The notes below the pieces were generated by a model, which worked only from the letters and a program-made list of their open reading frames with translations, searched no databases and had not been told where the DNA came from. The position numbers and the translations under genes are program-made. From Burkholderiales bacterium (GTDB lineage Bacteria; Patescibacteriota; Minisyncoccia; Phycocordibacterales; UBA9973): a stretch of 64,000 nucleotides of DNA. Of this stretch, positions 1-64,000 are shown piece after piece; position 1 is the first letter of the stretch, and each line of letters starts with the position of its first letter. The stretch spans positions 9,148 through 73,147 of the forward strand of contig JAMPXW010000003.1 in NCBI GenBank assembly GCA_023701005.1, in the 5' to 3' direction.

Positions 1-482
1 ATGGTGATGGAAGTTTTTCTGTAGACATGGGTTTGCCTATTTTTTCTCATACAGACTTTCCAAATAATTTTTTAGAACTAGAAAATTATTTATTTAATTT
101 TGTTTCCATGGGTAATCCCCACGCCGTGGCACAAATAAATAATTTAGAAGAAATAAATATAAAAACATTAGGCCCTAAAATAGAAAATAATAAAATTTTC
201 CCCAATAAAATAAATGTTGAATTTATAGAAAAAATTAATGATACTCATTTCAAAGTAAAAGTTTGGGAACGTGGATGCGGAGAGACACTTTCTTGTGGCA
301 CAGGAGCTTGTGCTATCTTTGCAATTTTAACCTCAAACCCTCCCGCTAGGCAAAACCTAGCGGAAACAAAAGAAATAACTTTAGAGTTTCCTGGAGGCAA
401 ATTATTCCTTTCAAAAAACGAAAAGGACCACGTTATTCTGCGTGGCCCCGCTACTTTCGTATTTAAAGGAGAAATAAATTAA
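1..482 (+). CDS. dapF: diaminopimelate epimerase, C-terminal part (5' end lies outside window)
   Basis: Reading frame open to window start; motifs GNPHAV and ERGCGETLSCGTGACA match DapF active-site region. Confidence 0.75.
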   Translation, partial: GDGSFSVDMGLPIFSHTDFPNNFLELENYLFNFVSMGNPHAVAQINNLEEINIKTLGPKIENNKIFPNKINVEFIEKINDTHFKVKVWERGCGETLSCGTGACAIFAILTSNPPARQNLAETKEITLEFPGGKLFLSKNEKDHVILRGPATFVFKGEIN

Positions 483-1561
483 ATAGTATTTCCTGTCTTA
501 ATAACATGATCAACTAATGTATGGGTATACCCCATTTCATTATCATACCATCCAAGCACTTTCACTAAGTTGCCACCCACAACTCTCGTCATTTCTAGGT
601 CTGCGATAGATGCATGAGATTCTCCAAGAATATCTGAAGAGACTAATGGCTCTTTTGTAACTGCAAACAATTTCTCCCATTTTTTATCTTTTGCAGCTTT
701 TTCTAAAATTTCATTCACTTCTTCTTTGGTAGTATTTTTCTTTGAAATAAAAGTAATATCCACTATCGATCCAGCTGGCACTGGCACTCTGATAGATATA
801 CCATCAAACATTCCTTTCAAATCTGGGAAGGCTTCTGTCACAGCTATGGCTGCACCAGTCGAACTCGGAACTATATTTTGTGCAGCAGCACGTCCTTCAC
901 GTAAATCCCCGCCTTGACTCGTCGGCGAGGCAGGTTTTTTGCTTGGCCCATCGACGAGGGCTTGTGAAGCAGTATATCCATGAACAGTATTCAAAATAGC
1001 TTTTTCTATTCCTAAAGATTCGTGCAATATAGAGATGAGTGGAGATGCGGCATTTGTAGTACAAGAAGCATTGGAAGTAATATCACAAGTTCCAAATTTA
1101 TCTTCATTTATTCCGAGTAATATTGTCTCTCCTTTCACACTATCATCTCCTCCCTTGGCAGGAGCAGATATGACAACTTTTTTAGCACCTTGATCAAGAT
1201 GAAATTTTGCTTTATCAAAAGAAGTAAATAATCCAGTAGACTCGACAACGACATCAATATCCAAATCTTTCCATGGAAGTTTTGTTGTATCTTTTTCCGA
1301 GAGAAATTTAATTTCTCGAGGTCCTTCCATAGCTTTAGCGGAAAAGGACGGGTAAATTAATAAATTTCCATTTTTAACTTCTACTTTATGTTCCCAATTT
1401 CTGTACACAGTATCATGACGCAACAAATAAGCGAGGCTTTCTATTGAACCAAGATCATTCACCGCAATTATTTCTAATTCTGGTCTCTCCCAAGCAATTT
1501 TTAAAAAAGCCCTACCTATTCTCCCAAAACCATTTATAGCTACTTTAGTTTTATTTTTCAT
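479..1561 (-). CDS. gap: glyceraldehyde-3-phosphate dehydrogenase
   Basis: INGFGRIGR Rossmann motif, SNASCTTN catalytic Cys motif, S-loop; carries an in-frame GC-rich insert (see repeat 906-938). Confidence 0.92.
   Translation of the reverse strand: MKNKTKVAINGFGRIGRAFLKIAWERPELEIIAVNDLGSIESLAYLLRHDTVYRNWEHKVEVKNGNLLIYPSFSAKAMEGPREIKFLSEKDTTKLPWKDLDIDVVVESTGLFTSFDKAKFHLDQGAKKVVISAPAKGGDDSVKGETILLGINEDKFGTCDITSNASCTTNAASPLISILHESLGIEKAILNTVHGYTASQALVDGPSKKPASPTSQGGDLREGRAAAQNIVPSSTGAAIAVTEAFPDLKGMFDGISIRVPVPAGSIVDITFISKKNTTKEEVNEILEKAAKDKKWEKLFAVTKEPLVSSDILGESHASIADLEMTRVVGGNLVKVLGWYDNEMGYTHTLVDHVIKTGNTI
906..938. repeat. GC-rich mini-element (family 1) inserted in-frame in gap; encodes PASPTSQGG
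   Basis: tccccgccttgactcgtcggcgaggcaggtttt; near-identical copy at 10203-10232; ~70% GC in an AT-rich genome. Confidence 0.6.
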
Positions 1562-1590
1562 ATTATTATTATAATGCTATTATATAAAAA

Positions 1591-4500
1591 ATGGAAGATA
1601 AAGAAATCAAATTTATACACCTTCACACTCACAGCCATTATTCCCTATTGGACGGTCTTTCCAAGCTAAAAGACCTAATAGATTTAGCAAAAAAAGACAA
1701 AGCAGGAGCTCTAGCCATCACAGATCATGGCAATATGTATGGTGCTATAGAATTTTATAAATTAGCAAAAAAAGAAGGTATCAAACCCATCATAGGAGTA
1801 GAAGCATACATCACAGCAGGTTCTAGAAAAGATAGAAATGTGGAATCAAACGGAGGTAAAAGATATTATCATTTGACTTTGCTAGCAAAAAATCTACAAG
1901 GTTACAAAAATTTAATACGGCTAGTCACTCTTTCAAACCTAGAAGGTTATTATTACAAACCAAGAATGGATAGAGAAATATTGAGAGAATATAGTGAAGG
2001 TGTCATAGCTATGTCTGGATGTCTCGGTGGAGAATTGTCACAAAGTATAGTAAATAAAGATTTAGAGAAATCAGAAAAAATAATAAAAGAACATCAGGAA
2101 ATTTTTGGTAAAGAAAATTATTTTATAGAAATTCAATGTCACCCTACAGTAGAAAATGACAAATATGTGAGAGACACATTGATAAGCCTAGCTAGAAAAT
2201 TTGATATCAAAATAGTAGCTACTCAAGATTCTCATTATCCATGTATCGACGATCACGAAGCTCATCACACTTTACTTCAAATCAACACTCAAGGAGATAG
2301 CAAAGAAGCTTCCAAATTTGAATTTTCTGAAGACAATTTTTCTCTAATAAATACAGAAGAAGCTTTAAAAGTTTTTAAAGATATACCTGAGGCTGTCGCA
2401 AATACTCAAATAGTAGCCGATATGTGTAATCTAGAATTAGAACTCGGCAGCTGGGTATTCCCAGATTTTAAAATAGAAGAAGGCAAAACATATGATGAGA
2501 AATTACGCGAGCTTACTTATGAAGGCTTCAACAAGCTTGGCATAGAACAAACAAAAGAAACCATAGAAAGAGTAGAATATGAACTTCAAATTATTTTCAA
2601 AAAAGGGTATTCGCCTTATTTCTTAGTTGTGGGTGATTTATTAAAATATGCAAAAGAAAATGGTATTTTAACGACGATTAGAGGATCTGTCGCAGGCTCT
2701 ATGGTCACTTATCTCGTTGGTATTACAAATGTAAATCCTATTGAATACAAACTCCCCTTCGAAAGATTTTTAAATCCATTTAGACCATCAGCTCCCGATA
2801 TAGATATGGATTATGCCGACAACAGACGGGACGAAATGATAGAGTATGCAAAAAGAAAATATGGTGAAGACAAAGTAGCCCAAATAGGAACTTTCGGAAC
2901 GATGATGGCTCGTGGTGCTGTGCGTGATGTCGCTCGAGCTTTAGGATATCCATACAACACAGGAGACAGAATTTCCAAAATGATACCGATGAGTTCTCAA
3001 GGTATGCCAATGACGATAGATCATGCGATGGAAATAGTTCCTGAATTAAAAGCTGCTTATAAAAGTGAAAAAGATACGAAGAAAATAATTGACCTAGCAA
3101 AGAAATTAGAAGGATGCGTCAGGCACATCTCTGTACATGCTGCTGGTGTCGTCATCGCACCCAAGCCTCTATATGAATACGCACCTACACAATTTGACCC
3201 AAAGGGTGGAAAGATAATCACTCAATACGACATGTACAGTATCGAAGATGCTGGATTATTAAAATTTGATTTCTTGGGAATTAGAAACTTAGCAATATTG
3301 GGAGATGCAATAAGTTTAGTTAAAAGATTTTATAATATAGATATAAATATAGAACGCATACCCCTAGATGACAAAAAAACTTTCGCTTTATTGGCGAGTG
3401 GGCAGACAGAAGGACTTTTCCAATTAAACGGAGCAGGCATGACAAGATATCTAAAAGAATTAAAACCGACTTCAATACATGACATCAATGCCATGGTGGC
3501 ACTCTATCGCCCAGGACCAATGGAATCAATCCCAGAATATATAAAACGTAAACACAATAGAAATCTCGTAAAATATTTAGATCCCAGAATGAAGAAATTC
3601 TTAGGTGAATCTTACGGCCTGATAGTTTATCAAGACGATCTTCTCTTTTGTGCTATAGAACTCGCTGGTTATAACTGGGAAGAAGCAGACAAATTCCGTA
3701 AAGCTGTCGGTAAAAAAATTCCAAAAGAAATGGCTGCTCAGAGAGAAAAATTTACAAAAGGAATAATCACAAATGGACAAACTCCGGAATTTGCAGAGAA
3801 GCTCTGGAAACTTTTTGAACCATTCCAAGCTTACGGTTTCAACAAAGCTCATGCAGCTAGTTATGGGCGTGTAGCCTATCAGACAGCATATATGAAAGCA
3901 AATTATCCTGTCGAATACATGACAGCCATTCTCACCGCTGAATCAGGAGATGTAGAAAAAATATCTGAAATTATCGACGAATGTAAACATATGAATATCC
4001 CCGTCCTCCCTCCAAATATAAATGAAAGTTTTGGTGGATTCACTGTGGTTTTAAATCAAAATGAAAACAACATACCTACTCCAGAAGACACAGCCAAAAA
4101 CGGCAAAATAAGATTTGGATTATATACTATCAAAAATTTAGGCACCGATATTTCGGACGTGATAATAAAAGAAAGAAAAACAAATGGTAATTTCAAATCT
4201 ATAACAGACTTCTTGGACAGAATAAAACACAAAAACTTAAATAAAAAATCAATGGAGGCTTTAATCAAATCCGGAAGCATGGATGAGTGGGGCGACAGAG
4301 GCGTCTTTCTTTCCAACTTAGAAGATATGCTCGCTTACAATAAAGAACTAGGAGTAAAAAATGAAAATCAAGTCTCTCTTTTTGGTGGCTTACCAGAATC
4401 AGACATGAATACATTTAAATTAAAAGAAGCAGAAAAAGCGACACAAGCAGAAAAATTATTGTGGGAAAAAGAATTGTTGGGGCTTTATATCTCAGGACAT

Positions 4501-4821
4501 CCATTGGATAGAATAAGAGATAAATTAGAAAGTCGAGAGATAAATATCAAAAAAATAAAAGAAGAATTAGGTAATGGCAGAGAAGTCACCATCGCGGGCA
4601 TAATAGAAACAGCAAGACAAGTGATAACAAAAAAGAATGAGAGAATGGCATTTCTAAAAATTTCAGATTTAACAGATTCAATAGAAATAGTAGCTTTCCC
4701 AGATATTTTTCAAAAATCCATAGATATCTTAATCCCAGAAAAATGTATAGCTTTCTCCGGCAAAGTTTCTCTTCGTAATGGCGAAAAAAGCATAATCATG
4801 GAAGCCGTAAAAGAAATATAG
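1591..4821 (+). CDS. dnaE: DNA polymerase III alpha subunit
   Basis: N-terminal PHP domain HLHTHSHYSLLDG, polymerase core motifs, 1076 aa. Confidence 0.9.
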   Translation: MEDKEIKFIHLHTHSHYSLLDGLSKLKDLIDLAKKDKAGALAITDHGNMYGAIEFYKLAKKEGIKPIIGVEAYITAGSRKDRNVESNGGKRYYHLTLLAKNLQGYKNLIRLVTLSNLEGYYYKPRMDREILREYSEGVIAMSGCLGGELSQSIVNKDLEKSEKIIKEHQEIFGKENYFIEIQCHPTVENDKYVRDTLISLARKFDIKIVATQDSHYPCIDDHEAHHTLLQINTQGDSKEASKFEFSEDNFSLINTEEALKVFKDIPEAVANTQIVADMCNLELELGSWVFPDFKIEEGKTYDEKLRELTYEGFNKLGIEQTKETIERVEYELQIIFKKGYSPYFLVVGDLLKYAKENGILTTIRGSVAGSMVTYLVGITNVNPIEYKLPFERFLNPFRPSAPDIDMDYADNRRDEMIEYAKRKYGEDKVAQIGTFGTMMARGAVRDVARALGYPYNTGDRISKMIPMSSQGMPMTIDHAMEIVPELKAAYKSEKDTKKIIDLAKKLEGCVRHISVHAAGVVIAPKPLYEYAPTQFDPKGGKIITQYDMYSIEDAGLLKFDFLGIRNLAILGDAISLVKRFYNIDINIERIPLDDKKTFALLASGQTEGLFQLNGAGMTRYLKELKPTSIHDINAMVALYRPGPMESIPEYIKRKHNRNLVKYLDPRMKKFLGESYGLIVYQDDLLFCAIELAGYNWEEADKFRKAVGKKIPKEMAAQREKFTKGIITNGQTPEFAEKLWKLFEPFQAYGFNKAHAASYGRVAYQTAYMKANYPVEYMTAILTAESGDVEKISEIIDECKHMNIPVLPPNINESFGGFTVVLNQNENNIPTPEDTAKNGKIRFGLYTIKNLGTDISDVIIKERKTNGNFKSITDFLDRIKHKNLNKKSMEALIKSGSMDEWGDRGVFLSNLEDMLAYNKELGVKNENQVSLFGGLPESDMNTFKLKEAEKATQAEKLLWEKELLGLYISGHPLDRIRDKLESREINIKKIKEELGNGREVTIAGIIETARQVITKKNERMAFLKISDLTDSIEIVAFPDIFQKSIDILIPEKCIAFSGKVSLRNGEKSIIMEAVKEI

Positions 4822-4836
4822 GCTGTGGATAACTAA

Positions 4837-4871
4837 ACAAGGGCGGTCCTTTATAAAAGGACCGCCCTTGT
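4837..4871. terminator. bidirectional rho-independent terminator between convergent dnaE and pth
   Basis: acaagggcggtcctt / tataa / aaggaccgcccttgt perfect 15-bp hairpin flanked by A/T runs. Confidence 0.65.
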
Positions 4872-4877
4872 CTAAAT

Positions 4878-5408
4878 TTAGTTATACAAACTCATTGCCT
4901 TATCTTTGCCTTCTATGAAAATCACTTCAATAGCTTCATTTACTTTCTTAGAAAGTTTTTTAAGTTCATTTAGTTCTTTATCTTTAAATTCACCAAGCAA
5001 GAATTTCAAAACATCTTTCTCCCCTTTTGGTTTCTTCAATTTGCCTCCTGGGGTCTCCGGAGAAATACCAATTCTTATTCTCACAAATTCTCTTGATTTT
5101 AATTTTTTGATTATTGATTCCAGTCCATTGTGTCCACCAGAAGATTTATCATAAGATATTTTCATTCTTCCTATTGGCAAATCAATATCATCATAAATAA
5201 CAATCAAATCTTTTAAATCTTTTTTTGATTTTATTAAAGGAGCAACAACTTTGCCAGAATTATTCATAAATTTGTCTGGATACACAAATTTAACTTTATC
5301 TTTTAAATCCAACTTCTTCTCCACCATACCAAGAACAATAAAACCAGTATTGTGTCTACTGTTTTCATACTCTTCGCCCGGATTTCCCAAACCAACGATT
5401 AATTTCAT
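4878..5408 (-). CDS. pth: peptidyl-tRNA hydrolase
   Basis: MKLIVGLGNPGEEY...HNTGF start chosen at conserved MKLIVGLGNPG; the six-frame ORF extends to 5450 but that extension is unlikely. Confidence 0.88.
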   Translation of the reverse strand: MKLIVGLGNPGEEYENSRHNTGFIVLGMVEKKLDLKDKVKFVYPDKFMNNSGKVVAPLIKSKKDLKDLIVIYDDIDLPIGRMKISYDKSSGGHNGLESIIKKLKSREFVRIRIGISPETPGGKLKKPKGEKDVLKFLLGEFKDKELNELKKLSKKVNEAIEVIFIEGKDKAMSLYN

Positions 5409-5436
5409 CCGAATATTATAACATAAAAAATAAATA

Positions 5437-5509
5437 CACCTCACCCCCAATCTGCTATTAAGCAGATTTTCCCCTCTCCTTAATAAGGAGAGGGGTTAGG
5501 GGTGAGGTG
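5437..5509. other. nested three-stem palindromic element in pth/lepB divergent spacer
   Basis: outer stem cacctcacccc/ggggtgaggtg enclosing hairpins atctgct-atta-agcagat and cccctctcctt-aat-aaggagagggg. Confidence 0.45.
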
Positions 5510-5605
5510 CTCCTACCTCAACAAGCGAATACTAGGTGGGGTTATATTTTATTCCACATCACAAATATTCATTGTGTCAAGGCTTTTTTGTGCTAAAATA
5601 AACAA

Positions 5606-6196
5606 ATGGAAGAACAAAATATACCTACACCCACAAAAGGTGCAGAGAAATTCAATAAAAAATCATTTTGGGAGCTAGTTCGTTTTGCTTTGTTTGCCTT
5701 AGCTGTAGTTATACCTGTCCGTATATTTATAGCTCAACCCTTCATAGTATCAGGGTCTTCTATGTTCCCTACTTTTGAAGATGGTCAATATTTGATAATC
5801 GATGAGATATCATACAGATTAAATGACCCAGAAAGAAATGATGTGGTAGTTTTTAAATATCCAAATGATCAAAAAAAATATTTTATAAAAAGAATAATCG
5901 GTTTACCTAACGAGACGGTAGACATAAGAGGGAAAGAAATAATAATCACAAATGAGACACACCCTGAAGGTCTTGTCTTAGATCAAAGCTACATACAAAA
6001 TCCATCTATTGATGATATACATTTCCAATTAAAAGATGGGGAATATTTTGTAATGGGAGACAATCGTAATGCCAGTTCTGATTCCAGATTTTGGGGAGCT
6101 GTATCAAAAGATCTTCTAATAGGAAAAGCTTTCGTGCGATTATTTCCAATTACTAAAGTAGGTATATTGCCAGGTGATTATAAAAAAGTCGAATAA
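5606..6196 (+). CDS. lepB: signal peptidase I
   Basis: GSSMFPTF catalytic Ser region, GDNRNASSDSRFWG box. Confidence 0.88.
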   Translation: MEEQNIPTPTKGAEKFNKKSFWELVRFALFALAVVIPVRIFIAQPFIVSGSSMFPTFEDGQYLIIDEISYRLNDPERNDVVVFKYPNDQKKYFIKRIIGLPNETVDIRGKEIIITNETHPEGLVLDQSYIQNPSIDDIHFQLKDGEYFVMGDNRNASSDSRFWGAVSKDLLIGKAFVRLFPITKVGILPGDYKKVE

Positions 6197-6212
6197 TTTA
6201 TTTTATCTAAAT

Positions 6213-7523
6213 ATGAAAAAAGTTAAGACAAACTCAAGTTCAAAAAATAATAAAAATCTAGCTTCTCCAAAAGGAATGCGAGATATAATAAATGAAGATT
6301 ATTATAGTTTCCAGGGATTTTTTGAAAAAGCACAAGAAGTCGCTGTTTATTATGGATTCAAACCCATCGAAACACCGATACTAGAAGATGAACAAGTTTT
6401 TGCTCGTGGAGTCGGAGAAGGTACTGACATTGTAGACAAAGAAATGTATAGCCTCAAGACAAAAGGCGGAGATCATCTAGCGTTAAGGCCAGAGCACACT
6501 GCTGGACTTATGAGAGCTTATGTAGAACACGGAATGCAGACACTCCCCCAGCCTGTCATGTTTTATAAATATGGTCCAAATTTTAGACACGACAATCCTC
6601 AACGTGGACGTTACCGTCAATTTTGGCAATTTGATATGGATAGTTTAGGAAGCGATAAAAGTATCATGGATGCTTTGATTATAAAAGTAGGAATGAGTAT
6701 ATTAGAAGAAGCAGGTGCACATAATCTTTCTATTGATATAAATTCAATCGGAGACAAAGAATGTAGAGGGGCTTATATAAAAGAACTCACAAACTATTAC
6801 AAAAAGCATTTAAATGTTTTACCAGCTGTAGATCGTGAACGATTAAAAACAAATCCTCTAAGAATATTGGATTCCAAAGATCCAAAGACAAAAGAAATAA
6901 ACGAAAACGCTCCAGATTCAATAAGCTTCCTCTGCCCTTCCTGTAAAAAACATTTCAAAGAAGTTTTAGAGTATTTAGAAGAAATGAATATCCCTTATAA
7001 TCTAAATAAGAATTTAGTCCGTGGTCTTTCATATTACACCAGAACTGTTTTTGAAGTTATTGAGGAAAATGGTGGTGAAGATGGGTCTCCTCTTACTATA
7101 GCAGGAGGTGGACGTTATGATTATTTAGCTCGCCAACTCGGAAGTAAAAAAGATGTTCCAGCTGTCGGCTTCTCTATTGGAGTAGATAGAATAGTAGATG
7201 CTCCTTGGTACAAAAAGCTCTCTCCTCGTATAATCAAAAAACCAAAAATATATTTCATTCAACTTGGCTCAGAAGCAAAACTAAAAAGCTTAAATATAAT
7301 AGAAATATTACGCAAAGCACATATACCGATAGCTCAATCATTGTCCAGAGATAGCTTAGGTTCTCAGCTTGCCATTGCAGAAAAATTAAATATTCCCTTC
7401 GCTATAATATTCGGAGTCAAAGAAGCGATAGAAGATTCTGTAATCGTTAGAGATATGTCCAATAGATCTCAAGAAACAGTCAAATTAAGTAAACTTTTAG
7501 AATATCTTAAAGAAATAAAATAA
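6213..7523 (+). CDS. hisS: histidyl-tRNA synthetase
   Basis: class II motifs, MRDII...RPEHTAG, GGGRYD; alternative upstream start at 6174 overlaps lepB. Confidence 0.88.
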   Translation: MKKVKTNSSSKNNKNLASPKGMRDIINEDYYSFQGFFEKAQEVAVYYGFKPIETPILEDEQVFARGVGEGTDIVDKEMYSLKTKGGDHLALRPEHTAGLMRAYVEHGMQTLPQPVMFYKYGPNFRHDNPQRGRYRQFWQFDMDSLGSDKSIMDALIIKVGMSILEEAGAHNLSIDINSIGDKECRGAYIKELTNYYKKHLNVLPAVDRERLKTNPLRILDSKDPKTKEINENAPDSISFLCPSCKKHFKEVLEYLEEMNIPYNLNKNLVRGLSYYTRTVFEVIEENGGEDGSPLTIAGGGRYDYLARQLGSKKDVPAVGFSIGVDRIVDAPWYKKLSPRIIKKPKIYFIQLGSEAKLKSLNIIEILRKAHIPIAQSLSRDSLGSQLAIAEKLNIPFAIIFGVKEAIEDSVIVRDMSNRSQETVKLSKLLEYLKEIK

Positions 7524-7550
7524 CTACGAGCTTAACGCCACAAAATTAAT

Positions 7551-8084
7551 ATGAAAAAGATAGTCCAAAAAGAAGATAGGGTTTTGCACAAAGATGCAAA
7601 AGAAATACCAGTAAAAGACATCACCACCCCTAAAATACAAAAAATACTAAAAGAGATGTCTCAAGCTCTTAAAAATCAAAGTGACGGTGTCGCTCTCGCC
7701 GCTCCTCAAATAGGATATTCCCTTTCAATATTTGTCGTATCTGGAAAAATATTTCATAAAGATTTCGTAAGAGGTATGCAAGAATTTGAAAAAATTCCTG
7801 AAAATGAAGTCCCTAAAGATTTAGTTTTTATAAATCCAAAAATTTCAAAACTTTCCAGAGAAAAAGAATGGCTACCAGAAGGATGCCTTTCCGTGAGATG
7901 GCTTTATGGAAAAGCTTTGAGATCCAAAAAAGCCATGGTGACAGCTTATGACGAAAAAGGTAAGAAATTTCAAAGAGGTGCTTCAGGACTATTAGCTCAG
8001 ATTTTCCAACATGAGACAGACCATCTAAAAGGTGTATTATTTATCGACCACGCCAAAGATATAAGGGAAGAACTACCTCAATAA
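7551..8084 (+). CDS. def: peptide deformylase
   Basis: GVALAAPQIG, EGCLS, QHETDHLKG metal-binding motifs. Confidence 0.9.
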   Translation: MKKIVQKEDRVLHKDAKEIPVKDITTPKIQKILKEMSQALKNQSDGVALAAPQIGYSLSIFVVSGKIFHKDFVRGMQEFEKIPENEVPKDLVFINPKISKLSREKEWLPEGCLSVRWLYGKALRSKKAMVTAYDEKGKKFQRGASGLLAQIFQHETDHLKGVLFIDHAKDIREELPQ

Positions 8085-8091
8085 AATAACT

Positions 8092-8994
8092 ATGGTAAAT
8101 AGCAAAAAAAATCTTAATTTTATTTTTTGGGGAACACCAGATGTAGCAAAAGAAACATTAGATATTTTAAAAGAAAATGGCTATTTGCCTTCACTCATTG
8201 TGACTTCCACAGACAAACCACAAGGTAGAAAAATGATATTAACTCCCCCTCCTGTAAAAGTTTGGGCAATAGAAAACAATATTCCATATATTCAACCAGA
8301 AATTTTGTCTGGCAAAGATTTGCTTTTAGCGGGTGTCTCGCAGGCTGACGAGCCGAGAGGCAGCGCTCCGTTAGTAAACGGAAACAGCGACCCGATAAAA
8401 GTAGAATCCTTGCCAGATTTATCTATCGTGGTAGCTTATGGGAAAATTATTCCTGAAGAAATTTTAAATATGCCAAAATTTGGTTCTATAAATATACATT
8501 ATTCTCTGCTACCTAAGTATCGTGGAGCATCACCAGTAGAAAGTGCTATTTTAAATGGTGATAAAGACACAGGTGTCACAATACAAAAAATGGAATACAA
8601 AATGGATACTGGTCCCATTATTTCCACAGAAAAAACAGAAATATTGCCTACAGAAAAAGCTTCCGAATTAAGAAAAAGATTAATTAAAATAGGAGGAGAT
8701 CATTTAGTAAAAACTTTACCAAAGATTTTAGACAACACCATAACTCTAACTCCACAAAAGGATGAAGATGCTACTTATTGCAAAAAAATAAAAAAAGAAG
8801 ATGGCTTGATAGATCTTAATGATGATGCACAAAAAAACTATAATAAATTTAGAGCTTATTCTACATGGCCTCGTTCTTTCTTCTTTTTAGGAGAAAAAAG
8901 AATTATCATCACAGACGCAATACTAGAAAATAATCTTTTCACTATTAAAAAGATCATCCCCGAAAGTGGTAAAGAAACTAGTTACACTAAATAA
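8092..8994 (+). CDS. fmt: methionyl-tRNA formyltransferase
   Basis: formyl transferase N domain (HYSLLPKYRGASP) and C domain; contains 66-nt GC-rich in-frame insert. Confidence 0.88.
   Translation: MVNSKKNLNFIFWGTPDVAKETLDILKENGYLPSLIVTSTDKPQGRKMILTPPPVKVWAIENNIPYIQPEILSGKDLLLAGVSQADEPRGSAPLVNGNSDPIKVESLPDLSIVVAYGKIIPEEILNMPKFGSINIHYSLLPKYRGASPVESAILNGDKDTGVTIQKMEYKMDTGPIISTEKTEILPTEKASELRKRLIKIGGDHLVKTLPKILDNTITLTPQKDEDATYCKKIKKEDGLIDLNDDAQKNYNKFRAYSTWPRSFFFLGEKRIIITDAILENNLFTIKKIIPESGKETSYTK
8329..8394. repeat. GC-rich in-frame insert (family 2) in fmt linker; encodes AGVSQADEPRGSAPLVNGNSDP
   Basis: ~60% GC; shares 17-nt core ggctgacgagccgaga plus tcg with intergenic site 56065-56084; absent from E. 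coli-type Fmt linker between QP and VVVAYG. Confidence 0.55.
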
Positions 8995-9015
8995 AAACAA
9001 AAAACCCCTTACAGC

Positions 9016-9047
9016 GAGTTTTTTGTCTGCAAGGGGTAATTTTAATT
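9016..9047. terminator. bidirectional terminator between fmt and sixA-like gene
   Basis: ccccttacag / loop / ctgcaagggg with T-runs on both strands. Confidence 0.6.
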
Positions 9048-9048
9048 A

Positions 9049-9486
9049 TTATTCCTCCACTCCATTTTCAATGTTAATAATTCTCATACATCCATAACCT
9101 ATTCTTTTATATCCAATATCAAAACCCTTAGTTTCTCCGTAGATGTTAGGGAAATCAGTCGTAAACTCAAAATGTGTAACTAATATTACAATATCACGAT
9201 CTGATTTATTTTCTATCATCTTTAGTATTTCTTCTACTTGTTTGGAGTTAAGTTCACCACCACTCGAGCGAAGTGCCTCAACTTCCTCAGTGTCACAGTT
9301 GAGATATCTTTCCAGGATTTCTTTGCTTTCTTTTGTACGTTCTGTAGGTGAGTAAAGAATAATAAAACTAAATTGAGAAAATTTATTTTTTAATTTTTCA
9401 CCCAATTCCTTTAACTGCTCCCTTCCTTCGTTTGTTAGCGAAATATCTACATAATCCCCATGGCGAATTAAAACTAGTTTTTTCAT
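9049..9486 (-). CDS. histidine phosphatase superfamily protein (SixA-like phosphohistidine phosphatase)
   Basis: LIRHGD catalytic RHG motif, SPTERTKES, VTHFE second His. Confidence 0.6.
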   Translation of the reverse strand: MKKLVLIRHGDYVDISLTNEGREQLKELGEKLKNKFSQFSFIILYSPTERTKESKEILERYLNCDTEEVEALRSSGGELNSKQVEEILKMIENKSDRDIVILVTHFEFTTDFPNIYGETKGFDIGYKRIGYGCMRIINIENGVEE

Positions 9487-9658
9487 TTTTTGTTCTCCTA
9501 ATTATTATTTATTGAGTTATTTCTGTCTCTAAAGAATTAGAAACAAAAATAACCCAACAAATCTAACTTAAGAAGTTAATGTCAAAAAACTATTATATTA
9601 CATATAATAGCACAGATATTAAAATCTGTAAATAGTAACGTAAATTAAATATTTTCTT

Positions 9659-10057
9659 TTAGTATTTAGAAGTAAAAGGATTTCGGTCAGAAAGTCCTTT
9701 TAGCATCTTTTTCACACTAGCTGCGCCTCTTCGAAACATCGTTTGTTTGCGATCTTTACTTCTTCTTATTTCTTCATAAAGCCTCTCTTTCACTTCATCG
9801 ACGGCTTGATAAATGTCTTCTTTGTCAGATCCATAATAAAACTTCTCGCCATTTATACTTATCAAACAATCTGCATGGAAAACATCTCCACTTTTATGAT
9901 GTTTAGTACTTTTTCCAACTTCAAAATTAGCTTTTATTTCTCCCCCACTCGTTTCAATATCAGAAAGTAATTTTTCTAAATTTGTCACTTTCTTTAAAAC
10001 ATATTCTGTTAAAGCTTCTGTAAGTTCAAAATTTTTACCTTGTAAATTTATATTCAT
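9659..10057 (-). CDS. hpf: ribosome hibernation promoting factor / ribosome-associated inhibitor (HPF/RaiA family)
   Basis: MNINLQGKNFELTEALTEYV N-terminus typical of sigma-54 modulation/HPF family plus C-terminal extension. Confidence 0.8.
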   Translation of the reverse strand: MNINLQGKNFELTEALTEYVLKKVTNLEKLLSDIETSGGEIKANFEVGKSTKHHKSGDVFHADCLISINGEKFYYGSDKEDIYQAVDEVKERLYEEIRRSKDRKQTMFRRGAASVKKMLKGLSDRNPFTSKY

Positions 10058-10096
10058 ATTTTTATATTAAAACTTATAATGTTAATAATAATCAAA

Positions 10097-12052
10097 CTAA
10101 TATTTAATACTATGCACTAAGGCCTTGAGAACAATATCGAATTCTATCGTAGCGACTCCGATAACTTTATCTCCTCCGCCATAATAAATATACAGCAGTT
10201 TATCCCCGCCTTGACTCGACGAGGCAGGTTTTACTATCATACCACAAGGAAAAACGACATTATTCACAATTCCTATTTTTTCATATTCCTCTTTTGGTTC
10301 AAATATAGGGTCAGAGCTTCTAGCGAGGACAATAGCCGGATCTTTCAAATCTAATAACAAAAATCCTGTTCTATAAGTATTATGACTTTTAGAAACCCCA
10401 TGATATAAAAGAAGCCAGCCGTATTTTGTCTTAAGTGGTGGAGCAGAGATACCTACTTTTGCACTATCCCAAGTGTTTATTCGGGGTCCTGCTATTCTAA
10501 TACATTTTTTTACCATCTCATGTTTAAAATCTAAAGTAGAAAGATAATCTCCACAAATTTCATTACCGACACGATGAATTATAAAATATCCAAGTGGAAA
10601 CTTTTCAGGAAATATACAAGCATCCTTATCATCTATCCCCTGCGGAGTGATAAGAAAAGGTTTTTCCCAATTCCATTTATTTGAAATAAAATCTTGTTCA
10701 GTAATAGATGATATGGCTACTCTAGGTGGAGAGATACTATCATAAGCTGTATAACATAAATAAATATTCTTCCCTATTTTTGTAAGCCTAGGATCTTCAC
10801 AGCCAGAATTAGAATTATTTACTTTTTTATTTTCAAAATCTTCTCTAGGTACATAAACGGGCATTTTTAATCTCTTATCTATTTTTGTACCATTTTTTGT
10901 CATAGCATAGCCCATAGTAGAAGTATTATCATTAGACATTGCCCTATATAAAATATGTATCTTCTTGTCCAACAAGATAGTGGCTGGATTAAAAGTAGCT
11001 AAAGATTCCCAAGCATTTTCTTTTTTAGGTGAAATAATTGGATTATTTTTAAATCTTTTCAAACTAAATTTCTCTTTATATTTAAAATGTATACTTTGAA
11101 TTAAGTCTTCGAGATTAACTTTCGCCAAACATACAGTAGCATCTGCTGCTCCATAATATAAATTTAAGGTTTTTTTATCGATGATAGCTCCAGTAGGAAA
11201 AACAATATTAGGAACATAGCCAGAAAGTTCATAATGTTCTAAAGGTACAAGTATCGGGCCTTCAGTCTTGCCAACAATCTTTCTAGGATTCTTCAAATCC
11301 AAAATTACTGTCTCAATACCAAATATTTTATCTAAATTACTAGAAGATGCAAAATAGTTCTGAATATGAGAATAAATAAATAGCCAACCATCTTTCGTCT
11401 TTATTGGAGGAGCACCCACTTCTATGTGGTCAGAAGGAAAACGCTTCAAATCGATAGCATAATCATCTACATTCTTTTCCCACTTATTCCAAAATTCTAC
11501 AGACCATAAATCTTCTATCCTATCTAACATCGCGAAGACAGTTTTTGATGGTGGAGAATCCGTATGATAAGAAAATACAACTACAATTTTCCCATTTATT
11601 CTCTCTGGGAAAAGGGCCATAGCTTTGGCATTAAAAGGTGTCACCAAATGTCTCTCTTTTATTTTGTTTAAATCATCTGAAACAGCTACCGCAACCTTGA
11701 TACCCTCTCTTGAAAAAGGATATTTTGAAAGTGCAGTATAAAAAGTATAAAATTTGCCTTCAAAAAATGTAACTCTAGGGTCTTCACAGCCAAATTTTTC
11801 CCAATCTTCTTTTGGTGTGATAAATGGTTTTCTATTTTTAAAGTTAATACCATCTTTACTCTCAGCGATCCCTATCACAGAATTTTGTCTAGGATTTTGC
11901 AAGACATCAACTGCAGATATCGCTCTGTAAAGTCCATATATTTTACCCTTATATTTAATTGGACAAAGATTAAAAGTAGCAAATTCTTCCCAGTAATGAT
12001 CTTCCTTTGGTATTAAGATTGGATTGTGTTCTGATCTTTTTACAACAAACAT
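10097..12052 (-). CDS. tandem-duplicated GH130-like glycosidase/phosphorylase (two beta-propeller repeats)
   Basis: two copies of NPIL..W(E)..ATFN(P)...YRA..., ...YYG(A/G)(A/G)D pattern (GH130/DUF377-like); carries family-1 GC-rich insert near C-terminus. Confidence 0.55.
   Translation of the reverse strand: MFVVKRSEHNPILIPKEDHYWEEFATFNLCPIKYKGKIYGLYRAISAVDVLQNPRQNSVIGIAESKDGINFKNRKPFITPKEDWEKFGCEDPRVTFFEGKFYTFYTALSKYPFSREGIKVAVAVSDDLNKIKERHLVTPFNAKAMALFPERINGKIVVVFSYHTDSPPSKTVFAMLDRIEDLWSVEFWNKWEKNVDDYAIDLKRFPSDHIEVGAPPIKTKDGWLFIYSHIQNYFASSSNLDKIFGIETVILDLKNPRKIVGKTEGPILVPLEHYELSGYVPNIVFPTGAIIDKKTLNLYYGAADATVCLAKVNLEDLIQSIHFKYKEKFSLKRFKNNPIISPKKENAWESLATFNPATILLDKKIHILYRAMSNDNTSTMGYAMTKNGTKIDKRLKMPVYVPREDFENKKVNNSNSGCEDPRLTKIGKNIYLCYTAYDSISPPRVAISSITEQDFISNKWNWEKPFLITPQGIDDKDACIFPEKFPLGYFIIHRVGNEICGDYLSTLDFKHEMVKKCIRIAGPRINTWDSAKVGISAPPLKTKYGWLLLYHGVSKSHNTYRTGFLLLDLKDPAIVLARSSDPIFEPKEEYEKIGIVNNVVFPCGMIVKPASSSQGGDKLLYIYYGGGDKVIGVATIEFDIVLKALVHSIKY
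10203..10232. repeat. GC-rich mini-element (family 1) copy, in-frame in GH130-like gene; encodes PASSSQGG
   Basis: tccccgccttgactcgacgaggcaggtttt, 30/33 identity to gap copy; the N-terminal repeat of the same protein lacks it. Confidence 0.6.
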
Positions 12053-12057
12053 AAATT

Positions 12058-13275
12058 TTATTCAAACTTAAATAATTTATTTTTTTCTAATTTTACAGAA
12101 TTATTTTTCACAATATCGTCCAATAAATCTGAAAGTTTAATAGAAGCGACACATACGACACTATCAGCCCCTCCATAATAAACAAAAAGTCTACCTTCTT
12201 TTACAACGGCACCACATGAATAAATAACACCTGATTTAAATCCTTCATTTTCATAATATTTATCTGGTTCTAAAATAGGACTTTGTGCACGATATAATAT
12301 TTTATTTGGATTTTTCAAATCTAAAATCATAGCACCTAGTTTATATCTATTTGGATCATTCTTATCCATAGCATGATACAAAACAAGCCATCCAAGATCA
12401 GTTTTTATTGGAGTAGGACCAACTCCTCTCACCCTATTGTCCCAAGAACTCTGCCAAGCTGGGGAAGAATTGTAATAACTTTTTATAAATTTTGAACCAT
12501 TAAACTCTGAAAAATCATCAATATAATCTATCAAAATTTCTGGAGAGATACTATGTAATATTGCAAATTTACCATTTATTTTTTCTGGAAATAAAACCCA
12601 GTTCTTATGAATTTCATTTGGAGGAGAAATCAAGATTGGTTTTTCCCAATTCCATTTTTTATTTTTAAAATCTTCTAATTTTATTGAAGTTAAGGCCATG
12701 CGCAAAGAACCCCATCCATCAAAAGCTGTATAAATAAGATAAACGGTATCGTCGATCAATGTAACTCGAGGATCTTCACAACCACCATTCCAACCACCAC
12801 CAGAAATATAATCTATAGGTTCAGTAGATTTTACAAATTTTACAGATTTTTGATAGATTGCATTTATTGGTCTTTCCATCAACCCATAACCATCCAAACT
12901 TGCTGCATATCCTAAGACAGACACATCATTGTCTCCAATAGCTCTGTATATAAGATGTATTTTTTGTCCATCAAAAAAAGCTGCTGGATTAAATGTGGCT
13001 TTTGATTCCCAAGAATACGGCCTTGGTTCTATTATTGGATTGTATTTAAATCTTTCGAGTTTTATTCCTTTTACAATCTTTGTTAATTTTTTAGAAATTT
13101 TTTTTATAACTTTCTTTTTTATTTTCTTTACAGGTTTTTTAACGATCTTTTTTGTTATTTTTTTTACTACTATTTTTTTACTTGTCGTTTTTTTTACAAC
13201 CTTTTTAATTGGTTTCTTCTTGGGGGCAACTTTTTTCTTTGGAATCTTCAATTTTTTCTTCAGTATCTTTACCAT
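12058..13275 (-). CDS. GH130-like glycosidase/phosphorylase with 70-aa Lys-rich (KKxx repeat) N-terminal tail
   Basis: YNPIIEPRPYSWESKATFNPAA...YYGGAD; N-terminus MVKILKKKLKIPKKKVAPKKKPIKK... Confidence 0.55.
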   Translation of the reverse strand: MVKILKKKLKIPKKKVAPKKKPIKKVVKKTTSKKIVVKKITKKIVKKPVKKIKKKVIKKISKKLTKIVKGIKLERFKYNPIIEPRPYSWESKATFNPAAFFDGQKIHLIYRAIGDNDVSVLGYAASLDGYGLMERPINAIYQKSVKFVKSTEPIDYISGGGWNGGCEDPRVTLIDDTVYLIYTAFDGWGSLRMALTSIKLEDFKNKKWNWEKPILISPPNEIHKNWVLFPEKINGKFAILHSISPEILIDYIDDFSEFNGSKFIKSYYNSSPAWQSSWDNRVRGVGPTPIKTDLGWLVLYHAMDKNDPNRYKLGAMILDLKNPNKILYRAQSPILEPDKYYENEGFKSGVIYSCGAVVKEGRLFVYYGGADSVVCVASIKLSDLLDDIVKNNSVKLEKNKLFKFE

Positions 13276-13290
13276 GTTATAGACATTATA

Positions 13291-13755
13291 CTACTTTTTT
13301 ATCTTCTTTGAATACTCCTTTAAAAGTTGCGAAGAGCTTCTTATTTTTCCACCCTTCCCAACATTAAAAACCATCTCTATACCTAATTTTTGACATATTT
13401 TATACTCTGCTTGAGGTAAATCATTGTCTTCCGGTTTTCTATCACCACCATTTGCAAATACGTGAGGTTTAATTTTTAATAACTCCTTACAAACACTAAT
13501 ATCCTTTGTATTTTTCTTATGACTAGATATCACAACTTCATCCACACATTCCAAAGCCTCTATGATCTCCCTGCGTTCATGGTGAGACATAAAAACAGGC
13601 TTACCTTTAACGTCAAACCAATTATCATTGTTTAAGATAACTATCAACTTATCTCCCAGTTTCTTTGCCTCCTGCATATAACGAATATGTCCAATATGCA
13701 AAGGATCAAACCCCCCACTAACTGCCACTATTTTTTGTTGTTTATTTTTTTTCAT
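13291..13755 (-). CDS. nucleotidyltransferase, HldE/RfaE domain II-like (ADP-heptose synthase / cytidylyltransferase family)
   Basis: VAVSGGFDPLHIGHIRYMQEAKKLGDKLIV ... ANGGD; start set at conserved MKKNKQQKIVAVSGGFD. Confidence 0.65.
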   Translation of the reverse strand: MKKNKQQKIVAVSGGFDPLHIGHIRYMQEAKKLGDKLIVILNNDNWFDVKGKPVFMSHHERREIIEALECVDEVVISSHKKNTKDISVCKELLKIKPHVFANGGDRKPEDNDLPQAEYKICQKLGIEMVFNVGKGGKIRSSSQLLKEYSKKIKK

Positions 13756-13759
13756 ATTT

Positions 13760-15466
13760 CTAATAAACTTCTTGTTGATAACATTTTTCACAATAAAGTA
13801 TTGGGGCATAATCCTCATTATAAACTGTCTCGACATCAATATTACATTTTCCACATTGTCTTTTAATAATTTTAAGCTTAGGACGTTTATTCATTCTTTT
13901 CCAATATCGAATATTAAAACAAACCCTAGGTAGTGGTAAGTCCATCTTGCGATAAAACTGTAATTCATTAGCGGTAATTCTAAAAGCTCCTGCAGATTCT
14001 AAATTATCTTTCTCCTCGCATTCTATCACTTCGTCAAGTATTGAATCATTAACCTCAGAAATAGTTTCTGGTAAGGTTCCCGACCTTAGTGTTATTTTAT
14101 AATTAATCTTTTCTTTATTTTTCCATTTATAATCCTTAAATAAAGCCTCTTCACGAGATAAAGCAAAATGATAATTAGCGATTGTCTCATTGTAAGCAAA
14201 ATCTGAAAATTCAACTGGAAAAAATTCACCAAAATAATATTTTATACCTCTCTTATCTACAAAAGGAACCTCCTTCATTTGCTTAATTATCTTTTCTTTT
14301 AGAATTTCATATTCTTCTTTTGAATATCTTTTATTTAAAATTGAATATTCTCCTTTTCTTAAACCAACACAACCAAAACAATTTCTAGCACCAGGGCAAG
14401 TATTACAATAATATAAATCAGTGGCTCCTGCCCAGCATTGATTACAAAAATATAATCTAGTTATATTTAAACCACAATTCACGGATTCATAAATTTGTTC
14501 AGCCTTATTTCCCCATTCATAATAATCCATACAATCTTCGGCCCCAAATACCATAAATAAATGTTTACCATCTTTTATTTCTATGCAATCGAAAGATTCT
14601 CGAACATTTTTACAATTTGAAAACCAATTACCAGAAACTTTTTCTGATTTTATGGTAGCCATACTTTTGATTGGAAACTTTTTTCGGAACACCTCAAAAT
14701 CTTTTTTCATTTTTTCTATTCCGGAATGTTTATTAAGGCTTAAATTTTTTAGTGTTTTAAAATATTCTTCTTTCGTATATTGTTTATTCCAAATACAATA
14801 CTGATTATTTACTAAATTTACACACGCGATACAATCTGAACAATTTCTACATGCATATAAAAAATAAGAATCTCGACAATCATTACTTTCCTGTCCAAAT
14901 TTTAGATTATAACAATTCTTAATATTTACACATTCATAACATATTTGTGAATCAAAAACCCATGAACAATCTATACAATTTTTAGAATATTTACCATTAT
15001 ATTCATACAAACAGTCTTCTGGATAAGTAGATCGAAATACCATAAAAGAATTCTTGGGACCAGTTACTCTATGAGTGTATGAGCTATTTATACTTTCCCC
15101 TTGTTTGACCAAAGACATTCTTGGTACTTTATTTTGAAGTTCAAAAAATTGCTCTAAAAATGGCCTCTCTTCATCAAAATCAATTCCATATTCATACGGG
15201 TCCCATTTGTCAGAATACCATTCATATGTTTCATACACAGGGAAAGATACATCAGATGGATACATACTAAAAATCTCTTTCCCAGTTAAATCACATTTCC
15301 TCTTATAAAGAACAACTTCGTTTGTCTGCGCAAATCTTCTCATCCTTCTACATCCTGGACAAAAAGTAGGTGGAGGAACTTTTATTTTCTCATAAAAATT
15401 AAAATCTTCTGGCTCTATAATAAAGTCTTGCTTGCAGTTTTGACAATTTCGAGTCTCTGTATTCAT
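13760..15466 (-). CDS. cysteine-rich protein of unknown function (zinc-ribbon-like termini, internal CxxC ladder repeats)
   Basis: ~45 Cys; N-term NCQNCK...FCPGCRRMRR, C-term QCGKCN...YCEKCY, internal CIDCSW..CYECVN..CRNCSDCIACVN; first gene of operon with 13291-13755 and GH130 genes. Confidence 0.5.
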   Translation of the reverse strand: MNTETRNCQNCKQDFIIEPEDFNFYEKIKVPPPTFCPGCRRMRRFAQTNEVVLYKRKCDLTGKEIFSMYPSDVSFPVYETYEWYSDKWDPYEYGIDFDEERPFLEQFFELQNKVPRMSLVKQGESINSSYTHRVTGPKNSFMVFRSTYPEDCLYEYNGKYSKNCIDCSWVFDSQICYECVNIKNCYNLKFGQESNDCRDSYFLYACRNCSDCIACVNLVNNQYCIWNKQYTKEEYFKTLKNLSLNKHSGIEKMKKDFEVFRKKFPIKSMATIKSEKVSGNWFSNCKNVRESFDCIEIKDGKHLFMVFGAEDCMDYYEWGNKAEQIYESVNCGLNITRLYFCNQCWAGATDLYYCNTCPGARNCFGCVGLRKGEYSILNKRYSKEEYEILKEKIIKQMKEVPFVDKRGIKYYFGEFFPVEFSDFAYNETIANYHFALSREEALFKDYKWKNKEKINYKITLRSGTLPETISEVNDSILDEVIECEEKDNLESAGAFRITANELQFYRKMDLPLPRVCFNIRYWKRMNKRPKLKIIKRQCGKCNIDVETVYNEDYAPILYCEKCYQQEVY

Positions 15467-15510
15467 GCTTAAATTATAAGCCTTTCATGAGATTAAAGCA
15501 AAAAATATAA

Positions 15511-15981
15511 ATGTCTGTTATAATTTATTTTATGTATATAATATATGCTTTGTTGGGTGCTATAATGGCTAGCCTTGGCACAATATTTGCCAAATTAGGA
15601 TTAAAAGGAGTAGACGCAAATATGCTCACAGCCATCCGTGGCATAGTGATGGCTCTCATAGTTTCTATCGCTGCACTATCATTAGGTAAATTGAATATAA
15701 CAGCCCTTTCTTCCCTTTCTGCAAAACAATGGATCTTTGTCATTTTGTCTGGATTGGGAGGAGCTTTGTCTTGGATTTTCTTTTATCAAGCACTATCTGT
15801 TGGCCCCACTGTCGCTGTGACAGTGATCGACAAATTGTCTATCACATTTACCGCTATTTTGGCTGTTGCCGTTTTGTCTGAAGGAATAACTTTACAAGCA
15901 AGTATTGGTTTAGCTTTCGTTGTATTAGGGACACTTCTCGTAGCTATCCCTTGGGAAAAAATTCAAAAACTTTTTTCCTAA
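15511..15981 (+). CDS. small EamA/DMT-family membrane protein (4 TM)
   Basis: hydrophobic 156 aa, EamA-like half-transporter pattern. Confidence 0.45.
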   Translation: MSVIIYFMYIIYALLGAIMASLGTIFAKLGLKGVDANMLTAIRGIVMALIVSIAALSLGKLNITALSSLSAKQWIFVILSGLGGALSWIFFYQALSVGPTVAVTVIDKLSITFTAILAVAVLSEGITLQASIGLAFVVLGTLLVAIPWEKIQKLFS

Positions 15982-16020
15982 AAAGAAGATACTATAAATC
16001 AATTTCTATCATCTTATATC

Positions 16021-16177
16021 AAAAAAAAACATAAAGATAATTTTTAGAATGCCTTGCGCAGAAGCTTAGAAAATAAAAATAGTATTCTATTTATTATTTT
16101 CTTGAGCGGCGAGCAGTTCGCTAGCGAAGCTTCGCTAGATAGATTGCATTATAAAAATTGATCTTTATGTTTTTTGA
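16021..16177. repeat. MITE-like element: ~16-bp terminal inverted repeats flanking GC-rich palindromic core
   Basis: aaaaaacataaagat (16024-16038) vs atctttatgtttttt (16161-16175); core contains perfect palindromes ttcgctagcgaa and tagcgaagcttcgcta; lies between convergent genes. Confidence 0.45.
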
Positions 16178-16182
16178 TTCTC

Positions 16183-16857
16183 TTATTTAATTAAGAAACT
16201 CATTGTGGAGACTAAACGTATCTTTTTATATTCAGGTGATCCTGGATCCTTTTCTGAAATATCAAACACTCCTTGATTACCACGATGTAAGCCACCCAAG
16301 CTAGACCCTGTTTCCCCAGCTATCTTTTGAGCAGTATCTTTTGCATTCTTGAGAGCTTCAGCCAACATTTCTGGCTTTATTGTATTTATGTCTGAAAATT
16401 CAAAAGAAACAGAATTTTGATTCATTACAATTCCATTCTTTATTAATACTAAAGTATCTTTTGAAACTGATTTTATCAAATCAACTTTTTTAGTATAAAC
16501 AGAAAGTTGGTTTGTAGAATTGTATCTAAACAATGCATCTTTGTAGGTATCTTGATATATATTTACTGGTGCGACATTTATTTCAGATTCTTCAAAACCT
16601 TTCTCTTTCAAGAAAGCTTTGATAGTAGCTATGTTTTTACCAATATCAGCATATAAAGAATCAACATTATTTGATTTAACTTCAAAATTGATTGACCAAA
16701 TAGCTGTATCAGCTTTTACTATTCTCTCAGACAAACCTTTGACCTCTACATAAGAACCTTGTTTTGAAAAGTTTTGTGCAGCAAGGAAAAATATTGCTGA
16801 AAAAACCAAAACACCTAAACCTATAACCCACACATTGTAATTTTTTGTATTTTCCAT
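16183..16857 (-). CDS. SIMPL/DUF541-like secreted or membrane-anchored protein
   Basis: N-terminal TM then beta-rich region; weak family resemblance only. Confidence 0.35.
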   Translation of the reverse strand: MENTKNYNVWVIGLGVLVFSAIFFLAAQNFSKQGSYVEVKGLSERIVKADTAIWSINFEVKSNNVDSLYADIGKNIATIKAFLKEKGFEESEINVAPVNIYQDTYKDALFRYNSTNQLSVYTKKVDLIKSVSKDTLVLIKNGIVMNQNSVSFEFSDINTIKPEMLAEALKNAKDTAQKIAGETGSSLGGLHRGNQGVFDISEKDPGSPEYKKIRLVSTMSFLIK

Positions 16858-16881
16858 AATTTATAAATTAAGCTAATAATA

Positions 16882-17325
16882 TTAATTTTTTTCTATATCT
16901 TTTTCTATTTCATCTAATCTTTTAGAAATCTCTTTCACTTCGTTCTTTATTTCTTTTAATGTACCGGTTTCTAATCTTACTTCTTCTTCTGTCTTTTCTG
17001 TCAATTTCTTTTCACCCTTAAGACCCGTCACTATCATTTCATTACCAATGAAACCAAAAACAAAAAGCCCTGTAGATAGAAGCAATATGCTTCCGATTAT
17101 TAATGAAAGTGGACCATCCCACCAAGGCAAAGCCCCCAAATCAACTGAGCCATTTACTTGATAAGAAAATATAACTTCTGTGAAGAAATCGGCTGTATGC
17201 CAAACTCCACGCCAAAATACGACTATTCCTATCCCACCAATAAAAGCATAAAGTATAGGATAGTGGCTCAATTTGCCTCTTATCTTATCTTCAAGTTTAT
17301 CAAAAAATCCATATATCGATCTCAT
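16882..17325 (-). CDS. hypothetical membrane protein with C-terminal coiled coil
   Basis: two TM segments, EKxxEE-rich tail. Confidence 0.4.
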   Translation of the reverse strand: MRSIYGFFDKLEDKIRGKLSHYPILYAFIGGIGIVVFWRGVWHTADFFTEVIFSYQVNGSVDLGALPWWDGPLSLIIGSILLLSTGLFVFGFIGNEMIVTGLKGEKKLTEKTEEEVRLETGTLKEIKNEVKEISKRLDEIEKDIEKN

Positions 17326-17332
17326 AAAAAAA

Positions 17333-17458
17333 TTATTTATGTTTCTTTTTTGCAGCCTTTTTAGCTAGTGTAAGCTTTTTGATTTCAAGTCTCTTTTTTG
17401 TTTTGCGAGAATGTCTTGATTTCTTTTTTGGGCCCAATGTTGTACTTCTTTTTGCCAT
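17333..17458 (-). CDS. unannotated 42-aa highly basic protein (possibly ribosomal, bL34/bL32-like)
   Basis: MAKRSTTLGPKKKSRHSRKTKKRLEIKKLTLAKKAAKKKHKK found by manual translation; below the 60-aa cutoff of the ORF track. Confidence 0.3.
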   Translation of the reverse strand: MAKRSTTLGPKKKSRHSRKTKKRLEIKKLTLAKKAAKKKHK

Positions 17459-17523
17459 ATAATTATTATTCTTTTATTATTAATAAGTATCTATACTATA
17501 CACCAAATTTAACAAAAATAATA

Positions 17524-17550
17524 GCCCCGAAAATAAATCCGGGGCATTTT
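17524..17550. terminator. hairpin terminator gccccg/ccggggc
   Basis: gccccgaaaataaatccggggc followed by T-run; sits just downstream of a 55-aa minus-strand ORF (17551-17718). Confidence 0.5.
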
Positions 17551-17718
17551 AAAACTATACTTTTACATATTCATTAATAGTATTTTCTTTAGCATTAAAA
17601 TATAAATACGCTATTAAAAAATTATTTACCCACAACTGGCAACCATCCTTCATGCTATCTTGTTGTTCCCAACCTTTTTCTAATAATTCTTTTCGAGATA
17701 TTTTATCTCCTTTTTTCA
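17551..17718 (-). CDS. hypothetical 55-aa protein
   Basis: MKKGDKISRKELLEKGWEQQDSMKDGCQLW...; preceded by GGAG-like RBS and followed by terminator. Confidence 0.25.
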
Positions 17719-17754
17719 TTATTCCCTCTTTATTTAGATTTGTTTAATAATTAA

Positions 17755-17994
17755 TTAATTCTGCACCTTTGAATAATGATTATACTCTTGTTTGTCGATA
17801 CTAAGACTACAAGAACATTCTCCTTTTTTTACTTTTACAAAAACAGAGTTTGTCAAAATAAGTTTATTATAAACAAAACAACCATCAGCTTTTTTCCCAC
17901 ATCTTGAAGAAGGAAAATTAAAAATCATTTCCTTTTGAGTAACCTCTGCAATAGTTGAAGTTATCATGGCGTTAACCTTTCTATTTATTGTCAA
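17755..17994 (-). CDS. hypothetical protein, 79 aa
   Basis: ORF only. Confidence 0.3.
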   Translation of the reverse strand: MTINRKVNAMITSTIAEVTQKEMIFNFPSSRCGKKADGCFVYNKLILTNSVFVKVKKGECSCSLSIDKQEYNHYSKVQN

Positions 17995-18086
17995 GGAAGT
18001 TAATTAATTAAACTAATTATACTCCTAAAAACAACAAGGCAAATAATGCCTTGTGGAGAACTTTTAAAATAAAAACTCAAATTAAA

Positions 18087-18115
18087 AAGCCGCCTTTAAT
18101 TAAAGGCGGCTTATA
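18087..18115. terminator. terminator aagccgccttt/aaaggcggctt
   Basis: 11-bp perfect stem immediately downstream of 18119-18670 gene. Confidence 0.6.
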
Positions 18116-18118
18116 ATT

Positions 18119-18670
18119 TCACAAACTCTCTTTGTATTCTTTTGCTACCAATCTGTCCATTTCTTCCGAGGATAACTCCAGATTTTCTGGGTTAAGCATT
18201 AATGTTGCTCTCAACATATCCATTTCAAAATCAGGCTGAGAAAAATCTTTCTCATCTTCTTCGTGGAAGTTAATTGCGACATTATTTTCATCAAAAGGTA
18301 AAAATTGAGTATACATCTGATGAACTTGAAGAATATGCTGAGTTTTGTCATTCAATATTTCCTTAAATGCTTCGTCGGTTAAAATTAAATGACAATAAAC
18401 GTGGTCTTCTTTGATTATCTCAACTATATAAACAATCAAAAGATCAGTCTCAGATTCTTCTTGGATAGTAAACAATGTTTCAATGGTCTTGTTTGGAAAA
18501 GCAAACCAATTATTTCCAGAATTATGGCTTTGCTTGGACTCATATATAGTAAATATATTTTTTAATCCAAAACCAGAACCATCACGATATTCTGCAATAG
18601 TTAATGATGGTTTCATTTCCAAAAGTCCATTTAGACTTTGTGCGATAAGATTCTTAATACTTGCTTTCAT
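18119..18670 (-). CDS. hypothetical protein, 183 aa
   Basis: ORF with terminator; no recognisable motif. Confidence 0.45.
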   Translation of the reverse strand: MKASIKNLIAQSLNGLLEMKPSLTIAEYRDGSGFGLKNIFTIYESKQSHNSGNNWFAFPNKTIETLFTIQEESETDLLIVYIVEIIKEDHVYCHLILTDEAFKEILNDKTQHILQVHQMYTQFLPFDENNVAINFHEEDEKDFSQPDFEMDMLRATLMLNPENLELSSEEMDRLVAKEYKESL

Positions 18671-18860
18671 TTTTTTGTTCCTTTTGTTGTTTTTTATTTT
18701 ATTGATTTATTACTATCTCCAACAAAAGGGACAAAAATAAACCAATAAAGTTAAAAACGGAACCTAATTTCAATGTTCTAAACTATATAAAGTATAGCAT
18801 ATTATAACATATTTGTCAATATCTTATAGACGAATTCAACAACTTTAATAAAAATTTTGA

Positions 18861-19052
18861 TTATTTATTCTTTTTTACTTCCCTCCTAAATAGAAAAATA
18901 CCAGCAACAAATAAAACAAAACCCAGTAGCTGTGCGCCTGGGCTATCATCGTATCCCCCGTATACAAACATAAATATTCCAAACAATACTGCCAATATGG
19001 AATATGTTATTTTAAATTTATTCATATATAAATAAAAATTATTTTTCGACAA
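18861..19052 (-). CDS. small membrane protein, 63 aa
   Basis: two hydrophobic helices. Confidence 0.35.
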   Translation of the reverse strand: MSKNNFYLYMNKFKITYSILAVLFGIFMFVYGGYDDSPGAQLLGFVLFVAGIFLFRREVKKNK

Positions 19053-19485
19053 TTTCTTTCAACTTAGAAATAAAAGCTTTTTCCCAAAACTTCATTGAAT
19101 AAGAACCCAAAAGTGGCTTAGCTATAAACCTTAATAGCTTGTTGTGAATATCAACACCATAAAAGTAACCAATCTTCGTTCCTTCATTTGTCTCCTCCAT
19201 TAAAAATTCTTCATGTCCAGATATGCCCAATTTTGAATTCTCATTATCAGAAATATATCCCCTTCCAGGAATAATTTCTGTCTTCATTTTAACTGGGAAA
19301 ACCATACCGAAAGATTTTGCTTTTGCATCAATTTCTAATTTATTACCATCTTTTTTAGTAATGACTAATGACTCTGCAACAGTCGGAAAATTTTTAGGCA
19401 TATTTTCAAAATCACTGATAATTTCAAAAACTTTACCCATGGGGGCTTTTATAAACCAAGAACCTTTTAGATTAATATGTTTCAT
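19039..19485 (-). CDS. SRPBCC (polyketide cyclase/START-like) domain protein
   Basis: 148 aa, pattern typical of Bet v1-like fold proteins; weak. Confidence 0.4.
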   Translation of the reverse strand: MKHINLKGSWFIKAPMGKVFEIISDFENMPKNFPTVAESLVITKKDGNKLEIDAKAKSFGMVFPVKMKTEIIPGRGYISDNENSKLGISGHEEFLMEETNEGTKIGYFYGVDIHNKLLRFIAKPLLGSYSMKFWEKAFISKLKEIVEK

Positions 19486-19489
19486 TGTT

Positions 19490-20170
19490 TTACATTAATC
19501 TTCTACCCTTACGACTAATTGTAATTTCTGTTATTTCTACCTGTTTCGGCAATCTTAATAAATAAAAAACTATACCAGCTACATCTTTTGTATCCATCCA
19601 CTCTGTTGGATCTTCTATTTTCTTTCCATAATCTTTTTCATGCATTTGTGTGTTCATACCACCACAGTGGACATATATCATTCTACTTTTTGTTTTTGAT
19701 AACTCTAATCCAAGATTGTAAGAACCACCCCTTAATCCATATTTAGTTGAAGTGTATGCTAGTTGGTCAACAAATCCAGCTTTCAAATCTGCTGTCGTTC
19801 CTATATTTAATATATCAGCCTCATTTTTTACAATGTTATCAAACAGAGAAGACAAAAAATATAATGGTGCAATAGTATTAATTTTAAATGCTTTCTCAAA
19901 TTTAGAGTATGAGATTTCATTTATCTTTTCCATAGCTACGATAGCGGCACAATTTATAATTGCATCAAAATCATTATATTTTTCTTTTATTGCTTTAACA
20001 GTATTATCAATGTCTTCTTGCTTAGATAAATCACAAGCTATATTAATGACACCTGATACATTACTAGGCGTTCTACTTACATTAATTACTTCTATTTTTT
20101 CATCAATACACAAGCCAGCAATCGATTTGCCAAGTCCGTCACTAGCTCCTAAAATAATCACTTTTTTCAT
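19490..20170 (-). CDS. short-chain dehydrogenase/reductase (SDR)
   Basis: ILGASDGLGKSIA glycine-rich NAD(P) motif, YTSTK catalytic YxxxK. Confidence 0.8.
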   Translation of the reverse strand: MKKVIILGASDGLGKSIAGLCIDEKIEVINVSRTPSNVSGVINIACDLSKQEDIDNTVKAIKEKYNDFDAIINCAAIVAMEKINEISYSKFEKAFKINTIAPLYFLSSLFDNIVKNEADILNIGTTADLKAGFVDQLAYTSTKYGLRGGSYNLGLELSKTKSRMIYVHCGGMNTQMHEKDYGKKIEDPTEWMDTKDVAGIVFYLLRLPKQVEITEITISRKGRRLM

Positions 20171-20186
20171 ATAATAAAATTATATC

Positions 20187-20276
20187 ATAGGTTCAAACTT
20201 GATTTGTAGTAAGAAAAAATACCTTTATTTTGTAAGGTTATTTTCGATGCTCCGAACTTGGGAGGATGTTTGAATT
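20187..20276 (+). repeat. structured ~100-nt repeat unit, copy 1 (taggttcaaacttg / acctt..aaggt hairpin / gattttcgatgctccgaacttgggagg)
   Basis: shares three-part architecture and ~75% identity with copies at 20899-21000 and 21871-21963. Confidence 0.5.
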
Positions 20277-20283
20277 AATATTA

Positions 20284-20898
20284 TTAAGAGATAAATTTAT
20301 CAGGATACTCACCTAATAATTCTAATGCGTTCAAATATCTACTTTCAAAAGTTTTCTTAACTTCAGGTAAAACTATTTTTCTTTCCCAATCTACTTTTAT
20401 TTTCTTTCTTATTTCTTCTCTAACCCATTCAATCCCCTCTTTGGGCTCATCACTAAAAAACCCTGGATAAAATTGACCGACAAAATGAGATGCTCCATCA
20501 GCTGTACTAACTATCTGTACTTCAATAACTTCTTGAGATATATCTATCTCATTTTTCATTTCCATTTTTTCCCAATATCTAAAAACTTTATCTATAAAAT
20601 CCTCTGCCAGACCAACACGCCTTAATGCTTCTATTCCTTTTTCTTTTGTTAATTTTCTTTCATTTTTTATATCTATTGGCTTTCCAAAATCATGGAACCA
20701 TACTAATGCGGTAACAACTTCTCTATCAGCTTCTTTGTATATATCACAAAGTTCCATTGCTATTCTTTCAACTATCAAAAGGTGGTCAGACACAAACCAT
20801 TCTCTGTATTCAAAATCTTTATTCTTGCAATTTTCTTTTACTATTTCTTTAAATTTGTTTAATTTATCTTCCATAATTTTATTATACACTAAAACCAT
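20284..20898 (-). CDS. HD-domain phosphohydrolase
   Basis: H...HD...D pattern: SDHLLIVERIAMEL ... ALVWFHDFGKP. Confidence 0.65.
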   Translation of the reverse strand: MVLVYNKIMEDKLNKFKEIVKENCKNKDFEYREWFVSDHLLIVERIAMELCDIYKEADREVVTALVWFHDFGKPIDIKNERKLTKEKGIEALRRVGLAEDFIDKVFRYWEKMEMKNEIDISQEVIEVQIVSTADGASHFVGQFYPGFFSDEPKEGIEWVREEIRKKIKVDWERKIVLPEVKKTFESRYLNALELLGEYPDKFIS

Positions 20899-21000
20899 TT
20901 AGGTCCGAACTTGGTGATATTTCCTAAGAAGGTAACAAAAAATCACCTTGTAAATAAAGGTGATTTTGCTGGCTCCGAACGTGGGAAGAAGTTCGGAAAG
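20899..21000 (+). repeat. structured repeat unit, copy 2
   Basis: ttaggtccgaacttgg...cctaag; caccttgtaaataaaggtg hairpin; gattttgctggctccgaacgtgggaagaagttcgg. Confidence 0.5.
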
Positions 21001-21492
21001 CTATTCTAGGGTGTAATTAAAAATTTTAATTGGTATTCCCTTCTTCTCTGCTTTGTTTATAGTATCTTGTGTTCCTTCACTTTTATTTACGTGAAAAGCG
21101 ACTAGTTCATCGGCATTTTCAATAATCTTTGTTATGCGGTTATAATAAGTTTCCTTATTTAATACATCTTCGTTTCCTTCTATCAAAGAACCTCTTTTTT
21201 TAACTTCTTTCAATTGCGACAAAAGAGCATCAGCTTGGTCTTTAGTTATTACGCCTTCTTGTGCTCTTTTGGAATAATGGTTTTCGTATGTTTCTAAAGT
21301 GGAAGGAATAATTATTTTCAATTTTCCATCTAATTCTAAAGTTCTTTCTGTGGCTATGTAGTCTACCCCCAAAGCTCCACCTGAAACAATCCCGTTTCCT
21401 GCTGAAATTATTTCATCAACGGTCTTTAATATGTCTTCTTTTATTTGAGAATTGGTTTTTCTCCAAGATCCTGCTACTGCAATCCATTTCAT
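21001..21492 (-). CDS. standalone DprA/SMF-like Rossmann (SLOG) domain protein
   Basis: IVSGGALGVDYIATERTL and YYNRITKIIENADELVAFHV..SEGTQDTINKAEKKGIPIKIF resemble DprA core (GxARGID / RNRII..VVEA..SGsLiTA). Confidence 0.5.
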   Translation of the reverse strand: MKWIAVAGSWRKTNSQIKEDILKTVDEIISAGNGIVSGGALGVDYIATERTLELDGKLKIIIPSTLETYENHYSKRAQEGVITKDQADALLSQLKEVKKRGSLIEGNEDVLNKETYYNRITKIIENADELVAFHVNKSEGTQDTINKAEKKGIPIKIFNYTLE

Positions 21493-21558
21493 AACTTAAT
21501 TATATGATATAATTTTAAATATGGAAGGAAACAAGCAAAATAATATAACTTTCATAGA

Positions 21559-21768
21559 ATGAAGAACTTAATTGAAAATAACACTTTTAATAAAATAGTT
21601 TTGGTTTCTGGTGATGGGGATTATAAAAAATTAGTATACTACCTAGTTGAAAAAAATAAATTTTGCAAAATATTGTTTCCTAATAAAAAATTTGCTTCAT
21701 CTTTATATGATTCACTTGGGTCAGAATACTTTGATAATTTAGAGAACTTAAAAACATACATAGCTTAA
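21559..21768 (+). pseudogene. NYN/LabA-like domain C-terminal fragment (likely remnant of a longer gene)
   Basis: IVLVSGDGDYKKLV...KFCKILFP matches the distal SGDGDF...G..V motif of NYN/LabA domains; N-terminal catalytic half is absent. Confidence 0.4.
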
Positions 21769-21870
21769 AAAAGAAAAGGGCTCCTAAGGCACTAACACCT
21801 TTCGGATCCCTTTTCATATTGATACCCATATTGTATTACAGTTGTCAGACAAAAGTCAAGTGTTTGTTTA

Positions 21871-21963
21871 CTTAGGTTCGAATGTCCTAAGTTCCTCTGA
21901 AAATTACCCTTATATTGCAAGGCTTAGATTTTGCTCGGGATGCTGAACAATGTTCGAACATTC
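21871..21963 (+). repeat. structured repeat unit, copy 3
   Basis: cttaggttcgaatgtcctaag; ccttatattgcaagg; gattttgctcgggatgctgaacaatgttcgaaca. Confidence 0.5.
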
Positions 21964-22259
21964 TTATATTCAAAATATAACAAAAATTATTTGCATGATC
22001 AATAAACAAAATGATATAATGTTACACGTTACCAAGCTGATCTGCATACGCGTCAGCCCATGGTAGATAGGATGCGATTTGCTACCCTTTCTCCATTGGT
22101 CATATGACCTAATTTATTGGTCAATGAAAGGTGCCAAGCATTTGCTGGCATTTCCCGGTCGATCTATATAATAAGGGGAAACCAGATTGTGAGGTGCGTA
22201 TGAGCGCACTTTTTTGTTGCGTTAACAATTATTAGTAATAGTTAATTAACAAAATTATC

Positions 22260-23441
22260 ATGAATAATACAATTAAAATTAGAAAGGTTTCCTCGTTTAG
22301 AAAGGTTTTTAGTTCTCCTCAAGGAAAAAGCAAGAATATCTACATAGCTATTCTTAATATAAAAGATTTACCGAAAGAGCTTGATGGTTGGTTGGCAATA
22401 AACCCAAGAGAGTCTACCCCTGTTTCTGGTGTAGCAAAAAAAATACAAGCTTCATTAATCGAACAACCTGAAGCTTTTATATTCAAAAACAGAGGATTAA
22501 CGGTAATGACAAAAAAAGTTAATTTTGAAACTCAGACAAATATAATTTCTCTAGAAATGTCTGATCCAAAAATACATGGATTACTTGATGGTGGACATAC
22601 TTACAAAGTAATACAAAATGAACTAAGCAACACAATTGATGGGAGAAAAGATTTAGAAAACGCTTATGTTCGAGTTGAGTTTCTTGAAGGTTTTGATGAC
22701 TTAAATGAAGTTGTTGATATAGTAGACGCAAGAAATAGATCGGCCCAAGTAAAAGAACAAAGCTTAGAGGAATTAAGAAGTCACTTTGAGTCAATAAAAA
22801 GTGTTTTGAAAGACCGACCATATGCGGACCGAGTTGCATATAAAGAAATTGAATTATTAGAAGATGGATCTAAAAAAGATATTGATGTAAAAGAAATCTT
22901 ATCCTATCTAGTATGTTTCGACAATGAAGCATTCACTGACAACAAGCACCCAATAGTTGCCTATTCTGGAAAAGCTACTGCACTAAAACACTACATAGAA
23001 AACAGAGATAGAATGTCTAAATATACGATATTGCTACCTAAGATACTTGAACTAGTAGATAAAATTAAACAAGATATACCTAAATCTTATAATGCTCAAG
23101 GTGGCAGATGGGGCGGTTTACAAGGAGTTATAACTGAAAAAGAAAGTAAAAGAAAAACTGAGCTACCTTTTATAGGCGGTGAGTCAGAATACCAAACGCC
23201 ATCAGGTTTTATCTACCCAATCCTTGCTTCGTTTAGATCTGTGGTTCGAATTGAACGAAATAAGGTATCCTGGAAAATCGATCCTGTGGAATTATTTGAA
23301 AAAGTAAAACCCATGCTAGCCGAAGCAATTGGTGAACAAGCAATTGAATTTAGAAATCCAAACAAACTCGGTAAAGACGGAGCAACTTGGAGATTATGCT
23401 ACGCTCTTGTGGCACTCGAAGTAGCGAAGTTGGGTTATTAA
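22260..23441 (+). CDS. defense-associated ParB-fold protein, DGQHR/DndB-like (positional analogue of Abi genes beside Type I R-M)
   Basis: INPRESTPVSGVAKKI then LLDGGHTYK (DGQHR-like motif) ~residue 110; own terminator at 23455-23488; the family assignment is tentative. Confidence 0.35.
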   Translation: MNNTIKIRKVSSFRKVFSSPQGKSKNIYIAILNIKDLPKELDGWLAINPRESTPVSGVAKKIQASLIEQPEAFIFKNRGLTVMTKKVNFETQTNIISLEMSDPKIHGLLDGGHTYKVIQNELSNTIDGRKDLENAYVRVEFLEGFDDLNEVVDIVDARNRSAQVKEQSLEELRSHFESIKSVLKDRPYADRVAYKEIELLEDGSKKDIDVKEILSYLVCFDNEAFTDNKHPIVAYSGKATALKHYIENRDRMSKYTILLPKILELVDKIKQDIPKSYNAQGGRWGGLQGVITEKESKRKTELPFIGGESEYQTPSGFIYPILASFRSVVRIERNKVSWKIDPVELFEKVKPMLAEAIGEQAIEFRNPNKLGKDGATWRLCYALVALEVAKLGY

Positions 23442-23454
23442 AAAAAATATTTTT

Positions 23455-23488
23455 CAGCACCTAGATAAAATAGGTGCTGTTTTTTTTA
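23455..23488 (+). terminator. rho-independent terminator after 22260-23441
   Basis: cagcaccta-gataaaa-taggtgctg followed by T8. Confidence 0.65.
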
Positions 23489-23540
23489 AAAAAAACAAAG
23501 TATGAAAATCTTATAAAAAATGCTAAAATGAAAAGTATCT

Positions 23541-25853
23541 ATGTCTAAAGATCAAGATAATCCAAATCGTGTAATTACAGAACAAGATGCTCGCATCGTA
23601 ATAAACAGAAAACTCCAAGAAGCTGGATGGTCTTTAGAAGGTCCGGAAAAAAATGTATTGACCGAGCAACACTCAGATGCAGGATTTATGGACTATCTCC
23701 TCTTAGATCGAAATGGTAGAAACCTAGCCCTAGTTGAAGCAAAAAAGGATTCCATAGATCCATACACTGCAAAGAACCAAGCGCGAGGATACGCAGAAGC
23801 AAATAACTGCAGATATGTATTCCTAGCGAACTCTGAACAATTATATTTCTGGGACTTAGAAGATGGTGATGCTACTCCCATCGAAAGGTTTATATCTCCA
23901 CAAGACTTACAACGCAGACATGATCTCAAGCTGTCACGCAAACCATTATCTTCAATTCCTCACAATATGGAGATCTGTGACAGACCATATCAAGTTAGCG
24001 CGTCAGACACCATTGCAAAACAATTCGACGAAGGTAAAAGATCTTTCCTTCTTGAGATGGCCACAGGTACAGGCAAAACAAGATTGTCTGCAGGGATAAT
24101 AGACCGCTTCTTAAAAGCACATCAAGCTGAAAGAGTTTTGTTTATTGTGGACCGAATAGAACTAGCTAAACAAACACTAGATGCCTTTCAAATAGCATTC
24201 AAAGACAACTATAGAGCTGTACGTTATAAACCCGGCCAGCATGCAGTATTCGGTGGTGCAAATATCGTAGTAGCGACAATACAAAGCTTAAACATCCACT
24301 TCAAAAAAGACTTCACCCCGGGTTATTTTGACTTAGTTATCAACGATGAAGCACATCGATCCATATACGGCGAATTACCACGCCAAGTTGTTGAATACTT
24401 CCAAGCGGTGCGTATAGGACTAACTGCTACTCCAAACGACTTTTTGAAAAATATAGACATAGAAAAACTACAAGATAGTAATCCCCTTAAACTTGAATAC
24501 AGGTTTGCTCGTGATACATACAAACACTTCGGCTGTGATATGAGTACGCCAACATTTAGATACACCATCCAAGATGGAGTAAAGGATGGCTTCCTCGTTG
24601 CTCCACGTATTGCTCGTATGGTATCAGTAATCACCAAAGAAGCTGTTTCAGAAGATGGATGGAATATAGAAATAGATGGCGAAGACTATACCTATCGTAT
24701 TTCTCAGTTAGAAAAAAAGGTTCTCATCCCAAAAAGAAACGAATTGATTTGTTTTCAATTTTTACAAAATGCATTAAAAACACCAGATGGAGCTATTGGT
24801 AAATCTGTATTCTTTGCAGTATCACAAAACCACGCCGTGGCTCTCGCTCGAGAATTAAACAGACTAACTCCTGAACACAATGGTAAATTCGCGGAGGTTA
24901 TAACTTCTCGTGTGCAAGGAGCTTCTGACCTGGCTAAGCAATTCAGAAAAGATGAAAACTTCTATCCTCGTATAGCGGTGAGTGTGGACATGCTAACTAC
25001 GGGTTTTGATTGTCCTGAAATTCTAAACATAGTACTCGCTCGTCCGATTGCTTCACCAACCACATACATTCAGATCAAAGGACGTGGTACTAGAAAGTAT
25101 ACCTTCCCAGACGGCACACCCAAAAAAGAATTCTTGGTGCATGACTTCTGTGAAGTGGTGAAGTATTTTGAAGAAGAATATGACTTCGAAGCACCGTTAC
25201 CTGTGACTGGTACTGGTGGCGGTGGCACAACACCACCCCCACCTCCTCCACCACCTGAAGAAGTAAAAACCTACGAAGGCACTGATGAAATAGTACTAAC
25301 AGAAATGATTCAAGTCGGTCCTGAGGGTGAAAAAGTAGACCGTCTTGTTTATATAACAAAATGGGAAAAGACTATCAGACAAATTATCAACGAAAACCCA
25401 ATCCTAGCTAAACAAGTAGAAGAAGGTTCTGAAGAAGAAATATCAGAATTCTTGCGTACAAATGTCTTCGACAAACCGACAGAATACTTCAACGAGAGAA
25501 ACCTTTCCCGTGCATATAGAGTGTTTGGGGATTTGATTGATTTTGTGAAAGCAGGTCTTGGTATGCAAAAACTTCCGACCCGAGAAGAGCAATTACTCGA
25601 ATTGGTAGAAAGCATCAGAACTGATCACGACCTAAACCTAGAACAAGTAAGGTTGTTAAAGATACTTGTAAGGCAATTGAGCCAAAGCCCTAAGCTCTTG
25701 GCCAAGTTTGAGGCCGGAGATTACTCTTTCCTCGACGAATCGCCTTTCTCTCAGTTTGGTGGTACAAGAATGTATATAGCTGGCTTTGATTCGAAAATTA
25801 GAGTAGTGTTTGATACCGTACGCTCAAGTCCGGCGTTAACAATAGTTGAATAA
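23541..25853 (+). CDS. hsdR: Type I restriction enzyme R subunit (short form, with poly-Pro linker)
   Basis: HSDR_N nuclease-like N-terminus (DYLLLDRNG..LVEAKK), helicase motifs EMATGTGKT, DEAH, LTATP, QIKGRGTR; GGGGTTPPPPPPPP linker at ~25200-25260; noticeably higher GC than surroundings. Confidence 0.85.
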   Translation: MSKDQDNPNRVITEQDARIVINRKLQEAGWSLEGPEKNVLTEQHSDAGFMDYLLLDRNGRNLALVEAKKDSIDPYTAKNQARGYAEANNCRYVFLANSEQLYFWDLEDGDATPIERFISPQDLQRRHDLKLSRKPLSSIPHNMEICDRPYQVSASDTIAKQFDEGKRSFLLEMATGTGKTRLSAGIIDRFLKAHQAERVLFIVDRIELAKQTLDAFQIAFKDNYRAVRYKPGQHAVFGGANIVVATIQSLNIHFKKDFTPGYFDLVINDEAHRSIYGELPRQVVEYFQAVRIGLTATPNDFLKNIDIEKLQDSNPLKLEYRFARDTYKHFGCDMSTPTFRYTIQDGVKDGFLVAPRIARMVSVITKEAVSEDGWNIEIDGEDYTYRISQLEKKVLIPKRNELICFQFLQNALKTPDGAIGKSVFFAVSQNHAVALARELNRLTPEHNGKFAEVITSRVQGASDLAKQFRKDENFYPRIAVSVDMLTTGFDCPEILNIVLARPIASPTTYIQIKGRGTRKYTFPDGTPKKEFLVHDFCEVVKYFEEEYDFEAPLPVTGTGGGGTTPPPPPPPPEEVKTYEGTDEIVLTEMIQVGPEGEKVDRLVYITKWEKTIRQIINENPILAKQVEEGSEEEISEFLRTNVFDKPTEYFNERNLSRAYRVFGDLIDFVKAGLGMQKLPTREEQLLELVESIRTDHDLNLEQVRLLKILVRQLSQSPKLLAKFEAGDYSFLDESPFSQFGGTRMYIAGFDSKIRVVFDTVRSSPALTIVE

Positions 25854-25856
25854 AAA

Positions 25857-27335
25857 ATGAAATTACAATTTACAAATTCAGACATAAAACAAAAAGTAGA
25901 TCGCATCATGTATGAGCTGTTTGCTGGTGGAGTAAACAACCCAATGACAGCCATCGAACAGATCAGCTATTTGATGTTTCTAAAATCCTTAACTGAATTT
26001 GATGAGCAACAAGAAAGAATTTCTAATCTATCTGGTAAAAAATACGAGAGTGTATTCAATGGAAAAATCAGCAAGTTCAGTTGGCGTGTAATTAGTCGAC
26101 TTTCTGGTGATGAGCTATATAACACACTAGCAGAAGTATTCGAACATTTACACGAACTTCCAAAACTTACAGCCACAGGAAAAACCCTATTCCGCCAAGC
26201 TCACTTAAAGATATACAATCGCCCTACCCTAAAATCAGTAGTGAGTATTATAGATGGAATGGACTACAACAATGCTGAAAAATACGACACAGATGTCAAA
26301 GGAGATATGTATGAATATCTCTTAAACAGAATAGCTGTGGCCGGTACAAACGGACAATTCAGGACTCCACGTCACATCATCAAGGCTATGGTTGAATTAA
26401 GTAAACCAAAACCATCAGATCTAATACTGGACCCGGCTTGTGGTACTGCTGGATTTTTGATTGAAGCATACAAACACATACTCAAAGAAAATACTTCAAA
26501 AGAAGAATTAGCTGAAGGAAATGAAAATGGTGACGAACTATCACCTGCACAACATGAATTCCTAAAAACAAAAGCTATCAATGGTTTTGACAACGATGCA
26601 GACATGATTAAAGTAGCGGTAATGAATTTATACCTTCATGATTTAGCTCAATCAAATGTAATAAACTTCGATCCACTAACTCTTCCAGAAGAAAAGAAAA
26701 AGAAATACGATTTGATACTCGCAAACCCTCCTTTCGCTGGTAATATAAACCCTGAAGCAATCCAAGAAGACATTGGATTAAGTACTACAAAAACAGAATT
26801 ACTATTCTTGAAATACATGTATGACCATCTAGCTGATGGTGGTAGATGCGCAGTGATTGTGCCTGAAGGAATCTTATTCGGGTCTACAGGCGCTCACAAA
26901 AAAATGCGTGAACTAATGATGGACACATGCAAAATAGATGCAGTAATCAGTCTTCCCTCTGGAGTATTCAAACCATATGCGGGAGTAAAAACTGCGATAA
27001 TCTTGTACACGAAAGGTGGTAAAACTGACAAGGTCTGGTTTTATGAAGTAGTTGGTGATGGATTTACTCTTGATGATAAAAGAAACCCAGACCCAAAGAA
27101 TGACAACCTAAAGGATTTATTCAAGGCTTTCGAAAAGAAAGAAGCTGGCCCGTATAGTTGGATAGTAAAAAGAGATGAAATAGTAGCTGAAGAATACAAC
27201 CTCACAGCATCACGATACAAACCTGCAAGCACTGAAGTCATAAACCACCGAGACCCTAAAGAGATCATTACAGAGGTAATGAAACTTGAAAAAGAAATAG
27301 TCGAGGGTCTTGAAAATCTAAAGAAAAAGATATGA
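25857..27335 (+). CDS. hsdM: Type I R-M N6-adenine DNA methyltransferase subunit
   Basis: HsdM N-domain, AdoMet motif DPACGTAGF, catalytic NPPF. Confidence 0.9.
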   Translation: MKLQFTNSDIKQKVDRIMYELFAGGVNNPMTAIEQISYLMFLKSLTEFDEQQERISNLSGKKYESVFNGKISKFSWRVISRLSGDELYNTLAEVFEHLHELPKLTATGKTLFRQAHLKIYNRPTLKSVVSIIDGMDYNNAEKYDTDVKGDMYEYLLNRIAVAGTNGQFRTPRHIIKAMVELSKPKPSDLILDPACGTAGFLIEAYKHILKENTSKEELAEGNENGDELSPAQHEFLKTKAINGFDNDADMIKVAVMNLYLHDLAQSNVINFDPLTLPEEKKKKYDLILANPPFAGNINPEAIQEDIGLSTTKTELLFLKYMYDHLADGGRCAVIVPEGILFGSTGAHKKMRELMMDTCKIDAVISLPSGVFKPYAGVKTAIILYTKGGKTDKVWFYEVVGDGFTLDDKRNPDPKNDNLKDLFKAFEKKEAGPYSWIVKRDEIVAEEYNLTASRYKPASTEVINHRDPKEIITEVMKLEKEIVEGLENLKKKI

Positions 27336-28423
27336 CATGGGAAACGATACAATTCGACAAAATAATTACTTCATATGGTGTTGGTAAAAATGGTCTATCT
27401 AAAAAAGATTGGAGTGAAGATGACAAATATCCAGTAATAGGACAAGGCGCTGATTTCATAGAAGGTTGGACAAACAGAGAAGATTTGGTAATTAATCCTG
27501 ATTCTGAGGGTTTAGTTATTTATGGTGGACACACACGAAGAGCAAAATATATAACTACACCTTTTGTGCCCGGTCCTAATGTGAAAATACTAAAAACACC
27601 TCCTGAGATAAAACCTAGATTTTTATTCTACTTTCTTAATTCTGCAGAAATACCAAATAAAGGGTATGCGGATCACTTTCCTCTTGTAAAAAGAATTAAA
27701 GTACCTATACCTTCCATAAAAGAGCAAGAAAGAATTGTAGCTCTTCTTGAGCAAGCTGAGGAATTAAAAAACAAAAGAGCTGAGGCAGATCAAAAAATGG
27801 AAGAACTAGTCCCTGCATTATTTAATGATATGTTCGGGAATTTGTCACAATGGCCAAAAATCAAACTCAGAGATATAGCAATTGTTAAAATAGGCCCCTT
27901 TGGGACACAATTACATAAACATGATTACATAGAAAATGGCACCCCCATTGTTAACCCTACTCATATAGTTGAAGGTAAAATAATTGTAAATCAATCATTT
28001 ACTATCAGTGAAGAAAAGACCAAAGAAATTAATCAGTATATTATGCATACCGGAGATATCGTGCTAGCAAGAAGGGGTGAAATGGGAAGATCTGCGATAG
28101 TCTCTGAAAAAGAAGATGGCTACTTGTGCGGTACAGGTAGTTTGTTTATAACTCCAACTAACCAAATTAATCCATATTTTCTAAACACAATTTTTTCTTC
28201 AATTCAAATGAAAAAAACATTAGAGGAAAATGCTCGTGGCGTGACAATGAAAAACTTAAATATCAATATCGTTGAAAATATATGTATTTCAAACCCACCC
28301 ATAGAATTACAAAACCAATACGAGAGAACTATTAAAGAACTTATGTTCTTAAAACATAAACAAGAAGAATCGGTCAATAAATTAAAAGAACTATTTACGG
28401 CTATTCTAACAAAAAGCATATGA
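27332..28423 (+). CDS. hsdS: Type I R-M specificity subunit (two target-recognition domains)
   Basis: two TRD halves separated by conserved coiled region (EQERIVALLEQAEELK); start overlaps hsdM stop (ATGA). Confidence 0.85.
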   Translation: MTWETIQFDKIITSYGVGKNGLSKKDWSEDDKYPVIGQGADFIEGWTNREDLVINPDSEGLVIYGGHTRRAKYITTPFVPGPNVKILKTPPEIKPRFLFYFLNSAEIPNKGYADHFPLVKRIKVPIPSIKEQERIVALLEQAEELKNKRAEADQKMEELVPALFNDMFGNLSQWPKIKLRDIAIVKIGPFGTQLHKHDYIENGTPIVNPTHIVEGKIIVNQSFTISEEKTKEINQYIMHTGDIVLARRGEMGRSAIVSEKEDGYLCGTGSLFITPTNQINPYFLNTIFSSIQMKKTLEENARGVTMKNLNINIVENICISNPPIELQNQYERTIKELMFLKHKQEESVNKLKELFTAILTKSI

Positions 28424-30102
28424 CAAGACAGAAACCTATAAAAGAAATAATGCCGTGGAGCAAAGATGAGCTAGAAAAACTATTACTCAAAGTAATAGAC
28501 CTTGGTGTAGAGACAGCTAAAATTGATTTCAAGCTCGAAATTGAAACAAACACTCCTGAGCAAAAATCAGAACTATTAAAAGATATTTGTGCAATTTCAA
28601 ATACTTATGACCTAAATTATGATGATTATGGTTTTCTTATATATGGAGTAAAATCAAAATCTATTATTGGTATCTCTACAACGGAAGAAAATACTGACAA
28701 TTTTCAAAATCACATAGAGCAATTACTCAAAAACAACATCACTCCTACTCCACAAATACAGATTGTTTCTTTTGAAACCGAAGACAATAAAAAATGGGGT
28801 GTAATTGTTATACCACCAGACAACAATAAACCTCACATGTTCTTTAAGGATTTCTCTTGTCCAACAAATCCAAGCAAAAACAGAAAAAAGGGCGAATGGT
28901 TTGTAAGACATGGTTCTACTACCGACCCTGCTTCAGCAGAAGATCTCTCAATCATTAACCAAAAACAAATTGAAATAACCTTAGAGCCACTAAAAGAGAG
29001 TATTAAGAATTTACAAGCTCGTGTTCTAAAAACTGAAGAGCAGTACAACAGCGCCCTATTTAAGCTAATAGAAACTGCACTAAAAAATACTACTCAAAAT
29101 AGAAATGCGCCTGAAGTAGAAAAAACTGAAATTGCATCTGATATTGAAGAAGTAGTTTCAGTTGATTTGGCAAGTCGATTCAAAAGTAAATTACTTACAC
29201 CTAAAGATAAGTTATCCGAAGAACTTATCTCGGAGGCAATTAAAATAAGAGAATACATAGATGGAGCAAATACAGGGCTAACTTGGATACCTCAATTAAA
29301 TAATTCGGAAGACAATAAAAAGATCGTAGAAAACTTAGAAGAAAAGATAAAACCATTTATTGATTCTGTGGCCATGATCGTATTAAAGGACGAAAAAAAT
29401 ATCTATAAAGAATCACTAATAAAAGCTATAAAAATTCTTTGCAAATCAATAGATGCCCCAAGTGGCACTCAGTATAATAGAATAGGACAAGGTATTAGAT
29501 ACTATCCATTATACCTACTCTTATATGTGATTTTTATTTGCGGGGTGGTTTCAAATAAAGGATCGTTACTAAAAGATATACTGAATCTTCAAATAAAACA
29601 TCCACGAACTAAAAATACCTCACCTATTACAGATGTTTATTTCTTCGCCTATGAAGGAAAAGCTTTAGTAAACGATGCTTATAAACAAAGGTGGTGTGAG
29701 CCAATTGCGCAAAGAATACGACAATTTATAAGTGACAATATCGGTGAACATATTACAGAAATGTCTGAGGCGGAGTATTTTTTCAAAGGAGAATTTGTTC
29801 TATCACTAAGTAATATCAATAAGGCGATGAGTGATGGCGAACAAGTAGAACACAGAATTCCACTAGGTGGACTTTATCTACATTTATATGAATGCAACGA
29901 ACCAATAACCGATTTAATAACAGAATTACCCGATTGGCTAGATAAATTATATGATCATCCACTAAACGAAATTCTAGACATGTTTGATAAAAATGCAACA
30001 AAAATGTCTGGCCAGGGTTGTTTTGCAACAGGTACTCATGGTCTTAAAACCAGAGAATTATATGACCTCGCGTTAAGCTCTAGAGCTAAAAAGACTCGAT
30101 AA
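28420..30102 (+). CDS. AlbA_2/Schlafen-like (COG2865-type N-domain) protein with coiled-coil middle and uncharacterised 230-aa C-terminal domain
   Basis: N-term ETAKIDFK...ICAISNTYD..GFLIYGV...WFVRHGSTTDPASAEDL matches AlbA_2 signature (E..LEFK / AlANt.GG / yvRvGsst..A..ee); ATGA overlap with hsdS stop. Confidence 0.6.
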   Translation: MTRQKPIKEIMPWSKDELEKLLLKVIDLGVETAKIDFKLEIETNTPEQKSELLKDICAISNTYDLNYDDYGFLIYGVKSKSIIGISTTEENTDNFQNHIEQLLKNNITPTPQIQIVSFETEDNKKWGVIVIPPDNNKPHMFFKDFSCPTNPSKNRKKGEWFVRHGSTTDPASAEDLSIINQKQIEITLEPLKESIKNLQARVLKTEEQYNSALFKLIETALKNTTQNRNAPEVEKTEIASDIEEVVSVDLASRFKSKLLTPKDKLSEELISEAIKIREYIDGANTGLTWIPQLNNSEDNKKIVENLEEKIKPFIDSVAMIVLKDEKNIYKESLIKAIKILCKSIDAPSGTQYNRIGQGIRYYPLYLLLYVIFICGVVSNKGSLLKDILNLQIKHPRTKNTSPITDVYFFAYEGKALVNDAYKQRWCEPIAQRIRQFISDNIGEHITEMSEAEYFFKGEFVLSLSNINKAMSDGEQVEHRIPLGGLYLHLYECNEPITDLITELPDWLDKLYDHPLNEILDMFDKNATKMSGQGCFATGTHGLKTRELYDLALSSRAKKTR

Positions 30103-30342
30103 AAACCAAGGAAAATGGTAAAATGAATTTACCATAATTTATGGTGACAAAACCTAAACCAGAGCAATCTGGCATGGTTCAAATATCCCACGCGAATAGA
30201 AACGGCCACATAAGCCGACATTCATTCGCGTGGGTCCACAATCGAAAGGTTGTGGGATAGTTCCGAAAGGAGCTGTCGTCGTGTCTTGTGTGGCCATTTG
30301 TGTTAAACAAGCCGACTATTATCAACTAAAACCCACGCGAAA
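30103..30342 (+). other. GC-rich highly structured leader/ncRNA candidate with mutually exclusive pairings
   Basis: cccacgcgaa at 30187 and again at 30329 just before the ATG, complementary ttcgcgtggg at ~30231; hairpins atggtaaa/tttaccat/atggt, ccaga-gcaa-tctgg, cccacaa-tcgaaagg-ttgtggg. Confidence 0.45.
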
Positions 30343-31212
30343 ATGAAAACTAAATATAACAAAGGATTTATTCCTATCATAGCGATAGTGATACTTGGAA
30401 TGCTTGTTGTCGCCGGAGGCACAACGGCTTTGATAAGTAGTAAAAAAGAAAATGTAAATAAAATTGCACCCGAAGATAAGAGTGTCCTAAAAAACGAAGA
30501 GGTGTCTTCAAACAAAAACACAGAAGTAAAGACAGAAAAAACGAATATCTCTGAGACAGAAAAACAAGTAAAAATTGAAACAAAAACTCCTCTGGTAGAT
30601 ACAGAAGAAAATGTAAAAACAAAACTAGTAGATACAACAAAAGAACAACCGGCAGAGATACCACAGGAAGTAAAAACTGGACATCTAGGAATAAAATTGA
30701 TCAATGAATTTTTACAAATTCCTACCTTAGACAACCTGAAAGCATTCTGTACTAAAGCAAAAAACGTAGATGGTATATCAGAAAAGAAAGTAATGAATCA
30801 GGACAAAACTGCATATGTGATACAAAAAAATTCTCTCTATGATGAAGTAAAAATATGCAAAACAGCTCTAAATGAATACCAAGGAAGCGAATGGTATAAA
30901 TGGACTTCTTATAAAGAAGATTACTTAATCAAACTAGTAGACCCTAGTGAACCAGACAGCATTAGATCTAAAAAATTGGATTACAACGAAAAGATGTTGT
31001 TAATGAAAGAATATAATTTATTTGCATATGATCCCTCTTCTGCAAGATTTGAAGATGTATCCAACTATTTGAAACCAAACGTGGTGATGGAAAAGATAAT
31101 AGAAATTGATCAAAGCAAAAGAAATAGTATAACATCGAGGATGTATCTAAATTCATTTTTAATACCCGAGAAAGAAATGGTCAAACTCAAAGAAAGACTA
31201 ATAAAACAATAG
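30343..31212 (+). CDS. hypothetical secreted/membrane-anchored protein (N-terminal TM, Lys/Glu-rich linker)
   Basis: signal-anchor FIPIIAIVILGMLVVAGG then low-complexity region. Confidence 0.5.
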   Translation: MKTKYNKGFIPIIAIVILGMLVVAGGTTALISSKKENVNKIAPEDKSVLKNEEVSSNKNTEVKTEKTNISETEKQVKIETKTPLVDTEENVKTKLVDTTKEQPAEIPQEVKTGHLGIKLINEFLQIPTLDNLKAFCTKAKNVDGISEKKVMNQDKTAYVIQKNSLYDEVKICKTALNEYQGSEWYKWTSYKEDYLIKLVDPSEPDSIRSKKLDYNEKMLLMKEYNLFAYDPSSARFEDVSNYLKPNVVMEKIIEIDQSKRNSITSRMYLNSFLIPEKEMVKLKERLIKQ

Positions 31213-31261
31213 ACGCAATTGAAAAAACAAAGAATTCAAAAAATGTCTCAAAATAAACCCT

Positions 31262-31801
31262 TTATAAATAAGGTTGCAAGTCTCTGCAATTTGACCTATC
31301 CAAAAGATTACTAGGGAGACGTGTAGTTATCCAATCAGAATTAGAAAGTAGTAATAACTTCCAAACCCAAGCAGATTCAAAAAACAATCTGGTCCTATCC
31401 TTCCAAGATAATTCAGGGTTAGCATAACAACTAAAACCATCTTCATTTATAAATAAAGTATTATAGGAAGTTATAGCTTTGTATGCTTCTTCCATAAAAC
31501 AAGAAGACAACTTAATCCCTCCACGCTTCTCTAAATCCTTAGCTAAAGCTTCTAAAACAGCATTCAATCGTCCATCCTGTATCCATCTTTTATACCTTCT
31601 ATGACATGTTTGAAAAGACGGAAAACCCTCGCCTTTAGGTAAGCGCCTCCAAGAACCACCTAGCTGAATCACATACAAAATACTATTAAGCACATCTCTA
31701 TCAGAAGTTCTTTTTCTTCCTCTGGTTTCCAAAGAATTACGCTTAATAAGCGGTTCTACTAAAGCCCATTGTTTATCTGTTAACTTAAATGGCAAGATCA
31801 T
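31262..31801 (-). mobile_element. IS5-family (IS427/ISL2 group) transposase remnant, N-terminal DUF4096-type domain only
   Basis: LTDKQWALVEPLI..RGRKRTSDRDVLNSILYVIQLGGSWRRLP...YKRWIQDGRLN matches IS5-family N-terminus; DDE region degenerate/absent, 179 aa. Confidence 0.65.
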
Positions 31802-31838
31802 ATATTAATTATAAAATAAATTGATATAATTAAAATGT

Positions 31839-32525
31839 ATGGAAACTAAAGGCGATAAAAATGTGCTAGCGCACATAGCTGATGTGATATTAAAATCGAA
31901 AGTAAAAGACAATAATCAATACTCTGGAATCAAGTATGAGTCTCTTCCGTTTGCAAAAGAAGAAGCTAGAGAAGGACTCAAGGAATTAGCAAGAAACAAG
32001 TACATAGAAATAGAAAAAGATTATGATACATACTTACACGAAGAACCAATACACGACCCATTCCCTATAAATAACCACCCCTCAAAAACAATCTATACAA
32101 TACCGGCCGGAGCATTAGTAAAAATAAAGAATGAAAAAGAACTAAAAAAACTAGCTTCGACTAAATCATTTATAAATCCAAATATCAAAGATTTGAAAAA
32201 AGATGAGAGTACTGGAGATTTTTATTTGAAAGAAGATAAGTTAGAAATGGGACACGAAACCACACATTACACTCTCTTAGAGTTATTCTACGAAAAAGCT
32301 ACTGATGGAGTTATCACACAAGACTCCGCTCTAGAATTTTTTAATGAAAGAAAAATCAAAGTCGGTGGCAAAAAGATAACAAAAGAAAATATAAATAAAA
32401 CAATAAATAACTATACCGCTTCTCTACTAAGATTCGCAAAAATTAAAGGAAAAAGATTCACAAGCTCACCAATAAAAAAAGTGAAAAAAGGCAAATATGT
32501 AATCGGCTGGAAATTCTCTAAATAA
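31839..32525 (+). CDS. hypothetical protein, 228 aa
   Basis: ORF only. Confidence 0.45.
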   Translation: METKGDKNVLAHIADVILKSKVKDNNQYSGIKYESLPFAKEEAREGLKELARNKYIEIEKDYDTYLHEEPIHDPFPINNHPSKTIYTIPAGALVKIKNEKELKKLASTKSFINPNIKDLKKDESTGDFYLKEDKLEMGHETTHYTLLELFYEKATDGVITQDSALEFFNERKIKVGGKKITKENINKTINNYTASLLRFAKIKGKRFTSSPIKKVKKGKYVIGWKFSK

Positions 32526-32664
32526 TATAATACTTACATTTTACTTATGGATAACCTCAATTGAGGTTATTTTTACATTGCAAACAAAGACTATTTTCTA
32601 AATATAAGTAAAACTAATCAATTCTAAGCTAAAAAAGAAATTCATAGAATAAATATACACAACG

Positions 32665-32727
32665 CCAAGGCGATCAAAGTAGTTGTGTAAGTCCATCCCT
32701 TGATCCAATCGCCTTGGTCAAGGGATG
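32665..32727 (+). promoter_or_regulatory. leader with two mutually exclusive hairpins (attenuator-like)
   Basis: stem A ccaaggcgat/atcgccttgg; stem B catcccttgatc/ggtcaagggatg whose loop contains the 3' arm of A; B abuts start codon region of 32725-32949. Confidence 0.35.
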
Positions 32728-32949
32728 TATTTATTTATGAAGTTCAGCACAGAACAATTAAACAGACTAAGAACAATCATGGAAAAAGATTATGGGGTTC
32801 TTATGAATGACTCTCAGTTAGAAAAATTCGCATCATCTATAGTACGTTTAGCAAATGTATCTCTAAAAGCTTTGACTGAAGAGAACGACACAGAGTCGCT
32901 CCCTTCAGTGAGGGCTAATGTGTCCTCAATAGCAAATACCAGCACTTAA
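32725..32949 (+). CDS. hypothetical small protein (74 aa; alternative start 32737)
   Basis: ORF only. Confidence 0.35.
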   Translation: MYLFMKFSTEQLNRLRTIMEKDYGVLMNDSQLEKFASSIVRLANVSLKALTEENDTESLPSVRANVSSIANTST

Positions 32950-33326
32950 GTGCCTTTTCAAGCCCTGGGCGCACCTATGTGGGGCTTGTAAAAATAAAAT
33001 AGACATAGGATTGGTTTCGTGATCCCGCGATTAAGGGATGAGGGGTGTCACAAGGAAACCAAACCACTGATTGCGGTGTAGCTTAAAAGACCCTAACGCA
33101 ATCAAGTTCACCACCAGTACATTATTATGAGCTGTGTTGGATAGATGGGTCCAAGTAACCTCCGAGATAAAACGGAAAAAGGTACGGCGACCCCCTAAGG
33201 TTCTAAAACCGTGGGGGTTTGGGGGCTATTGGATTCGGGAAAGGTGTCTTTACTAGACTTCTTGAGAAAAATCCAATACCCTTGTGTTTGCATAAATTAT
33301 TAGAAATTAATAACAAAAAAAATAAA
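32950..33326 (+). other. GC-rich structured non-coding region upstream of serine recombinase (ncRNA or recombination-site candidate)
   Basis: hairpins caagccc...gggcttg, tggtttc...gaaacca, gattgcg...cgcaatc, attggatt...aatccaat; competing ccccc/ggggg segments; markedly GC-richer than genome. Confidence 0.4.
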
Positions 33327-35036
33327 ATGGAAAAAGAACAACAAAAATTAAACAAATACTTTATTTATTGCAGAAAGTCTACAGACAGCGAAGATAGACA
33401 AATACAATCATTATCAGATCAAATTAGGATATTACAAGAAATGGCAGAAAAGAAAGGTTTAATGATAGTAGAAACCTTACAAGAAGCTAAATCTGCTAAA
33501 GCACCCGGTAGGCCAGTATTCACGAAAATGATTGAGAGAATTAGTAAAGGTGAAGCCAATGGAATAATCACATGGAAATTAAATCGATTAGCGCGTAATC
33601 CTATAGATGGTGGAACTATCAGCTGGCTACTCCAACAAGGAGTGATTAAAGAAATCCTCACCCCGGAAAAAAGCCACTATCCAAATGATAATGCATTAAT
33701 CATGTCAGTAGAATTAGGTATCGCAAATCAATTCATTAGAGACTTAAGTAGTGATGCTAAGCGTGGTATAAAAACAAGAGCAACACAAAAAGGTTACCCA
33801 AATGGAGTTGCTCCTATAGGATACTTAAATGATCTTGTGAAAGCCAAAGGAGATCGTGGCTGGAAAGTAGACGAAGAAAGATTTCCAATAATAAAACAAA
33901 TACTAAAAATGTTTGCCACGGGTAAATACTCAGTGAGACAAATGACTAGTATTGCTAACGAAGAAATGGGATTGAGAACCTTTATAAGGAAAAAACAAGG
34001 TGGAAAGAAAATCGTTGTATCTTACATGGATGTGATATTAAAAAATCCAGTATATGCCGGCTTCTTCTTTCTCAATACAGATAATAGTAGGCATGAAGTA
34101 AACAAAGAAATTCCAAGAATGATCTCTGAAGAAACATATTGGAAAATACAAAAAATTCTTGGAAACAGAGGACGCCCTAGGCCTCACAAAAATATAAAAG
34201 CTTTCGCTTATACAGGTCTCACCAAATGCGGTGGCTGTGGTGGCTCTGTGACGGCTGAAGAAAAATACCAATTAATATGTTCCAGTTGTAAGCATAAATT
34301 CGCCTATGCAAGTAAAAACGAATGCCCCAAATGCAAAACAAAGATAAAAGACATGGAAGATCCTACTTACTTACACTATACCTACTATCACTGCACAAAA
34401 AAGAAAAGAGAACTAAAATGCAAAGAAAGATCAGTGGTGGATACAAAAATCGATGAGACGCTGGCAGACTACTATAAAAAAAACTTAAAAATATCAGCCG
34501 ACTTGTCTAAGTGGTGCATAGAAAATCTACGAGTAATTGAGAAAGAAGAAAAGCAAAATGATTACGAGATAAAAGCGTCTTTACAGAAAACCCTGACATC
34601 AAAAGAAAAAGAGCTTTCAGAACTAGCACTGATGCGCGCCAGAGGGCTTTTGGACGATGAAAGCTTCATTACAGCACAAAATACAATAAAGGAAGATATT
34701 AGCGCCCTTAAGCGAAAATTGAGCGAATTTGAGCATCTTGATCCAGAAAAAGCAGAAAGGATTTACCAAGCATTCGACCTATCGCAAGGCATAGACGAAA
34801 TTATCAGAAATGGCACGCCTGAAGAGAAAAAATCAGTATTATTGGAAATTGGTTCGAACCTAACTCTAAAAGACAAAACAATCAATGTTTATAACAGCGA
34901 ATTGTATTCTGCAATAATAAATGGACTACATTTAGCAAAGTCTGAAATTGAGTGGTTCGAACCTGAAAATTATCAAGCAGAACAAGAACAAAACGCCTCT
35001 TTCGAGGCGCTTCGTTCAACCATGCTCCGGGGGTAG
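33327..35036 (+). CDS. large serine recombinase (integrase type: resolvase catalytic domain + recombinase domain + zinc ribbon + coiled coil)
   Basis: YCRKSTDSEDRQ..SLSDQ catalytic Ser region, LNRLAR, CGGCGGS...CSSCKH...CPKCKT zinc ribbon; start set at MEKEQQ (ORF track start 33219 overlaps a conserved hairpin); stop overlaps tRNA-Asn 3' end. Confidence 0.8.
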   Translation: MEKEQQKLNKYFIYCRKSTDSEDRQIQSLSDQIRILQEMAEKKGLMIVETLQEAKSAKAPGRPVFTKMIERISKGEANGIITWKLNRLARNPIDGGTISWLLQQGVIKEILTPEKSHYPNDNALIMSVELGIANQFIRDLSSDAKRGIKTRATQKGYPNGVAPIGYLNDLVKAKGDRGWKVDEERFPIIKQILKMFATGKYSVRQMTSIANEEMGLRTFIRKKQGGKKIVVSYMDVILKNPVYAGFFFLNTDNSRHEVNKEIPRMISEETYWKIQKILGNRGRPRPHKNIKAFAYTGLTKCGGCGGSVTAEEKYQLICSSCKHKFAYASKNECPKCKTKIKDMEDPTYLHYTYYHCTKKKRELKCKERSVVDTKIDETLADYYKKNLKISADLSKWCIENLRVIEKEEKQNDYEIKASLQKTLTSKEKELSELALMRARGLLDDESFITAQNTIKEDISALKRKLSEFEHLDPEKAERIYQAFDLSQGIDEIIRNGTPEEKKSVLLEIGSNLTLKDKTINVYNSELYSAIINGLHLAKSEIEWFEPENYQAEQEQNASFEALRSTMLRG

Positions 35037-35062
35037 GGATCGAACCTACGACCAATCGCTTA

Positions 35063-35631
35063 CACTTTATCTCCTATTACTAGAAGTGTGGACTATATCA
35101 TCTCCATGTTCATAAAATTTATGAATTTAGAAGCAAGGCGCTTCGCGCTCTAACATAAATTAGAGAGCTACTCCATAAATGGATAGTCTCTACACCTTCC
35201 TCAATTTAAAATTGAGGCTTGGCTCGGGATTACCCCATAAGGGCTTCCCCGAATTCACCTTGTTTTTCAACCTAAGTTTTCTTAGGAAGCTGCGTAATAC
35301 CGTCATGTATTTCCATATGACAATTTGCACACAAGAGAACACATTTATCAATTTCTTTTTTGATACGTTCCCATGACCTAGTTAACCCCCTAGAAGAAAG
35401 ATCAAAATCTTTTTCTTTTGGATTTAAGTGATGAAAACTTAATGATCTCTGGCATTTATTATAGCCACACACAATACACTTACCGCCTTTATAGTCTCTA
35501 GCCATTTCACGAAGCTTTTTTCTTCTTCTTGTAACAGCCATTACCATATATTCTCTACGGTCGGCATATGTTCGTTTTTCTACTCGTTTCTTTTTGGTAT
35601 ACACAAGTAGATTATACCACAAACATCCGAC
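35063..35631 (-). mobile_element. group I intron within tRNA anticodon loop
   Basis: 5' exon ends in U, intron ends in G; P7 pairing agacta...tagtc and P8-like hairpin tccatttatgga downstream of ORF. Confidence 0.65.
35272..35622 (-). CDS. HNH homing endonuclease encoded in the tRNA intron
   Basis: CIVCGYNKCQRSLSFHHLNPKEKD...LLCANCHMEIH HNH motif; non-ATG (TTG) start in track. Confidence 0.7.
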   Translation of the reverse strand: MWYNLLVYTKKKRVEKRTYADRREYMVMAVTRRRKKLREMARDYKGGKCIVCGYNKCQRSLSFHHLNPKEKDFDLSSRGLTRSWERIKKEIDKCVLLCANCHMEIHDGITQLPKKT

Positions 35632-35832
35632 ACAGGCGACCGCTCTACCGCTGAGCTACCCCGGAATATTTTATTTTCAATTCTTCTTTTAAATACCATA
35701 ATTTCCACCAAACTATCTACCTATAAGTAGATAAGCCCCGGAATATTATTCAATTAAAAGAACTTTTTATATCTTAACAGAAAATAACTAAAAAACAAGA
35801 TGGCTTTTCGTTTTAGTGTATAATTAAATACA

Positions 35833-36537
35833 ATGGATTATCAATATTTTTATATAGTTTGGACTTTAATATTTTTCGCCATTTGGATGGCTCTTTTTTT
35901 ATATCGCAAAGATTTAAGACATGAAATATCAGTCATAAGTTTTGGTTCTGGGTTCGGAGGGATATTCAGTCAGGCTACTCACATAGAAGACTGGTGGAAT
36001 CCTTTAAGACTAACTCAAACACCCATAGGAATTGAAGATTTTTTAATAGGATTTTCTATTGGAGGAATATGTTCTGTTGTATATGCAATATTGTTTAACC
36101 TAAAAGTCGAACCAAATAATTTTTATTTTACAAAAAATGGTAAAAACGATCGCTTGCTAGGTAATATTTTTTTACTTTCTTTTATTCTCTTATTCTTTTG
36201 GATGTTTTATATACTCAATATTAGTTCATCATATTCTGTATTGATATCATATTTGCTAGGAATATCTGTAATGCTTTTCTTCCGCAGGGATTTAATACAA
36301 AATTCTTTAATAAGTGGACTCATCACTCTCATGTTAGGGTCTCTCATTTATTACTTCCTAATGCTCTTATTCCCAGGATTCATAAATAAATTCTGGTATC
36401 TACCTCAAGTTTGGTATTCTAAAACATTTTTTGATATACCATTAGGAGAATATATCTGGTATTTTCTGACTGGAGCATTCATAGGTCCATTGTATAAATT
36501 TGTCAGAAATAAAAAGACAGTAAGAATAACACCTTAA
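35833..36537 (+). CDS. integral membrane protein (possible lycopene-cyclase-domain family)
   Basis: 7 predicted TM; PIGIEDFLIGF and IPLGEYIWYF resemble the hPhEE motif of lycopene cyclase domains; weak. Confidence 0.35.
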   Translation: MDYQYFYIVWTLIFFAIWMALFLYRKDLRHEISVISFGSGFGGIFSQATHIEDWWNPLRLTQTPIGIEDFLIGFSIGGICSVVYAILFNLKVEPNNFYFTKNGKNDRLLGNIFLLSFILLFFWMFYILNISSSYSVLISYLLGISVMLFFRRDLIQNSLISGLITLMLGSLIYYFLMLLFPGFINKFWYLPQVWYSKTFFDIPLGEYIWYFLTGAFIGPLYKFVRNKKTVRITP

Positions 36538-37172
36538 TCACGAGTGGGTGGTCTAAAGAATATATTTTCTAACATTCCTTGACTATTTCCTTTCAAAACC
36601 CTAATAGCGTATTTTTTACCTTTCTTAAAACATTTATCTAAAATCTTTTTGTTTTCAAAAGTTCTTATATCTCCACTATAAAAAGCCCCCATGACTTTAG
36701 CTCCAAAATAAAGAAAAAGTGCCCTCAACCAAAAAGCAGGAAAAGCAAAAAACAAAATATGCTCAGCCCAGTTTGGGGTGCCTCCAGAGACTAAAAAATA
36801 AGTTTTTAAATTGTGAAGCTTACCTACGGGCTGACCAAATTTATTTCTTTGTGTTAAATCAAGGGCAATAAACCTAATCCTGTCTATAAAATTCTTCAAA
36901 TGTGCAGGCACAGAAAAATTATAAGTGGGTGTGGCTATGACTAAACCTGAGATGTCATTTGCTATCTTGCTAACCAATTTTTTGAAATCTTTCTCCCCTT
37001 CTTCTGGGTCTTTACTATTTTCAAAACGATAACTATTTATATGAACATCTTCGAGATAAATCTTTTCTACTTCGATACCAGAAACTTCTCTCATTCCCAA
37101 AATAAAAGAATCCAACATAGTGTCAGAATTCCTTCCACGAGATGGCGAACAAGAAATAGCAAGTATTTTCAT
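36534..37172 (-). CDS. NAD(P)H-dependent FMN reductase / flavodoxin-like fold protein
   Basis: MKILAISCSPSRGRNS...ATPTYNFSVPAHLKNFIDR; ORF extends to 37190 with alternative start. Confidence 0.7.
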   Translation of the reverse strand: MKILAISCSPSRGRNSDTMLDSFILGMREVSGIEVEKIYLEDVHINSYRFENSKDPEEGEKDFKKLVSKIANDISGLVIATPTYNFSVPAHLKNFIDRIRFIALDLTQRNKFGQPVGKLHNLKTYFLVSGGTPNWAEHILFFAFPAFWLRALFLYFGAKVMGAFYSGDIRTFENKKILDKCFKKGKKYAIRVLKGNSQGMLENIFFRPPTRD

Positions 37173-37211
37173 ATCTTTATAATACAACAAATAGATTAAT
37201 TTTTCCTATAT

Positions 37212-37745
37212 TTAAGATTCTTTTTCTTCTTTGAGTTCTAGATTGATATCAAATTTTATTTCTTCTGATACAACAACTCCCCCTTTTTCAAGAGAAGCAT
37301 TCCAATTAAGACCAAAATCTTTGCGATTCAAAGAACCATTTATTTCAAAAGCCATCACATTGCCGCCATACATATCTACCATCTTCCCGTTGAACACAGC
37401 CTCAAAAATAACTTCCTTCGTCACTCCACGCATAGTCAAATCTCCAACAACTACATAATTATTATCATTTTTATTTTTTACACTTTTAGATTTGAAAGAT
37501 ATTAAGGGAAACGAAGAAGCATCAAAAAAATCAGCAGATTTCAAATGTTCATCCCTCATTTGATTGTTAGTATTTACAGTGGCCGCTTCTGCTGAAAAAG
37601 AAATCTCTGCTTTTTCAAAATTATCTTCTGGTAATACAACACTTCCTTCAAAATTACTAAAATTACCTTTTACTGTTGAGATCATCAGATGTTTGACCTT
37701 GAATCCAACTTCAGAATGCATTTTATCTATAGTCCATTTACTCAT
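37212..37745 (-). CDS. YceI-like polyisoprenoid-binding protein
   Basis: WTIDKMHSEVGFKVKHLMISTVKGNF YceI family N-terminus; ORF track start at 37760. Confidence 0.7.
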   Translation of the reverse strand: MSKWTIDKMHSEVGFKVKHLMISTVKGNFSNFEGSVVLPEDNFEKAEISFSAEAATVNTNNQMRDEHLKSADFFDASSFPLISFKSKSVKNKNDNNYVVVGDLTMRGVTKEVIFEAVFNGKMVDMYGGNVMAFEINGSLNRKDFGLNWNASLEKGGVVVSEEIKFDINLELKEEKES

Positions 37746-37840
37746 ATATTTTTTATTCATATTAATTATAATAAACTCATCTTAGACTATCTACTTTACT
37801 TTGTAAAGGACTTTACAAGTTAAAGCACAAATGCTACACT

Positions 37841-38146
37841 TTGTCCATGAAAAACAAACTTCATAATAATTGCCCTGTAGGAAGGGTCGCTTCTCTTCTC
37901 TCTGATACTTGGACCATGCTCATCATTCGAGATCTATTAAAAAAAGAGATGCGCTTTTCTGATTTAGAAAGATCTTTAGAAGGCATCAGCACTCGCACTC
38001 TAATAAAAAAAATAAAATGCCTAGAAAGTGAAGGCATCGTAGAAAAAGAAGACATGCATTATGTCATAACAAAAAGAGGAAAGAAATTAAAGAAAATAAT
38101 AGATGCTATGTCGGAATACGGCAAGACTTTACCTGCTTTAAAATAA
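37841..38146 (+). CDS. HxlR-family winged-helix transcriptional regulator
   Basis: CPVGRVASLLSDTWTMLIIRDL...RFSDLERSLEGISTRTLIKKIKCLESEGIV; divergent from yceI/FMN reductase pair. Confidence 0.8.
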   Translation: MSMKNKLHNNCPVGRVASLLSDTWTMLIIRDLLKKEMRFSDLERSLEGISTRTLIKKIKCLESEGIVEKEDMHYVITKRGKKLKKIIDAMSEYGKTLPALK

Positions 38147-38194
38147 TTTTCTAATAAATGCTAAAAACCTTCTTTTTTGATAGAATAAATAAAT

Positions 38195-38779
38195 ATGAAA
38201 AAACATCTAGAAAAATTTGTATTATTCTTACATAAGAAATATAAGATAACTCCAGACATATTAACCTACATAAGAATATTTTCTGCACCGTGGATTGCTC
38301 TACTCATTTCAAAAGTTCTTTCTGGTAAAAGTCTAAGTCTGTCTATAATCACAATAGTTATTTATATTCTTGTAGTATCTACCGACTTATTGGATGGCAT
38401 ACTAGCTCGCGCCATATCAAAAACAAATGAGCATGATCATGCTCATGGAGGAATGCTCGATAGAATAGCAGACAAAATACTCATCATCACCTTACTCATT
38501 CCTTTTGGTTTAAATCTTTTTACTTTTCTAATCATCTTGGCTGAATCGATACTTCTCTTCCATGTCTTATTTGCTCCAAGTGAAGAAAAACAAGCACACA
38601 AAGCTGGCAAAATAAAAATGATTCTTCAAACTATACTCATACCAATATTAATATTGAATACAACCATTAACATAGCTCCAGAAATGTTGGTCTATATTTA
38701 TATCATAATCACGATCATCGCTTCTTTTGTATCAGTATATTCACACTACTCACATTACTTTTATATAAAAAATGACTAA
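38195..38779 (+). CDS. pgsA: CDP-alcohol phosphatidyltransferase (PgsA-like)
   Basis: DLLDGILARAISK...HGGMLDRIADK = D(x)2DG(x)2AR...G(x)3D(x)3D motif. Confidence 0.75.
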   Translation: MKKHLEKFVLFLHKKYKITPDILTYIRIFSAPWIALLISKVLSGKSLSLSIITIVIYILVVSTDLLDGILARAISKTNEHDHAHGGMLDRIADKILIITLLIPFGLNLFTFLIILAESILLFHVLFAPSEEKQAHKAGKIKMILQTILIPILILNTTINIAPEMLVYIYIIITIIASFVSVYSHYSHYFYIKND

Positions 38780-39749
38780 CTCTATAGCTTTCAATATTTG
38801 TAGCTTATTTAGAATATGCAAAAAAACTAAAATGCCTGGCACAATAGCAAGCTTTGTAGCTTTAATATTTTCTTTTCTCTCTTATTACTTTTTCAACAAA
38901 ACAATATATATCGTTTTGTTCTTCTTTATTTTATTCTTAAGCTTTTGGGCAATAAAAAAAGTACAAGAAAAAAATGGTGTATCAGACCATCAATGGATAG
39001 GAATAGATGAATGGATAGGAATGTGGATTGCAAATATGTTTTTATTTGAATTCACTTTCAATCTTACCCAAGCAATTATTTTTTCTATAGTCGCTTTCAT
39101 TATTTTTAGAATAATAGATATCTTTAAATTTATCCCTCCCCTCCAAACAATAAATAATGAAAAAAATCAGAATGCTTTCAATGTTATCTTCGATGACTTT
39201 ATCGGAGGAATATATACATACTTTTTTATGCTATTAATTTTAGGTATTTATGATCTAAATTATCTTTATGCTTCATTCATATTGCTTTTACCAGCAATGA
39301 TAGCAAATATGACACCGGTATTATTGAAAATAAACTTTTTGAATAAATCAATAAATGAAGAAGTTTTTGGTAAAAATAAGACTTGGCGTGGATTCATAGG
39401 AGCTATAATCGTCGGAACATTTTCTTACTTTTTATTAGTTAAATATAATTTAATAGAATCCGTAGATAACCTGACTTTCATACTTTTAATCGGATTTTTA
39501 TTTAGTTTTGGAGCTATTGGTGGAGATTTAATAAAATCATATTTCAAAAGAAAAATCGGTATAAAAGCAGGAGAAAGTTTTACCCCATGGGACCAAATCG
39601 ATTATGTTTTAGGTATCATATTACTAACTTATTTCATTTACCAATATTCATTCAGCCAAATAATCTTCTTACTCATATTGGGCGGAAGTATAAGTGCATT
39701 AACTCATAGGTTGGGGTTTTTAATTAAAATGACTAAAAATAAACAATAG
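38772..39749 (+). CDS. fusion protein: phosphatidylglycerophosphatase A (PgpA) domain + CarS/DUF46-like CDP-alcohol synthase membrane domain
   Basis: N-half MPGTIASFVALIF...WIGIDEWIGMWIA (PgpA PGT and DE motifs); C-half KTWRGFIGAIIVG...GGDLIKSYFKRKIGIKAGESF resembles CarS/CdsA-type cytidylyltransferase C-terminus. Confidence 0.5.
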   Translation: MTNSIAFNICSLFRICKKTKMPGTIASFVALIFSFLSYYFFNKTIYIVLFFFILFLSFWAIKKVQEKNGVSDHQWIGIDEWIGMWIANMFLFEFTFNLTQAIIFSIVAFIIFRIIDIFKFIPPLQTINNEKNQNAFNVIFDDFIGGIYTYFFMLLILGIYDLNYLYASFILLLPAMIANMTPVLLKINFLNKSINEEVFGKNKTWRGFIGAIIVGTFSYFLLVKYNLIESVDNLTFILLIGFLFSFGAIGGDLIKSYFKRKIGIKAGESFTPWDQIDYVLGIILLTYFIYQYSFSQIIFLLILGGSISALTHRLGFLIKMTKNKQ

Positions 39750-39754
39750 CTCGT

Positions 39755-40828
39755 TTATTTCGTAATCATATCTGTAAATTTATTGAATACTTTTATAGCA
39801 TTCTCAAAAGTGTTAAAACAAAAATCATAAAATAAATCTAGCAAATGAGTATTTCTCATCTTTGGAGAATATGTGACTGAATCTTTCTTCCAATTGTCTG
39901 CAACTAAGGAAAGTTCTTTAATCAATTCTTCATCTGTAAAAAATATTCCTGATTCAATATTCAAATCAAAAGAAATAATATCAATATTTTGTGAACCCAA
40001 TATTCCCTCTTCATCATCCACCAACATCATCTTGCTGTGTATCATCTCTTTAGTTAAGAAAAATTTGATATCATGCTTATAAAGCTTCTGCATATAGAAA
40101 TAATTTGGTACATTTGCTATCTTGGGATGATCAGCCATCTCCGGCATTATTATTTCTACATTCACTCCTCTTTTGGCTGCTTTCTTCAAAGATTTTATAA
40201 GCCATCGGTTTGGCATAAAATAAGGAGTGACAATCAAAATCTTATTTTTCGCCATATCTATTTTGTCGCGATAATATTTACTAAGTCTAAAAGAATTCCT
40301 CAAAGGAGAATGTTCGAAAAACCAAACCTTCCCTTTTGATGTGCGAAATTCCTTTTCATATTTTAAAACTAAGTGATCTTTACCTCCACAATATTTATAA
40401 AGTTTAGCAAAAGATTTGATAACATATTTAACAACTTTCCCTTCTATTCTTATCTGAAGATCATCCCATTTTTTATAAAATTTAGTTATATTTATTCCAC
40501 CTACATAAGCAATCTTTTCATCTATCACAAGAATCTTTCTATGTGTGTGGCGAAATAAAGTTTTAAAAAATAAAATCTCTACACCTGCATCTCTCAACTT
40601 TTTAATAGAATTTTCAGTAAATTCTGCACTTCCAAAAGAATCCATAACTAATTTGATAGATACTCCAGATAATGCCTTCTTTTGCAAAATTTCGATGAAA
40701 TCATGACTTTCTTCTGTATTATCAACAAAAGTATACATTTCAAAGAAAATAGAGCTCTTGGCCCTATTTATAGCTTGCAACATAGCGTCCCAAGCCTTTT
40801 CTGTCTTTGTATATATCTTGTAACGCAT
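39755..40828 (-). CDS. cls: phospholipase D-family cardiolipin synthase-like protein
   Basis: two HKD motifs: HRKILVIDEKIAYVGGINI and HSKMMLVDDEEGILGSQNID. Confidence 0.8.
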   Translation of the reverse strand: MRYKIYTKTEKAWDAMLQAINRAKSSIFFEMYTFVDNTEESHDFIEILQKKALSGVSIKLVMDSFGSAEFTENSIKKLRDAGVEILFFKTLFRHTHRKILVIDEKIAYVGGINITKFYKKWDDLQIRIEGKVVKYVIKSFAKLYKYCGGKDHLVLKYEKEFRTSKGKVWFFEHSPLRNSFRLSKYYRDKIDMAKNKILIVTPYFMPNRWLIKSLKKAAKRGVNVEIIMPEMADHPKIANVPNYFYMQKLYKHDIKFFLTKEMIHSKMMLVDDEEGILGSQNIDIISFDLNIESGIFFTDEELIKELSLVADNWKKDSVTYSPKMRNTHLLDLFYDFCFNTFENAIKVFNKFTDMITK

Positions 40829-40918
40829 ATAGATCTATATTATACCTTTTACTAGATTTTGTTCAAAACAGCAAATTTGCATTTTAAAAAAAATAATATA
40901 GAATATTCTATATTGGTT

Positions 40919-40992
40919 GGGCCCTTAGCTCATCTGGCTAGAGCGCCTCATTTGCAATGAGGAGGTGGCAGGTTCGAGTCCTGTAGGGTCCA
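40919..40992 (+). tRNA. tRNA-Ala(UGC)
   Basis: cloverleaf: GGGCCCT acceptor (G3:U70), D-arm GCTC/GAGC, anticodon stem CCTCA/TGAGG loop TTTGCAA, T-loop TTCGAGT, discriminator A; no encoded CCA. Confidence 0.85.
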
Positions 40993-41003
40993 CGCGTAAA
41001 AAA

Positions 41004-41030
41004 AGAGTTCCACAAAGTGGGACTCTTTTT
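41004..41030 (+). terminator. terminator after tRNA-Ala
   Basis: agagttccac-aaa-gtgggactct + T5. Confidence 0.65.
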
Positions 41031-41151
41031 GCGTGAACCCTAAGTAAGCAAACTGCTTTGCTTACGTCAGGACGAGAAAAGCTTTTTGTTATAAATTGGG
41101 ATTTAATAATCCTAATTTATCTAAAAGGTATACTGGTCATGTAATGACCGA

Positions 41152-41169
41152 GATTCCTGTAGGGTCCAC
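41152..41169 (+). repeat. direct repeat of tRNA-Ala 3' end (gattcctgtagggtccac vs gagtcctgtagggtccac at 40976-40993)
   Basis: 17/18 identity, 160 nt downstream of the tRNA. Confidence 0.55.
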
Positions 41170-41179
41170 AAAAAGAAAA

Positions 41180-41211
41180 AGCGTGAATAATTTTATTTTC
41201 ACGCTTTTTTA
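41180..41211. terminator. bidirectional terminator agcgtgaa/ttcacgct
   Basis: 8-bp stem with A/T runs on both sides; downstream of minus-strand sigma factor gene. Confidence 0.55.
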
Positions 41212-41258
41212 TTTTAATAAAAATGCAAATTTAAAGAGGCAGTTTTCTGCCTCTTTTC

Positions 41259-41900
41259 TTAATTATAACTAGACAACTTTAACTTTAATTTATTAAGAAT
41301 ACGCGAATGAAGTTGGGAAACCCTAGAGATTGTTATACTCAGAACTTGAGCAATATCTTTGTAGTTCAGACATTCATAATAATACAAAGAAAGTACTGTT
41401 CTTTCTCTTTCGTCCAATTCTTTAATTAACTCCAGCATTCTCTTTTTTAACTCTTTTTTCTCTAAAATTAAATCTGGTTTTAAAGAAGAAAAATCCTCTA
41501 AAACTTGATAGAGTTGCAAACCATCAGGATCACCAACCTCAACTGAATGGTTAAGAGAAAAATTAGATGTTGGAAATATTGTCGTTGCATATACATCAAA
41601 TTCTTCTTGCTTAGGAAAATATTTACGAATATTATCAAGTATTTCACCTCTAATTCTTTGAATGGCATAAGTTTCAAACTTTGTGCCATGGTCTGGGTCA
41701 AATCTATCAACCGCTTCACTTAAACCCTCAATTCCAAACTGAAAATAATCTTGTCTTTCTAATAAAACAGTAGGAATCAAATTTGCTTTATTAATTATAT
41801 AATGGACCAAATTCTGATACCGCAAAATTATTTCCTTTTTTAATTTAGGGGTTGGATTCTTTTTATAAGAAGCCCAAAGCTCTTGATTAATGGTGTCCAT
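41259..41900 (-). CDS. RNA polymerase sigma factor, sigma-70 family (group 3, FliA/SigD-like)
   Basis: region 2 FETYAIQRIRGEI, region 4 ERERTVLSLYYYECLNYKDIAQVLSITISRVSQLHSRILNKLK; start set at MDTINQ (ORF track extends to 42029). Confidence 0.75.
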   Translation of the reverse strand: MDTINQELWASYKKNPTPKLKKEIILRYQNLVHYIINKANLIPTVLLERQDYFQFGIEGLSEAVDRFDPDHGTKFETYAIQRIRGEILDNIRKYFPKQEEFDVYATTIFPTSNFSLNHSVEVGDPDGLQLYQVLEDFSSLKPDLILEKKELKKRMLELIKELDERERTVLSLYYYECLNYKDIAQVLSITISRVSQLHSRILNKLKLKLSSYN

Positions 41901-42104
41901 TTTAATACTCCTTTTGGCTGGTTTTTGTATTTTTTTTATAAATTTACTAAATATATCTGATATAAATATAACATACAAAAGCTGTTTAGTCAAAACAAAA
42001 GCCCACCTTGCGGTGGGCTTTTGCGGCACTTATGTTGTTTACGATAAATGTAAGTTTTACCTCACACTCACAAAAAGAGTATAGCATACTTGAAATAAAA
42101 AAGC

Positions 42105-42435
42105 AAGTCTGGTAAGATAATACCGGTCCTGTATTGAATAGTTGCGCTCCGGCCTCGGCTGGAGTGAGGAAAGTCCGAACACATAGTCTCGGCTTAGGCC
42201 TTAGACAAGCGTAGTGGGTAACGCCCATCGGGAGCAATCCCAGAGTTGAGAACAGTGACGAACCGATTTAGTTCGGGTGAAACGGCAAAATACTTACGTG
42301 TGTGCAAGATCGTGTTCTGCGAAGCTTCATGCGAAGCAGAAAGAATCGCTTGAGCCCGAGCGTAAGCGAGGGCCTAGACAAATAACTATTGCCTTTATTG
42401 GTACAGAATTCGGCTTATAGATACAAGGCTCACAT
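42105..42435 (+). ncRNA. rnpB: RNase P RNA, bacterial type A
   Basis: GAGGAAAGUCCGAAC (P4 5' strand), GGGUAACGCC, GGGUGAAACGG, GCUUGAGCC, ACAGAAUUCGGCUUA (P4 3' strand) in canonical order; ends approximate (+/-20 nt). Confidence 0.85.
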
Positions 42436-42438
42436 ATG

Positions 42439-42470
42439 AAAAATCCTCTCGCAAGAGAGGATTTTTCTAT
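42439..42470. terminator. bidirectional terminator after rnpB / nrdJ
   Basis: aaaaatcctctc-gcaa-gagaggattttt. Confidence 0.7.
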
Positions 42471-42483
42471 TTTAAATTAACAT

Positions 42484-44850
42484 TTATTCTTTAGCTCCAT
42501 CTACCTTATCTTTCTTCCCTTCTTCTGCTAATATATCGTCGATAGAACAAACTCCTGAGACACAAGCAAACTCTTTGGCTCCTACAGTATTGTCTTCTTG
42601 CTCGTAATAAACAAGTTTAGAAAAATCAATATGTTTTATTTCTTTCATTCTATTTGCATATTCTTCTTTTGAAATCTCTTCATAAGGAGCGAGCTGATAA
42701 ACATGCTCTGAACGAGGAAGGAAAGAAAGTCCTCCTACTATATCCCAATTTTCATAAATAAAGTTCGCAACTTTTATCCATTCATCTTCTCCGACATAAA
42801 TAGTGACTGAAGGATTGTGTTCAATATAATTTATTTTTAATCTCTTCCATTCATTCAACAAATCAATTGCTGATACTTGGTCGCGAGTCACAGCTCCTTC
42901 TGGGGCTTTTATCGGAAATTCAACAACAGCAACTGTAGAATTTGCAGTAGAATATCCAACTTCAGCTTTGAAAGGCACGCCTTGATCTTTTATCAATTGG
43001 AAAAGAGGATCGTTGGTAGAAATACGAACACGTCTAATATAATATTTTGCATACCATGGATGCATTCCTGATCCGACATAAAGAAGTTGTCCTGAATTAC
43101 CATGAGGCTTGATAGTGGTTATGCATGTAGAACTATTTATACCAAACTTTTTTGCAAATTCTTTATTTACTTTTATTGATTCTTCTCTAAGATCTGACAA
43201 AACTTTATCTGTTCTTATAGTTTTATTGTCGTAATATCCAGTAATAGAAACTCCAAGCAAAGCTTCTTCATCACAATTATTTTTCCATTCTTTAGATAAA
43301 TAACCGAAGTTGGTCAAAGTAGCTTGATAAGTACCTAATATAGTAGAAAGTCTAACTTTCCTCTTCAAATCAGCTACAGTGTCTCTAGGACGCACTACAA
43401 TAGATGTAAGATTACAGAATTGTTTAGAGCGTAGTGTAATCTCTCCACACGGATTTGAACCAGGTAAATCTACAATCGTATTTTGATCATCTATTATTCC
43501 AGCTTTCTTCCAATTGTCTATTCGACGTTTTGGAAGCTGAGTCATAAGACCACCTCTATTGAAGATACCTCTCTCTCCTGTGCCTGATTTGATCAATTCT
43601 ATCCATTCATTCAAAAATTCTGAAGCTGAAGGTTTTTGATTATATACAGCAGAATTATTTGCCATACTACGCTGACCATTGTCTACCCAAAATTGTCCTT
43701 GTTTAGACTTACGCATTGATTCATCATCAATATCTGACAAAGAGATAAGGGCACTACGACGTACACCACCCGCAACGACGATCAGACCAATCTGGCAAAC
43801 GATATCATGAAGATCTAAGTTTGTAAGACGTTTACCTTGTCTAGCTAAGATTTTCTTTTTTGTAAAATTAATCAAATCGATAAGTGGTTGCGGACCTGAA
43901 GCTCTTCCTCCAGCTACTTTCAACCTTGCTCCTGATGGACGAATTTTACTGAAATCAAAATCTACATCATAACCATCCGCCCAAGCTTTACATCCCAACA
44001 CATATGCATCCGCCCAACCTTCTTTGCTATCAGCTACTACATGAGTAGCAAGCTTCTTGCCTGTTTGTCTTTTTATTTGTGGAAACTTTTGAACTGTCTC
44101 TGATTCAACAGAAAAACCCAACCCTGCTCCACACATAAGTATATACATTATCTCTCCCAAATCTTGCCAAGCTGAAGGTGCTACGTAAGAACAATTGTAA
44201 GCCCACACATTCGTCTTGTCACAAGCTTCACCTGCAGACCAAAGCAATCGCATTGATGGACAAACTTCTTGTTTTAAAATTGCTTCTCTAACATCTGAGT
44301 AATCTTTCGTAGACATTTTGTTGCCAAGATTTTTCTTCATGTAGGCCATAAAACGGTCAATCGTCTCTATCCATGTTTCTCTTCTTCCTAAACCATCTTG
44401 CCATTTTGAATATGTTCTATAAAAAATAAATTCTTCATATGAACTAACAAAGTAAGAACTTGAATCATCAAAGACTTTTTTACTCTCTGTTGGTATTATG
44501 CCTACTTCTTTTCTCAATTCTGCTCTTTTTGATCTATATAAAATATAAGATTTAGCAGTGGTATGGTATCCCATATCCATTAAAAGAGCTTCAACTAAAT
44601 CTTGTATCATTTCTACTGTTGGAGTGAAATTTTTATCAGTGCTTTTAGATTTTATTTGAATTAATTTATAAAAAACTTTTGTTGCAACATCTTTCGCTTC
44701 TTTTTTCTCTCCTTCTTTCGTCTCAATAAAAGCTTTATATACAGCATCCGCTATCTTATTTATATTGAAAGGAATAATTTCTCCTTCACGATTACGAACA
44801 TTTTTAATCTTGTTTAATTCTTTTTTGCCCAAAATAAAATCTTTTTCCAT
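42484..44850 (-). CDS. nrdJ: ribonucleotide reductase large chain with N-terminal ATP-cone (class II NrdJ-like; class I NrdA not excluded)
   Basis: ATP-cone GEIIPFNINKIADAV, active site NPCGEITL, C-terminal CVSGVC pair; no adjacent small subunit gene. Confidence 0.65.
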   Translation of the reverse strand: MEKDFILGKKELNKIKNVRNREGEIIPFNINKIADAVYKAFIETKEGEKKEAKDVATKVFYKLIQIKSKSTDKNFTPTVEMIQDLVEALLMDMGYHTTAKSYILYRSKRAELRKEVGIIPTESKKVFDDSSSYFVSSYEEFIFYRTYSKWQDGLGRRETWIETIDRFMAYMKKNLGNKMSTKDYSDVREAILKQEVCPSMRLLWSAGEACDKTNVWAYNCSYVAPSAWQDLGEIMYILMCGAGLGFSVESETVQKFPQIKRQTGKKLATHVVADSKEGWADAYVLGCKAWADGYDVDFDFSKIRPSGARLKVAGGRASGPQPLIDLINFTKKKILARQGKRLTNLDLHDIVCQIGLIVVAGGVRRSALISLSDIDDESMRKSKQGQFWVDNGQRSMANNSAVYNQKPSASEFLNEWIELIKSGTGERGIFNRGGLMTQLPKRRIDNWKKAGIIDDQNTIVDLPGSNPCGEITLRSKQFCNLTSIVVRPRDTVADLKRKVRLSTILGTYQATLTNFGYLSKEWKNNCDEEALLGVSITGYYDNKTIRTDKVLSDLREESIKVNKEFAKKFGINSSTCITTIKPHGNSGQLLYVGSGMHPWYAKYYIRRVRISTNDPLFQLIKDQGVPFKAEVGYSTANSTVAVVEFPIKAPEGAVTRDQVSAIDLLNEWKRLKINYIEHNPSVTIYVGEDEWIKVANFIYENWDIVGGLSFLPRSEHVYQLAPYEEISKEEYANRMKEIKHIDFSKLVYYEQEDNTVGAKEFACVSGVCSIDDILAEEGKKDKVDGAKE

Positions 44851-44970
44851 AGCATGATTATACACAACTTCTGATAGATAAAACTAGTGGAAAACAGACA
44901 AAAATCTCACAAAAAAACAGTTAAAAATAACTGTAAATAGCATTCCTCTTAGAGGCTGAAATGGCAAGCT

Positions 44971-45456
44971 TTAAGAGGCCAAAAATTTCACAAAATCTCC
45001 GACTTTTAAATTATTCTTTTCAGAAAACAAGCTATTAACTTCCAAAACATACCTGGCTTTCTTATTTGGGAAAAATGTTTCTGGGTATGATTCTGGTGTC
45101 GCATTTTCTTTAATATAAACAACTCGAAAATCTTCATCAATCCAAATTATATCAATAGCAAAATTCATATCTTTCATCCAAAAAGGATATTCATCAGAAT
45201 AATTAAAAACAAAAAGTAATCCCTCGTCTTTTTTTAATTCTTTTCTACCAGAAAGACCTTTCTCCCATCTGTCTGGAGTAGAAGCTGTCTCTACTTTCAG
45301 AGTTTCTCCCGCAATTTTTACATATTTTATAGTATTTACATCATTTCTCGTTGTCCAAGTTTTATTTGGAGACGCAAAAAAGAATATTGTAACAATAAAT
45401 GTCACAACTATCACAAAATAAAAGAGATTTTTATTTATGTTCTCCATTCCATCCAA
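44971..45456 (-). CDS. DUF192 (COG1430) secreted protein
   Basis: GLLFVFNYSDEYPFWMKDMNFAIDIIWID matches DUF192 core. Confidence 0.6.
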   Translation of the reverse strand: MDGMENINKNLFYFVIVVTFIVTIFFFASPNKTWTTRNDVNTIKYVKIAGETLKVETASTPDRWEKGLSGRKELKKDEGLLFVFNYSDEYPFWMKDMNFAIDIIWIDEDFRVVYIKENATPESYPETFFPNKKARYVLEVNSLFSEKNNLKVGDFVKFLAS

Positions 45457-46837
45457 AAAGTTTCCCTATTTCTTCTGCTGTTTGTCTCTTGCGAGATAAT
45501 TTGACTGCACCATTTTGACAAACGACGAGTGCTGGTTTGGAAAGTAAACAATGATTGTTACCTAAAGTATATTGATATGAACCTGTATCAAAAGCTACCA
45601 AATATAAATCTGTCATCTCTTCTGTAAATTTTGGAAGTAAAACATAATTACCCGAAGAAGTGTATCTATCATCAGAATCACAGGTAGAACCTGCAAGCCA
45701 AACTTTTTGCAAACGGCGAGCATTCAAATGATTGGCTGTGACAAAATGCCATTTGTGATGCACAGGAGACCATGTATCTGTAAGATGAGAAATAAAACTA
45801 CCATCAATAAAATACCATTTCGTGTCTGCTTTTTTAAAAATAGCTTTTTCTCCTAATATCTTAAAAATCGTTATCTGAGATGGAGCGGTAAAATAACTTC
45901 CCCATTCACAAACGAGGTTGGGATGTTTTACTCCGAGCTTATCACTTTCTTTCTTTGCCACCTTTATCATTTGATTAACTAAATTCTTAACTGAAATTAG
46001 TTTCTTTCTTTTTTCATAAGGCACAGCCATACCTCCACCGAAATTTATAGTATCCAAATTTGGATTATGTTGTTTTAATTTTGCATAAAGTTCTATCGCC
46101 CTCTTTAAAGGTTTTATAAAGCCTTCTATCTTCTCATTCTGTGTAGAAATATGATAATGCAGCATAGAAAGATTTCTAACCTTGCCTATCTTCGCCAATT
46201 CATCTTCATCAAAACCAAAATGGTTATATTTCTTATCCCAATGCGCATCAACTTTCAAATCAAGATTTACCCTCAAGCCTACTTCACCTTTAAATTTCTT
46301 GAGTCTTTCCAGTTCACCACTATTTTCTATTATAGGAATAATTAACAAACCCTTGCCTCGAAGCTCTTCGATAAGACTTATGTATTGATCTGTCTTAGGA
46401 CCGTTACAAGTGACTCTAATTTTGCGATTAAATTTATCTTGCTCCAACATCTTTTTAACCAAAGAAAGCTCATTGGCTGAAGAAACCTCAATATGAGCTC
46501 CTTCTGCAATAGCAGGCAAAACAAATTCACGACTCTGATTTGATTTCATCACATAATGGTAATAAAATTTACCTTTGTAATTTAAAATCTTTATATAAGC
46601 ATTAAAAAGTTCTATAAGATCTCGTACTCTGTTCTCAAGAATAAACGGGAAAAATACTTCGGTCACTGTTCCGTATCTTTTTACTATATCCATTATGTTG
46701 TATTGATAGTACCCTTCCTTAACTACCAATTCTCCATTTGCATTTACATCAAAATATTGGGTATTGAATTCATCTTCGCCGAGTTTCCAAAATTTCTTCA
46801 AATTCTTGCTCTGTTTTTTTGTTTTTTTGTTCGCCAT
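45431..46837 (-). CDS. PLP-dependent decarboxylase, Orn/DAP/Arg decarboxylase family (arginine decarboxylase-like)
   Basis: PLP-Lys motif YVMKSNQS, glycine loop INFGGGMAVPY, EWGSYFTAPS. Confidence 0.6.
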   Translation of the reverse strand: MANKKTKKQSKNLKKFWKLGEDEFNTQYFDVNANGELVVKEGYYQYNIMDIVKRYGTVTEVFFPFILENRVRDLIELFNAYIKILNYKGKFYYHYVMKSNQSREFVLPAIAEGAHIEVSSANELSLVKKMLEQDKFNRKIRVTCNGPKTDQYISLIEELRGKGLLIIPIIENSGELERLKKFKGEVGLRVNLDLKVDAHWDKKYNHFGFDEDELAKIGKVRNLSMLHYHISTQNEKIEGFIKPLKRAIELYAKLKQHNPNLDTINFGGGMAVPYEKRKKLISVKNLVNQMIKVAKKESDKLGVKHPNLVCEWGSYFTAPSQITIFKILGEKAIFKKADTKWYFIDGSFISHLTDTWSPVHHKWHFVTANHLNARRLQKVWLAGSTCDSDDRYTSSGNYVLLPKFTEEMTDLYLVAFDTGSYQYTLGNNHCLLSKPALVVCQNGAVKLSRKRQTAEEIGKLFGWNGEHK

Positions 46838-46880
46838 TTAATTGAAAATAATTATACCAGTTTCTCTAGAAAATGCAAAG

Positions 46881-46911
46881 AAAATAAAAATGGCGACTTT
46901 TTACAGTCGCC
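46881..46911 (-). terminator. terminator ggcgact/agtcgcc downstream of 46924-47370
   Basis: 7-bp GC stem, T-run on minus strand. Confidence 0.5.
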
Positions 46912-46923
46912 TATTCCCAAAGA

Positions 46924-47370
46924 TTAATCTCTGTTTAATTTTAAACCTTCATCGTTATGATAAGGCCTCACTTTTTCGAGCTCTTCTTCTCTCGCTATCT
47001 TAAAACAAAGATAGCTAAAATAAAAAACATACAAAAATAGCAAAACAACACCAACGACTTTAAAGTTTTGATAAGACAATATTTCATTCATGAAATAAAT
47101 ATTTCTTTCATTGAACATCATGAATATTCCTATAAAAATTGTAACAACAGAAATTATTCTGGAATGTTCAAACTTCTTTATTCCTATCAAAACAACAAAT
47201 GATAAAAATATAGAAAAACCTGTCATCAAAACCAATGTTACTAATTCTGCCTTAAAATCATTTACAAACATAGTTATAATTAATATAACTGTCGCAAATA
47301 TCATAAAAAAAGCAACAGCATTAAACATTAGTTGAATAAAAAAAGTTTTGTCTCTTTTAAAATGTTCCAT
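46924..47370 (-). CDS. hypothetical membrane protein (4 TM)
   Basis: hydrophobicity only. Confidence 0.4.
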   Translation of the reverse strand: MEHFKRDKTFFIQLMFNAVAFFMIFATVILIITMFVNDFKAELVTLVLMTGFSIFLSFVVLIGIKKFEHSRIISVVTIFIGIFMMFNERNIYFMNEILSYQNFKVVGVVLLFLYVFYFSYLCFKIAREEELEKVRPYHNDEGLKLNRD

Positions 47371-47467
47371 TTACGCCTCCCTGGCTTTTATGTTGTGATT
47401 TTTAGTAAATTATTTAAGAACTTATTTTTATATAAAATACATCCAAAAGCATCTTTTGTCAAATAAA

Positions 47468-48658
47468 TTAAACAATATATTTACTTAAAAATTCTTTTTT
47501 ATATTCAAAGAAATTATCGTCTAAAATAGACTGACGAATGTTATCTACAAGGTGAACTATAAAATATAAATTATGAATTGAAGCTAAGGTGCCTGCCAGC
47601 ATTTCTTTCCCATGAAAAAGATGTGCTATATATGCTTTTGTATAATTCTGACAAGAATAGCATCCACAATCTTTTTCTATTGGAGAATAATCATCTCTAA
47701 ATTTCTTATTTGTAATACTTATCTTGCCTCTATTAGTGTAAATCGTTCCATTTCTTCCAAGACGTGTAGGTAAAACACAATCAAAAAGATCTATTCCATT
47801 TTCTATTCCCATAAAAAGATCTTCTGGCTCCCCTATACCGAGTAAGTGACGGGGCTTTTCTTCTGGCAAAATTTCATTCACCCATTTTACAGCCGAAGAC
47901 ATATCTTCTTTGGCAAAAGATCCACCTATACCAAATCCATCAAAATCCATAGAAGAAATAACTTTAGCACTTTCTTGTCTTAATTTTTTCTCACGTCCCC
48001 CTTGTACTATTCCAAACAATGCCTGACCTCCTCCTAATTTTAAATGTTCAACTAGACTTCTTTCTGCCCAACGATGTGTACGTTCTAAAGCTTCTTCTTG
48101 ATACTTTATATCTTCCGTGGGACTCGTACATTCATCAAAAGCAAAAATAATATCCGCCCCTAAATTGTGTTGTATCTCTATCGATTTCTCAGGAGTAATA
48201 TAATGTATGCTTCCATCTAAATGTGATTTAAAAGAAACACCATCATTCCCTATCTTGGCCAATCTAGGAGCATCATTGTCATCAAAACGTTCTGGAATCA
48301 TTAAAGATGGATCTGTTATTTTTGTTATTTTAGAAATATCTTTTCCATAAGCAGCTCCTAAAGAAAAAACTTGAAAACCACCAGAGTCTGTCATGGTAGG
48401 ACCTTTCCAATTCATAAATTTACCAATACCTCCTGCATCGCGGACTATCTCATCTCCTGGCTGTAAAAATAAATGATAAGTATTGCCTAACACAACTTGC
48501 GTACCAGCATCTTTCACTTGTTCTGGATTTAATGATTTGACTGTAGCTTTCGTTCCGACAGCCACAAAAGAAGGAGTCTTTATTTCTCCATGAGGTGTTT
48601 TTAAAATCCCAGCACGTCCAAGACTATTCTTTAATTTTTTTTCAATTTTAAATTCCAT
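47468..48658 (-). CDS. tgt: queuine tRNA-ribosyltransferase
   Basis: GNTYHL, DSGGFQ, zinc site CGCYSCQNY..H. Confidence 0.9.
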   Translation of the reverse strand: MEFKIEKKLKNSLGRAGILKTPHGEIKTPSFVAVGTKATVKSLNPEQVKDAGTQVVLGNTYHLFLQPGDEIVRDAGGIGKFMNWKGPTMTDSGGFQVFSLGAAYGKDISKITKITDPSLMIPERFDDNDAPRLAKIGNDGVSFKSHLDGSIHYITPEKSIEIQHNLGADIIFAFDECTSPTEDIKYQEEALERTHRWAERSLVEHLKLGGGQALFGIVQGGREKKLRQESAKVISSMDFDGFGIGGSFAKEDMSSAVKWVNEILPEEKPRHLLGIGEPEDLFMGIENGIDLFDCVLPTRLGRNGTIYTNRGKISITNKKFRDDYSPIEKDCGCYSCQNYTKAYIAHLFHGKEMLAGTLASIHNLYFIVHLVDNIRQSILDDNFFEYKKEFLSKYIV

Positions 48659-48661
48659 TAT

Positions 48662-49483
48662 TTATTTTTCTACCTGCACAAATTTCAATTCAAAAATATT
48701 TATTGGACTTATGAGTAATGCTTTTTGAAAAGAATCTCTCGGATCAGAAATGATTGTCTCTACTGTGCCTATCACATGTGATGTTATCCCTGGCAAAACA
48801 ACCTCTGTCCCGTTTTGTAAAACAAAATCTCTAGGTAAAATCATTTCAAAATTTCCTCCACCTCTACCTACGACTTGCATAAAAGTATCTCCGCCTAGGC
48901 TCGTGCTAGTCGAGACTGGACTACCAGAAACAACAACTTCTGTCTTTTCTCCTGGGTTAGAGTATAAAACTACTTTTGAAGATCTAGGATACACCTCTTT
49001 TATATAACCAACAGGGGTATCACCTAATACTAAAACTTTTTGTCCTTCCACCACTCCATCTTTTGTTCCAATATCTATGATCAATGTATCATAAGGTGAT
49101 TGATTTGGCTTAGATAAAATACTACCTAAAATTAAATTTTTATTTTCTTGTTTACGATTAAGAATTTCTTTTATTTTTAAATTTTCGTCTGAAAGAGTAT
49201 CATAATTTGTCATTCTCGCATTATTCTCATCTAATTTTAATTTTAGACTTTCATTTTCTGCTACCAATGCTTTTTTAGATTTTAAATAAGGACCAAAATT
49301 AGAAATCTTCATACTAAAATTATTTCCTAAAGAAATAACTGGTCTAAAAATTATATTAGAAACATATGATAAACCATCAAAAACTCCATTTTTTAAAAAA
49401 ATTAGAATAAACAAAACTACAACAAAAATTGAATATTTTAACCATCTATTTCTTTTTATTTTTCTATCTAGGAGGTAATTCAT
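48662..49483 (-). CDS. mreC: rod shape-determining protein MreC
   Basis: N-terminal TM, coiled coil, C-terminal beta domain; directly downstream of mreB. Confidence 0.7.
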   Translation of the reverse strand: MNYLLDRKIKRNRWLKYSIFVVVLFILIFLKNGVFDGLSYVSNIIFRPVISLGNNFSMKISNFGPYLKSKKALVAENESLKLKLDENNARMTNYDTLSDENLKIKEILNRKQENKNLILGSILSKPNQSPYDTLIIDIGTKDGVVEGQKVLVLGDTPVGYIKEVYPRSSKVVLYSNPGEKTEVVVSGSPVSTSTSLGGDTFMQVVGRGGGNFEMILPRDFVLQNGTEVVLPGITSHVIGTVETIISDPRDSFQKALLISPINIFELKFVQVEK

Positions 49484-50531
49484 CTTGATTCCCTATTAAA
49501 ACTTCTTTGAAAGATTCAATATCATCTAAAACAACTCCAGTACCTCGAGCCACAGCAGAAAGAGGATCTTCTACTACATAGACAGGCATTTTCAAAACAG
49601 TTTGTAAAAGTTCTCCTAACCCTGGCAAAAGAGCTCCACCGCCAGACAATGTTATTCCTCTGTGCATTATGTCAGACAAAATCTCAGGAGGTGTCGTTTC
49701 CAAAACATCTTTTACGCCTTCTACTAGCTCTTTTACAGACTGAGCTAGGGCTTCACGAATATCAGAATCAGTGACGACAACTTCACGAGGAAGACCAGTC
49801 AACAGATCACGCCCACGAACTTCTGTCTCCATGTATTCTCCTGGCAAAACAGAACCTATGACCATCTTTACCATCTCAGCTGTAGTCTCTCCGATAAGAA
49901 TTTTGAATTCATCACGCATGTAAGTAATGATGTCATTGTTGAATCTATCTCCAGCAATTTTAAGATTTTTTGATTTTACAATTCCACCAAGAGAAATAAC
50001 TGCAATATCAGTCGTCCCTCCACCTATGTCTATAATCATAGAACCAACTGGATCTTTAATAGGAAGCCTCACACCTATGGCTGCAGCCATAGGCTCTTCT
50101 ATTAAAAATACTTCTCTAGCCCCAGCTGAACGTGCTGCATCATACACAGCCCTCGTCTCCACATTTGTGGTACCAGAAGGCACTCCGACGATCACACGAG
50201 GTCTGGTAAATTTCTTCGACATTTTATTTGCTTTATTTATAAGATAAGAAAGCATTTCTTCTGTCACTTCAAAATCTGAGACCACCCCATCTACAAGAGG
50301 ACGTACTGCTTTGATATGTCCCGGAGTTCTTCCAAGCATTTCCTTTGCTTTTTCACCAACTGCAAGAATTTGATTTGTCTTTATATTTACAGCGACGACT
50401 GATGGCTCATTTATTACTATTCCATGTCCTTTCAAATAAACTAAAGTATTAGAAGTACCTAAATCTATTCCAATATCATTGGAAACTAATTCATAAAATC
50501 TTTCAATCATTTTACTTGGAGTTCTAGGCAT
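49464..50531 (-). CDS. mreB: rod shape-determining protein MreB (actin homologue)
   Basis: DLGTSNTLVY phosphate-1, IDIGGGTTD phosphate-2, adenosine motif. Confidence 0.92.
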   Translation of the reverse strand: MPRTPSKMIERFYELVSNDIGIDLGTSNTLVYLKGHGIVINEPSVVAVNIKTNQILAVGEKAKEMLGRTPGHIKAVRPLVDGVVSDFEVTEEMLSYLINKANKMSKKFTRPRVIVGVPSGTTNVETRAVYDAARSAGAREVFLIEEPMAAAIGVRLPIKDPVGSMIIDIGGGTTDIAVISLGGIVKSKNLKIAGDRFNNDIITYMRDEFKILIGETTAEMVKMVIGSVLPGEYMETEVRGRDLLTGLPREVVVTDSDIREALAQSVKELVEGVKDVLETTPPEILSDIMHRGITLSGGGALLPGLGELLQTVLKMPVYVVEDPLSAVARGTGVVLDDIESFKEVLIGNQDELPPR

Positions 50532-51783
50532 TTGATTTTAATAAAATTAATAATTCATCCAAAGAAATAACTTTACCTTTCTCTTCATTTCTCTTTTTTA
50601 TTTCAATCCCATTTTCTTTCATACTTCTAGAAGAAACTACAGCTCTGTAAGGCATACCTAAAAGATCAGCATCTGCAAATTTTTCACCAGGAGAAACTCC
50701 AATTCTATCATCAAAAATAACTTCTATTTTATTTTTCAATAAAGATTCATAAACTTTTTCTGCTTCATTCTTCACATTTTCATCATCTCCTAGTAAAAGC
50801 AAATGAACTTTATAAGGAGCTATAGATTCTGGCCAAATTATACCTTTGTCGTCTGCCAGAGCTTCCACAACTGTTCCCATCAACCTACCAAGCCCAATAC
50901 CATAACTACCCATTATTACTAGCCTATCTTCCCCATTTTCATTTTTGTATTTCAAGTCAAAAGGTTCAGAAAATTTAGTACCTAATGAAAAAATATTACC
51001 AACTTCAACTGCTTTTTGTTCAACCAAATTTTCTCTTTTTAAATTTAATGATTCTAATACTTCATCGTTCAAAACTTCCTTATTTACAGCAATTCCAGAA
51101 TTCTCATCTAAATAAATAGTATCTTCCCCAACAGAACTCACTGTCTGAAATTCATGAGAGAATTTTGAAAAACTTCCTCCTGTCGCAAAAGTAAGATAAG
51201 TCAAATGTCCAATGCCAGCTCTTTTAAAAATATTCTGATAAGCCATTTTAGCTTTTTCATAAAATTCGTTATGTTCCTTTTCGTCTTTAGAAAAAGAATA
51301 AAGAGCTTTCCAATAAAATTCTCTGCCACGCATAATTCCAGACTTACTTCTAACCTCGTTTCTAAAAATTTCTTTAAAATCATAAGGATAAACTGGTAAG
51401 TCTTTATAAGAACTTATGTATTGTTTTAAAATATTTGAATAAGCTTCTTCGTTAGTAAACGACAAGCCTATCTCTCCTCCACTTTTTAATTTTGTTTTAA
51501 ACCAAACATCAACTACTTCATCATCCCAGCGATTTGATTTTTCCCATATTTCCTTATTCTGAAAAACTGTAGTCTTCATTTCTTGACCACCAATAGCATC
51601 CATCTCTTCGCGAATTATATTTTCTATCTTTTCTATAACACGCAAACCAAGAGGCAGAAAGCTATATACCCCTGCCATCTCTTTATAAATAAATCCTCCA
51701 CGAATAAGAAGCTCAGCATTTTTTGATACTTCGTCTGAAGGAGCTTCCTTTTTTGTTCTAGTGAAAAGTTTAGATTGTCTCAT
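50524..51783 (-). CDS. proS: prolyl-tRNA synthetase (short form without editing insertion)
   Basis: class II motifs, GVYSFLPLGLRV, FRNEVRSKSGIMRGREF, anticodon-binding C-domain. Confidence 0.8.
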   Translation of the reverse strand: MRQSKLFTRTKKEAPSDEVSKNAELLIRGGFIYKEMAGVYSFLPLGLRVIEKIENIIREEMDAIGGQEMKTTVFQNKEIWEKSNRWDDEVVDVWFKTKLKSGGEIGLSFTNEEAYSNILKQYISSYKDLPVYPYDFKEIFRNEVRSKSGIMRGREFYWKALYSFSKDEKEHNEFYEKAKMAYQNIFKRAGIGHLTYLTFATGGSFSKFSHEFQTVSSVGEDTIYLDENSGIAVNKEVLNDEVLESLNLKRENLVEQKAVEVGNIFSLGTKFSEPFDLKYKNENGEDRLVIMGSYGIGLGRLMGTVVEALADDKGIIWPESIAPYKVHLLLLGDDENVKNEAEKVYESLLKNKIEVIFDDRIGVSPGEKFADADLLGMPYRAVVSSRSMKENGIEIKKRNEEKGKVISLDELLILLKSNA

Positions 51784-51866
51784 CCCCCCATATTACCCGA
51801 AAAAACTCTTTTTTGCAAAATTTTATAGCATTTGCAAAAGTGTCCATATTCTGCTAGAATAATCTC

Positions 51867-52592
51867 ATGCAAAAAGTAAAAAATGATAATATAAATAGTA
51901 ATATAAGCGTAGAAAAGATGTTCGAAGCAGGAGCACACTACGGCTATGGCAAACAAAGAAGACACCCTTCTGTTTCTTCTTATATATACGCCACAAAAAA
52001 CAATAGTGATATTATAGACCTAGAAAAATCAAGTGTTATGTTAGAAGAAGCAATGGAGTTTGCAAAAGACCTAGGATCTAGAAACAAGACCATTTTATTC
52101 GTTGGAACAAAACCAGAAGCGAGAGAAGTCATGAAAAATGCTGCGTTGAGTTTAAATATGCCATACGTAGATACTCGTTGGATAGGTGGAACTTTAAGTA
52201 ATTTCATAGAAATAAAGAAAAGAATAGCTGAATTAGAAAAATACAACAAAGAAAGCGTAGATGGAGGTTTAGATAAATATACAAAGAAAGAAAGAGTCGT
52301 TATGGCAAAGAAAATGGAAAAACTTTCAAAATATTACACTGGTTTAATAGGTTTGAAGAAAACTCCAGATGCTTTGTTTATAATCGATTCCAAGGGTGAA
52401 CACATCGCAGCCACAGAAGCTAAAAAGTCTGACGTTCCTGTAATAGCATTAGCAAATTCTGATTCAAACATAAAAAGCATCGACTACCCTATCGTCGGCA
52501 ATGATTCTGGTATCCCATCTATTAAATTTTTCACTAATGCTATAGTTAGTGCTTATAAAGGAGGCCAAATGTCTCTACCTAATAATAAATAA
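51867..52592 (+). CDS. rpsB: 30S ribosomal protein S2
   Basis: MFEAGAHYGYGKQRRHP, FIIDSKGEHIAATEAKK. Confidence 0.9.
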   Translation: MQKVKNDNINSNISVEKMFEAGAHYGYGKQRRHPSVSSYIYATKNNSDIIDLEKSSVMLEEAMEFAKDLGSRNKTILFVGTKPEAREVMKNAALSLNMPYVDTRWIGGTLSNFIEIKKRIAELEKYNKESVDGGLDKYTKKERVVMAKKMEKLSKYYTGLIGLKKTPDALFIIDSKGEHIAATEAKKSDVPVIALANSDSNIKSIDYPIVGNDSGIPSIKFFTNAIVSAYKGGQMSLPNNK

Positions 52593-52596
52593 AAAT

Positions 52597-53376
52597 ATGT
52601 CTCAAGAAATAACTACTAAGTTGATAAAGGAACTTAGAGATGCTACCGGCATCTCTGTTATGCAATGTAAAAATGCTCTAGAAGAAGCACAAGGAGATAC
52701 AGAAAAAGCTTTAGCTATATTAAAAAAGATTAGTTCTGACATAGCATTAAAGAAATCCAGCAGAGAGGTAAAAGATGGAAGAGTCTGTGTAAAATCAGGA
52801 AATAATAAAAGTGTTCTAGTAGCTTTACATTGCGAAACTGATTTCGTCTCCAAAAACGAAGATTTCGTAAATTTACTCACAAATCTAACCGAAAAAGCTT
52901 TTGCTAACGGTATAGATAAAATGAAAGAAGAAGCAAAAGAATTAATTGACCTTATAATCCAAAAAACTGGTGAAAACATAGAACTTGGAGAAGCATACGA
53001 AGTAAATGGATCTGTATTAGGAAACTATATACATAACAACAAATCTGCTGTCATCGTGTCTCTAGAGGGCGGAAATGAAGAATTAGCACGTGATATAGCA
53101 ATGCATATAACAGCAATGAAACCAGAATATATCTTTAAAGAAGATATTACTGAAGAAACTAAAAAGATAATGACAGAAATATTCGAAAAGGAAGTTGCAA
53201 ATATAGACAAACCAGAAGACATAAAGAAAAAAATGCTAGAAGGCAAAATAAATACTTATTTTAAAGAAAAAACACTACTTGACCAAGTATTTATAAAAGA
53301 CGGCAACGAAACAATAAATAGTTTGTTAAATAAAAACAAAGCACAAATAAAAGAAGTAAAACGTTATTCAATATAA
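52597..53376 (+). CDS. tsf: elongation factor Ts
   Basis: UBA-like N-term LIKELRDATGISVMQCKNALEEAQGD; start set at MSQEITTK. Confidence 0.88.
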   Translation: MSQEITTKLIKELRDATGISVMQCKNALEEAQGDTEKALAILKKISSDIALKKSSREVKDGRVCVKSGNNKSVLVALHCETDFVSKNEDFVNLLTNLTEKAFANGIDKMKEEAKELIDLIIQKTGENIELGEAYEVNGSVLGNYIHNNKSAVIVSLEGGNEELARDIAMHITAMKPEYIFKEDITEETKKIMTEIFEKEVANIDKPEDIKKKMLEGKINTYFKEKTLLDQVFIKDGNETINSLLNKNKAQIKEVKRYSI

Positions 53377-53382
53377 TAATAT

Positions 53383-53802
53383 ATGTATACGCCTTTAATT
53401 TTTTTCTTTATATCTCTAGCGGGTATCGTCATAATGATATGGCGAGAGCTAGTACTTGTCAGAAACGGTACAATAATTAAAGCACAACACTATTCTCATC
53501 CTTTTGTTTTAGATTTAGAAAAAATAAAATACCTAACATATAAAAATTTAAAGAGATTTAGTTATATAGCACTCTTTGTAACACTCAGATTCTTTATCAA
53601 ATCTTCTAATTTCTTAAAAACAAAAGGAAAGATAACGTTGGAAAAGTTAGCAACAAAAATAAGAAAAAGTAAATTAGGAAGAAAAAGTGAAGCATTAGAA
53701 AAGAAAGAAGTTTCTAAATATCTGAGAGTCATATCAGAATATAGACAAAAGATAAGACAAATGAAACACAGAATAAAAGAAGAAGAAGGAATAGAAGAAT
53801 AG
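53383..53802 (+). CDS. hypothetical membrane-anchored Lys-rich protein
   Basis: ORF only. Confidence 0.4.
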   Translation: MYTPLIFFFISLAGIVIMIWRELVLVRNGTIIKAQHYSHPFVLDLEKIKYLTYKNLKRFSYIALFVTLRFFIKSSNFLKTKGKITLEKLATKIRKSKLGRKSEALEKKEVSKYLRVISEYRQKIRQMKHRIKEEEGIEE

Positions 53803-53842
53803 TTGAAAAAATAAAATAAAATTGGTAGTATGTGATGAGTAA

Positions 53843-53915
53843 GCCGCCTTAGCTCAGTTGGTAGAGCAACGCTTTTGTAAAGCGAAGGTCCTCAGTTCAA
53901 ATCTGAGAGGCGGCT
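53843..53915 (+). tRNA. tRNA-Thr(UGU)
   Basis: GCCGCCT acceptor/AGGCGGC, D-arm GCTC-AGTTGGTA-GAGC, anticodon loop TTTGTAA, T-loop TTCAAAT; parallels E. coli tRNA-Thr. Confidence 0.85.
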
Positions 53916-53926
53916 CAAAAACAATA

Positions 53927-53955
53927 AAAGCCTACGTAAAACGTAGGCTTTTATT
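53927..53955 (+). terminator. terminator after tRNA-Thr
   Basis: aagcctacg-taaaa-cgtaggctt + T-run. Confidence 0.65.
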
Positions 53956-53968
53956 ATAAATACTCTAT

Positions 53969-54667
53969 TTATTTCTTTATAGTGGTTGTTTCTTTTTCAG
54001 GTTTTACTTCTTGTAATTTAAAAGATTCTTTCACCTTAGATTCAAGCTCTTCTACTCCATGGAACCCTGTCATCACTTCTTCGTCGATTACCAAAGCAGG
54101 AAGCTTCGTATCTTCTATTTTATATATTTTGAGCATTGATTTAACAGCAGACAAATCAATACTATAATCAAAAGAATATACCCTAAGTTCTGGATATTTG
54201 TCTCTTAGAGAAGAAAGAGCAAGTCCTTCCCTTTCACATTCACTACAATTCTCTGCTGTGGTATAAAAATACAAAATAAATGCTGCTTTTTTACCACAAC
54301 GAGCTGATATCTTTTTAGATAACAAATAATCTTTTATTTGCAAAAGAGAATAATATTTTTTCAAATACAAAACTGTATCTGTCATTCCTAGATTTTCTTG
54401 TCCCCATTCCAATTTCTTTGCAAGTTCTCCAAGCTCTCCAGAAAGAACGGAATCAGAAATATTCTTACAAGAAAGTTCTGAAAGTAAAGAAAATTGTGTC
54501 TCTGAAGATAAAATATCTATAGATATTTTATCTTGAATTAATTTTAATTGATCTACTTTTTTATTACTAAAATAATTACTAATATAAGAAGCACTTAAAA
54601 ATATACCTGCTGTAAACAAAAAAACTATTAAATACTTTTTCCAATCTATGTGATGATTTTGTTCCAT
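53969..54667 (-). CDS. membrane-anchored protein with thioredoxin-like CxxC (CSEC) region
   Basis: N-terminal TM; AAFILYFYTTAENCSECERE; weak fold inference. Confidence 0.35.
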   Translation of the reverse strand: MEQNHHIDWKKYLIVFLFTAGIFLSASYISNYFSNKKVDQLKLIQDKISIDILSSETQFSLLSELSCKNISDSVLSGELGELAKKLEWGQENLGMTDTVLYLKKYYSLLQIKDYLLSKKISARCGKKAAFILYFYTTAENCSECEREGLALSSLRDKYPELRVYSFDYSIDLSAVKSMLKIYKIEDTKLPALVIDEEVMTGFHGVEELESKVKESFKLQEVKPEKETTTIKK

Positions 54668-54717
54668 TTTTTTAATCTAATTTTAACTTTATAAGCTTTA
54701 TAACTTTCTACTATTAA

Positions 54718-55962
54718 TTATCTCCAAGCTGGTTTCCTCGACAAAAGAGTGTTGTACACTGCTTTCAAAAGCCAAAAAGGTCCTATAACACTAAAAATAA
54801 CAAGGAAATATATTATATTAAAAGAAAATTTCCATTTTCCATCTATCATTTTCTTTCCTAAGATTATAGAAAATATAATCATGACAAACAACAACATTGA
54901 TATAAAAGACAGTGACTGAGTATTTATAAAAAAGGGATCTAGAAAGTCAGAGTTAAAATTAAAATTAAAACCTATGGTCTTGTATTCTATAAACTTAGAT
55001 AATAAGAAATTACCAAGATTATATATCATCTTTCCAAAAAGATAACTAGCAGCAAAAACAGAAAGCACGCCAGACGGAACTGTAAAAACAGAAAAATTAC
55101 CATACTTTTTTCTAAAAAGAATATTTCTGTAGTCAATAGTATTATTTATAAAACCATAAATCCAGCGAAGCCTTTGTTTATAAAGTTTTATTACTGTAGG
55201 TGGTGTACCAGTATAAACATAAGCATCATTACATTGTTCTATTTTGTAATGATTCTTCTGCATTCTGTAAGCTATCTCCATATCTTCTGTATTGTGAGCA
55301 TGACGATATGGCCCCAAGTCATCAAATACTTTCTTTCTAAATATGGTCAAAGGCCCAGGGGTCACATGTATTCCACCCACCAATCCAAGCATTTTCTTAA
55401 TATAAACAGACATCTCATATTCTATTTCTTGAGCATGTTGAATCATATTTTTTGAATTTACTGCAACAATAGAAGGAGCTACAGCCATAATGCTCGAATC
55501 TTTTTCAAAATAACTCATTATTCTTATTAATGACTCTTTGTCTGCCACCGAATCAGCATCAAGGCAACCGACAAAATCTGTCTCTATGTGTTCAAGCCCT
55601 AAATTTAAAGCAGTGTGTTTACCTCCATTTTCTTTATGAAAAATCTTTACATTAGAAAATTCAGAAAATTTTTGAATAGCCTCCCATGTCTTATCAGTCG
55701 AACCATCATCAATCAAAAATATTTTTAATTTATCTTTCGGATAATTTAAACTAAGAAGTGATTGCACTGTCTTGTCGATAGTCTTTTCTTCATTCCAAGA
55801 AGGTACTATCACTGTGACTTTTGGATAGTCTTTTAATTCGATAGGACCATTCCTAACAACTATTTTCTTTCTATTTTCAAAGAAAGTAATCAAAAAAAAT
55901 ACCTGCACGTATACAGACAAAAACGTCAAACTATAGAAGACTATTTCAGAAAATGAAGTCAT
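54718..55962 (-). CDS. processive family-2 glycosyltransferase (PgaC/IcaA/cellulose-synthase-like) with C-terminal TM helices
   Basis: VTVIVPSWNEE..., DDGSTD, DADS, QRLRW (QxxRW) motifs. Confidence 0.75.
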   Translation of the reverse strand: MTSFSEIVFYSLTFLSVYVQVFFLITFFENRKKIVVRNGPIELKDYPKVTVIVPSWNEEKTIDKTVQSLLSLNYPKDKLKIFLIDDGSTDKTWEAIQKFSEFSNVKIFHKENGGKHTALNLGLEHIETDFVGCLDADSVADKESLIRIMSYFEKDSSIMAVAPSIVAVNSKNMIQHAQEIEYEMSVYIKKMLGLVGGIHVTPGPLTIFRKKVFDDLGPYRHAHNTEDMEIAYRMQKNHYKIEQCNDAYVYTGTPPTVIKLYKQRLRWIYGFINNTIDYRNILFRKKYGNFSVFTVPSGVLSVFAASYLFGKMIYNLGNFLLSKFIEYKTIGFNFNFNSDFLDPFFINTQSLSFISMLLFVMIIFSIILGKKMIDGKWKFSFNIIYFLVIFSVIGPFWLLKAVYNTLLSRKPAWR

Positions 55963-56064
55963 ATTTATCTATATAATATAACATTTTTTAAGAAAAAAGC
56001 AACAAAAAAATACAAATTAGTGCTTTCTAATAAAAAAACCTAAAAAGAAAGTTTTTAAGGGGTT

Positions 56065-56084
56065 TCGAGGCTGACGAGCCGAGA
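56065..56084. repeat. intergenic copy of GC-rich family-2 core (tcgaggctgacgagccgaga)
   Basis: 20-nt match to fmt insert core at 8341-8360. Confidence 0.5.
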
Positions 56085-56165
56085 ATTTCAGGATTTTTTA
56101 AGCTTCAAAAAATCCGTACCGACAAAAACTTTGCTTTTTAGGTTTTTAAATTATTATATTTAAAA

Positions 56166-56468
56166 CTACATAGTCCCCTCTGTCTTTGGAGCTTCTGTTG
56201 CTCCACATGGAGTACATACTCCGTCGGCAGAACATTTTTGACACTTACAATCAAAGATAGCCATAACAGCAGCTACGCCTACCAATAGATAGACAACAGC
56301 CTCAAGCACTGGGATAGAACTTAATAACATATTAACAATATTGTATCCACCTTCTACTCCCAAAAGCATACCTAAGCCGACTAAACCCCAATTTACACCA
56401 CCAATGATCACTAATACTTTTACGATCATAGCTAGCGTGCAAACACCCTTTTTACAACAATTAATCAT
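56166..56468 (-). CDS. DUF378-family small membrane protein with Cys-rich C-terminal tail
   Basis: IIGGVNWGLVGL core of DUF378; tail CKCQKCSADGVCTPCG. Confidence 0.5.
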   Translation of the reverse strand: MINCCKKGVCTLAMIVKVLVIIGGVNWGLVGLGMLLGVEGGYNIVNMLLSSIPVLEAVVYLLVGVAAVMAIFDCKCQKCSADGVCTPCGATEAPKTEGTM

Positions 56469-56555
56469 AATACTAAATAATTATTTTATAATATTTCCAC
56501 CAAAACGACGATCTAAGTGGACTTAAATAATACAATATAATTATAGCATATTTAT

Positions 56556-57818
56556 TTAATCAAAATAGTTTTTTAATCTTGCTATCTTTTCGTGCTGACG
56601 AAGCTTTTCATGCACTTTCGCTTCGATCTGACGAATACGCTCACGAGTGACACCAAACTTTTCTCCAACATTTTCTAATGTATGCTGAATACCATCAACC
56701 AAACCGTATCTCATCTCTAATATTTGCCTTTCTTTATCACTAAGCTCATTTAAAACTTCACGAATCTGGTCAGACAATATTCTCCTTGAGGATTCTTGAT
56801 CAGGTCGTAATATCTTATCATCTGGAATAAAGTTTTCTAATGTTGATTTATCATCATCGTCCCCTACTGGTTGTTCCAAAGAAATAGTTTCCTGGCTTAT
56901 ATTCTCAATAACATGAATCTTCTCTACAGGGATACCCATTTCTGTAGCTATCTCTTCTGCTAGTGGCTCTCTACCTAAATCTTGAGATAACCTTCTGTAA
57001 GTTTGTTTGTATTTAGAAATAGTTTCAACCATGTGTACTGGAATACGAATAGTCCTACTCTGATCTGCCAAAGCTCTGGTGATAGACTGACGAATCCACC
57101 AAGTCGCATAAGTAGAAAATTTATAACCTTTAGTCCAATCAAATTTTTCTACGGCTTTAAATAAACCCAAGTTACCTTCTTGTATCAAATCAAGCAAGCT
57201 TAAGTTTGCACTTCTTCCTACATACTTTTTGGCGATAGACACAACCAAACGTAAGTTTGCACGAGCTAATAAATTTTTTGCTTCCGGATCTCCTAACTCT
57301 ATTCTTTTTGCCAAATCCTTTTCATCGCCGGCATGGATAAGAGAGTATTGTCCTATTTCTTTCAAATACATTTGGATAGAATCATGAATTGTCCCTTTGT
57401 TTAAGTCCTTATCATTCAAATCGTTATCCAAATTGAGAAGATTCCCCCCTTCCAAGACATCTATACCTGCAACTGCAAATTTCTCGTAAAGTTCATCTAA
57501 AAAGAAAATATTATTTTCAATATCTGGAAAAGTTTTCAATATCTCATCATAAGTTATAAATCCTCTTTTTTTACCTTTTTCTATTAATTCATTTGAAAGT
57601 TTTGCAAAACCTTCTGCCTTTTTTTCAGAAGCTGTCATTTTCTTTACAGTCTTTTCTTTTACTATTTTCTTTACAACTTTCTTTGTTACTTTAGCTTTTT
57701 TTACTACCTTTTTTGCTTTCTTTATAATCTTTTTAACAACTTTCGCTTTCTTTACTGTTTTTTTTACTTTAGATTTTAAAACTTTTTTAACCACTTTTTT
57801 ATTTTTTATTTTTTTCAT
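56556..57818 (-). CDS. rpoD: RNA polymerase sigma factor RpoD with Lys-rich KKxx-repeat N-terminal extension
   Basis: regions 1.2-4: [43 protein letters not shown]...[23 protein letters not shown]. Confidence 0.9.
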
Positions 57819-57865
57819 ATATAAAATATCTAACTTTATAAACTTAATCACTTTATAACTTTTCA

Positions 57866-59611
57866 CTAATTCTTACGACCATTTTTAATTTCTTGTATTT
57901 TTTTATTTATATCATTTATATCTTTTAAAACTTTATTTGATGCAACTGAATCTTTTTTCATTTCTGAAATTTGTAATTCTTTCATTTTTTTGAAAAGTTC
58001 TTCTTTCAAAGATTCTTCTTTGAAATTAATTAACAATTCTTTTGCATCTTTTTCTAAGGTAAGCCCATCTCCATAAAAAACTTCTGCTTCAAAAATCAAA
58101 TCTTCTTTATTATCATTCATTTTCTGTATAAATTCTTCTTTTTTTGTATCTAAAATAGATAATAATTCCTTTTCAATATCGTCCACATCAATTATTTTTT
58201 CCGAGAGACTCTTCTGCCAAAGAATTATACCCATCAGCCTTCTTTCTATGTAATCTTTTCTAAAAACTTTATTTTCTTCATTTTTTGCTTTCTCAATTTC
58301 TTGTTTTTCTATTTTGGAATCTTTTTCTATTTTTAATAAATCTTCTTTCAAGGCACTTTCTTCTATTCCCGTCTTTGAATTAATAAGTTTTATAAAATTA
58401 GCTTTCTCAATAGCACTTTCTATAACATCAACATAAGGAAGAACTTTCTCTTTTATTTCTCTTCCTGCTTTTCTAGAGTCCTCTTTATAATTAAACAAAA
58501 CTCTATTTAAGAGAAATTCTATTACATGCTTTGATTCACGTATAGCTGTACGCCAAGCATCTATGCCATTCTTTGATATCAAATCTGCCGGGTCTACACC
58601 TAAAGGCATAGAAACGACTTTCACGTCCATATCAAAAGATAAAGCTATCTTGGCTGCTCTAGATGATGCATTAAAACCAGCCTTGTCTGCGTCAAAAGCC
58701 AAAACTATGTTTGAAGACAATCTACGCAACAAACCTAAATTTGAAACAACATTCTCTTTTGAAATAGTAGAATCAGACAACGCCGTTCCTGAAGTAGCTA
58801 CTGTATTTCTAAAACCTGCCTGATGAGATAAAACTAAATCCATCTGGCCTTCTACTAAAATAGAAAAATTATTCTTTCGAATTGATTCCTTTGCTTTATC
58901 TAAACCATACAAAACTGCTGATTTATTAAAGATAGGTGTGTCTGGACTATTTAAATACTTAGCTGATTTTCCATCGTCTTCAAAAATTCTACCTGAAAAA
59001 GCTATAATACGCCCACTCGAATCGGAAATCGGAAACATTATTCTGCCTCTGAATCTATCATAAAATCCCTTCTCAGTCTTTTTTGCTAATCCAGCTTTTT
59101 CTATTTCTAAATCCGTAAAACCTTTACTCTGAAGAAATGTCAAAAGCAATCTCCAATCATTTTTAACAAACCCAATTCTAAAATCTTTTATAGATTTATC
59201 ATTTAAACCACGTGATTTTAAATATGCTAAAGCTTTTTCTTCTTTTTCTAAATTCTTTTCATAAAATTTAGTTGCCTCCTCCATTGCTCTATACAATCTT
59301 TCTTTCTCTCCTTCTTTTTCTTTATTGAAATGAGCTAAAGAAACTCCTGCTTTTTCTGCCAAAACTTTCAACGCACCTTTAAAATCTAATCCCTCAAATT
59401 CTTCAATAAACGTAAAAATATCTCCTTTTGCTCCACAGCCGAAACAGTAATAACTGTTTCGATCTGGGGATACAAAAAAGGATGGTGTTTTTTCATTATG
59501 AAAAGGACACCTAGCTCTAAAGTTAGTACCTGCTCGATCTAGCTTTATATAAGAAGAGACTATTTCTTCAATTGAAAGCCTCTCCTTAATCTGTTCTACG
59601 GGAGAGTTCAT
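57866..59611 (-). CDS. dnaG: DNA primase
   Basis: CHC2 zinc finger [11 protein letters not shown]...CFGCGAKGD, Toprim domain. Confidence 0.9.
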
Positions 59612-59616
59612 ATCTT

Positions 59617-62600
59617 TTATTCTTCTTCTGGTACAGAAACGTTATTTTTAAATCCAGTTCCTGCTGGAATCAAACGTCCTATAATAACATTTTCCTTCAA
59701 TCCTCTTAGAGAGTCAACTCCTCCTTTGACTGCATTTTCTATCAAAACACGATTTGTATTTTGGAATGATGCAGCAGAAAGCCAACTCTTTGTACGTAGA
59801 GAAACTTCTGTAATACCTAGAACAATTGTTTCTGCTTTTGCTTCAGTTTGATTTATCTTAGCTACTCTGTTATTTTCTTCGATGAATGCTGTATTTTCTA
59901 CTATATCTCCTACTGAGAAATTAGTCTCACCAGCATCTTTAATCTTTCTTCGTGAGAACATTTGTCTGATAATTATTTCAGTATGTTTTCTAGAAATAGA
60001 AGCACTCTGAAGTTCATAAACTTTATTTATTTCTCGAATGATATATTCTTCGACAGATTCTTTCGTGCCATATTTGTAGATCTCAGCAATATCAGCGGAA
60101 CCGTCTGTTAGAAGCTCCCCTTTCTTAACTTTCTGACCAACTTTTACTATTGGAGTTCTGCGGAATGGTACTAAATATTCCATCTCATTTGCTTTGCCGT
60201 CTGCCTTGCTGTCGGAAAGTACTTTAATTATCTTTTCTTTTCCATCTTTATCTTTTATCTCAAAGACTTCCCCATCTGTGTGAGAAATGATTGCAGGATT
60301 CTTAGGAATTCTTTTTTCAAAAATTTCTTCAATACGAGGCAAACCTGTAGTGATGTCTGTACCTGCGACACCTCCAGCATGGAATGTACGAAGTGTAAGC
60401 TGAGTACCAGGCTCACCGATAGCTTGAGCTGCGATGATACCTACTGCTTCACCAAGATCCACAAGATGATTTCTTCCAAGGTCTAATCCGTAACACATTT
60501 GACAAATACCATGAGCTGTGCGACATGTGAGCGGGGAACGTACATAAACTTCTTCAAAACCCATGCCTTCTATATTGTAAGCTTCTTCTTTTGTGACCAA
60601 GAAACCTTTTTTGTATACAACTTTTCCATCTTTATCTTTCAAATCAGCTGCCAAAACTCTTCCACGAATATTTTTAGAAAGAGGAATTTCTATTCCAGAA
60701 ATATTTTCTCTTGTCACAATCTTTCCATCTTTTGTTCCACAATCTTCTTCGGTAATAACGACATCTTGTGCAACATCTACCAATCTACGAGTCAAATACC
60801 CTGCCTTAGCTGTGTTTAAAGCCGTATCTGAGGCTCCTTTACGAGCACCGTGAGTAATGACGAAATATTCGATTGGAGACAAACCTTCTTGGTAAGAAGG
60901 TATAATTGGAAATTCCAATGTTTTACCTTGGTTGTTTTGAATAAGACCTTTCATACCAGTCATCTGAATAAGTGATGTCATAGTACCTCTAGCACCAGAC
61001 ATGAAAAGATCATAAGTAGATCCATTCTTATCAAGAGTCTTAGGAAGAACTTTTTCTAATTCTTTCTTTGCGTAAGTCCATATCTCAATAATCTTTTGGT
61101 ATCTTTCTTCTTCTGAAAGTAAACCTTCATTCCATTCTGCAATAATTTTTGATTCCTGTTTTCTTCCTTCTTCAATTATTTTAGCTTTTTCTGGAGGAAC
61201 TTTGACGTTGTCAAAACCCCATGTCGTACCAGAAAATGTAGAATATTTGAAACCAAAACTTTTTATCTTGTCCAAAATAGGAGGAGTGTTGTCTACTCCG
61301 TAATGCATGATGAGCTCGTCTACTAGAGATGATAATCTCTTTTGATTCATTTCATCGCTCACATAAGAAAAATCATTTGGCAAAATACTATTGAATAATA
61401 ATTTACCAACAGAAGTTTCAAAAATTCCACCATCAAATTTTCTGTATTTATGTGTATCTGTAGCTAAAACTTTTATTTTTGCTCGGAGAGATACTACTCC
61501 ATATTCATACGCAGTGATAGCTGTATTTGGGCTTGAGAAGTATTTACCTTCTCCTATTTCTCCATCGACAGACTTTGTCATCCAATATGAACCAAGAACA
61601 ATATCTTTACTTGGATGCACGATAGGGTCACCATTTTGAGGTTTAAGCAAGTTTTTATTTGCAGCCATTAATTCTCTAGCTTCGTACTGAGCTTCTTCAA
61701 GCAATGGTACATAGACAGCCATCTGGTCTCCGTCGAAGTCTGCGTTGAAAGCCTGACATACGAGTGGGTGCACTTGAATAGCATTACCTTCTATAAGAAT
61801 AGGATTGAAAGCTTGAATACCTAGACGGTGAAGTGTAGGCGCACGGTTCAATAATACATATTTACCTTGAATAACTTCTTCGAGCATAGCCCAAACTTCT
61901 GGAGTACGCTCTTCTATCAATTTATTCGCACCACGGATATTGAATGCCAATTCTGCTTGTAATATTTTAGAAATAACAAATGGTCTGAAAAGTTCCAAAG
62001 CCATATGTTTTGGCAAACCACATTGATTGAGTTTCAATTCTGGCCCGACAACGATAACAGAACGTCCAGAATAATCTACACGTTTACCCAAAAGATTTTG
62101 TCTGAACAAACCTTGCTTAGATTTCAAATTATCAGACAAAGATTTAAGTGGACGCTTTTGAGATTGACTCATAGCCGCACTATCATTTTGTTTTGCTATT
62201 GAGTTATCTATAAGAGCATCTACAGCTTCTTGAATAATTCTTTTTTCATTTCTTAAAATTACATCCGGAGCATTTATCTCTTTTAATTTCTTTAAGCGAT
62301 TATTTCTATTTATTACACGACGATACAAATCGTTTAGGTCTGAAGTAGCATGTCTGCCTCCATCGAGAGCAACCATGGGACGCAAAACTGGAGGGATGAC
62401 GGGGATAACAGTCAAAAACATCCATTCAGGCCTGATGTTTGCATACATCATAGCTCTTATCAAAGAAAGTCTCTTTTGTAATTTTTCTTTTTCTATGACA
62501 CTTGCCTTTTCAAGCATCTTTTCAGTGTGAGCTTTTAATTTGTTCAAATCCAAATTTTTGAATATAGAATAAATAGCTTCAGCACCTATGTTGGCTTCAA

Positions 62601-63225
62601 AACAAGTACCATATTTTAGAGAATAATGATGGAATGAAATCTCATTCAAAACTTTACCTTCATATATTTCTAAAATTTCCTTTTTTGTACTAGAAAATAG
62701 ATTCTTTAATTTCTCTCTAGTTTCATCATCAGCTGAATTTTTTAATTTAGCTTTATATTCTTTTTCTAGACCTTGAACAATATTTTCTTTTTCTTCTTCA
62801 TGAACTTTAGTGATTATATAACCAGCAAAATAAATTACCTTTTCAAGATCTGAAACAGAAATATTCAAAAGTATACTCATTCTTGATGGTACTCCTCTCA
62901 AAAACCAAATATGTGCTACTGGTGTAGAGAGTTCTATGTGGCCCATTCTTTCTCGTCTCACGATAGAACGAGTGACTTCCACTCCACATTTTTCACAGAT
63001 AATATCTTTGTAACGAATACGGCGGTATTTCCCACAATAACATTCATAGTCCTTTTCTGGACCGAAAATTTTCTCATCAAAAAGACCTCCACGTTCAGAT
63101 CTACCTGTTCGGTAATTTATCGTCTCTGGTTTTGTGACTTCTCCATAAGACCATTCTTTTATTTGCTCAGGTGATGCGAGCTTGAGCGAAATGTGATCAA
63201 AATCTGTTTTATTTAATGTTTTCAT
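59617..63225 (-). CDS. rpoC: DNA-directed RNA polymerase subunit beta'
   Basis: [11 protein letters not shown] catalytic motif, zinc-binding CxxC x n, 1202 aa. Confidence 0.95.
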
Positions 63226-64000
63226 TGTATTTTTTTAGGTTAACATCTAACGCAAGTCCTCGTAAATAATTGAGCAAAACATTGAATGATGCTGGAGAAT
63301 TTGGCGGTTTAATGGTTTCGTTTTTGATAATAGAATCGAATGTCTGTGAACGACCCAAGATATCATCAGACTTAATTGTAAGCATTTCTCTTAATGTATA
63401 AGCTGCTCCATAACCTTCCAAAGCCCAGACTTCCATTTCTCCAAATCTTTGTCCTCCGCCTTGAGCTTTACCTCCCAAAGGTTGCTGGGTGATGAGTGAG
63501 TAAGGCCCAATAGAACGCATATGTATCTTGTCTTCTACCATATGGTGGAGTTTCAACATATACATATAACCTACTGCCACGTCTTGATCAAAAGCTTCAC
63601 CTGTACGTCCATCAAAAAGTTTTAATTTACCATTTTCTGGCAAACCAGCTTTCTTTAATTCTTCTTTAACTTCATCATGAGTGACTCCCAAAAATGGAGG
63701 AACTATCGCTTGATAACCTAAAGTATTTGCTGCCATACCAAGATGTATTTCTAAGATCTGTCCCAAGTTCATACGTGAAGGAACACCGAGTGGTGAAAGT
63801 ATTATATCTATTGGTGTGCCATCTGCTGTATAAGGCATATCTTCTTCTGGAAGAATTCTTGATATAACACCCTTGTTTCCATGACGTCCTGAGAGTTTAT
63901 CTCCAACAGAAATATTTCTAACTTGAGCAACTTCAATAACAATTTTCTTTATTATTCCAGCTTCCAAAGTATGTCCTAAATCTCTAGAGAATATTTTGAC
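63209..64000 (-). CDS. rpoB: DNA-directed RNA polymerase subunit beta, C-terminal part (N-terminus beyond window end)
   Basis: [22 protein letters not shown]; ORF open to window end. Confidence 0.9.

What the first reader, a model, noticed from the sequence alone, without database searches (positions are those of the whole stretch)
33327..35062. Large serine recombinase whose stop overlaps the 3' end of tRNA-Asn: likely integration site of a ~13-15 kb island
The recombinase has a resolvase catalytic domain, recombinase domain, Cys4 zinc ribbon and coiled coil, and ends at 35036. The tRNA-Asn (minus strand) 3' end is at 35025, so the two overlap by 12 nt. This is the arrangement produced when an integrative element reconstitutes the tRNA end; asn tRNAs are classic island targets. 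Everything to the left up to ~21.8 kb (IS remnant, R-M block, structured repeats, higher GC) is accessory in character. Serine integrases need only a 2-bp crossover, so no long direct repeat is expected or seen.
Basis: partly seen in the sequence, partly recalled or inferred. Interest (0 to 1): 0.65.

Follow-up and report, generated by a model that had tools for sequence, protein, structure and literature searches.

The report
Serine-integrase defence island in tRNA-Asn end
A 13.1-kb island of anti-phage defence genes was inserted by a large serine integrase into the last few bases of a tRNA-Asn gene, and relatives of this integrase do the same at many tRNA genes, a target class this enzyme family was not known to use.

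Summary
A 569-aa large serine recombinase (LSR, 33327-35036, +) ends 12 nt inside the 3' end (35025) of a minus-strand tRNA-Asn(GUU).

Default ARAGORN misses this tRNA because a 569-nt group I intron with an HNH ORF splits it (35063-35631). That intron type is already published.

A collinear relative (L140) lacks both the island and the intron, so it supplies the empty site. The junctions are attL 21932-21936 and attR 35023-35027, with shared core TGCTC. The island is 21937-35027 (13,091 bp).

Two further occupied/empty pairs (L148/L093, L135/L103) place the crossover in the same GCTC. This is the antisense of tRNA nt 71-73 plus one trailer base. The element therefore restores at most 3 tRNA bases. 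The 12-nt overlap exists because the integrase ORF reads across attR into host tRNA DNA.

Cargo is AIPR, a type I R-M system, a Schlafen/AlbA_2 protein, a LOOT RNA and an IS5 remnant.

Family-wide, about 52 of 70 relatives end inside a convergent tRNA, covering at least 10 isotypes. In metagenomes, 27 of 69 copies of this tRNA-Asn allele are occupied.

This is an ordinary island mechanism with an unusual target class for serine integrases.

The parts
21868..21936 (-). Native (host) 3' trailer of tRNA-Asn, displaced 13 kb from the gene by the insertion
   Evidence: 79% identical to the sequence directly downstream of the intact tRNA-Asn in the empty-site relative L140
21932..21936 (.). attL core TGCTC
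   Evidence: Three-way alignment of attL, attB (L140) and attR
21937..35027 (+). Integrated island, 13,091 bp including one core copy
   Evidence: Absent from collinear relative L140. GC 0.32-0.405 and positive AT skew, against 0.27-0.31 GC and negative skew in the flanks. All genes except the IS remnant are on the + strand.
22028..22218 (+). Non-coding stretch at the island's left end, ending in a terminator-like hairpin (22191-22212)
   Evidence: MFE -59 kcal/mol, z = -2.46 against shuffles. Terminator-like site. No Rfam match.
22260..23441 (+). AIPR (abortive-infection-type) protein
   Evidence: Pfam PF10592, 105.8 bits. No PADLOC hit.
23541..28423 (+). Type I restriction-modification operon: hsdR 23541-25853, hsdM 25857-27335, hsdS 27332-28423
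   Evidence: Pfam. PADLOC REase_I 226 bits, MTase_I 493 bits, Specificity_I 166 bits.
28420..30102 (+). Schlafen/AlbA_2-domain protein
   Evidence: Pfam PF04326, 56.4 bits. Weak PADLOC hit to PDC-S65.
30151..30277 (+). LOOT RNA motif
   Evidence: Rfam RF03000, 71.3 bits against a gathering score of 46.4
31262..31801 (-). IS4/IS5-family transposase remnant (DUF4096 only)
   Evidence: Pfam PF13340, 79 bits
33327..35036 (+). Large serine recombinase (integrase), 569 aa. The last 3 codons and the stop are encoded by host tRNA DNA.
34955..34964 (+). GTTCGAACCT, the 'FEP' codons, conserved at the DNA level across the family. Function unknown.
   Evidence: Codon use at the motif against the rest of the genes: TTC 23/25, GAA 25/25, CCT 23/25, P from 1e-4 to 6e-11
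34986..35017 (-). Terminator-like hairpin supplied by the element for the tRNA, lying inside the integrase coding region
   Evidence: 14-bp stem followed by a T-run on the minus strand, 8 nt after the tRNA 3' end. Comparable hairpins are visible in several related loci (e.g. L004, L072, L131).
35023..35027 (.). attR core TGCTC, the antisense of tRNA G71-A72-G73 plus 2 trailer nt
   Evidence: replicated with core GCTCC in L148/L093 and L135/L103
35025..35062 (-). tRNA-Asn(GUU) 3' exon
35063..35631 (-). Group I intron (569 nt) between tRNA positions 35 and 36
   Evidence: Rfam RF00028, 65.5 bits. Boundaries are set by the intronless allele in L140. The type is described in PMC13011429.
35272..35622 (-). 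HNH-type homing-endonuclease ORF inside the intron. The start is uncertain; a public gene call uses 35541.
   Evidence: Pfam PF01844, 19.4 bits, below the 21.4 cut-off. Gene call in L091. HNH homing endonucleases are reported for this intron class.
35632..35665 (-). tRNA-Asn(GUU) 5' exon

Best explanation
A non-conjugative, non-phage integrative island of 13,091 bp, carrying defence genes, was inserted by its own large serine integrase into the extreme 3' end of the host tRNA-Asn(GUU) gene.

Strand exchange took place within GCTC. This is the antisense of tRNA nucleotides G71-A72-G73 plus the first trailer base.

The integrase gene sits at the tRNA-proximal end of the element, and its ORF runs across the attachment site. 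In the integrated state its last codons (L-R-G-stop) are read from host tRNA DNA. In the excised circle the ORF would continue into the element's other end, giving a predicted 589 aa.

The tRNA stays intact. At most 3 bases are replaced by identical ones, and the element brings a new terminator hairpin for it, encoded antisense within the integrase tail.

Shown: the anatomy, the empty site, the junctions, the family-wide association with tRNAs, and the fold.

Inferred: that this LSR catalysed the event, the exact crossover dinucleotide, and present-day mobility.
For: 1. LSR identity. Pfam Resolvase plus Recombinase. Invariant R16/S18 and 8 invariant Cys. AlphaFold model with pLDDT 81 showing the catalytic domain, the long alpha-E helix, a Zn-rich beta region and a helical hairpin at 391-466. 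Foldseek full-length hits to LSR-att complexes 9y66, 9dxd, 9iu2 (Bxb1), 9tep (PhiC31) and 4kis, with E from 1e-20 to 1e-11.

2. Empty site. L140 is collinear with the window on both sides and lacks 21940-35015. attL, attB and attR share only TGCTC.

3. Replication. L148/L093 and L135/L103 give the core GCTCC at the same tRNA position.

4. Family pattern. 45 + 7 of 70 relatives end in a convergent tRNA. 27 of 69 metagenome copies of this tRNA-Asn allele carry a family LSR at the 3' end and 42 do not.

5. Foreign character. Composition and strand differ from the flanks, and the cargo is defence genes.

6. A terminator-like hairpin for the tRNA lies inside the LSR ORF.
Against: - There is no direct evidence of excision. 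The element and its flanking host proteins were found on contigs of one sample only.
- No recombination directionality factor was identified.
- An IS remnant inside the island, together with the ~2-kb relatives that have broken LSR ORFs, shows that such elements commonly decay in place.
- Ungapped dyad symmetry of the reconstructed attP and attB is not above chance (P = 0.20 and 0.38).
- The empty site comes from a related organism, not the same one. The trailer is 79% identical.
Confidence: 0.88

Rival explanations
1. Fossil island. The element did integrate by LSR recombination at this site, but it can no longer excise. In this reading the LSR ORF persists without function, or is retained for another reason.
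For: An IS5-family remnant lies within the cargo. No RDF candidate was recognised. Related ~2-kb elements at the same site have broken LSR ORFs. The element was seen in one sample only.
Against: The LSR ORF is full length with all family-invariant residues and a confident fold. Both att junctions are intact.
Confidence: 0.35
2. Classical tRNA-island geometry. Crossover would lie deeper in the tRNA (T-loop or anticodon arm) or at the conserved TTCGAACC 'FEP' site, with the element carrying a substantial copy of the tRNA 3' part.
For: In L014 a significant distal repeat starts exactly at TTCGAACCT. The motif is conserved at the DNA level. A viral-contig relative has T-arm-like sequence after its 'LLG' tail.
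Against: Three attL/attB/attR triplets switch partner within GCTC(C), and attL carries no tRNA sequence beyond it. No partial tRNA copy exists in the window. The L014 left copy itself ends in GCTCC and then diverges, which fits a relic tail from an earlier element.
Confidence: 0.03
3. The block is ancestral and L140 lost it by deletion. Alternatively the LSR is a domesticated recombinase conserved next to tRNAs, and the 13-kb block accumulated by other means.
For: Only one empty-site relative is available for this host lineage. L140 also lacks other stretches present in the window, such as 35.8-40.9 kb.
Against: The deletion would have to end precisely at the tRNA's last bases and restore a trailer homologous to window 21868-21936. 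The same breakpoint recurs in unrelated contigs. Occupancy is polymorphic, 27 of 69. Cargo differs between relatives.
Confidence: 0.04

Closest known systems
Phage and ICE large serine integrases (A118/LI Int, Bxb1, PhiC31, TP901-1, TnpX)
   Same: Same domain order: catalytic domain, alpha-E helix, recombinase domain, zinc-ribbon domain with an embedded coiled coil. Full-length structural matches. Minimal shared core at the junctions, with no long direct repeats.
   Different: The known members target protein-coding or intergenic sites. Here attB is the last 3-4 nt of a tRNA gene. The integrase ORF spans attP. There are eight invariant Cys, suggesting an extra Zn motif. A ~100-aa C-terminal extension carries the FEP…TLLRG tail.
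tRNA-linked genomic islands with tyrosine integrases (P4-like; for example the asn-tRNA islands of enterobacteria)
   Same: The island sits at the 3' end of a tRNA-Asn gene. The integrase gene is at the tRNA-proximal edge. The tRNA is preserved, and the cargo is accessory or defence genes.
   Different: The enzyme family and mechanism differ. Tyrosine systems leave 15-50 bp direct repeats of the tRNA 3' part. Here only 5 bp are shared and at most 3 tRNA bases come from the element.
S-Int integrative elements in t(m)RNA genes predicted by TIGER (Mageeney et al. 2020, PMC7192596)
   Same: Computational prediction that some serine integrases use t(m)RNA genes.
   Different: That study found only 14 of 297 cases, described such use as not previously reported, and said it needed experimental proof. 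Here a coherent clade shows the association in about 74% of members, with three mapped att triplets.
SCCmec / Ccr large serine recombinases
   Same: An LSR-driven cargo island without phage or conjugation genes, inserted at the extreme 3' end of a conserved housekeeping gene while preserving it.
   Different: The target is the protein gene rlmH (orfX). The Ccr genes are internal to the element and often paired (own knowledge, not tested here).
SSV1-type archaeal integrases, where attP lies inside the int ORF and the target is a tRNA gene
   Same: The attachment site lies within the integrase ORF and the target is a tRNA gene.
   Different: These are tyrosine recombinases, and integration splits the gene into two large parts. 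Here only the last three codons are exchanged (own knowledge, not tested here).

Membership tests
Large serine recombinase (serine integrase) | N-terminal resolvase-type catalytic domain with the serine nucleophile | tested here: met
   Pfam PF00239, 66.4 bits. R16/S18 are invariant in 24 homologues. PDB sequence hits 3g13 and 3bvp, the TP901-1 catalytic domain.
Large serine recombinase (serine integrase) | Recombinase domain (PF07508) following the alpha-E helix | tested here: met
   PF07508, 25.6 bits against a 21.1 cut-off. Long helix at 123-155 followed by a helical domain in the model.
Large serine recombinase (serine integrase) | Zinc-ribbon domain with an embedded coiled coil | tested here: met
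   Invariant CxxC pairs at 301/304, 318/321 and 333/336, plus C356/C365. PF13408 is recorded on homologues but was not reported for the query itself. Beta-rich region 299-356 followed by helices 391-438 and 444-466. Foldseek aligns 560-575 columns to full-length LSRs.
Large serine recombinase (serine integrase) | Short att sites with a 2-bp crossover and no long repeats | tested here: inconclusive
   The shared core is 4-5 bp in three triplets, which is compatible. The dinucleotide itself and the minimal att length cannot be read from sequence. Dyad symmetry is not significant.
Large serine recombinase (serine integrase) | Catalyses attP x attB integration, with RDF-dependent excision | not testable with these tools
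   Needs a recombination assay. No RDF was identified.
Integrative genomic island at a tRNA gene | Presence/absence polymorphism with a precise empty site in a syntenic relative | tested here: met
   L140. 42 empty against 27 occupied copies of the same tRNA allele.
Integrative genomic island at a tRNA gene | Integrase gene at the island edge next to the target, with the target gene kept intact | tested here: met
   The LSR ends at attR. The spliced tRNA is canonical, and its 3' exon is identical, and its 5' exon ~96% identical, to the L140 gene.
Integrative genomic island at a tRNA gene | Direct repeat of a tRNA 3' segment (typically 15 bp or more) at the distal end | tested here: not met
   Only TGCTC is shared. 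This is the signature of the tyrosine-integrase type, and its absence is expected for a serine integrase.
Group I intron (Patescibacteria tRNA-Asn 35/36 type) | Covariance-model match, insertion at 35/36 of tRNA-Asn(GUU), and an intronless allele giving the exact ligated exons | tested here: met
   RF00028, 65.5 bits against a gathering score of 50. L140 joins window 35062 to 35632. The class is described in PMC13011429. ARAGORN's alternative Thr(UGU) register is excluded by the intronless allele.
Group I intron (Patescibacteria tRNA-Asn 35/36 type) | HNH homing endonuclease ORF in introns longer than 500 nt | tested here: inconclusive
   PF01844, 19.4 bits, is below the 21.4 cut-off. The CxxC…HH…CxxCH pattern is visible in the ORF.

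The most novel reading that the evidence does not exclude
A deep, widespread clade of large serine integrases, centred on Patescibacteria but present in other phyla, has specialised on the last 3-4 nucleotides of tRNA genes. It has switched among at least 10 isotypes. The integrase ORF always spans attP, so integration rewrites its C-terminus. A DNA-level-conserved GTTCGAACCT element 61-70 bp from the crossover acts as an accessory recombination or regulatory site. This would overturn the view that serine integrases avoid tRNA genes. It would also offer integrases whose natural landing pads are near-universal tRNA ends.
Probability: 0.3. Interest if true: 0.75.

Novelty: new variant of a known kind. 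Interest (0 to 1): 0.55.

Why it matters
tRNA genes are the textbook targets of tyrosine integrases. The largest mapping study stated that serine integrases were "not known for targeting tRNA genes" and had only 14 unverified cases (PMC7192596).

Here a coherent LSR clade does so systematically, and the crossover is mapped in three independent cases to the final bases of the tRNA. This has three consequences:
1. It explains a substantial share of the variable, defence-rich DNA next to tRNA genes in the small genomes of Patescibacteria.
2. It shows a compact design in which the integrase ORF, the att site and a replacement tRNA terminator overlap.
3. It points to a pool of serine integrases with highly conserved natural attB sites that could be tested as genome-engineering tools.

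The island in this window is itself an ordinary example of that design.

Tried and rejected
1. A long direct repeat of the tRNA 3' part was sought in the window and found absent. In 80 related loci only L014 and L040 gave significant repeats.
2. A model with crossover at the TTCGAACC 'FEP' site, prompted by L014, was rejected by the three att triplets.
3. A look-up of the exact flanking host proteins, to find island-free strains, returned only the same contig from the same sample.
4. Contexts of P0004, a homologue seen on many contigs, show the same cargo with variable right flanks but no tRNA-Asn within 10 kb. This case remains unexplained.
5. The ungapped dyad-symmetry test of reconstructed attP and attB was not significant.
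6. The viral-contig scan gave a single distant relative without a callable tRNA, so it gave no attP evidence.
7. Rfam on the island's left-end non-coding stretch gave no match.
8. ARAGORN's intron mode calls the gene tRNA-Thr(UGU). This is rejected because the intronless allele reads CUGUUAA, and the published intron class is Asn 35/36.

Full report
**Observation**

The ORF 33327-35036 (+) encodes a 569-aa protein identical to a deposited "recombinase family protein". Its stop codon is TAG at 35034-35036.

Default ARAGORN finds no tRNA at this place. Rfam instead finds a group I intron on the minus strand at 35070-35359 (65.5 bits). Reading the minus strand shows a split gene:
- 5' exon, 35665-35632
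- 569-nt intron, 35631-35063
- 3' exon, 35062-35025

The joined exons are called tRNA-Asn(GTT). With introns allowed, ARAGORN chooses a register two bases away and calls Thr(UGU). The intronless gene of relative L140 joins exactly window 35062 to 35632 and reads CUGUUAA, so Asn(GUU) with an intron at 35/36 is correct.

**What the protein is**

- Pfam gives Resolvase (66.4 bits) and Recombinase (25.6 bits).
- In an alignment of 24 homologues (41-60% identity), R16, S18 and eight Cys are invariant.
- An AlphaFold model (pLDDT 81) has the catalytic domain, a long alpha-E helix, a helical domain, a beta-rich Zn region and a long helical hairpin at 391-466.
- Foldseek aligns essentially the whole chain to large serine integrases bound to att DNA: 9y66/9dxd, Bxb1 9iu2, PhiC31 9tep and A118 4kis, with E from 1e-20 to 1e-11.

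It is therefore an integrase-type LSR, not a small resolvase or invertase.

**Family-wide pattern**

The C-terminus "…FEP…(about 14 aa)…RPTLLRG*" is conserved to the last residue. Longer members continue "R(D/E)Q(D/G)SNL", which is the translation of an antisense tRNA T-arm.

Of 80 genome loci with relatives (34-58% identity), 70 can be evaluated:
- 45 have the stop codon inside a convergent tRNA.
- 4 read through a convergent tRNA.
- 3 abut an intron-split tRNA.

The targets are Asn (23), His, Trp, Asp, Gln, Ser, Gly, Tyr, Glu and Ile.

With a family HMM, 27 of 69 evaluable copies have an LSR abutting the tRNA 3' end and 42 do not. About 30 of 78 carry the intron, independently of occupancy.

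**Empty site and junctions**

L140 carries this tRNA-Asn with no LSR. Its downstream trailer is homologous to window 21868-21936.

blastn shows that L140 is collinear with the window on both sides: L140 834-3044 matches window 13437-21939, and L140 3029-8565 matches window 35015-46828. It lacks both 21940-35015 and the intron.

The three-way alignment gives:
- attL: GATTT-TGCTC-GGGATGCTGAAC
- attB: AACAT-TGCTC-CGGGGGTAGGG
- attR: AACCA-TGCTC-CGGGGGTAGGG

The island is therefore 21937-35027 (13,091 bp).

Searching the trailers of empty sites against occupied loci gave two more triplets, L148/L093 and L135/L103. Both have the core GCTCC at the same position. The three cores intersect in GCTC, the antisense of G71-A72-G73 plus one trailer base.

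**Mechanism**

Shown:
- The element contributes at most three tRNA bases, which are identical to those replaced.
- The integrase ORF crosses the att site, so L-R-G-stop is read from host tRNA DNA.
- A 14-bp terminator-like hairpin for the tRNA (35017-34986, minus strand) lies within the integrase coding region. Comparable hairpins occur in several related loci (e.g. L004, L072, L131).

Inferred:
- In the excised circle the ORF would read …STMLGMLNNVRTFLYSKYNKNYLHDQ* (589 aa).
- The equivalent tails in L148 and L135 are unrelated to it, so the swapped tail probably has no specific role.
- Whether the element can still excise is unknown.

**Cargo**

The island carries AIPR, a type I R-M operon (hsdR/M/S), a Schlafen/AlbA_2 protein, a LOOT RNA, an IS5-family remnant and several unknowns. 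No phage or conjugation genes were recognised. GC content and strand bias differ from the flanks.

**Comparison with what is known**

Mageeney et al. [quoted passage not shown] They found 14 of 297 predicted cases, described such use as not previously reported, and said it needed experimental proof.

Tycheposons use LSRs in only 27 of 937 elements, and these are not specifically linked to tRNAs. A further full-text search for Patescibacteria together with serine recombinase and tRNA found nothing relevant.

The intron is already described: position 35/36 introns of subgroup IA in Patescibacteria tRNA-Asn(GUU), with HNH genes in those over 500 nt (PMC13011429).

The island is thus an ordinary LSR-driven island in mechanism, but it belongs to a clade with a target class and an ORF/att/terminator overlap that I did not find described.

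**Unexplained**

1. GTTCGAACCT, which encodes the invariant FEP motif at 34955-34964, is conserved at synonymous positions: TTC 23/25, GAA 25/25, CCT 23/25, with P from 1e-4 to 6e-11. It lies 61-70 bp from the crossover, outside a normal attP. In L014 a distal repeat begins exactly there.
2. The P0004 element has the family tail up to GCTCC but no tRNA within 10 kb.
3. Dyad symmetry of the reconstructed att sites is not above chance in an ungapped test.

Noticed in passing
window 35063-35631 (-), with ORF 35272-35622: The tRNA-Asn(GUU) gene is split at position 35/36 by a 569-nt group I intron carrying an HNH-like ORF, so default tRNA finders miss the gene. About 30 of 78 metagenome copies of this tRNA allele have an intron here. 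The class is already published (PMC13011429).
   Followed up: yes
window 34955-34964 (+): GTTCGAACCT, encoding the invariant FEP motif of the LSR tail, is conserved at synonymous sites across the family (P from 1e-4 to 6e-11), although it lies 61-70 bp from the crossover. Its function is unknown.
   Followed up: partly
window 30151-30277 (+): A LOOT RNA motif (Rfam RF03000, 71.3 bits) sits inside the island, between the Schlafen-domain gene and an unknown ORF. LOOT has no known function, and its presence as mobile-island cargo may be a clue.
   Followed up: no
window 22028-22218 (+): About 190 nt of non-coding sequence at the island's left end, upstream of the AIPR gene. It folds somewhat better than shuffles (z = -2.5), ends in a terminator-like hairpin, and has no Rfam match.
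   Followed up: partly
window 35736-35747 and 35659-35670 (-): The 12-nt direct repeat AATATTCCGGGG (5 nt upstream plus the first 7 nt of the tRNA) recurs 77 nt upstream of the tRNA start. The upstream copy is followed by a palindrome (TATCTACTTATAGGTAGATA).
   Followed up: no
L081-L090 (P0004 element), around locus position 11690-11890: A close LSR relative with identical cargo on 24 contigs ends '…TLLPN*'. There is no tRNA at the stop and no tRNA-Asn within 10 kb. The DNA matches the family pattern up to GCTCC, then diverges. Right-hand contexts differ from about 190 nt downstream.
   Followed up: partly
L148 (about 3440-5416) and L135 (about 5754-7861), oriented as: Minimal elements of about 2.0-2.1 kb sit at the same tRNA-Asn site and consist of little more than a broken LSR gene. 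This shows in-place decay of these elements.
   Followed up: partly
window about 35800-40870: The collinear relative L140 also lacks this 5-kb stretch between tRNA-Asn and tRNA-Ala. It holds a lycopene-cyclase-domain protein, an FMN reductase, YceI, and lipid-synthesis genes. This is a second indel next to tRNA genes, with no recombinase.
   Followed up: no
whole window /: The identical LSR protein is deposited as coming from a 'Burkholderiales bacterium' MAG. However, the low GC (about 32%), the 35/36 tRNA-Asn intron type and the nearest relatives (Paceibacterota, Minisyncoccia) point to Patescibacteria. The bin label is probably wrong.
   Followed up: no
window 21561-21768 (+): A short ORF with a weak NYN-domain hit (69 aa in the public gene call) lies just outside the island's left edge. 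It looks like a gene fragment.
   Followed up: no

Follow-up and report, generated by a model that had tools for sequence, protein, structure and literature searches.

A tRNA gene that is broken up by several hundred nucleotides of other sequence raises the question of which tRNA it specifies, what interrupts it and whether the interrupted copy still works. We pursued this question for a locus on the minus strand (35665..35025) of a 64,000-nt stretch of DNA, analysed as a whole and hereafter referred to as the window, that reads as an intron-split tRNA gene; all features of the locus described below lie on this strand. We are confident that it represents a tRNA-Asn(GUU) gene, probably from a Patescibacteria-type (CPR) bacterium, in which a 569-nt group I ribozyme of IA-like type separates anticodon positions 35 and 36. 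The ribozyme houses an HNH gene in its P1 loop and putatively engages in splicing and homing.

The 5' exon (35632..35665) supplies tRNA positions 1–35, i.e. the acceptor strand, the D arm, the 5' strand of the anticodon stem and C32, U33, G34 and U35, as delineated by reading the sequence, enumerating the junctions and running ARAGORN on the spliced sequence. The same exon end (...CTGT) recurs in 77 related loci. The 3' exon (35025..35062) contributes U36, A37 and A38, followed by the 3' strand of the anticodon stem, the variable loop, the T arm, the acceptor strand and, at 35025, the discriminator G; the CCA end is absent from the gene. When joined, the two exons yield a 72-nt cloverleaf with U1-A72, G73 and the anticodon loop CUGUUAA, which ARAGORN calls as tRNA-Asn(GUU), in agreement with an earlier reading made from the letters alone (the sequence-only reading). 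That reading had also placed the interruption in the anticodon loop, and there it indeed falls between positions 35 and 36, the tRNA's Asn features being G73 and the GUU that results from splicing. The spliced tRNA and its E. coli counterpart have no 11-nt word in common, and ARAGORN detected no other tRNA-Asn in the 64-kb window.

The identity of the host tRNA depends on where the intron is taken to begin and end, and enumeration left just two junctions in the window sequence that fit a U at position -1 and a terminal omega-G, one yielding Asn and the other Thr. In the latter case, the host would be a tRNA-Thr(UGU) with the intron (35633..35065) between positions 33 and 34. The ambiguity that the sequence-only reading had ascribed to a repeated "gt" is real in so far as the Thr junction of the window likewise has U(-1) and a terminal G, and as ARAGORN, which called no tRNA at 35665..35025 in its default mode, labelled the locus Thr(tgt) i(33,569) once introns were allowed (-i). 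Given that one mode misses the tRNA and the other assigns the wrong isotype, we do not trust this label. Across the 77 related loci, only the Asn junction (CUGU/...G/UAA) consistently provides U(-1), omega-G and a constant anticodon, with a G preceding UAA in every case (35063 in the window). The Thr junction, in contrast, would let the intron end in A in many relatives (e.g. ...AAAATG/TAA) and would confer CGU or AGU instead of UGU anticodons on others, despite an unchanged tRNA body. Pairing of the guide sequence GCAG with CUGU puts the U.G wobble at U35, that is, at the Asn junction, whereas U33 pairs with the A of GCAG, leaving the Thr site without a wobble. In addition, the acceptor features (U1-A72, G73) differ from the G1-C72 of an ordinary tRNA-Thr(UGU) encoded elsewhere in the window (53843-53916); the locus shows neither a Thr junction valid across homologues nor a Thr-type acceptor. 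Finally, the sequenced spliced product of a homologue revealed excision at 35/36, and the very same Thr(UGU) 33/34 miscall by ARAGORN has been documented for tRNA-Asn introns (Nakagawa et al. 2026, mSystems, PMC13011429; bioRxiv 10.1101/2025.07.03.662931). Based on the junction across 77 loci, the guide wobble at U35, the tRNA body and the separate tRNA-Thr(UGU), the Thr reading is extremely improbable and can be rejected in favour of tRNA-Asn(GUU).

The intervening 569 nt (35063..35631) had been proposed to be a group I intron preceded by U and ending in G, and a covariance model had been suggested as a check. Both were borne out: U is the last nucleotide of the 5' exon and G that of the intron (omega-G, 35063), and the Rfam model RF00028 (Intron_gpI) scores 65.5 bits against a gathering threshold of 50 (E 2e-14), with a full-length model match at 35359..35070. 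The 5' part of this alignment, corresponding to P1/P2 of the model, falls on ORF sequence and is spurious; we placed the real 3' strand of P1 as well as P2 by comparison with ORF-less relatives. Besides, the same split tRNA surrounds the HNH gene in 68 of the 80 loci fetched via the HNH protein, which makes a chance arrangement implausible.

The 5' strand of P1 (35629..35635) comprises exon nucleotides CUGU (35635-35632) and intron nucleotides gug (35631-35629), with the U35.G wobble marking the 5' splice site. Its partner, the internal guide sequence uacGCAG (35290..35296), is complementary to CUGU/gug and is embedded in the final codons of the HNH reading frame (ACG CAG, encoding T Q). The P1 +1 pair is a standard one in 72 of 77 loci and comes in six types (GC 57, AU 8, CG 4, UA 1, UG 1, GU 1), all 69 aligned cores have an unchanged GCAGC, and the guide lies directly 5' of P2 in all 77 loci. 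We defined the helices on the window sequence and scored covariation over the 69 aligned cores. The P2 hairpin (CCUAAG/CUUAGG, 35271..35286) displays compensatory changes in all six pairs, with 95% of cells paired. P3 (35261-35256/35140-35135; span 35135..35261) is 92% paired and carries compensatory changes, as do P4 (35252-47/35229-24; 100% paired) and P6, which is 99% paired and together with P6a occupies 35223-35194; P4, P5 (35244-41/35236-33) and P6/P6a are all located inside P3. So are P7.1 (UCCA/UGGA, 35183-80/35175-72) and P7.2 (GCUCUCUAA/UUAGAGCGC, 35168-60/35153-45), which are 75–89% paired in relatives, again with compensatory changes. The P7-type pairing agacta/tagtc pointed out in the sequence-only reading corresponds to GACUA (35188-35184), likewise enclosed by P3, and UAGUC (35095-35091), both invariant in the 69 relatives. 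Downstream, P8 (35133-30/35105-02; 94% paired, compensatory) with its inner stem (35125-21/35113-09), J8/7 and the 3' strand of P7 together span 35091..35133, and the P9 hairpin (CUUCUA/UAGGAG, 35071..35086) is 85% paired with compensatory changes in five of six pairs.

Over the entire core, 86.4% of cells are paired, compared with 35–48% when partners are slid, and none of 500 shuffles reached the observed values; 49 of the 64 core pairs show compensatory changes. Since the MAFFT alignment is not structure-based and fails to align P5, P6a, P7.2 and P8a by structure, their pair counts (54–80%) are underestimates. Covariation thus strongly backs the P2–P9 core, including P7.1 and P7.2. Hairpins of this kind between P7 and the 3' strand of P3 are the hallmark of IA introns, and their presence here is what assigns the intron to IA, the Rfam model used being the general RF00028. 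As to group I membership itself, the score above gathering is joined by the guide/P1 pairing, the omega-G and a P3–P9 core with a P3/P7 pseudoknot.

The P1 loop (L1) accommodates the HNH ORF. The mechanical ORF list extends it from a TTG over 116 aa (35622..35272), and the motif attributed to this ORF in the sequence-only reading is present (CxxC...HH...CANCH). The real start is likely the GTG at 35604, giving 110 aa (35272..35604) and a TAG stop (35274-35272) inside the 3' strand of P2: 110 aa is the length of the closest database proteins, and ORFs in two related loci (L001 and L002) also start with GTG. Gene callers seem to begin at an internal ATG instead (89–91 aa), and an exact-sequence lookup of the 110-aa protein returned no record. 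The ORF is uninterrupted and its product 92–94% identical to the closest relatives. Homologues number 946, and a relative occurs in at least 589 species genomes. Across 23 sequences, the residues of the HNH (beta-beta-alpha-metal) motif, C49xxC52, H64 H65, C98-A-N-C101-H102 and H106, do not vary. Searches against PHROG HNH families gave E values of 9e-30 to 1e-26. The window protein stays just below the cut-off for Pfam HNH PF01844 (19.4 versus 21.4 bits), which counts against the assignment, and a precomputed PF01844 match exists for several close homologues. The nucleotides of the C-terminal "ITQLP" (ACG CAG CUU CC) coincide with those of the guide and P2; nine free-standing copies of the gene lack this peptide.

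Most likely, the HNH protein is a homing endonuclease that would cut or nick intron-less tRNA-Asn alleles, as suggested by the position of the gene at its would-be target, inside the intron at 68 of 80 homologue loci and directly beside tRNA-Asn at 9 of 80. Counting against this reading, the protein is only 110 aa long and shows no obvious separate domain for DNA binding that would account for site specificity. It might alternatively have lost its homing function, or combine it with another, and aid ribozyme folding in a maturase-like fashion or serve a host function, a scenario that is compatible with our main explanation for the RNA but to which we assign a rather low probability. It draws on the very strong conservation of the protein (61% mean column identity, with many invariant residues) over at least 589 species genomes, more reminiscent of long-term purifying selection than of the cycle in which homing endonuclease genes are typically gained, decay and vanish, as well as on the small size and basic, helix-like N-terminal segment of the protein. 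A PDB search with the HNH profile also leans this way, although it returned only weak matches: the best (E 0.005) was to a group II intron maturase/RT, namely its HNH-like En domain. On the other hand, neither the catalytic HNH residues nor the two CxxC pairs vary, a sign that nuclease chemistry has been retained. Within the family there are introns lacking an ORF, and self-splicing in vitro in the absence of protein is documented for at least one homologous intron (Nakagawa et al. 2026). Free-standing copies beside the target gene, and carriers on contigs labelled Acidobacteriota whose GC is below that of their flanks, fit a mobile nuclease.

At the start of L1, a conserved hairpin (35595..35619) is formed by the 5' arm UGGUAUA (35619-35613) and the 3' arm UAUACCA (35601-35595), with a folding energy of -10.1 kcal/mol (z -2.4). 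The 3' arm directly follows the start codon GUG (35604-35602), and the 5' arm is contained in an extended -10-like box, TGGTATAAT (35619-35611). This box, 6 nt upstream of the GTG, is probably an internal extended -10 promoter; a two-hexamer promoter scan did not detect an internal promoter, owing to the lack of a -35 match. What points to it is the conserved -10-like motif, TGNTAYAMT being found in 34 of 48 parsed loci. In 51 of 54 loci, the start codon lies at least partly within a hairpin, the arms of which differ in sequence. The two elements might together operate as a promoter/hairpin switch. In the td intron of phage T4, which encodes I-TevI, a late promoter lies inside the intron and the start region is hidden in a hairpin of read-through transcripts. 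The logic we propose is alike, in that the promoter would sit in the 5' arm of the hairpin and the 3' arm would cover the translation start, so that only internally initiated transcripts would be translatable; for the present intron, sequence conservation is what points to it. Unlike td, the intron here has its ORF in the loop of P1 instead of P6, and the mRNA would have little or no leader.

Taken together, the proposed mechanism would start with the guide uacGCAG (35296-35290) pairing with CUGU/gug to form P1 with its U35.G wobble, over a 338-nt loop, a distance that counts against the mechanism. Exogenous guanosine would attack after U35, omega-G (35063) would then take the P7 site, and exon ligation would release the 72-nt tRNA with the loop CUGUUAA. 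The HNH protein would cut or nick intron-less tRNA-Asn alleles, and repair would copy the intron in. Its gene would be expressed from its own extended -10 promoter, the mRNA being leaderless or almost so. In the complete pre-tRNA transcript, the -10 box would become the 5' arm of a hairpin burying the surroundings of the start codon, so that ribosomes would stay clear of the ribozyme while it folds. We infer splicing of the window copy from its anatomy and from the in vitro splicing of a homologue.

A rival reading is that of a decaying pseudogene, whose intron no longer splices and whose job is done by an intron-less tRNA-Asn elsewhere in the genome. The view afforded by the window is limited to 64 kb of the genome, and the RF00028 score of 65.5 bits is moderate relative to the ~100 bits that relatives reach. 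However, all core helices are intact and all family-invariant positions are kept in the window copy, the exons form a perfect cloverleaf, and the HNH ORF is free of interruptions at 92–94% identity to its closest relatives. The window contains no second tRNA-Asn, and intron-bearing and intron-less copies of one anticodon rarely coexist in a genome (Nakagawa et al. 2026). The gene is also followed by a terminator-like hairpin with a T-run (34986..35017), just past the tRNA 3' end and within the antisense C-terminal codons of a serine recombinase ORF. We therefore deem decay of this copy very unlikely and retain the reading of an intact, putatively splicing intron. As for the immediate surroundings, no second copy of the tRNA 3' end that could serve as an island att repeat is present in the window, and a 65-nt insert upstream of the tRNA likewise lacks a second copy there and hence any evidence of being a repeated element.

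In how far is such a locus new? The sequence-only reading regarded an intron-bearing tRNA-Asn as unusual, which is out of date. Group I introns at 35/36 of tRNA-Asn constitute the class "Asn.4Ug" (Williams 2020, bioRxiv 10.1101/2020.01.27.920355), and a survey of 95 complete genomes found tRNA-Asn(GUU), interrupted at 35/36, to be the commonest intron-bearing tRNA in Patescibacteria (15 of 22), with HNH genes (PF01844) in four of the Patescibacteria tRNA-Asn introns (Nakagawa et al. 2026). The same study showed that a homologous tRNA-Asn intron from Patescibacteria (GCA_016700035.1) splices itself precisely at 35/36 in vitro, classed the Patescibacteria tRNA-Asn introns as IA, described bacterial tRNA introns as mostly IC, and lists in its Table S3 an intron (GCA_016699425.1) whose HNH gene belongs to the same family as that of the window. 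Our intron shares with this class the host tRNA, the site, the U(-1)/omega-G junction and the IA-type core with P7.1; nothing essential differs, and it is simply another member. The locus is thus a correct call of an already described, splicing-proven class and no discovery, its novelty being low in view of these two publications.

Other known systems offer partial parallels. The tRNA-fMet group I intron of Synechocystis PCC 6803 encodes I-Ssp6803I and hence likewise combines a bacterial tRNA anticodon-loop intron with a homing endonuclease gene, yet it interrupts fMet at 33/34, belongs to Cyanobacteriota and specifies a PD-(D/E)XK enzyme. The DNA polymerase introns of phages SPO1 and SP82 encode the HNH endonucleases I-HmuI and I-HmuII. 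They resemble the present intron in pairing a group I intron with an HNH-family homing endonuclease, but reside in a phage protein-coding gene, and I-HmuI is larger and has extra DNA-binding modules; it gave no sequence match in the PDB search with our HNH profile.

The loci closest to that of the window stem from Candidatus Nomurabacteria and Patescibacteria MAGs (HNH identity 90–93%). As a side observation, GC amounts to 28–40%, and the RNase P RNA of the window is short. An identical copy of a neighbouring protein turned up only on a Logan contig, and Logan run SRR23907158 contains a matching contig. Related introns also occur on high-GC contigs labelled Acidobacteriota, where intron GC is well below that of the flanks; these carriers are consistent with horizontal spread. 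In 9 of the 80 loci, the HNH gene is free-standing just outside the tRNA-Asn gene, and the intron is ORF-less and 192–331 nt long. Free-standing genes occur in both orientations, and one is accompanied by a degenerate copy of the 5' exon. In cyanophage S-PM2, the free-standing homing endonuclease F-CphI is encoded next to an ORF-less psbA intron, and Bonocora and Shub reportedly put forward a pathway for the origin of mobile introns. The nine loci are alike in juxtaposing a free-standing HNH gene and an ORF-less intron, although this "collaborative homing" pattern does not apply to the window copy, whose gene is inside the intron, and target cleavage is putative for the related loci.

The locus is the only detectable tRNA-Asn gene of the window, and standard tools either miss it or label it a second tRNA-Thr, which distorts estimates of CPR tRNA complements and genome completeness, a point already made in the literature. 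It is interesting, though not new either, that in a minimal genome a ribozyme should be required for a tRNA that is essential and probably present as a single copy. What could add to the published picture is that the HNH-bearing form is far more widespread than the four reported cases, that free-standing HNH copies accompany ORF-less introns, that the protein's C-terminus and the guide sequence share nucleotides, that a conserved hairpin and a -10 box surround the start codon, and that the element exists outside Patescibacteria, on contigs labelled Acidobacteriota. The paper by Nakagawa et al. (2026) makes no mention of the ORF position in the intron, the guide overlap, the internal promoter/hairpin or free-standing copies, and neither the spread of the HNH gene over at least 589 genomes nor the Acidobacteriota-labelled carriers were found in it. 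Tentatively, we raise the possibility, not quite strong enough to be our expectation, that HNH-bearing tRNA-Asn introns are common and mobile, and that this family preserves, over hundreds of CPR genomes, the stages by which a homing-endonuclease gene and a ribozyme fuse into one mobile element. One such stage may be represented by the loci in which an HNH gene stands free next to an ORF-less tRNA-Asn intron, in either orientation and once with the degenerate 5'-exon copy. Another may be the HNH gene in the P1 loop, its C-terminus recruited to encode the guide and P2, and a further one the promoter-in-hairpin device that would separate nuclease expression from ribozyme folding. If true, HNH-bearing introns, present in at least 589 species genomes including those behind the Acidobacteriota-labelled contigs, would be common and mobile elements, as opposed to the "rare and immobile" ones suggested by complete genomes alone.

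On the reverse strand of the window, positions 35665 to 35025 read TCCGGGGTAGCTCAGCGGTAGAGCGGTCGC-CTGT, 569 nt of intervening sequence and TAA-GCGATTGGTCGTAGGTTCGATCCCTACCCCCGGAG. The joined exons form a 72-nt cloverleaf with the anticodon loop CUGUUAA, which ARAGORN, given the spliced sequence, calls tRNA-Asn(GUU). [quoted passage not shown] That reading had also left room for a tRNA-Thr(UGU), and a second junction does exist: when all six possible assemblies of the 7-nt loop were enumerated, only two kept a U at the exon end and a terminal G in the intron, namely CUGU|UAA (anticodon GUU, intron 35631..35063, -) and CU|UGUAA (anticodon UGU, intron 35633..35065, -). ARAGORN did not detect the split gene in default mode and, with introns allowed, chose the latter, Thr(tgt) i(33,569). 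Across the related loci, the 5' exon ended in CUGT and the intron in G ahead of TAA and the anticodon stem in 77 of 77 cases. The two bases preceding this terminal G vary (AT, GT, AC, GC or GA), so that the Thr junction would often yield an intron ending in A, or else different anticodons (UGU, CGU or AGU) for a single tRNA body. Besides, U33 is paired with A in the P1 helix, leaving the Thr junction without a wobble, and the tRNA body carries U1-A72 and the discriminator G73; the ordinary tRNA-Thr(UGU) of the window (53843-53916) starts with GCCGCC. The Thr reading was rejected on its inconsistency across the 77 loci, the missing wobble and the U1-A72/G73 body, and, as judged from these sequence comparisons, the ambiguity is resolved as Asn.

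The group I assignment, previously based on P7-type pairing, passed the covariance-model check that had been proposed for it: Rfam RF00028 matched 35359..35070 (-) over the full model with 65.5 bits (gathering 50, E 2e-14), and the same model found the intron in 17 of 20 related loci scanned. The 5' end of this alignment was rejected as the true P1/P2, as it falls on coding sequence. Instead, the P1 3' strand and P2 were located by comparison with ORF-less relatives and all 77 related introns, which share an invariant GCAGC immediately 5' of P2. In the window copy, P1 consists of 7 bp between uacGCAG (35296-35290) and CUGU|gug (35635-35629), its U35.G wobble falling exactly on the Asn junction, and the intron +1 pair is standard in 72/77 loci (GC 57, AU 8, CG 4, UA 1, UG 1, GU 1). 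Helices P2, P3, P4, P5, P6/6a, P7, P7.1, P7.2, P8/8a and P9 were defined on the window sequence and their pairs counted on an alignment of 69 intron cores. There, 86.4% of the cells were paired, versus 35-48% with the 3' partners slid by 1-3 columns, and 49 of the 64 pairs showed changes on both sides, values matched by none of 500 shuffles. P7 (GACUA/UAGUC) was invariant in this alignment, and P7.1 and P7.2, a pair of hairpins located between P7 and P3', are the hallmark of subgroup IA. The mechanism supported is that of an IA group I intron between positions 35 and 36 which would splice itself out, as shown for a homologue, and whose P1 loop carries the gene of an HNH protein, presumably an active homing endonuclease.

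The 116-aa HNH ORF of the sequence-only reading is present when called mechanically from a TTG (35622..35272, -). Relatives start at the equivalent of GTG 35604, a start common to the ORFs of the closest relatives (L001 and L002), which gives 110 aa in the window, the length of the closest database proteins. L081, a 40-kb Logan contig from run SRR23907158, encodes a YceI-like protein identical to that of the window and shares its neighbouring genes; the HNH gene is annotated there with only 89 aa, starting at an internal ATG, which illustrates truncation by gene callers. The Pfam HNH score (19.4 bits) is slightly under the cut-off of 21.4, and an NCBIfam search returned no match. PHROG HNH families match the ORF at E 9e-30, and C49xxC52, H64, H65, C98-A-N-C101-H102 and H106 are invariant in an alignment of 23 sequences. 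The ORF sits in the P1 loop, and its final codons (GGT ATT ACG CAG CTT CCT AAG AAA ACT TAG) double as the P1 3' strand, i.e. the guide sequence, and P2. This dual use accounts for the near-invariance of "ITQLP" in intronic HNH copies; in copies outside the intron, unrelated C-termini replace it.

Twelve nt into the intron lies an extended -10-like box, TGGTATAAT (35619-35611, -), which ends 6 nt upstream of the GTG start. The box also serves as 5' arm in a hairpin (35619-35595; -10.1 kcal/mol, z -2.4), in which the 3' arm, UAUACCA (35601-35595), starts directly after the start codon. Of 48 parsed loci, 34 have TGNTAYAMT and others a close variant of it, and the -10-like box is retained in free-standing HNH copies. 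In 51/54 loci, the start codon is paired, wholly or in part, in the minimum-energy fold. The arms differ by lineage (CUGAUAC/GUGUCAG, UUUUUCAUGU/ACAUGAAAGA), and conservation, in the window and at the equivalent site of the related loci (L001-L080), is that of the structure: a 5' arm with an extended -10-like box (TGGTATAMT), and a 3' arm overlapping or adjoining the start codon of the HNH gene. From these features we infer a putative promoter/hairpin switch: a promoter within the intron would give rise to a leaderless or near-leaderless nuclease mRNA, and in the pre-tRNA transcript the HNH start region would be sequestered in the hairpin. In the td intron of phage T4, I-TevI has an intron-internal promoter and a start region sequestered in the pre-RNA, and the switch proposed here follows the same logic.

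At E <= 1e-3, 946 homologues of the HNH protein were found in the database, the majority from Patescibacteria, and at least 589 genomes encode a relative (scan with one genome per species). Of the 80 best loci, 68 carry the HNH gene inside a split tRNA-Asn and nine just outside a tRNA-Asn with an ORF-less intron (192-331 nt); three or four are cut by contig ends. The free-standing genes (L006, L015, L047, L070, L020, L037, L069, L036 and L039; at about 3001-3340 or elsewhere) lie upstream on the same strand in 4/9 cases and divergently in 5/9, 40-110 nt from a tRNA-Asn with a 35/36 intron, and lack the "TQLP" C-terminus. In L006, a degenerate 5'-exon copy precedes the HNH gene. Such a layout is reminiscent of "collaborative homing", or of an intermediate stage at which an endonuclease gene invades the intron. 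A few HNH-bearing tRNA-Asn 35/36 introns with a distinct tRNA-Asn body are on contigs labelled Acidobacteriota or Pyrinomonadaceae and, in one case, Heliobacteriaceae (L049, L055, L066, L076, L060). Some of them have GC-rich flanks; the flank of L055 has a GC content of 70% versus 56% in the intron, and the carrier in L076 adjoins guaA. With taxonomy taken from contig labels alone, this suggests a spread beyond Patescibacteria. Another related locus, L010, holds a c-di-GMP-II riboswitch match (6067-6150, +; 58.9 bits vs 53.5) ∼2.5 kb downstream of tRNA-Asn.

Upstream of the tRNA, a 77-bp insertion separates it from a conserved promoter-like box (TTCTGTTAAGATA...AAGTTCT). The insertion, which L001, L002 and a third relative (L003) lack, has at either end a direct repeat of 12 nt, AATATTCCGGGG (35736-35747 and 35659-35670, -), covering tRNA positions 1-7 and the 5 nt upstream. 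In 11/77 loci, similar partial copies of the 5' end of the tRNA (10-24 nt) were found 30-180 nt upstream. Downstream, a terminator-like hairpin (35017-34986, -) follows the tRNA, and the gene of a 605-aa large serine recombinase (33219..35036, +; Pfam Resolvase and Recombinase; PHROG integrase E 1e-60) converges on its 3' end, overlapping the tRNA by its last 12 nt; the C-terminal codons run through the terminator hairpin. Upstream of the recombinase are AIPR, type I restriction-modification hsdR/M/S, a Schlafen/AlbA_2 protein and a LOOT RNA on the forward strand, and a transposase fragment on the reverse strand. Together with the recombinase, region 22260-33000 has the appearance of a mobile defence island with tRNA-Asn as its boundary. 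At least 14 of the 80 related loci (e.g. L008, L021, L063, L020) also have a recombinase gene converging on tRNA-Asn; L001 and L002 do not. Within the putative island, the LOOT RNA (30151-30277, +; RF03000, 71.3 bits vs gathering 46.4) is flanked by the Schlafen-like gene and an ORF without Pfam match. Elsewhere in the window, a bacterial class A RNase P RNA (42126-42433, +; 109.9 vs gathering 100) is only 308 nt long with several helices shortened, consistent with a reduced CPR-type genome.

The class of group I introns at tRNA-Asn 35/36 is already published, and its kind is described. tFind was used to map new tRNA group I intron classes (Williams, bioRxiv 2020, 10.1101/2020.01.27.920355), a work cited for class Asn.4Ug by Nakagawa et al. 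(PMC13011429; bioRxiv 2025; mSystems 2026). In 95 complete Patescibacteria genomes, the latter study found group I introns at 35/36 in 15 tRNA-Asn(GUU) and 3 tRNA-Asp(GUC) genes, classed the introns as IA, reported the miscall as Thr(UGU) 33/34 by ARAGORN/tFind, and demonstrated precise in vitro self-splicing, for which the product was sequenced and an omega-G to C change served as control (PMC13011429). HNH (PF01844) genes were present in four Asn introns, and Table S3 lists an intron whose HNH gene belongs to the window's family; endonuclease-bearing tRNA introns were concluded to be rare, with draft genomes possibly revealing more (PMC13011429). The present observation is confirmed and its interpretation supported. 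The ORF position in P1, its overlap with the guide sequence, the putative internal promoter with its hairpin and the free-standing copies, on which PMC13011429 is silent, are modest extensions of a known kind.
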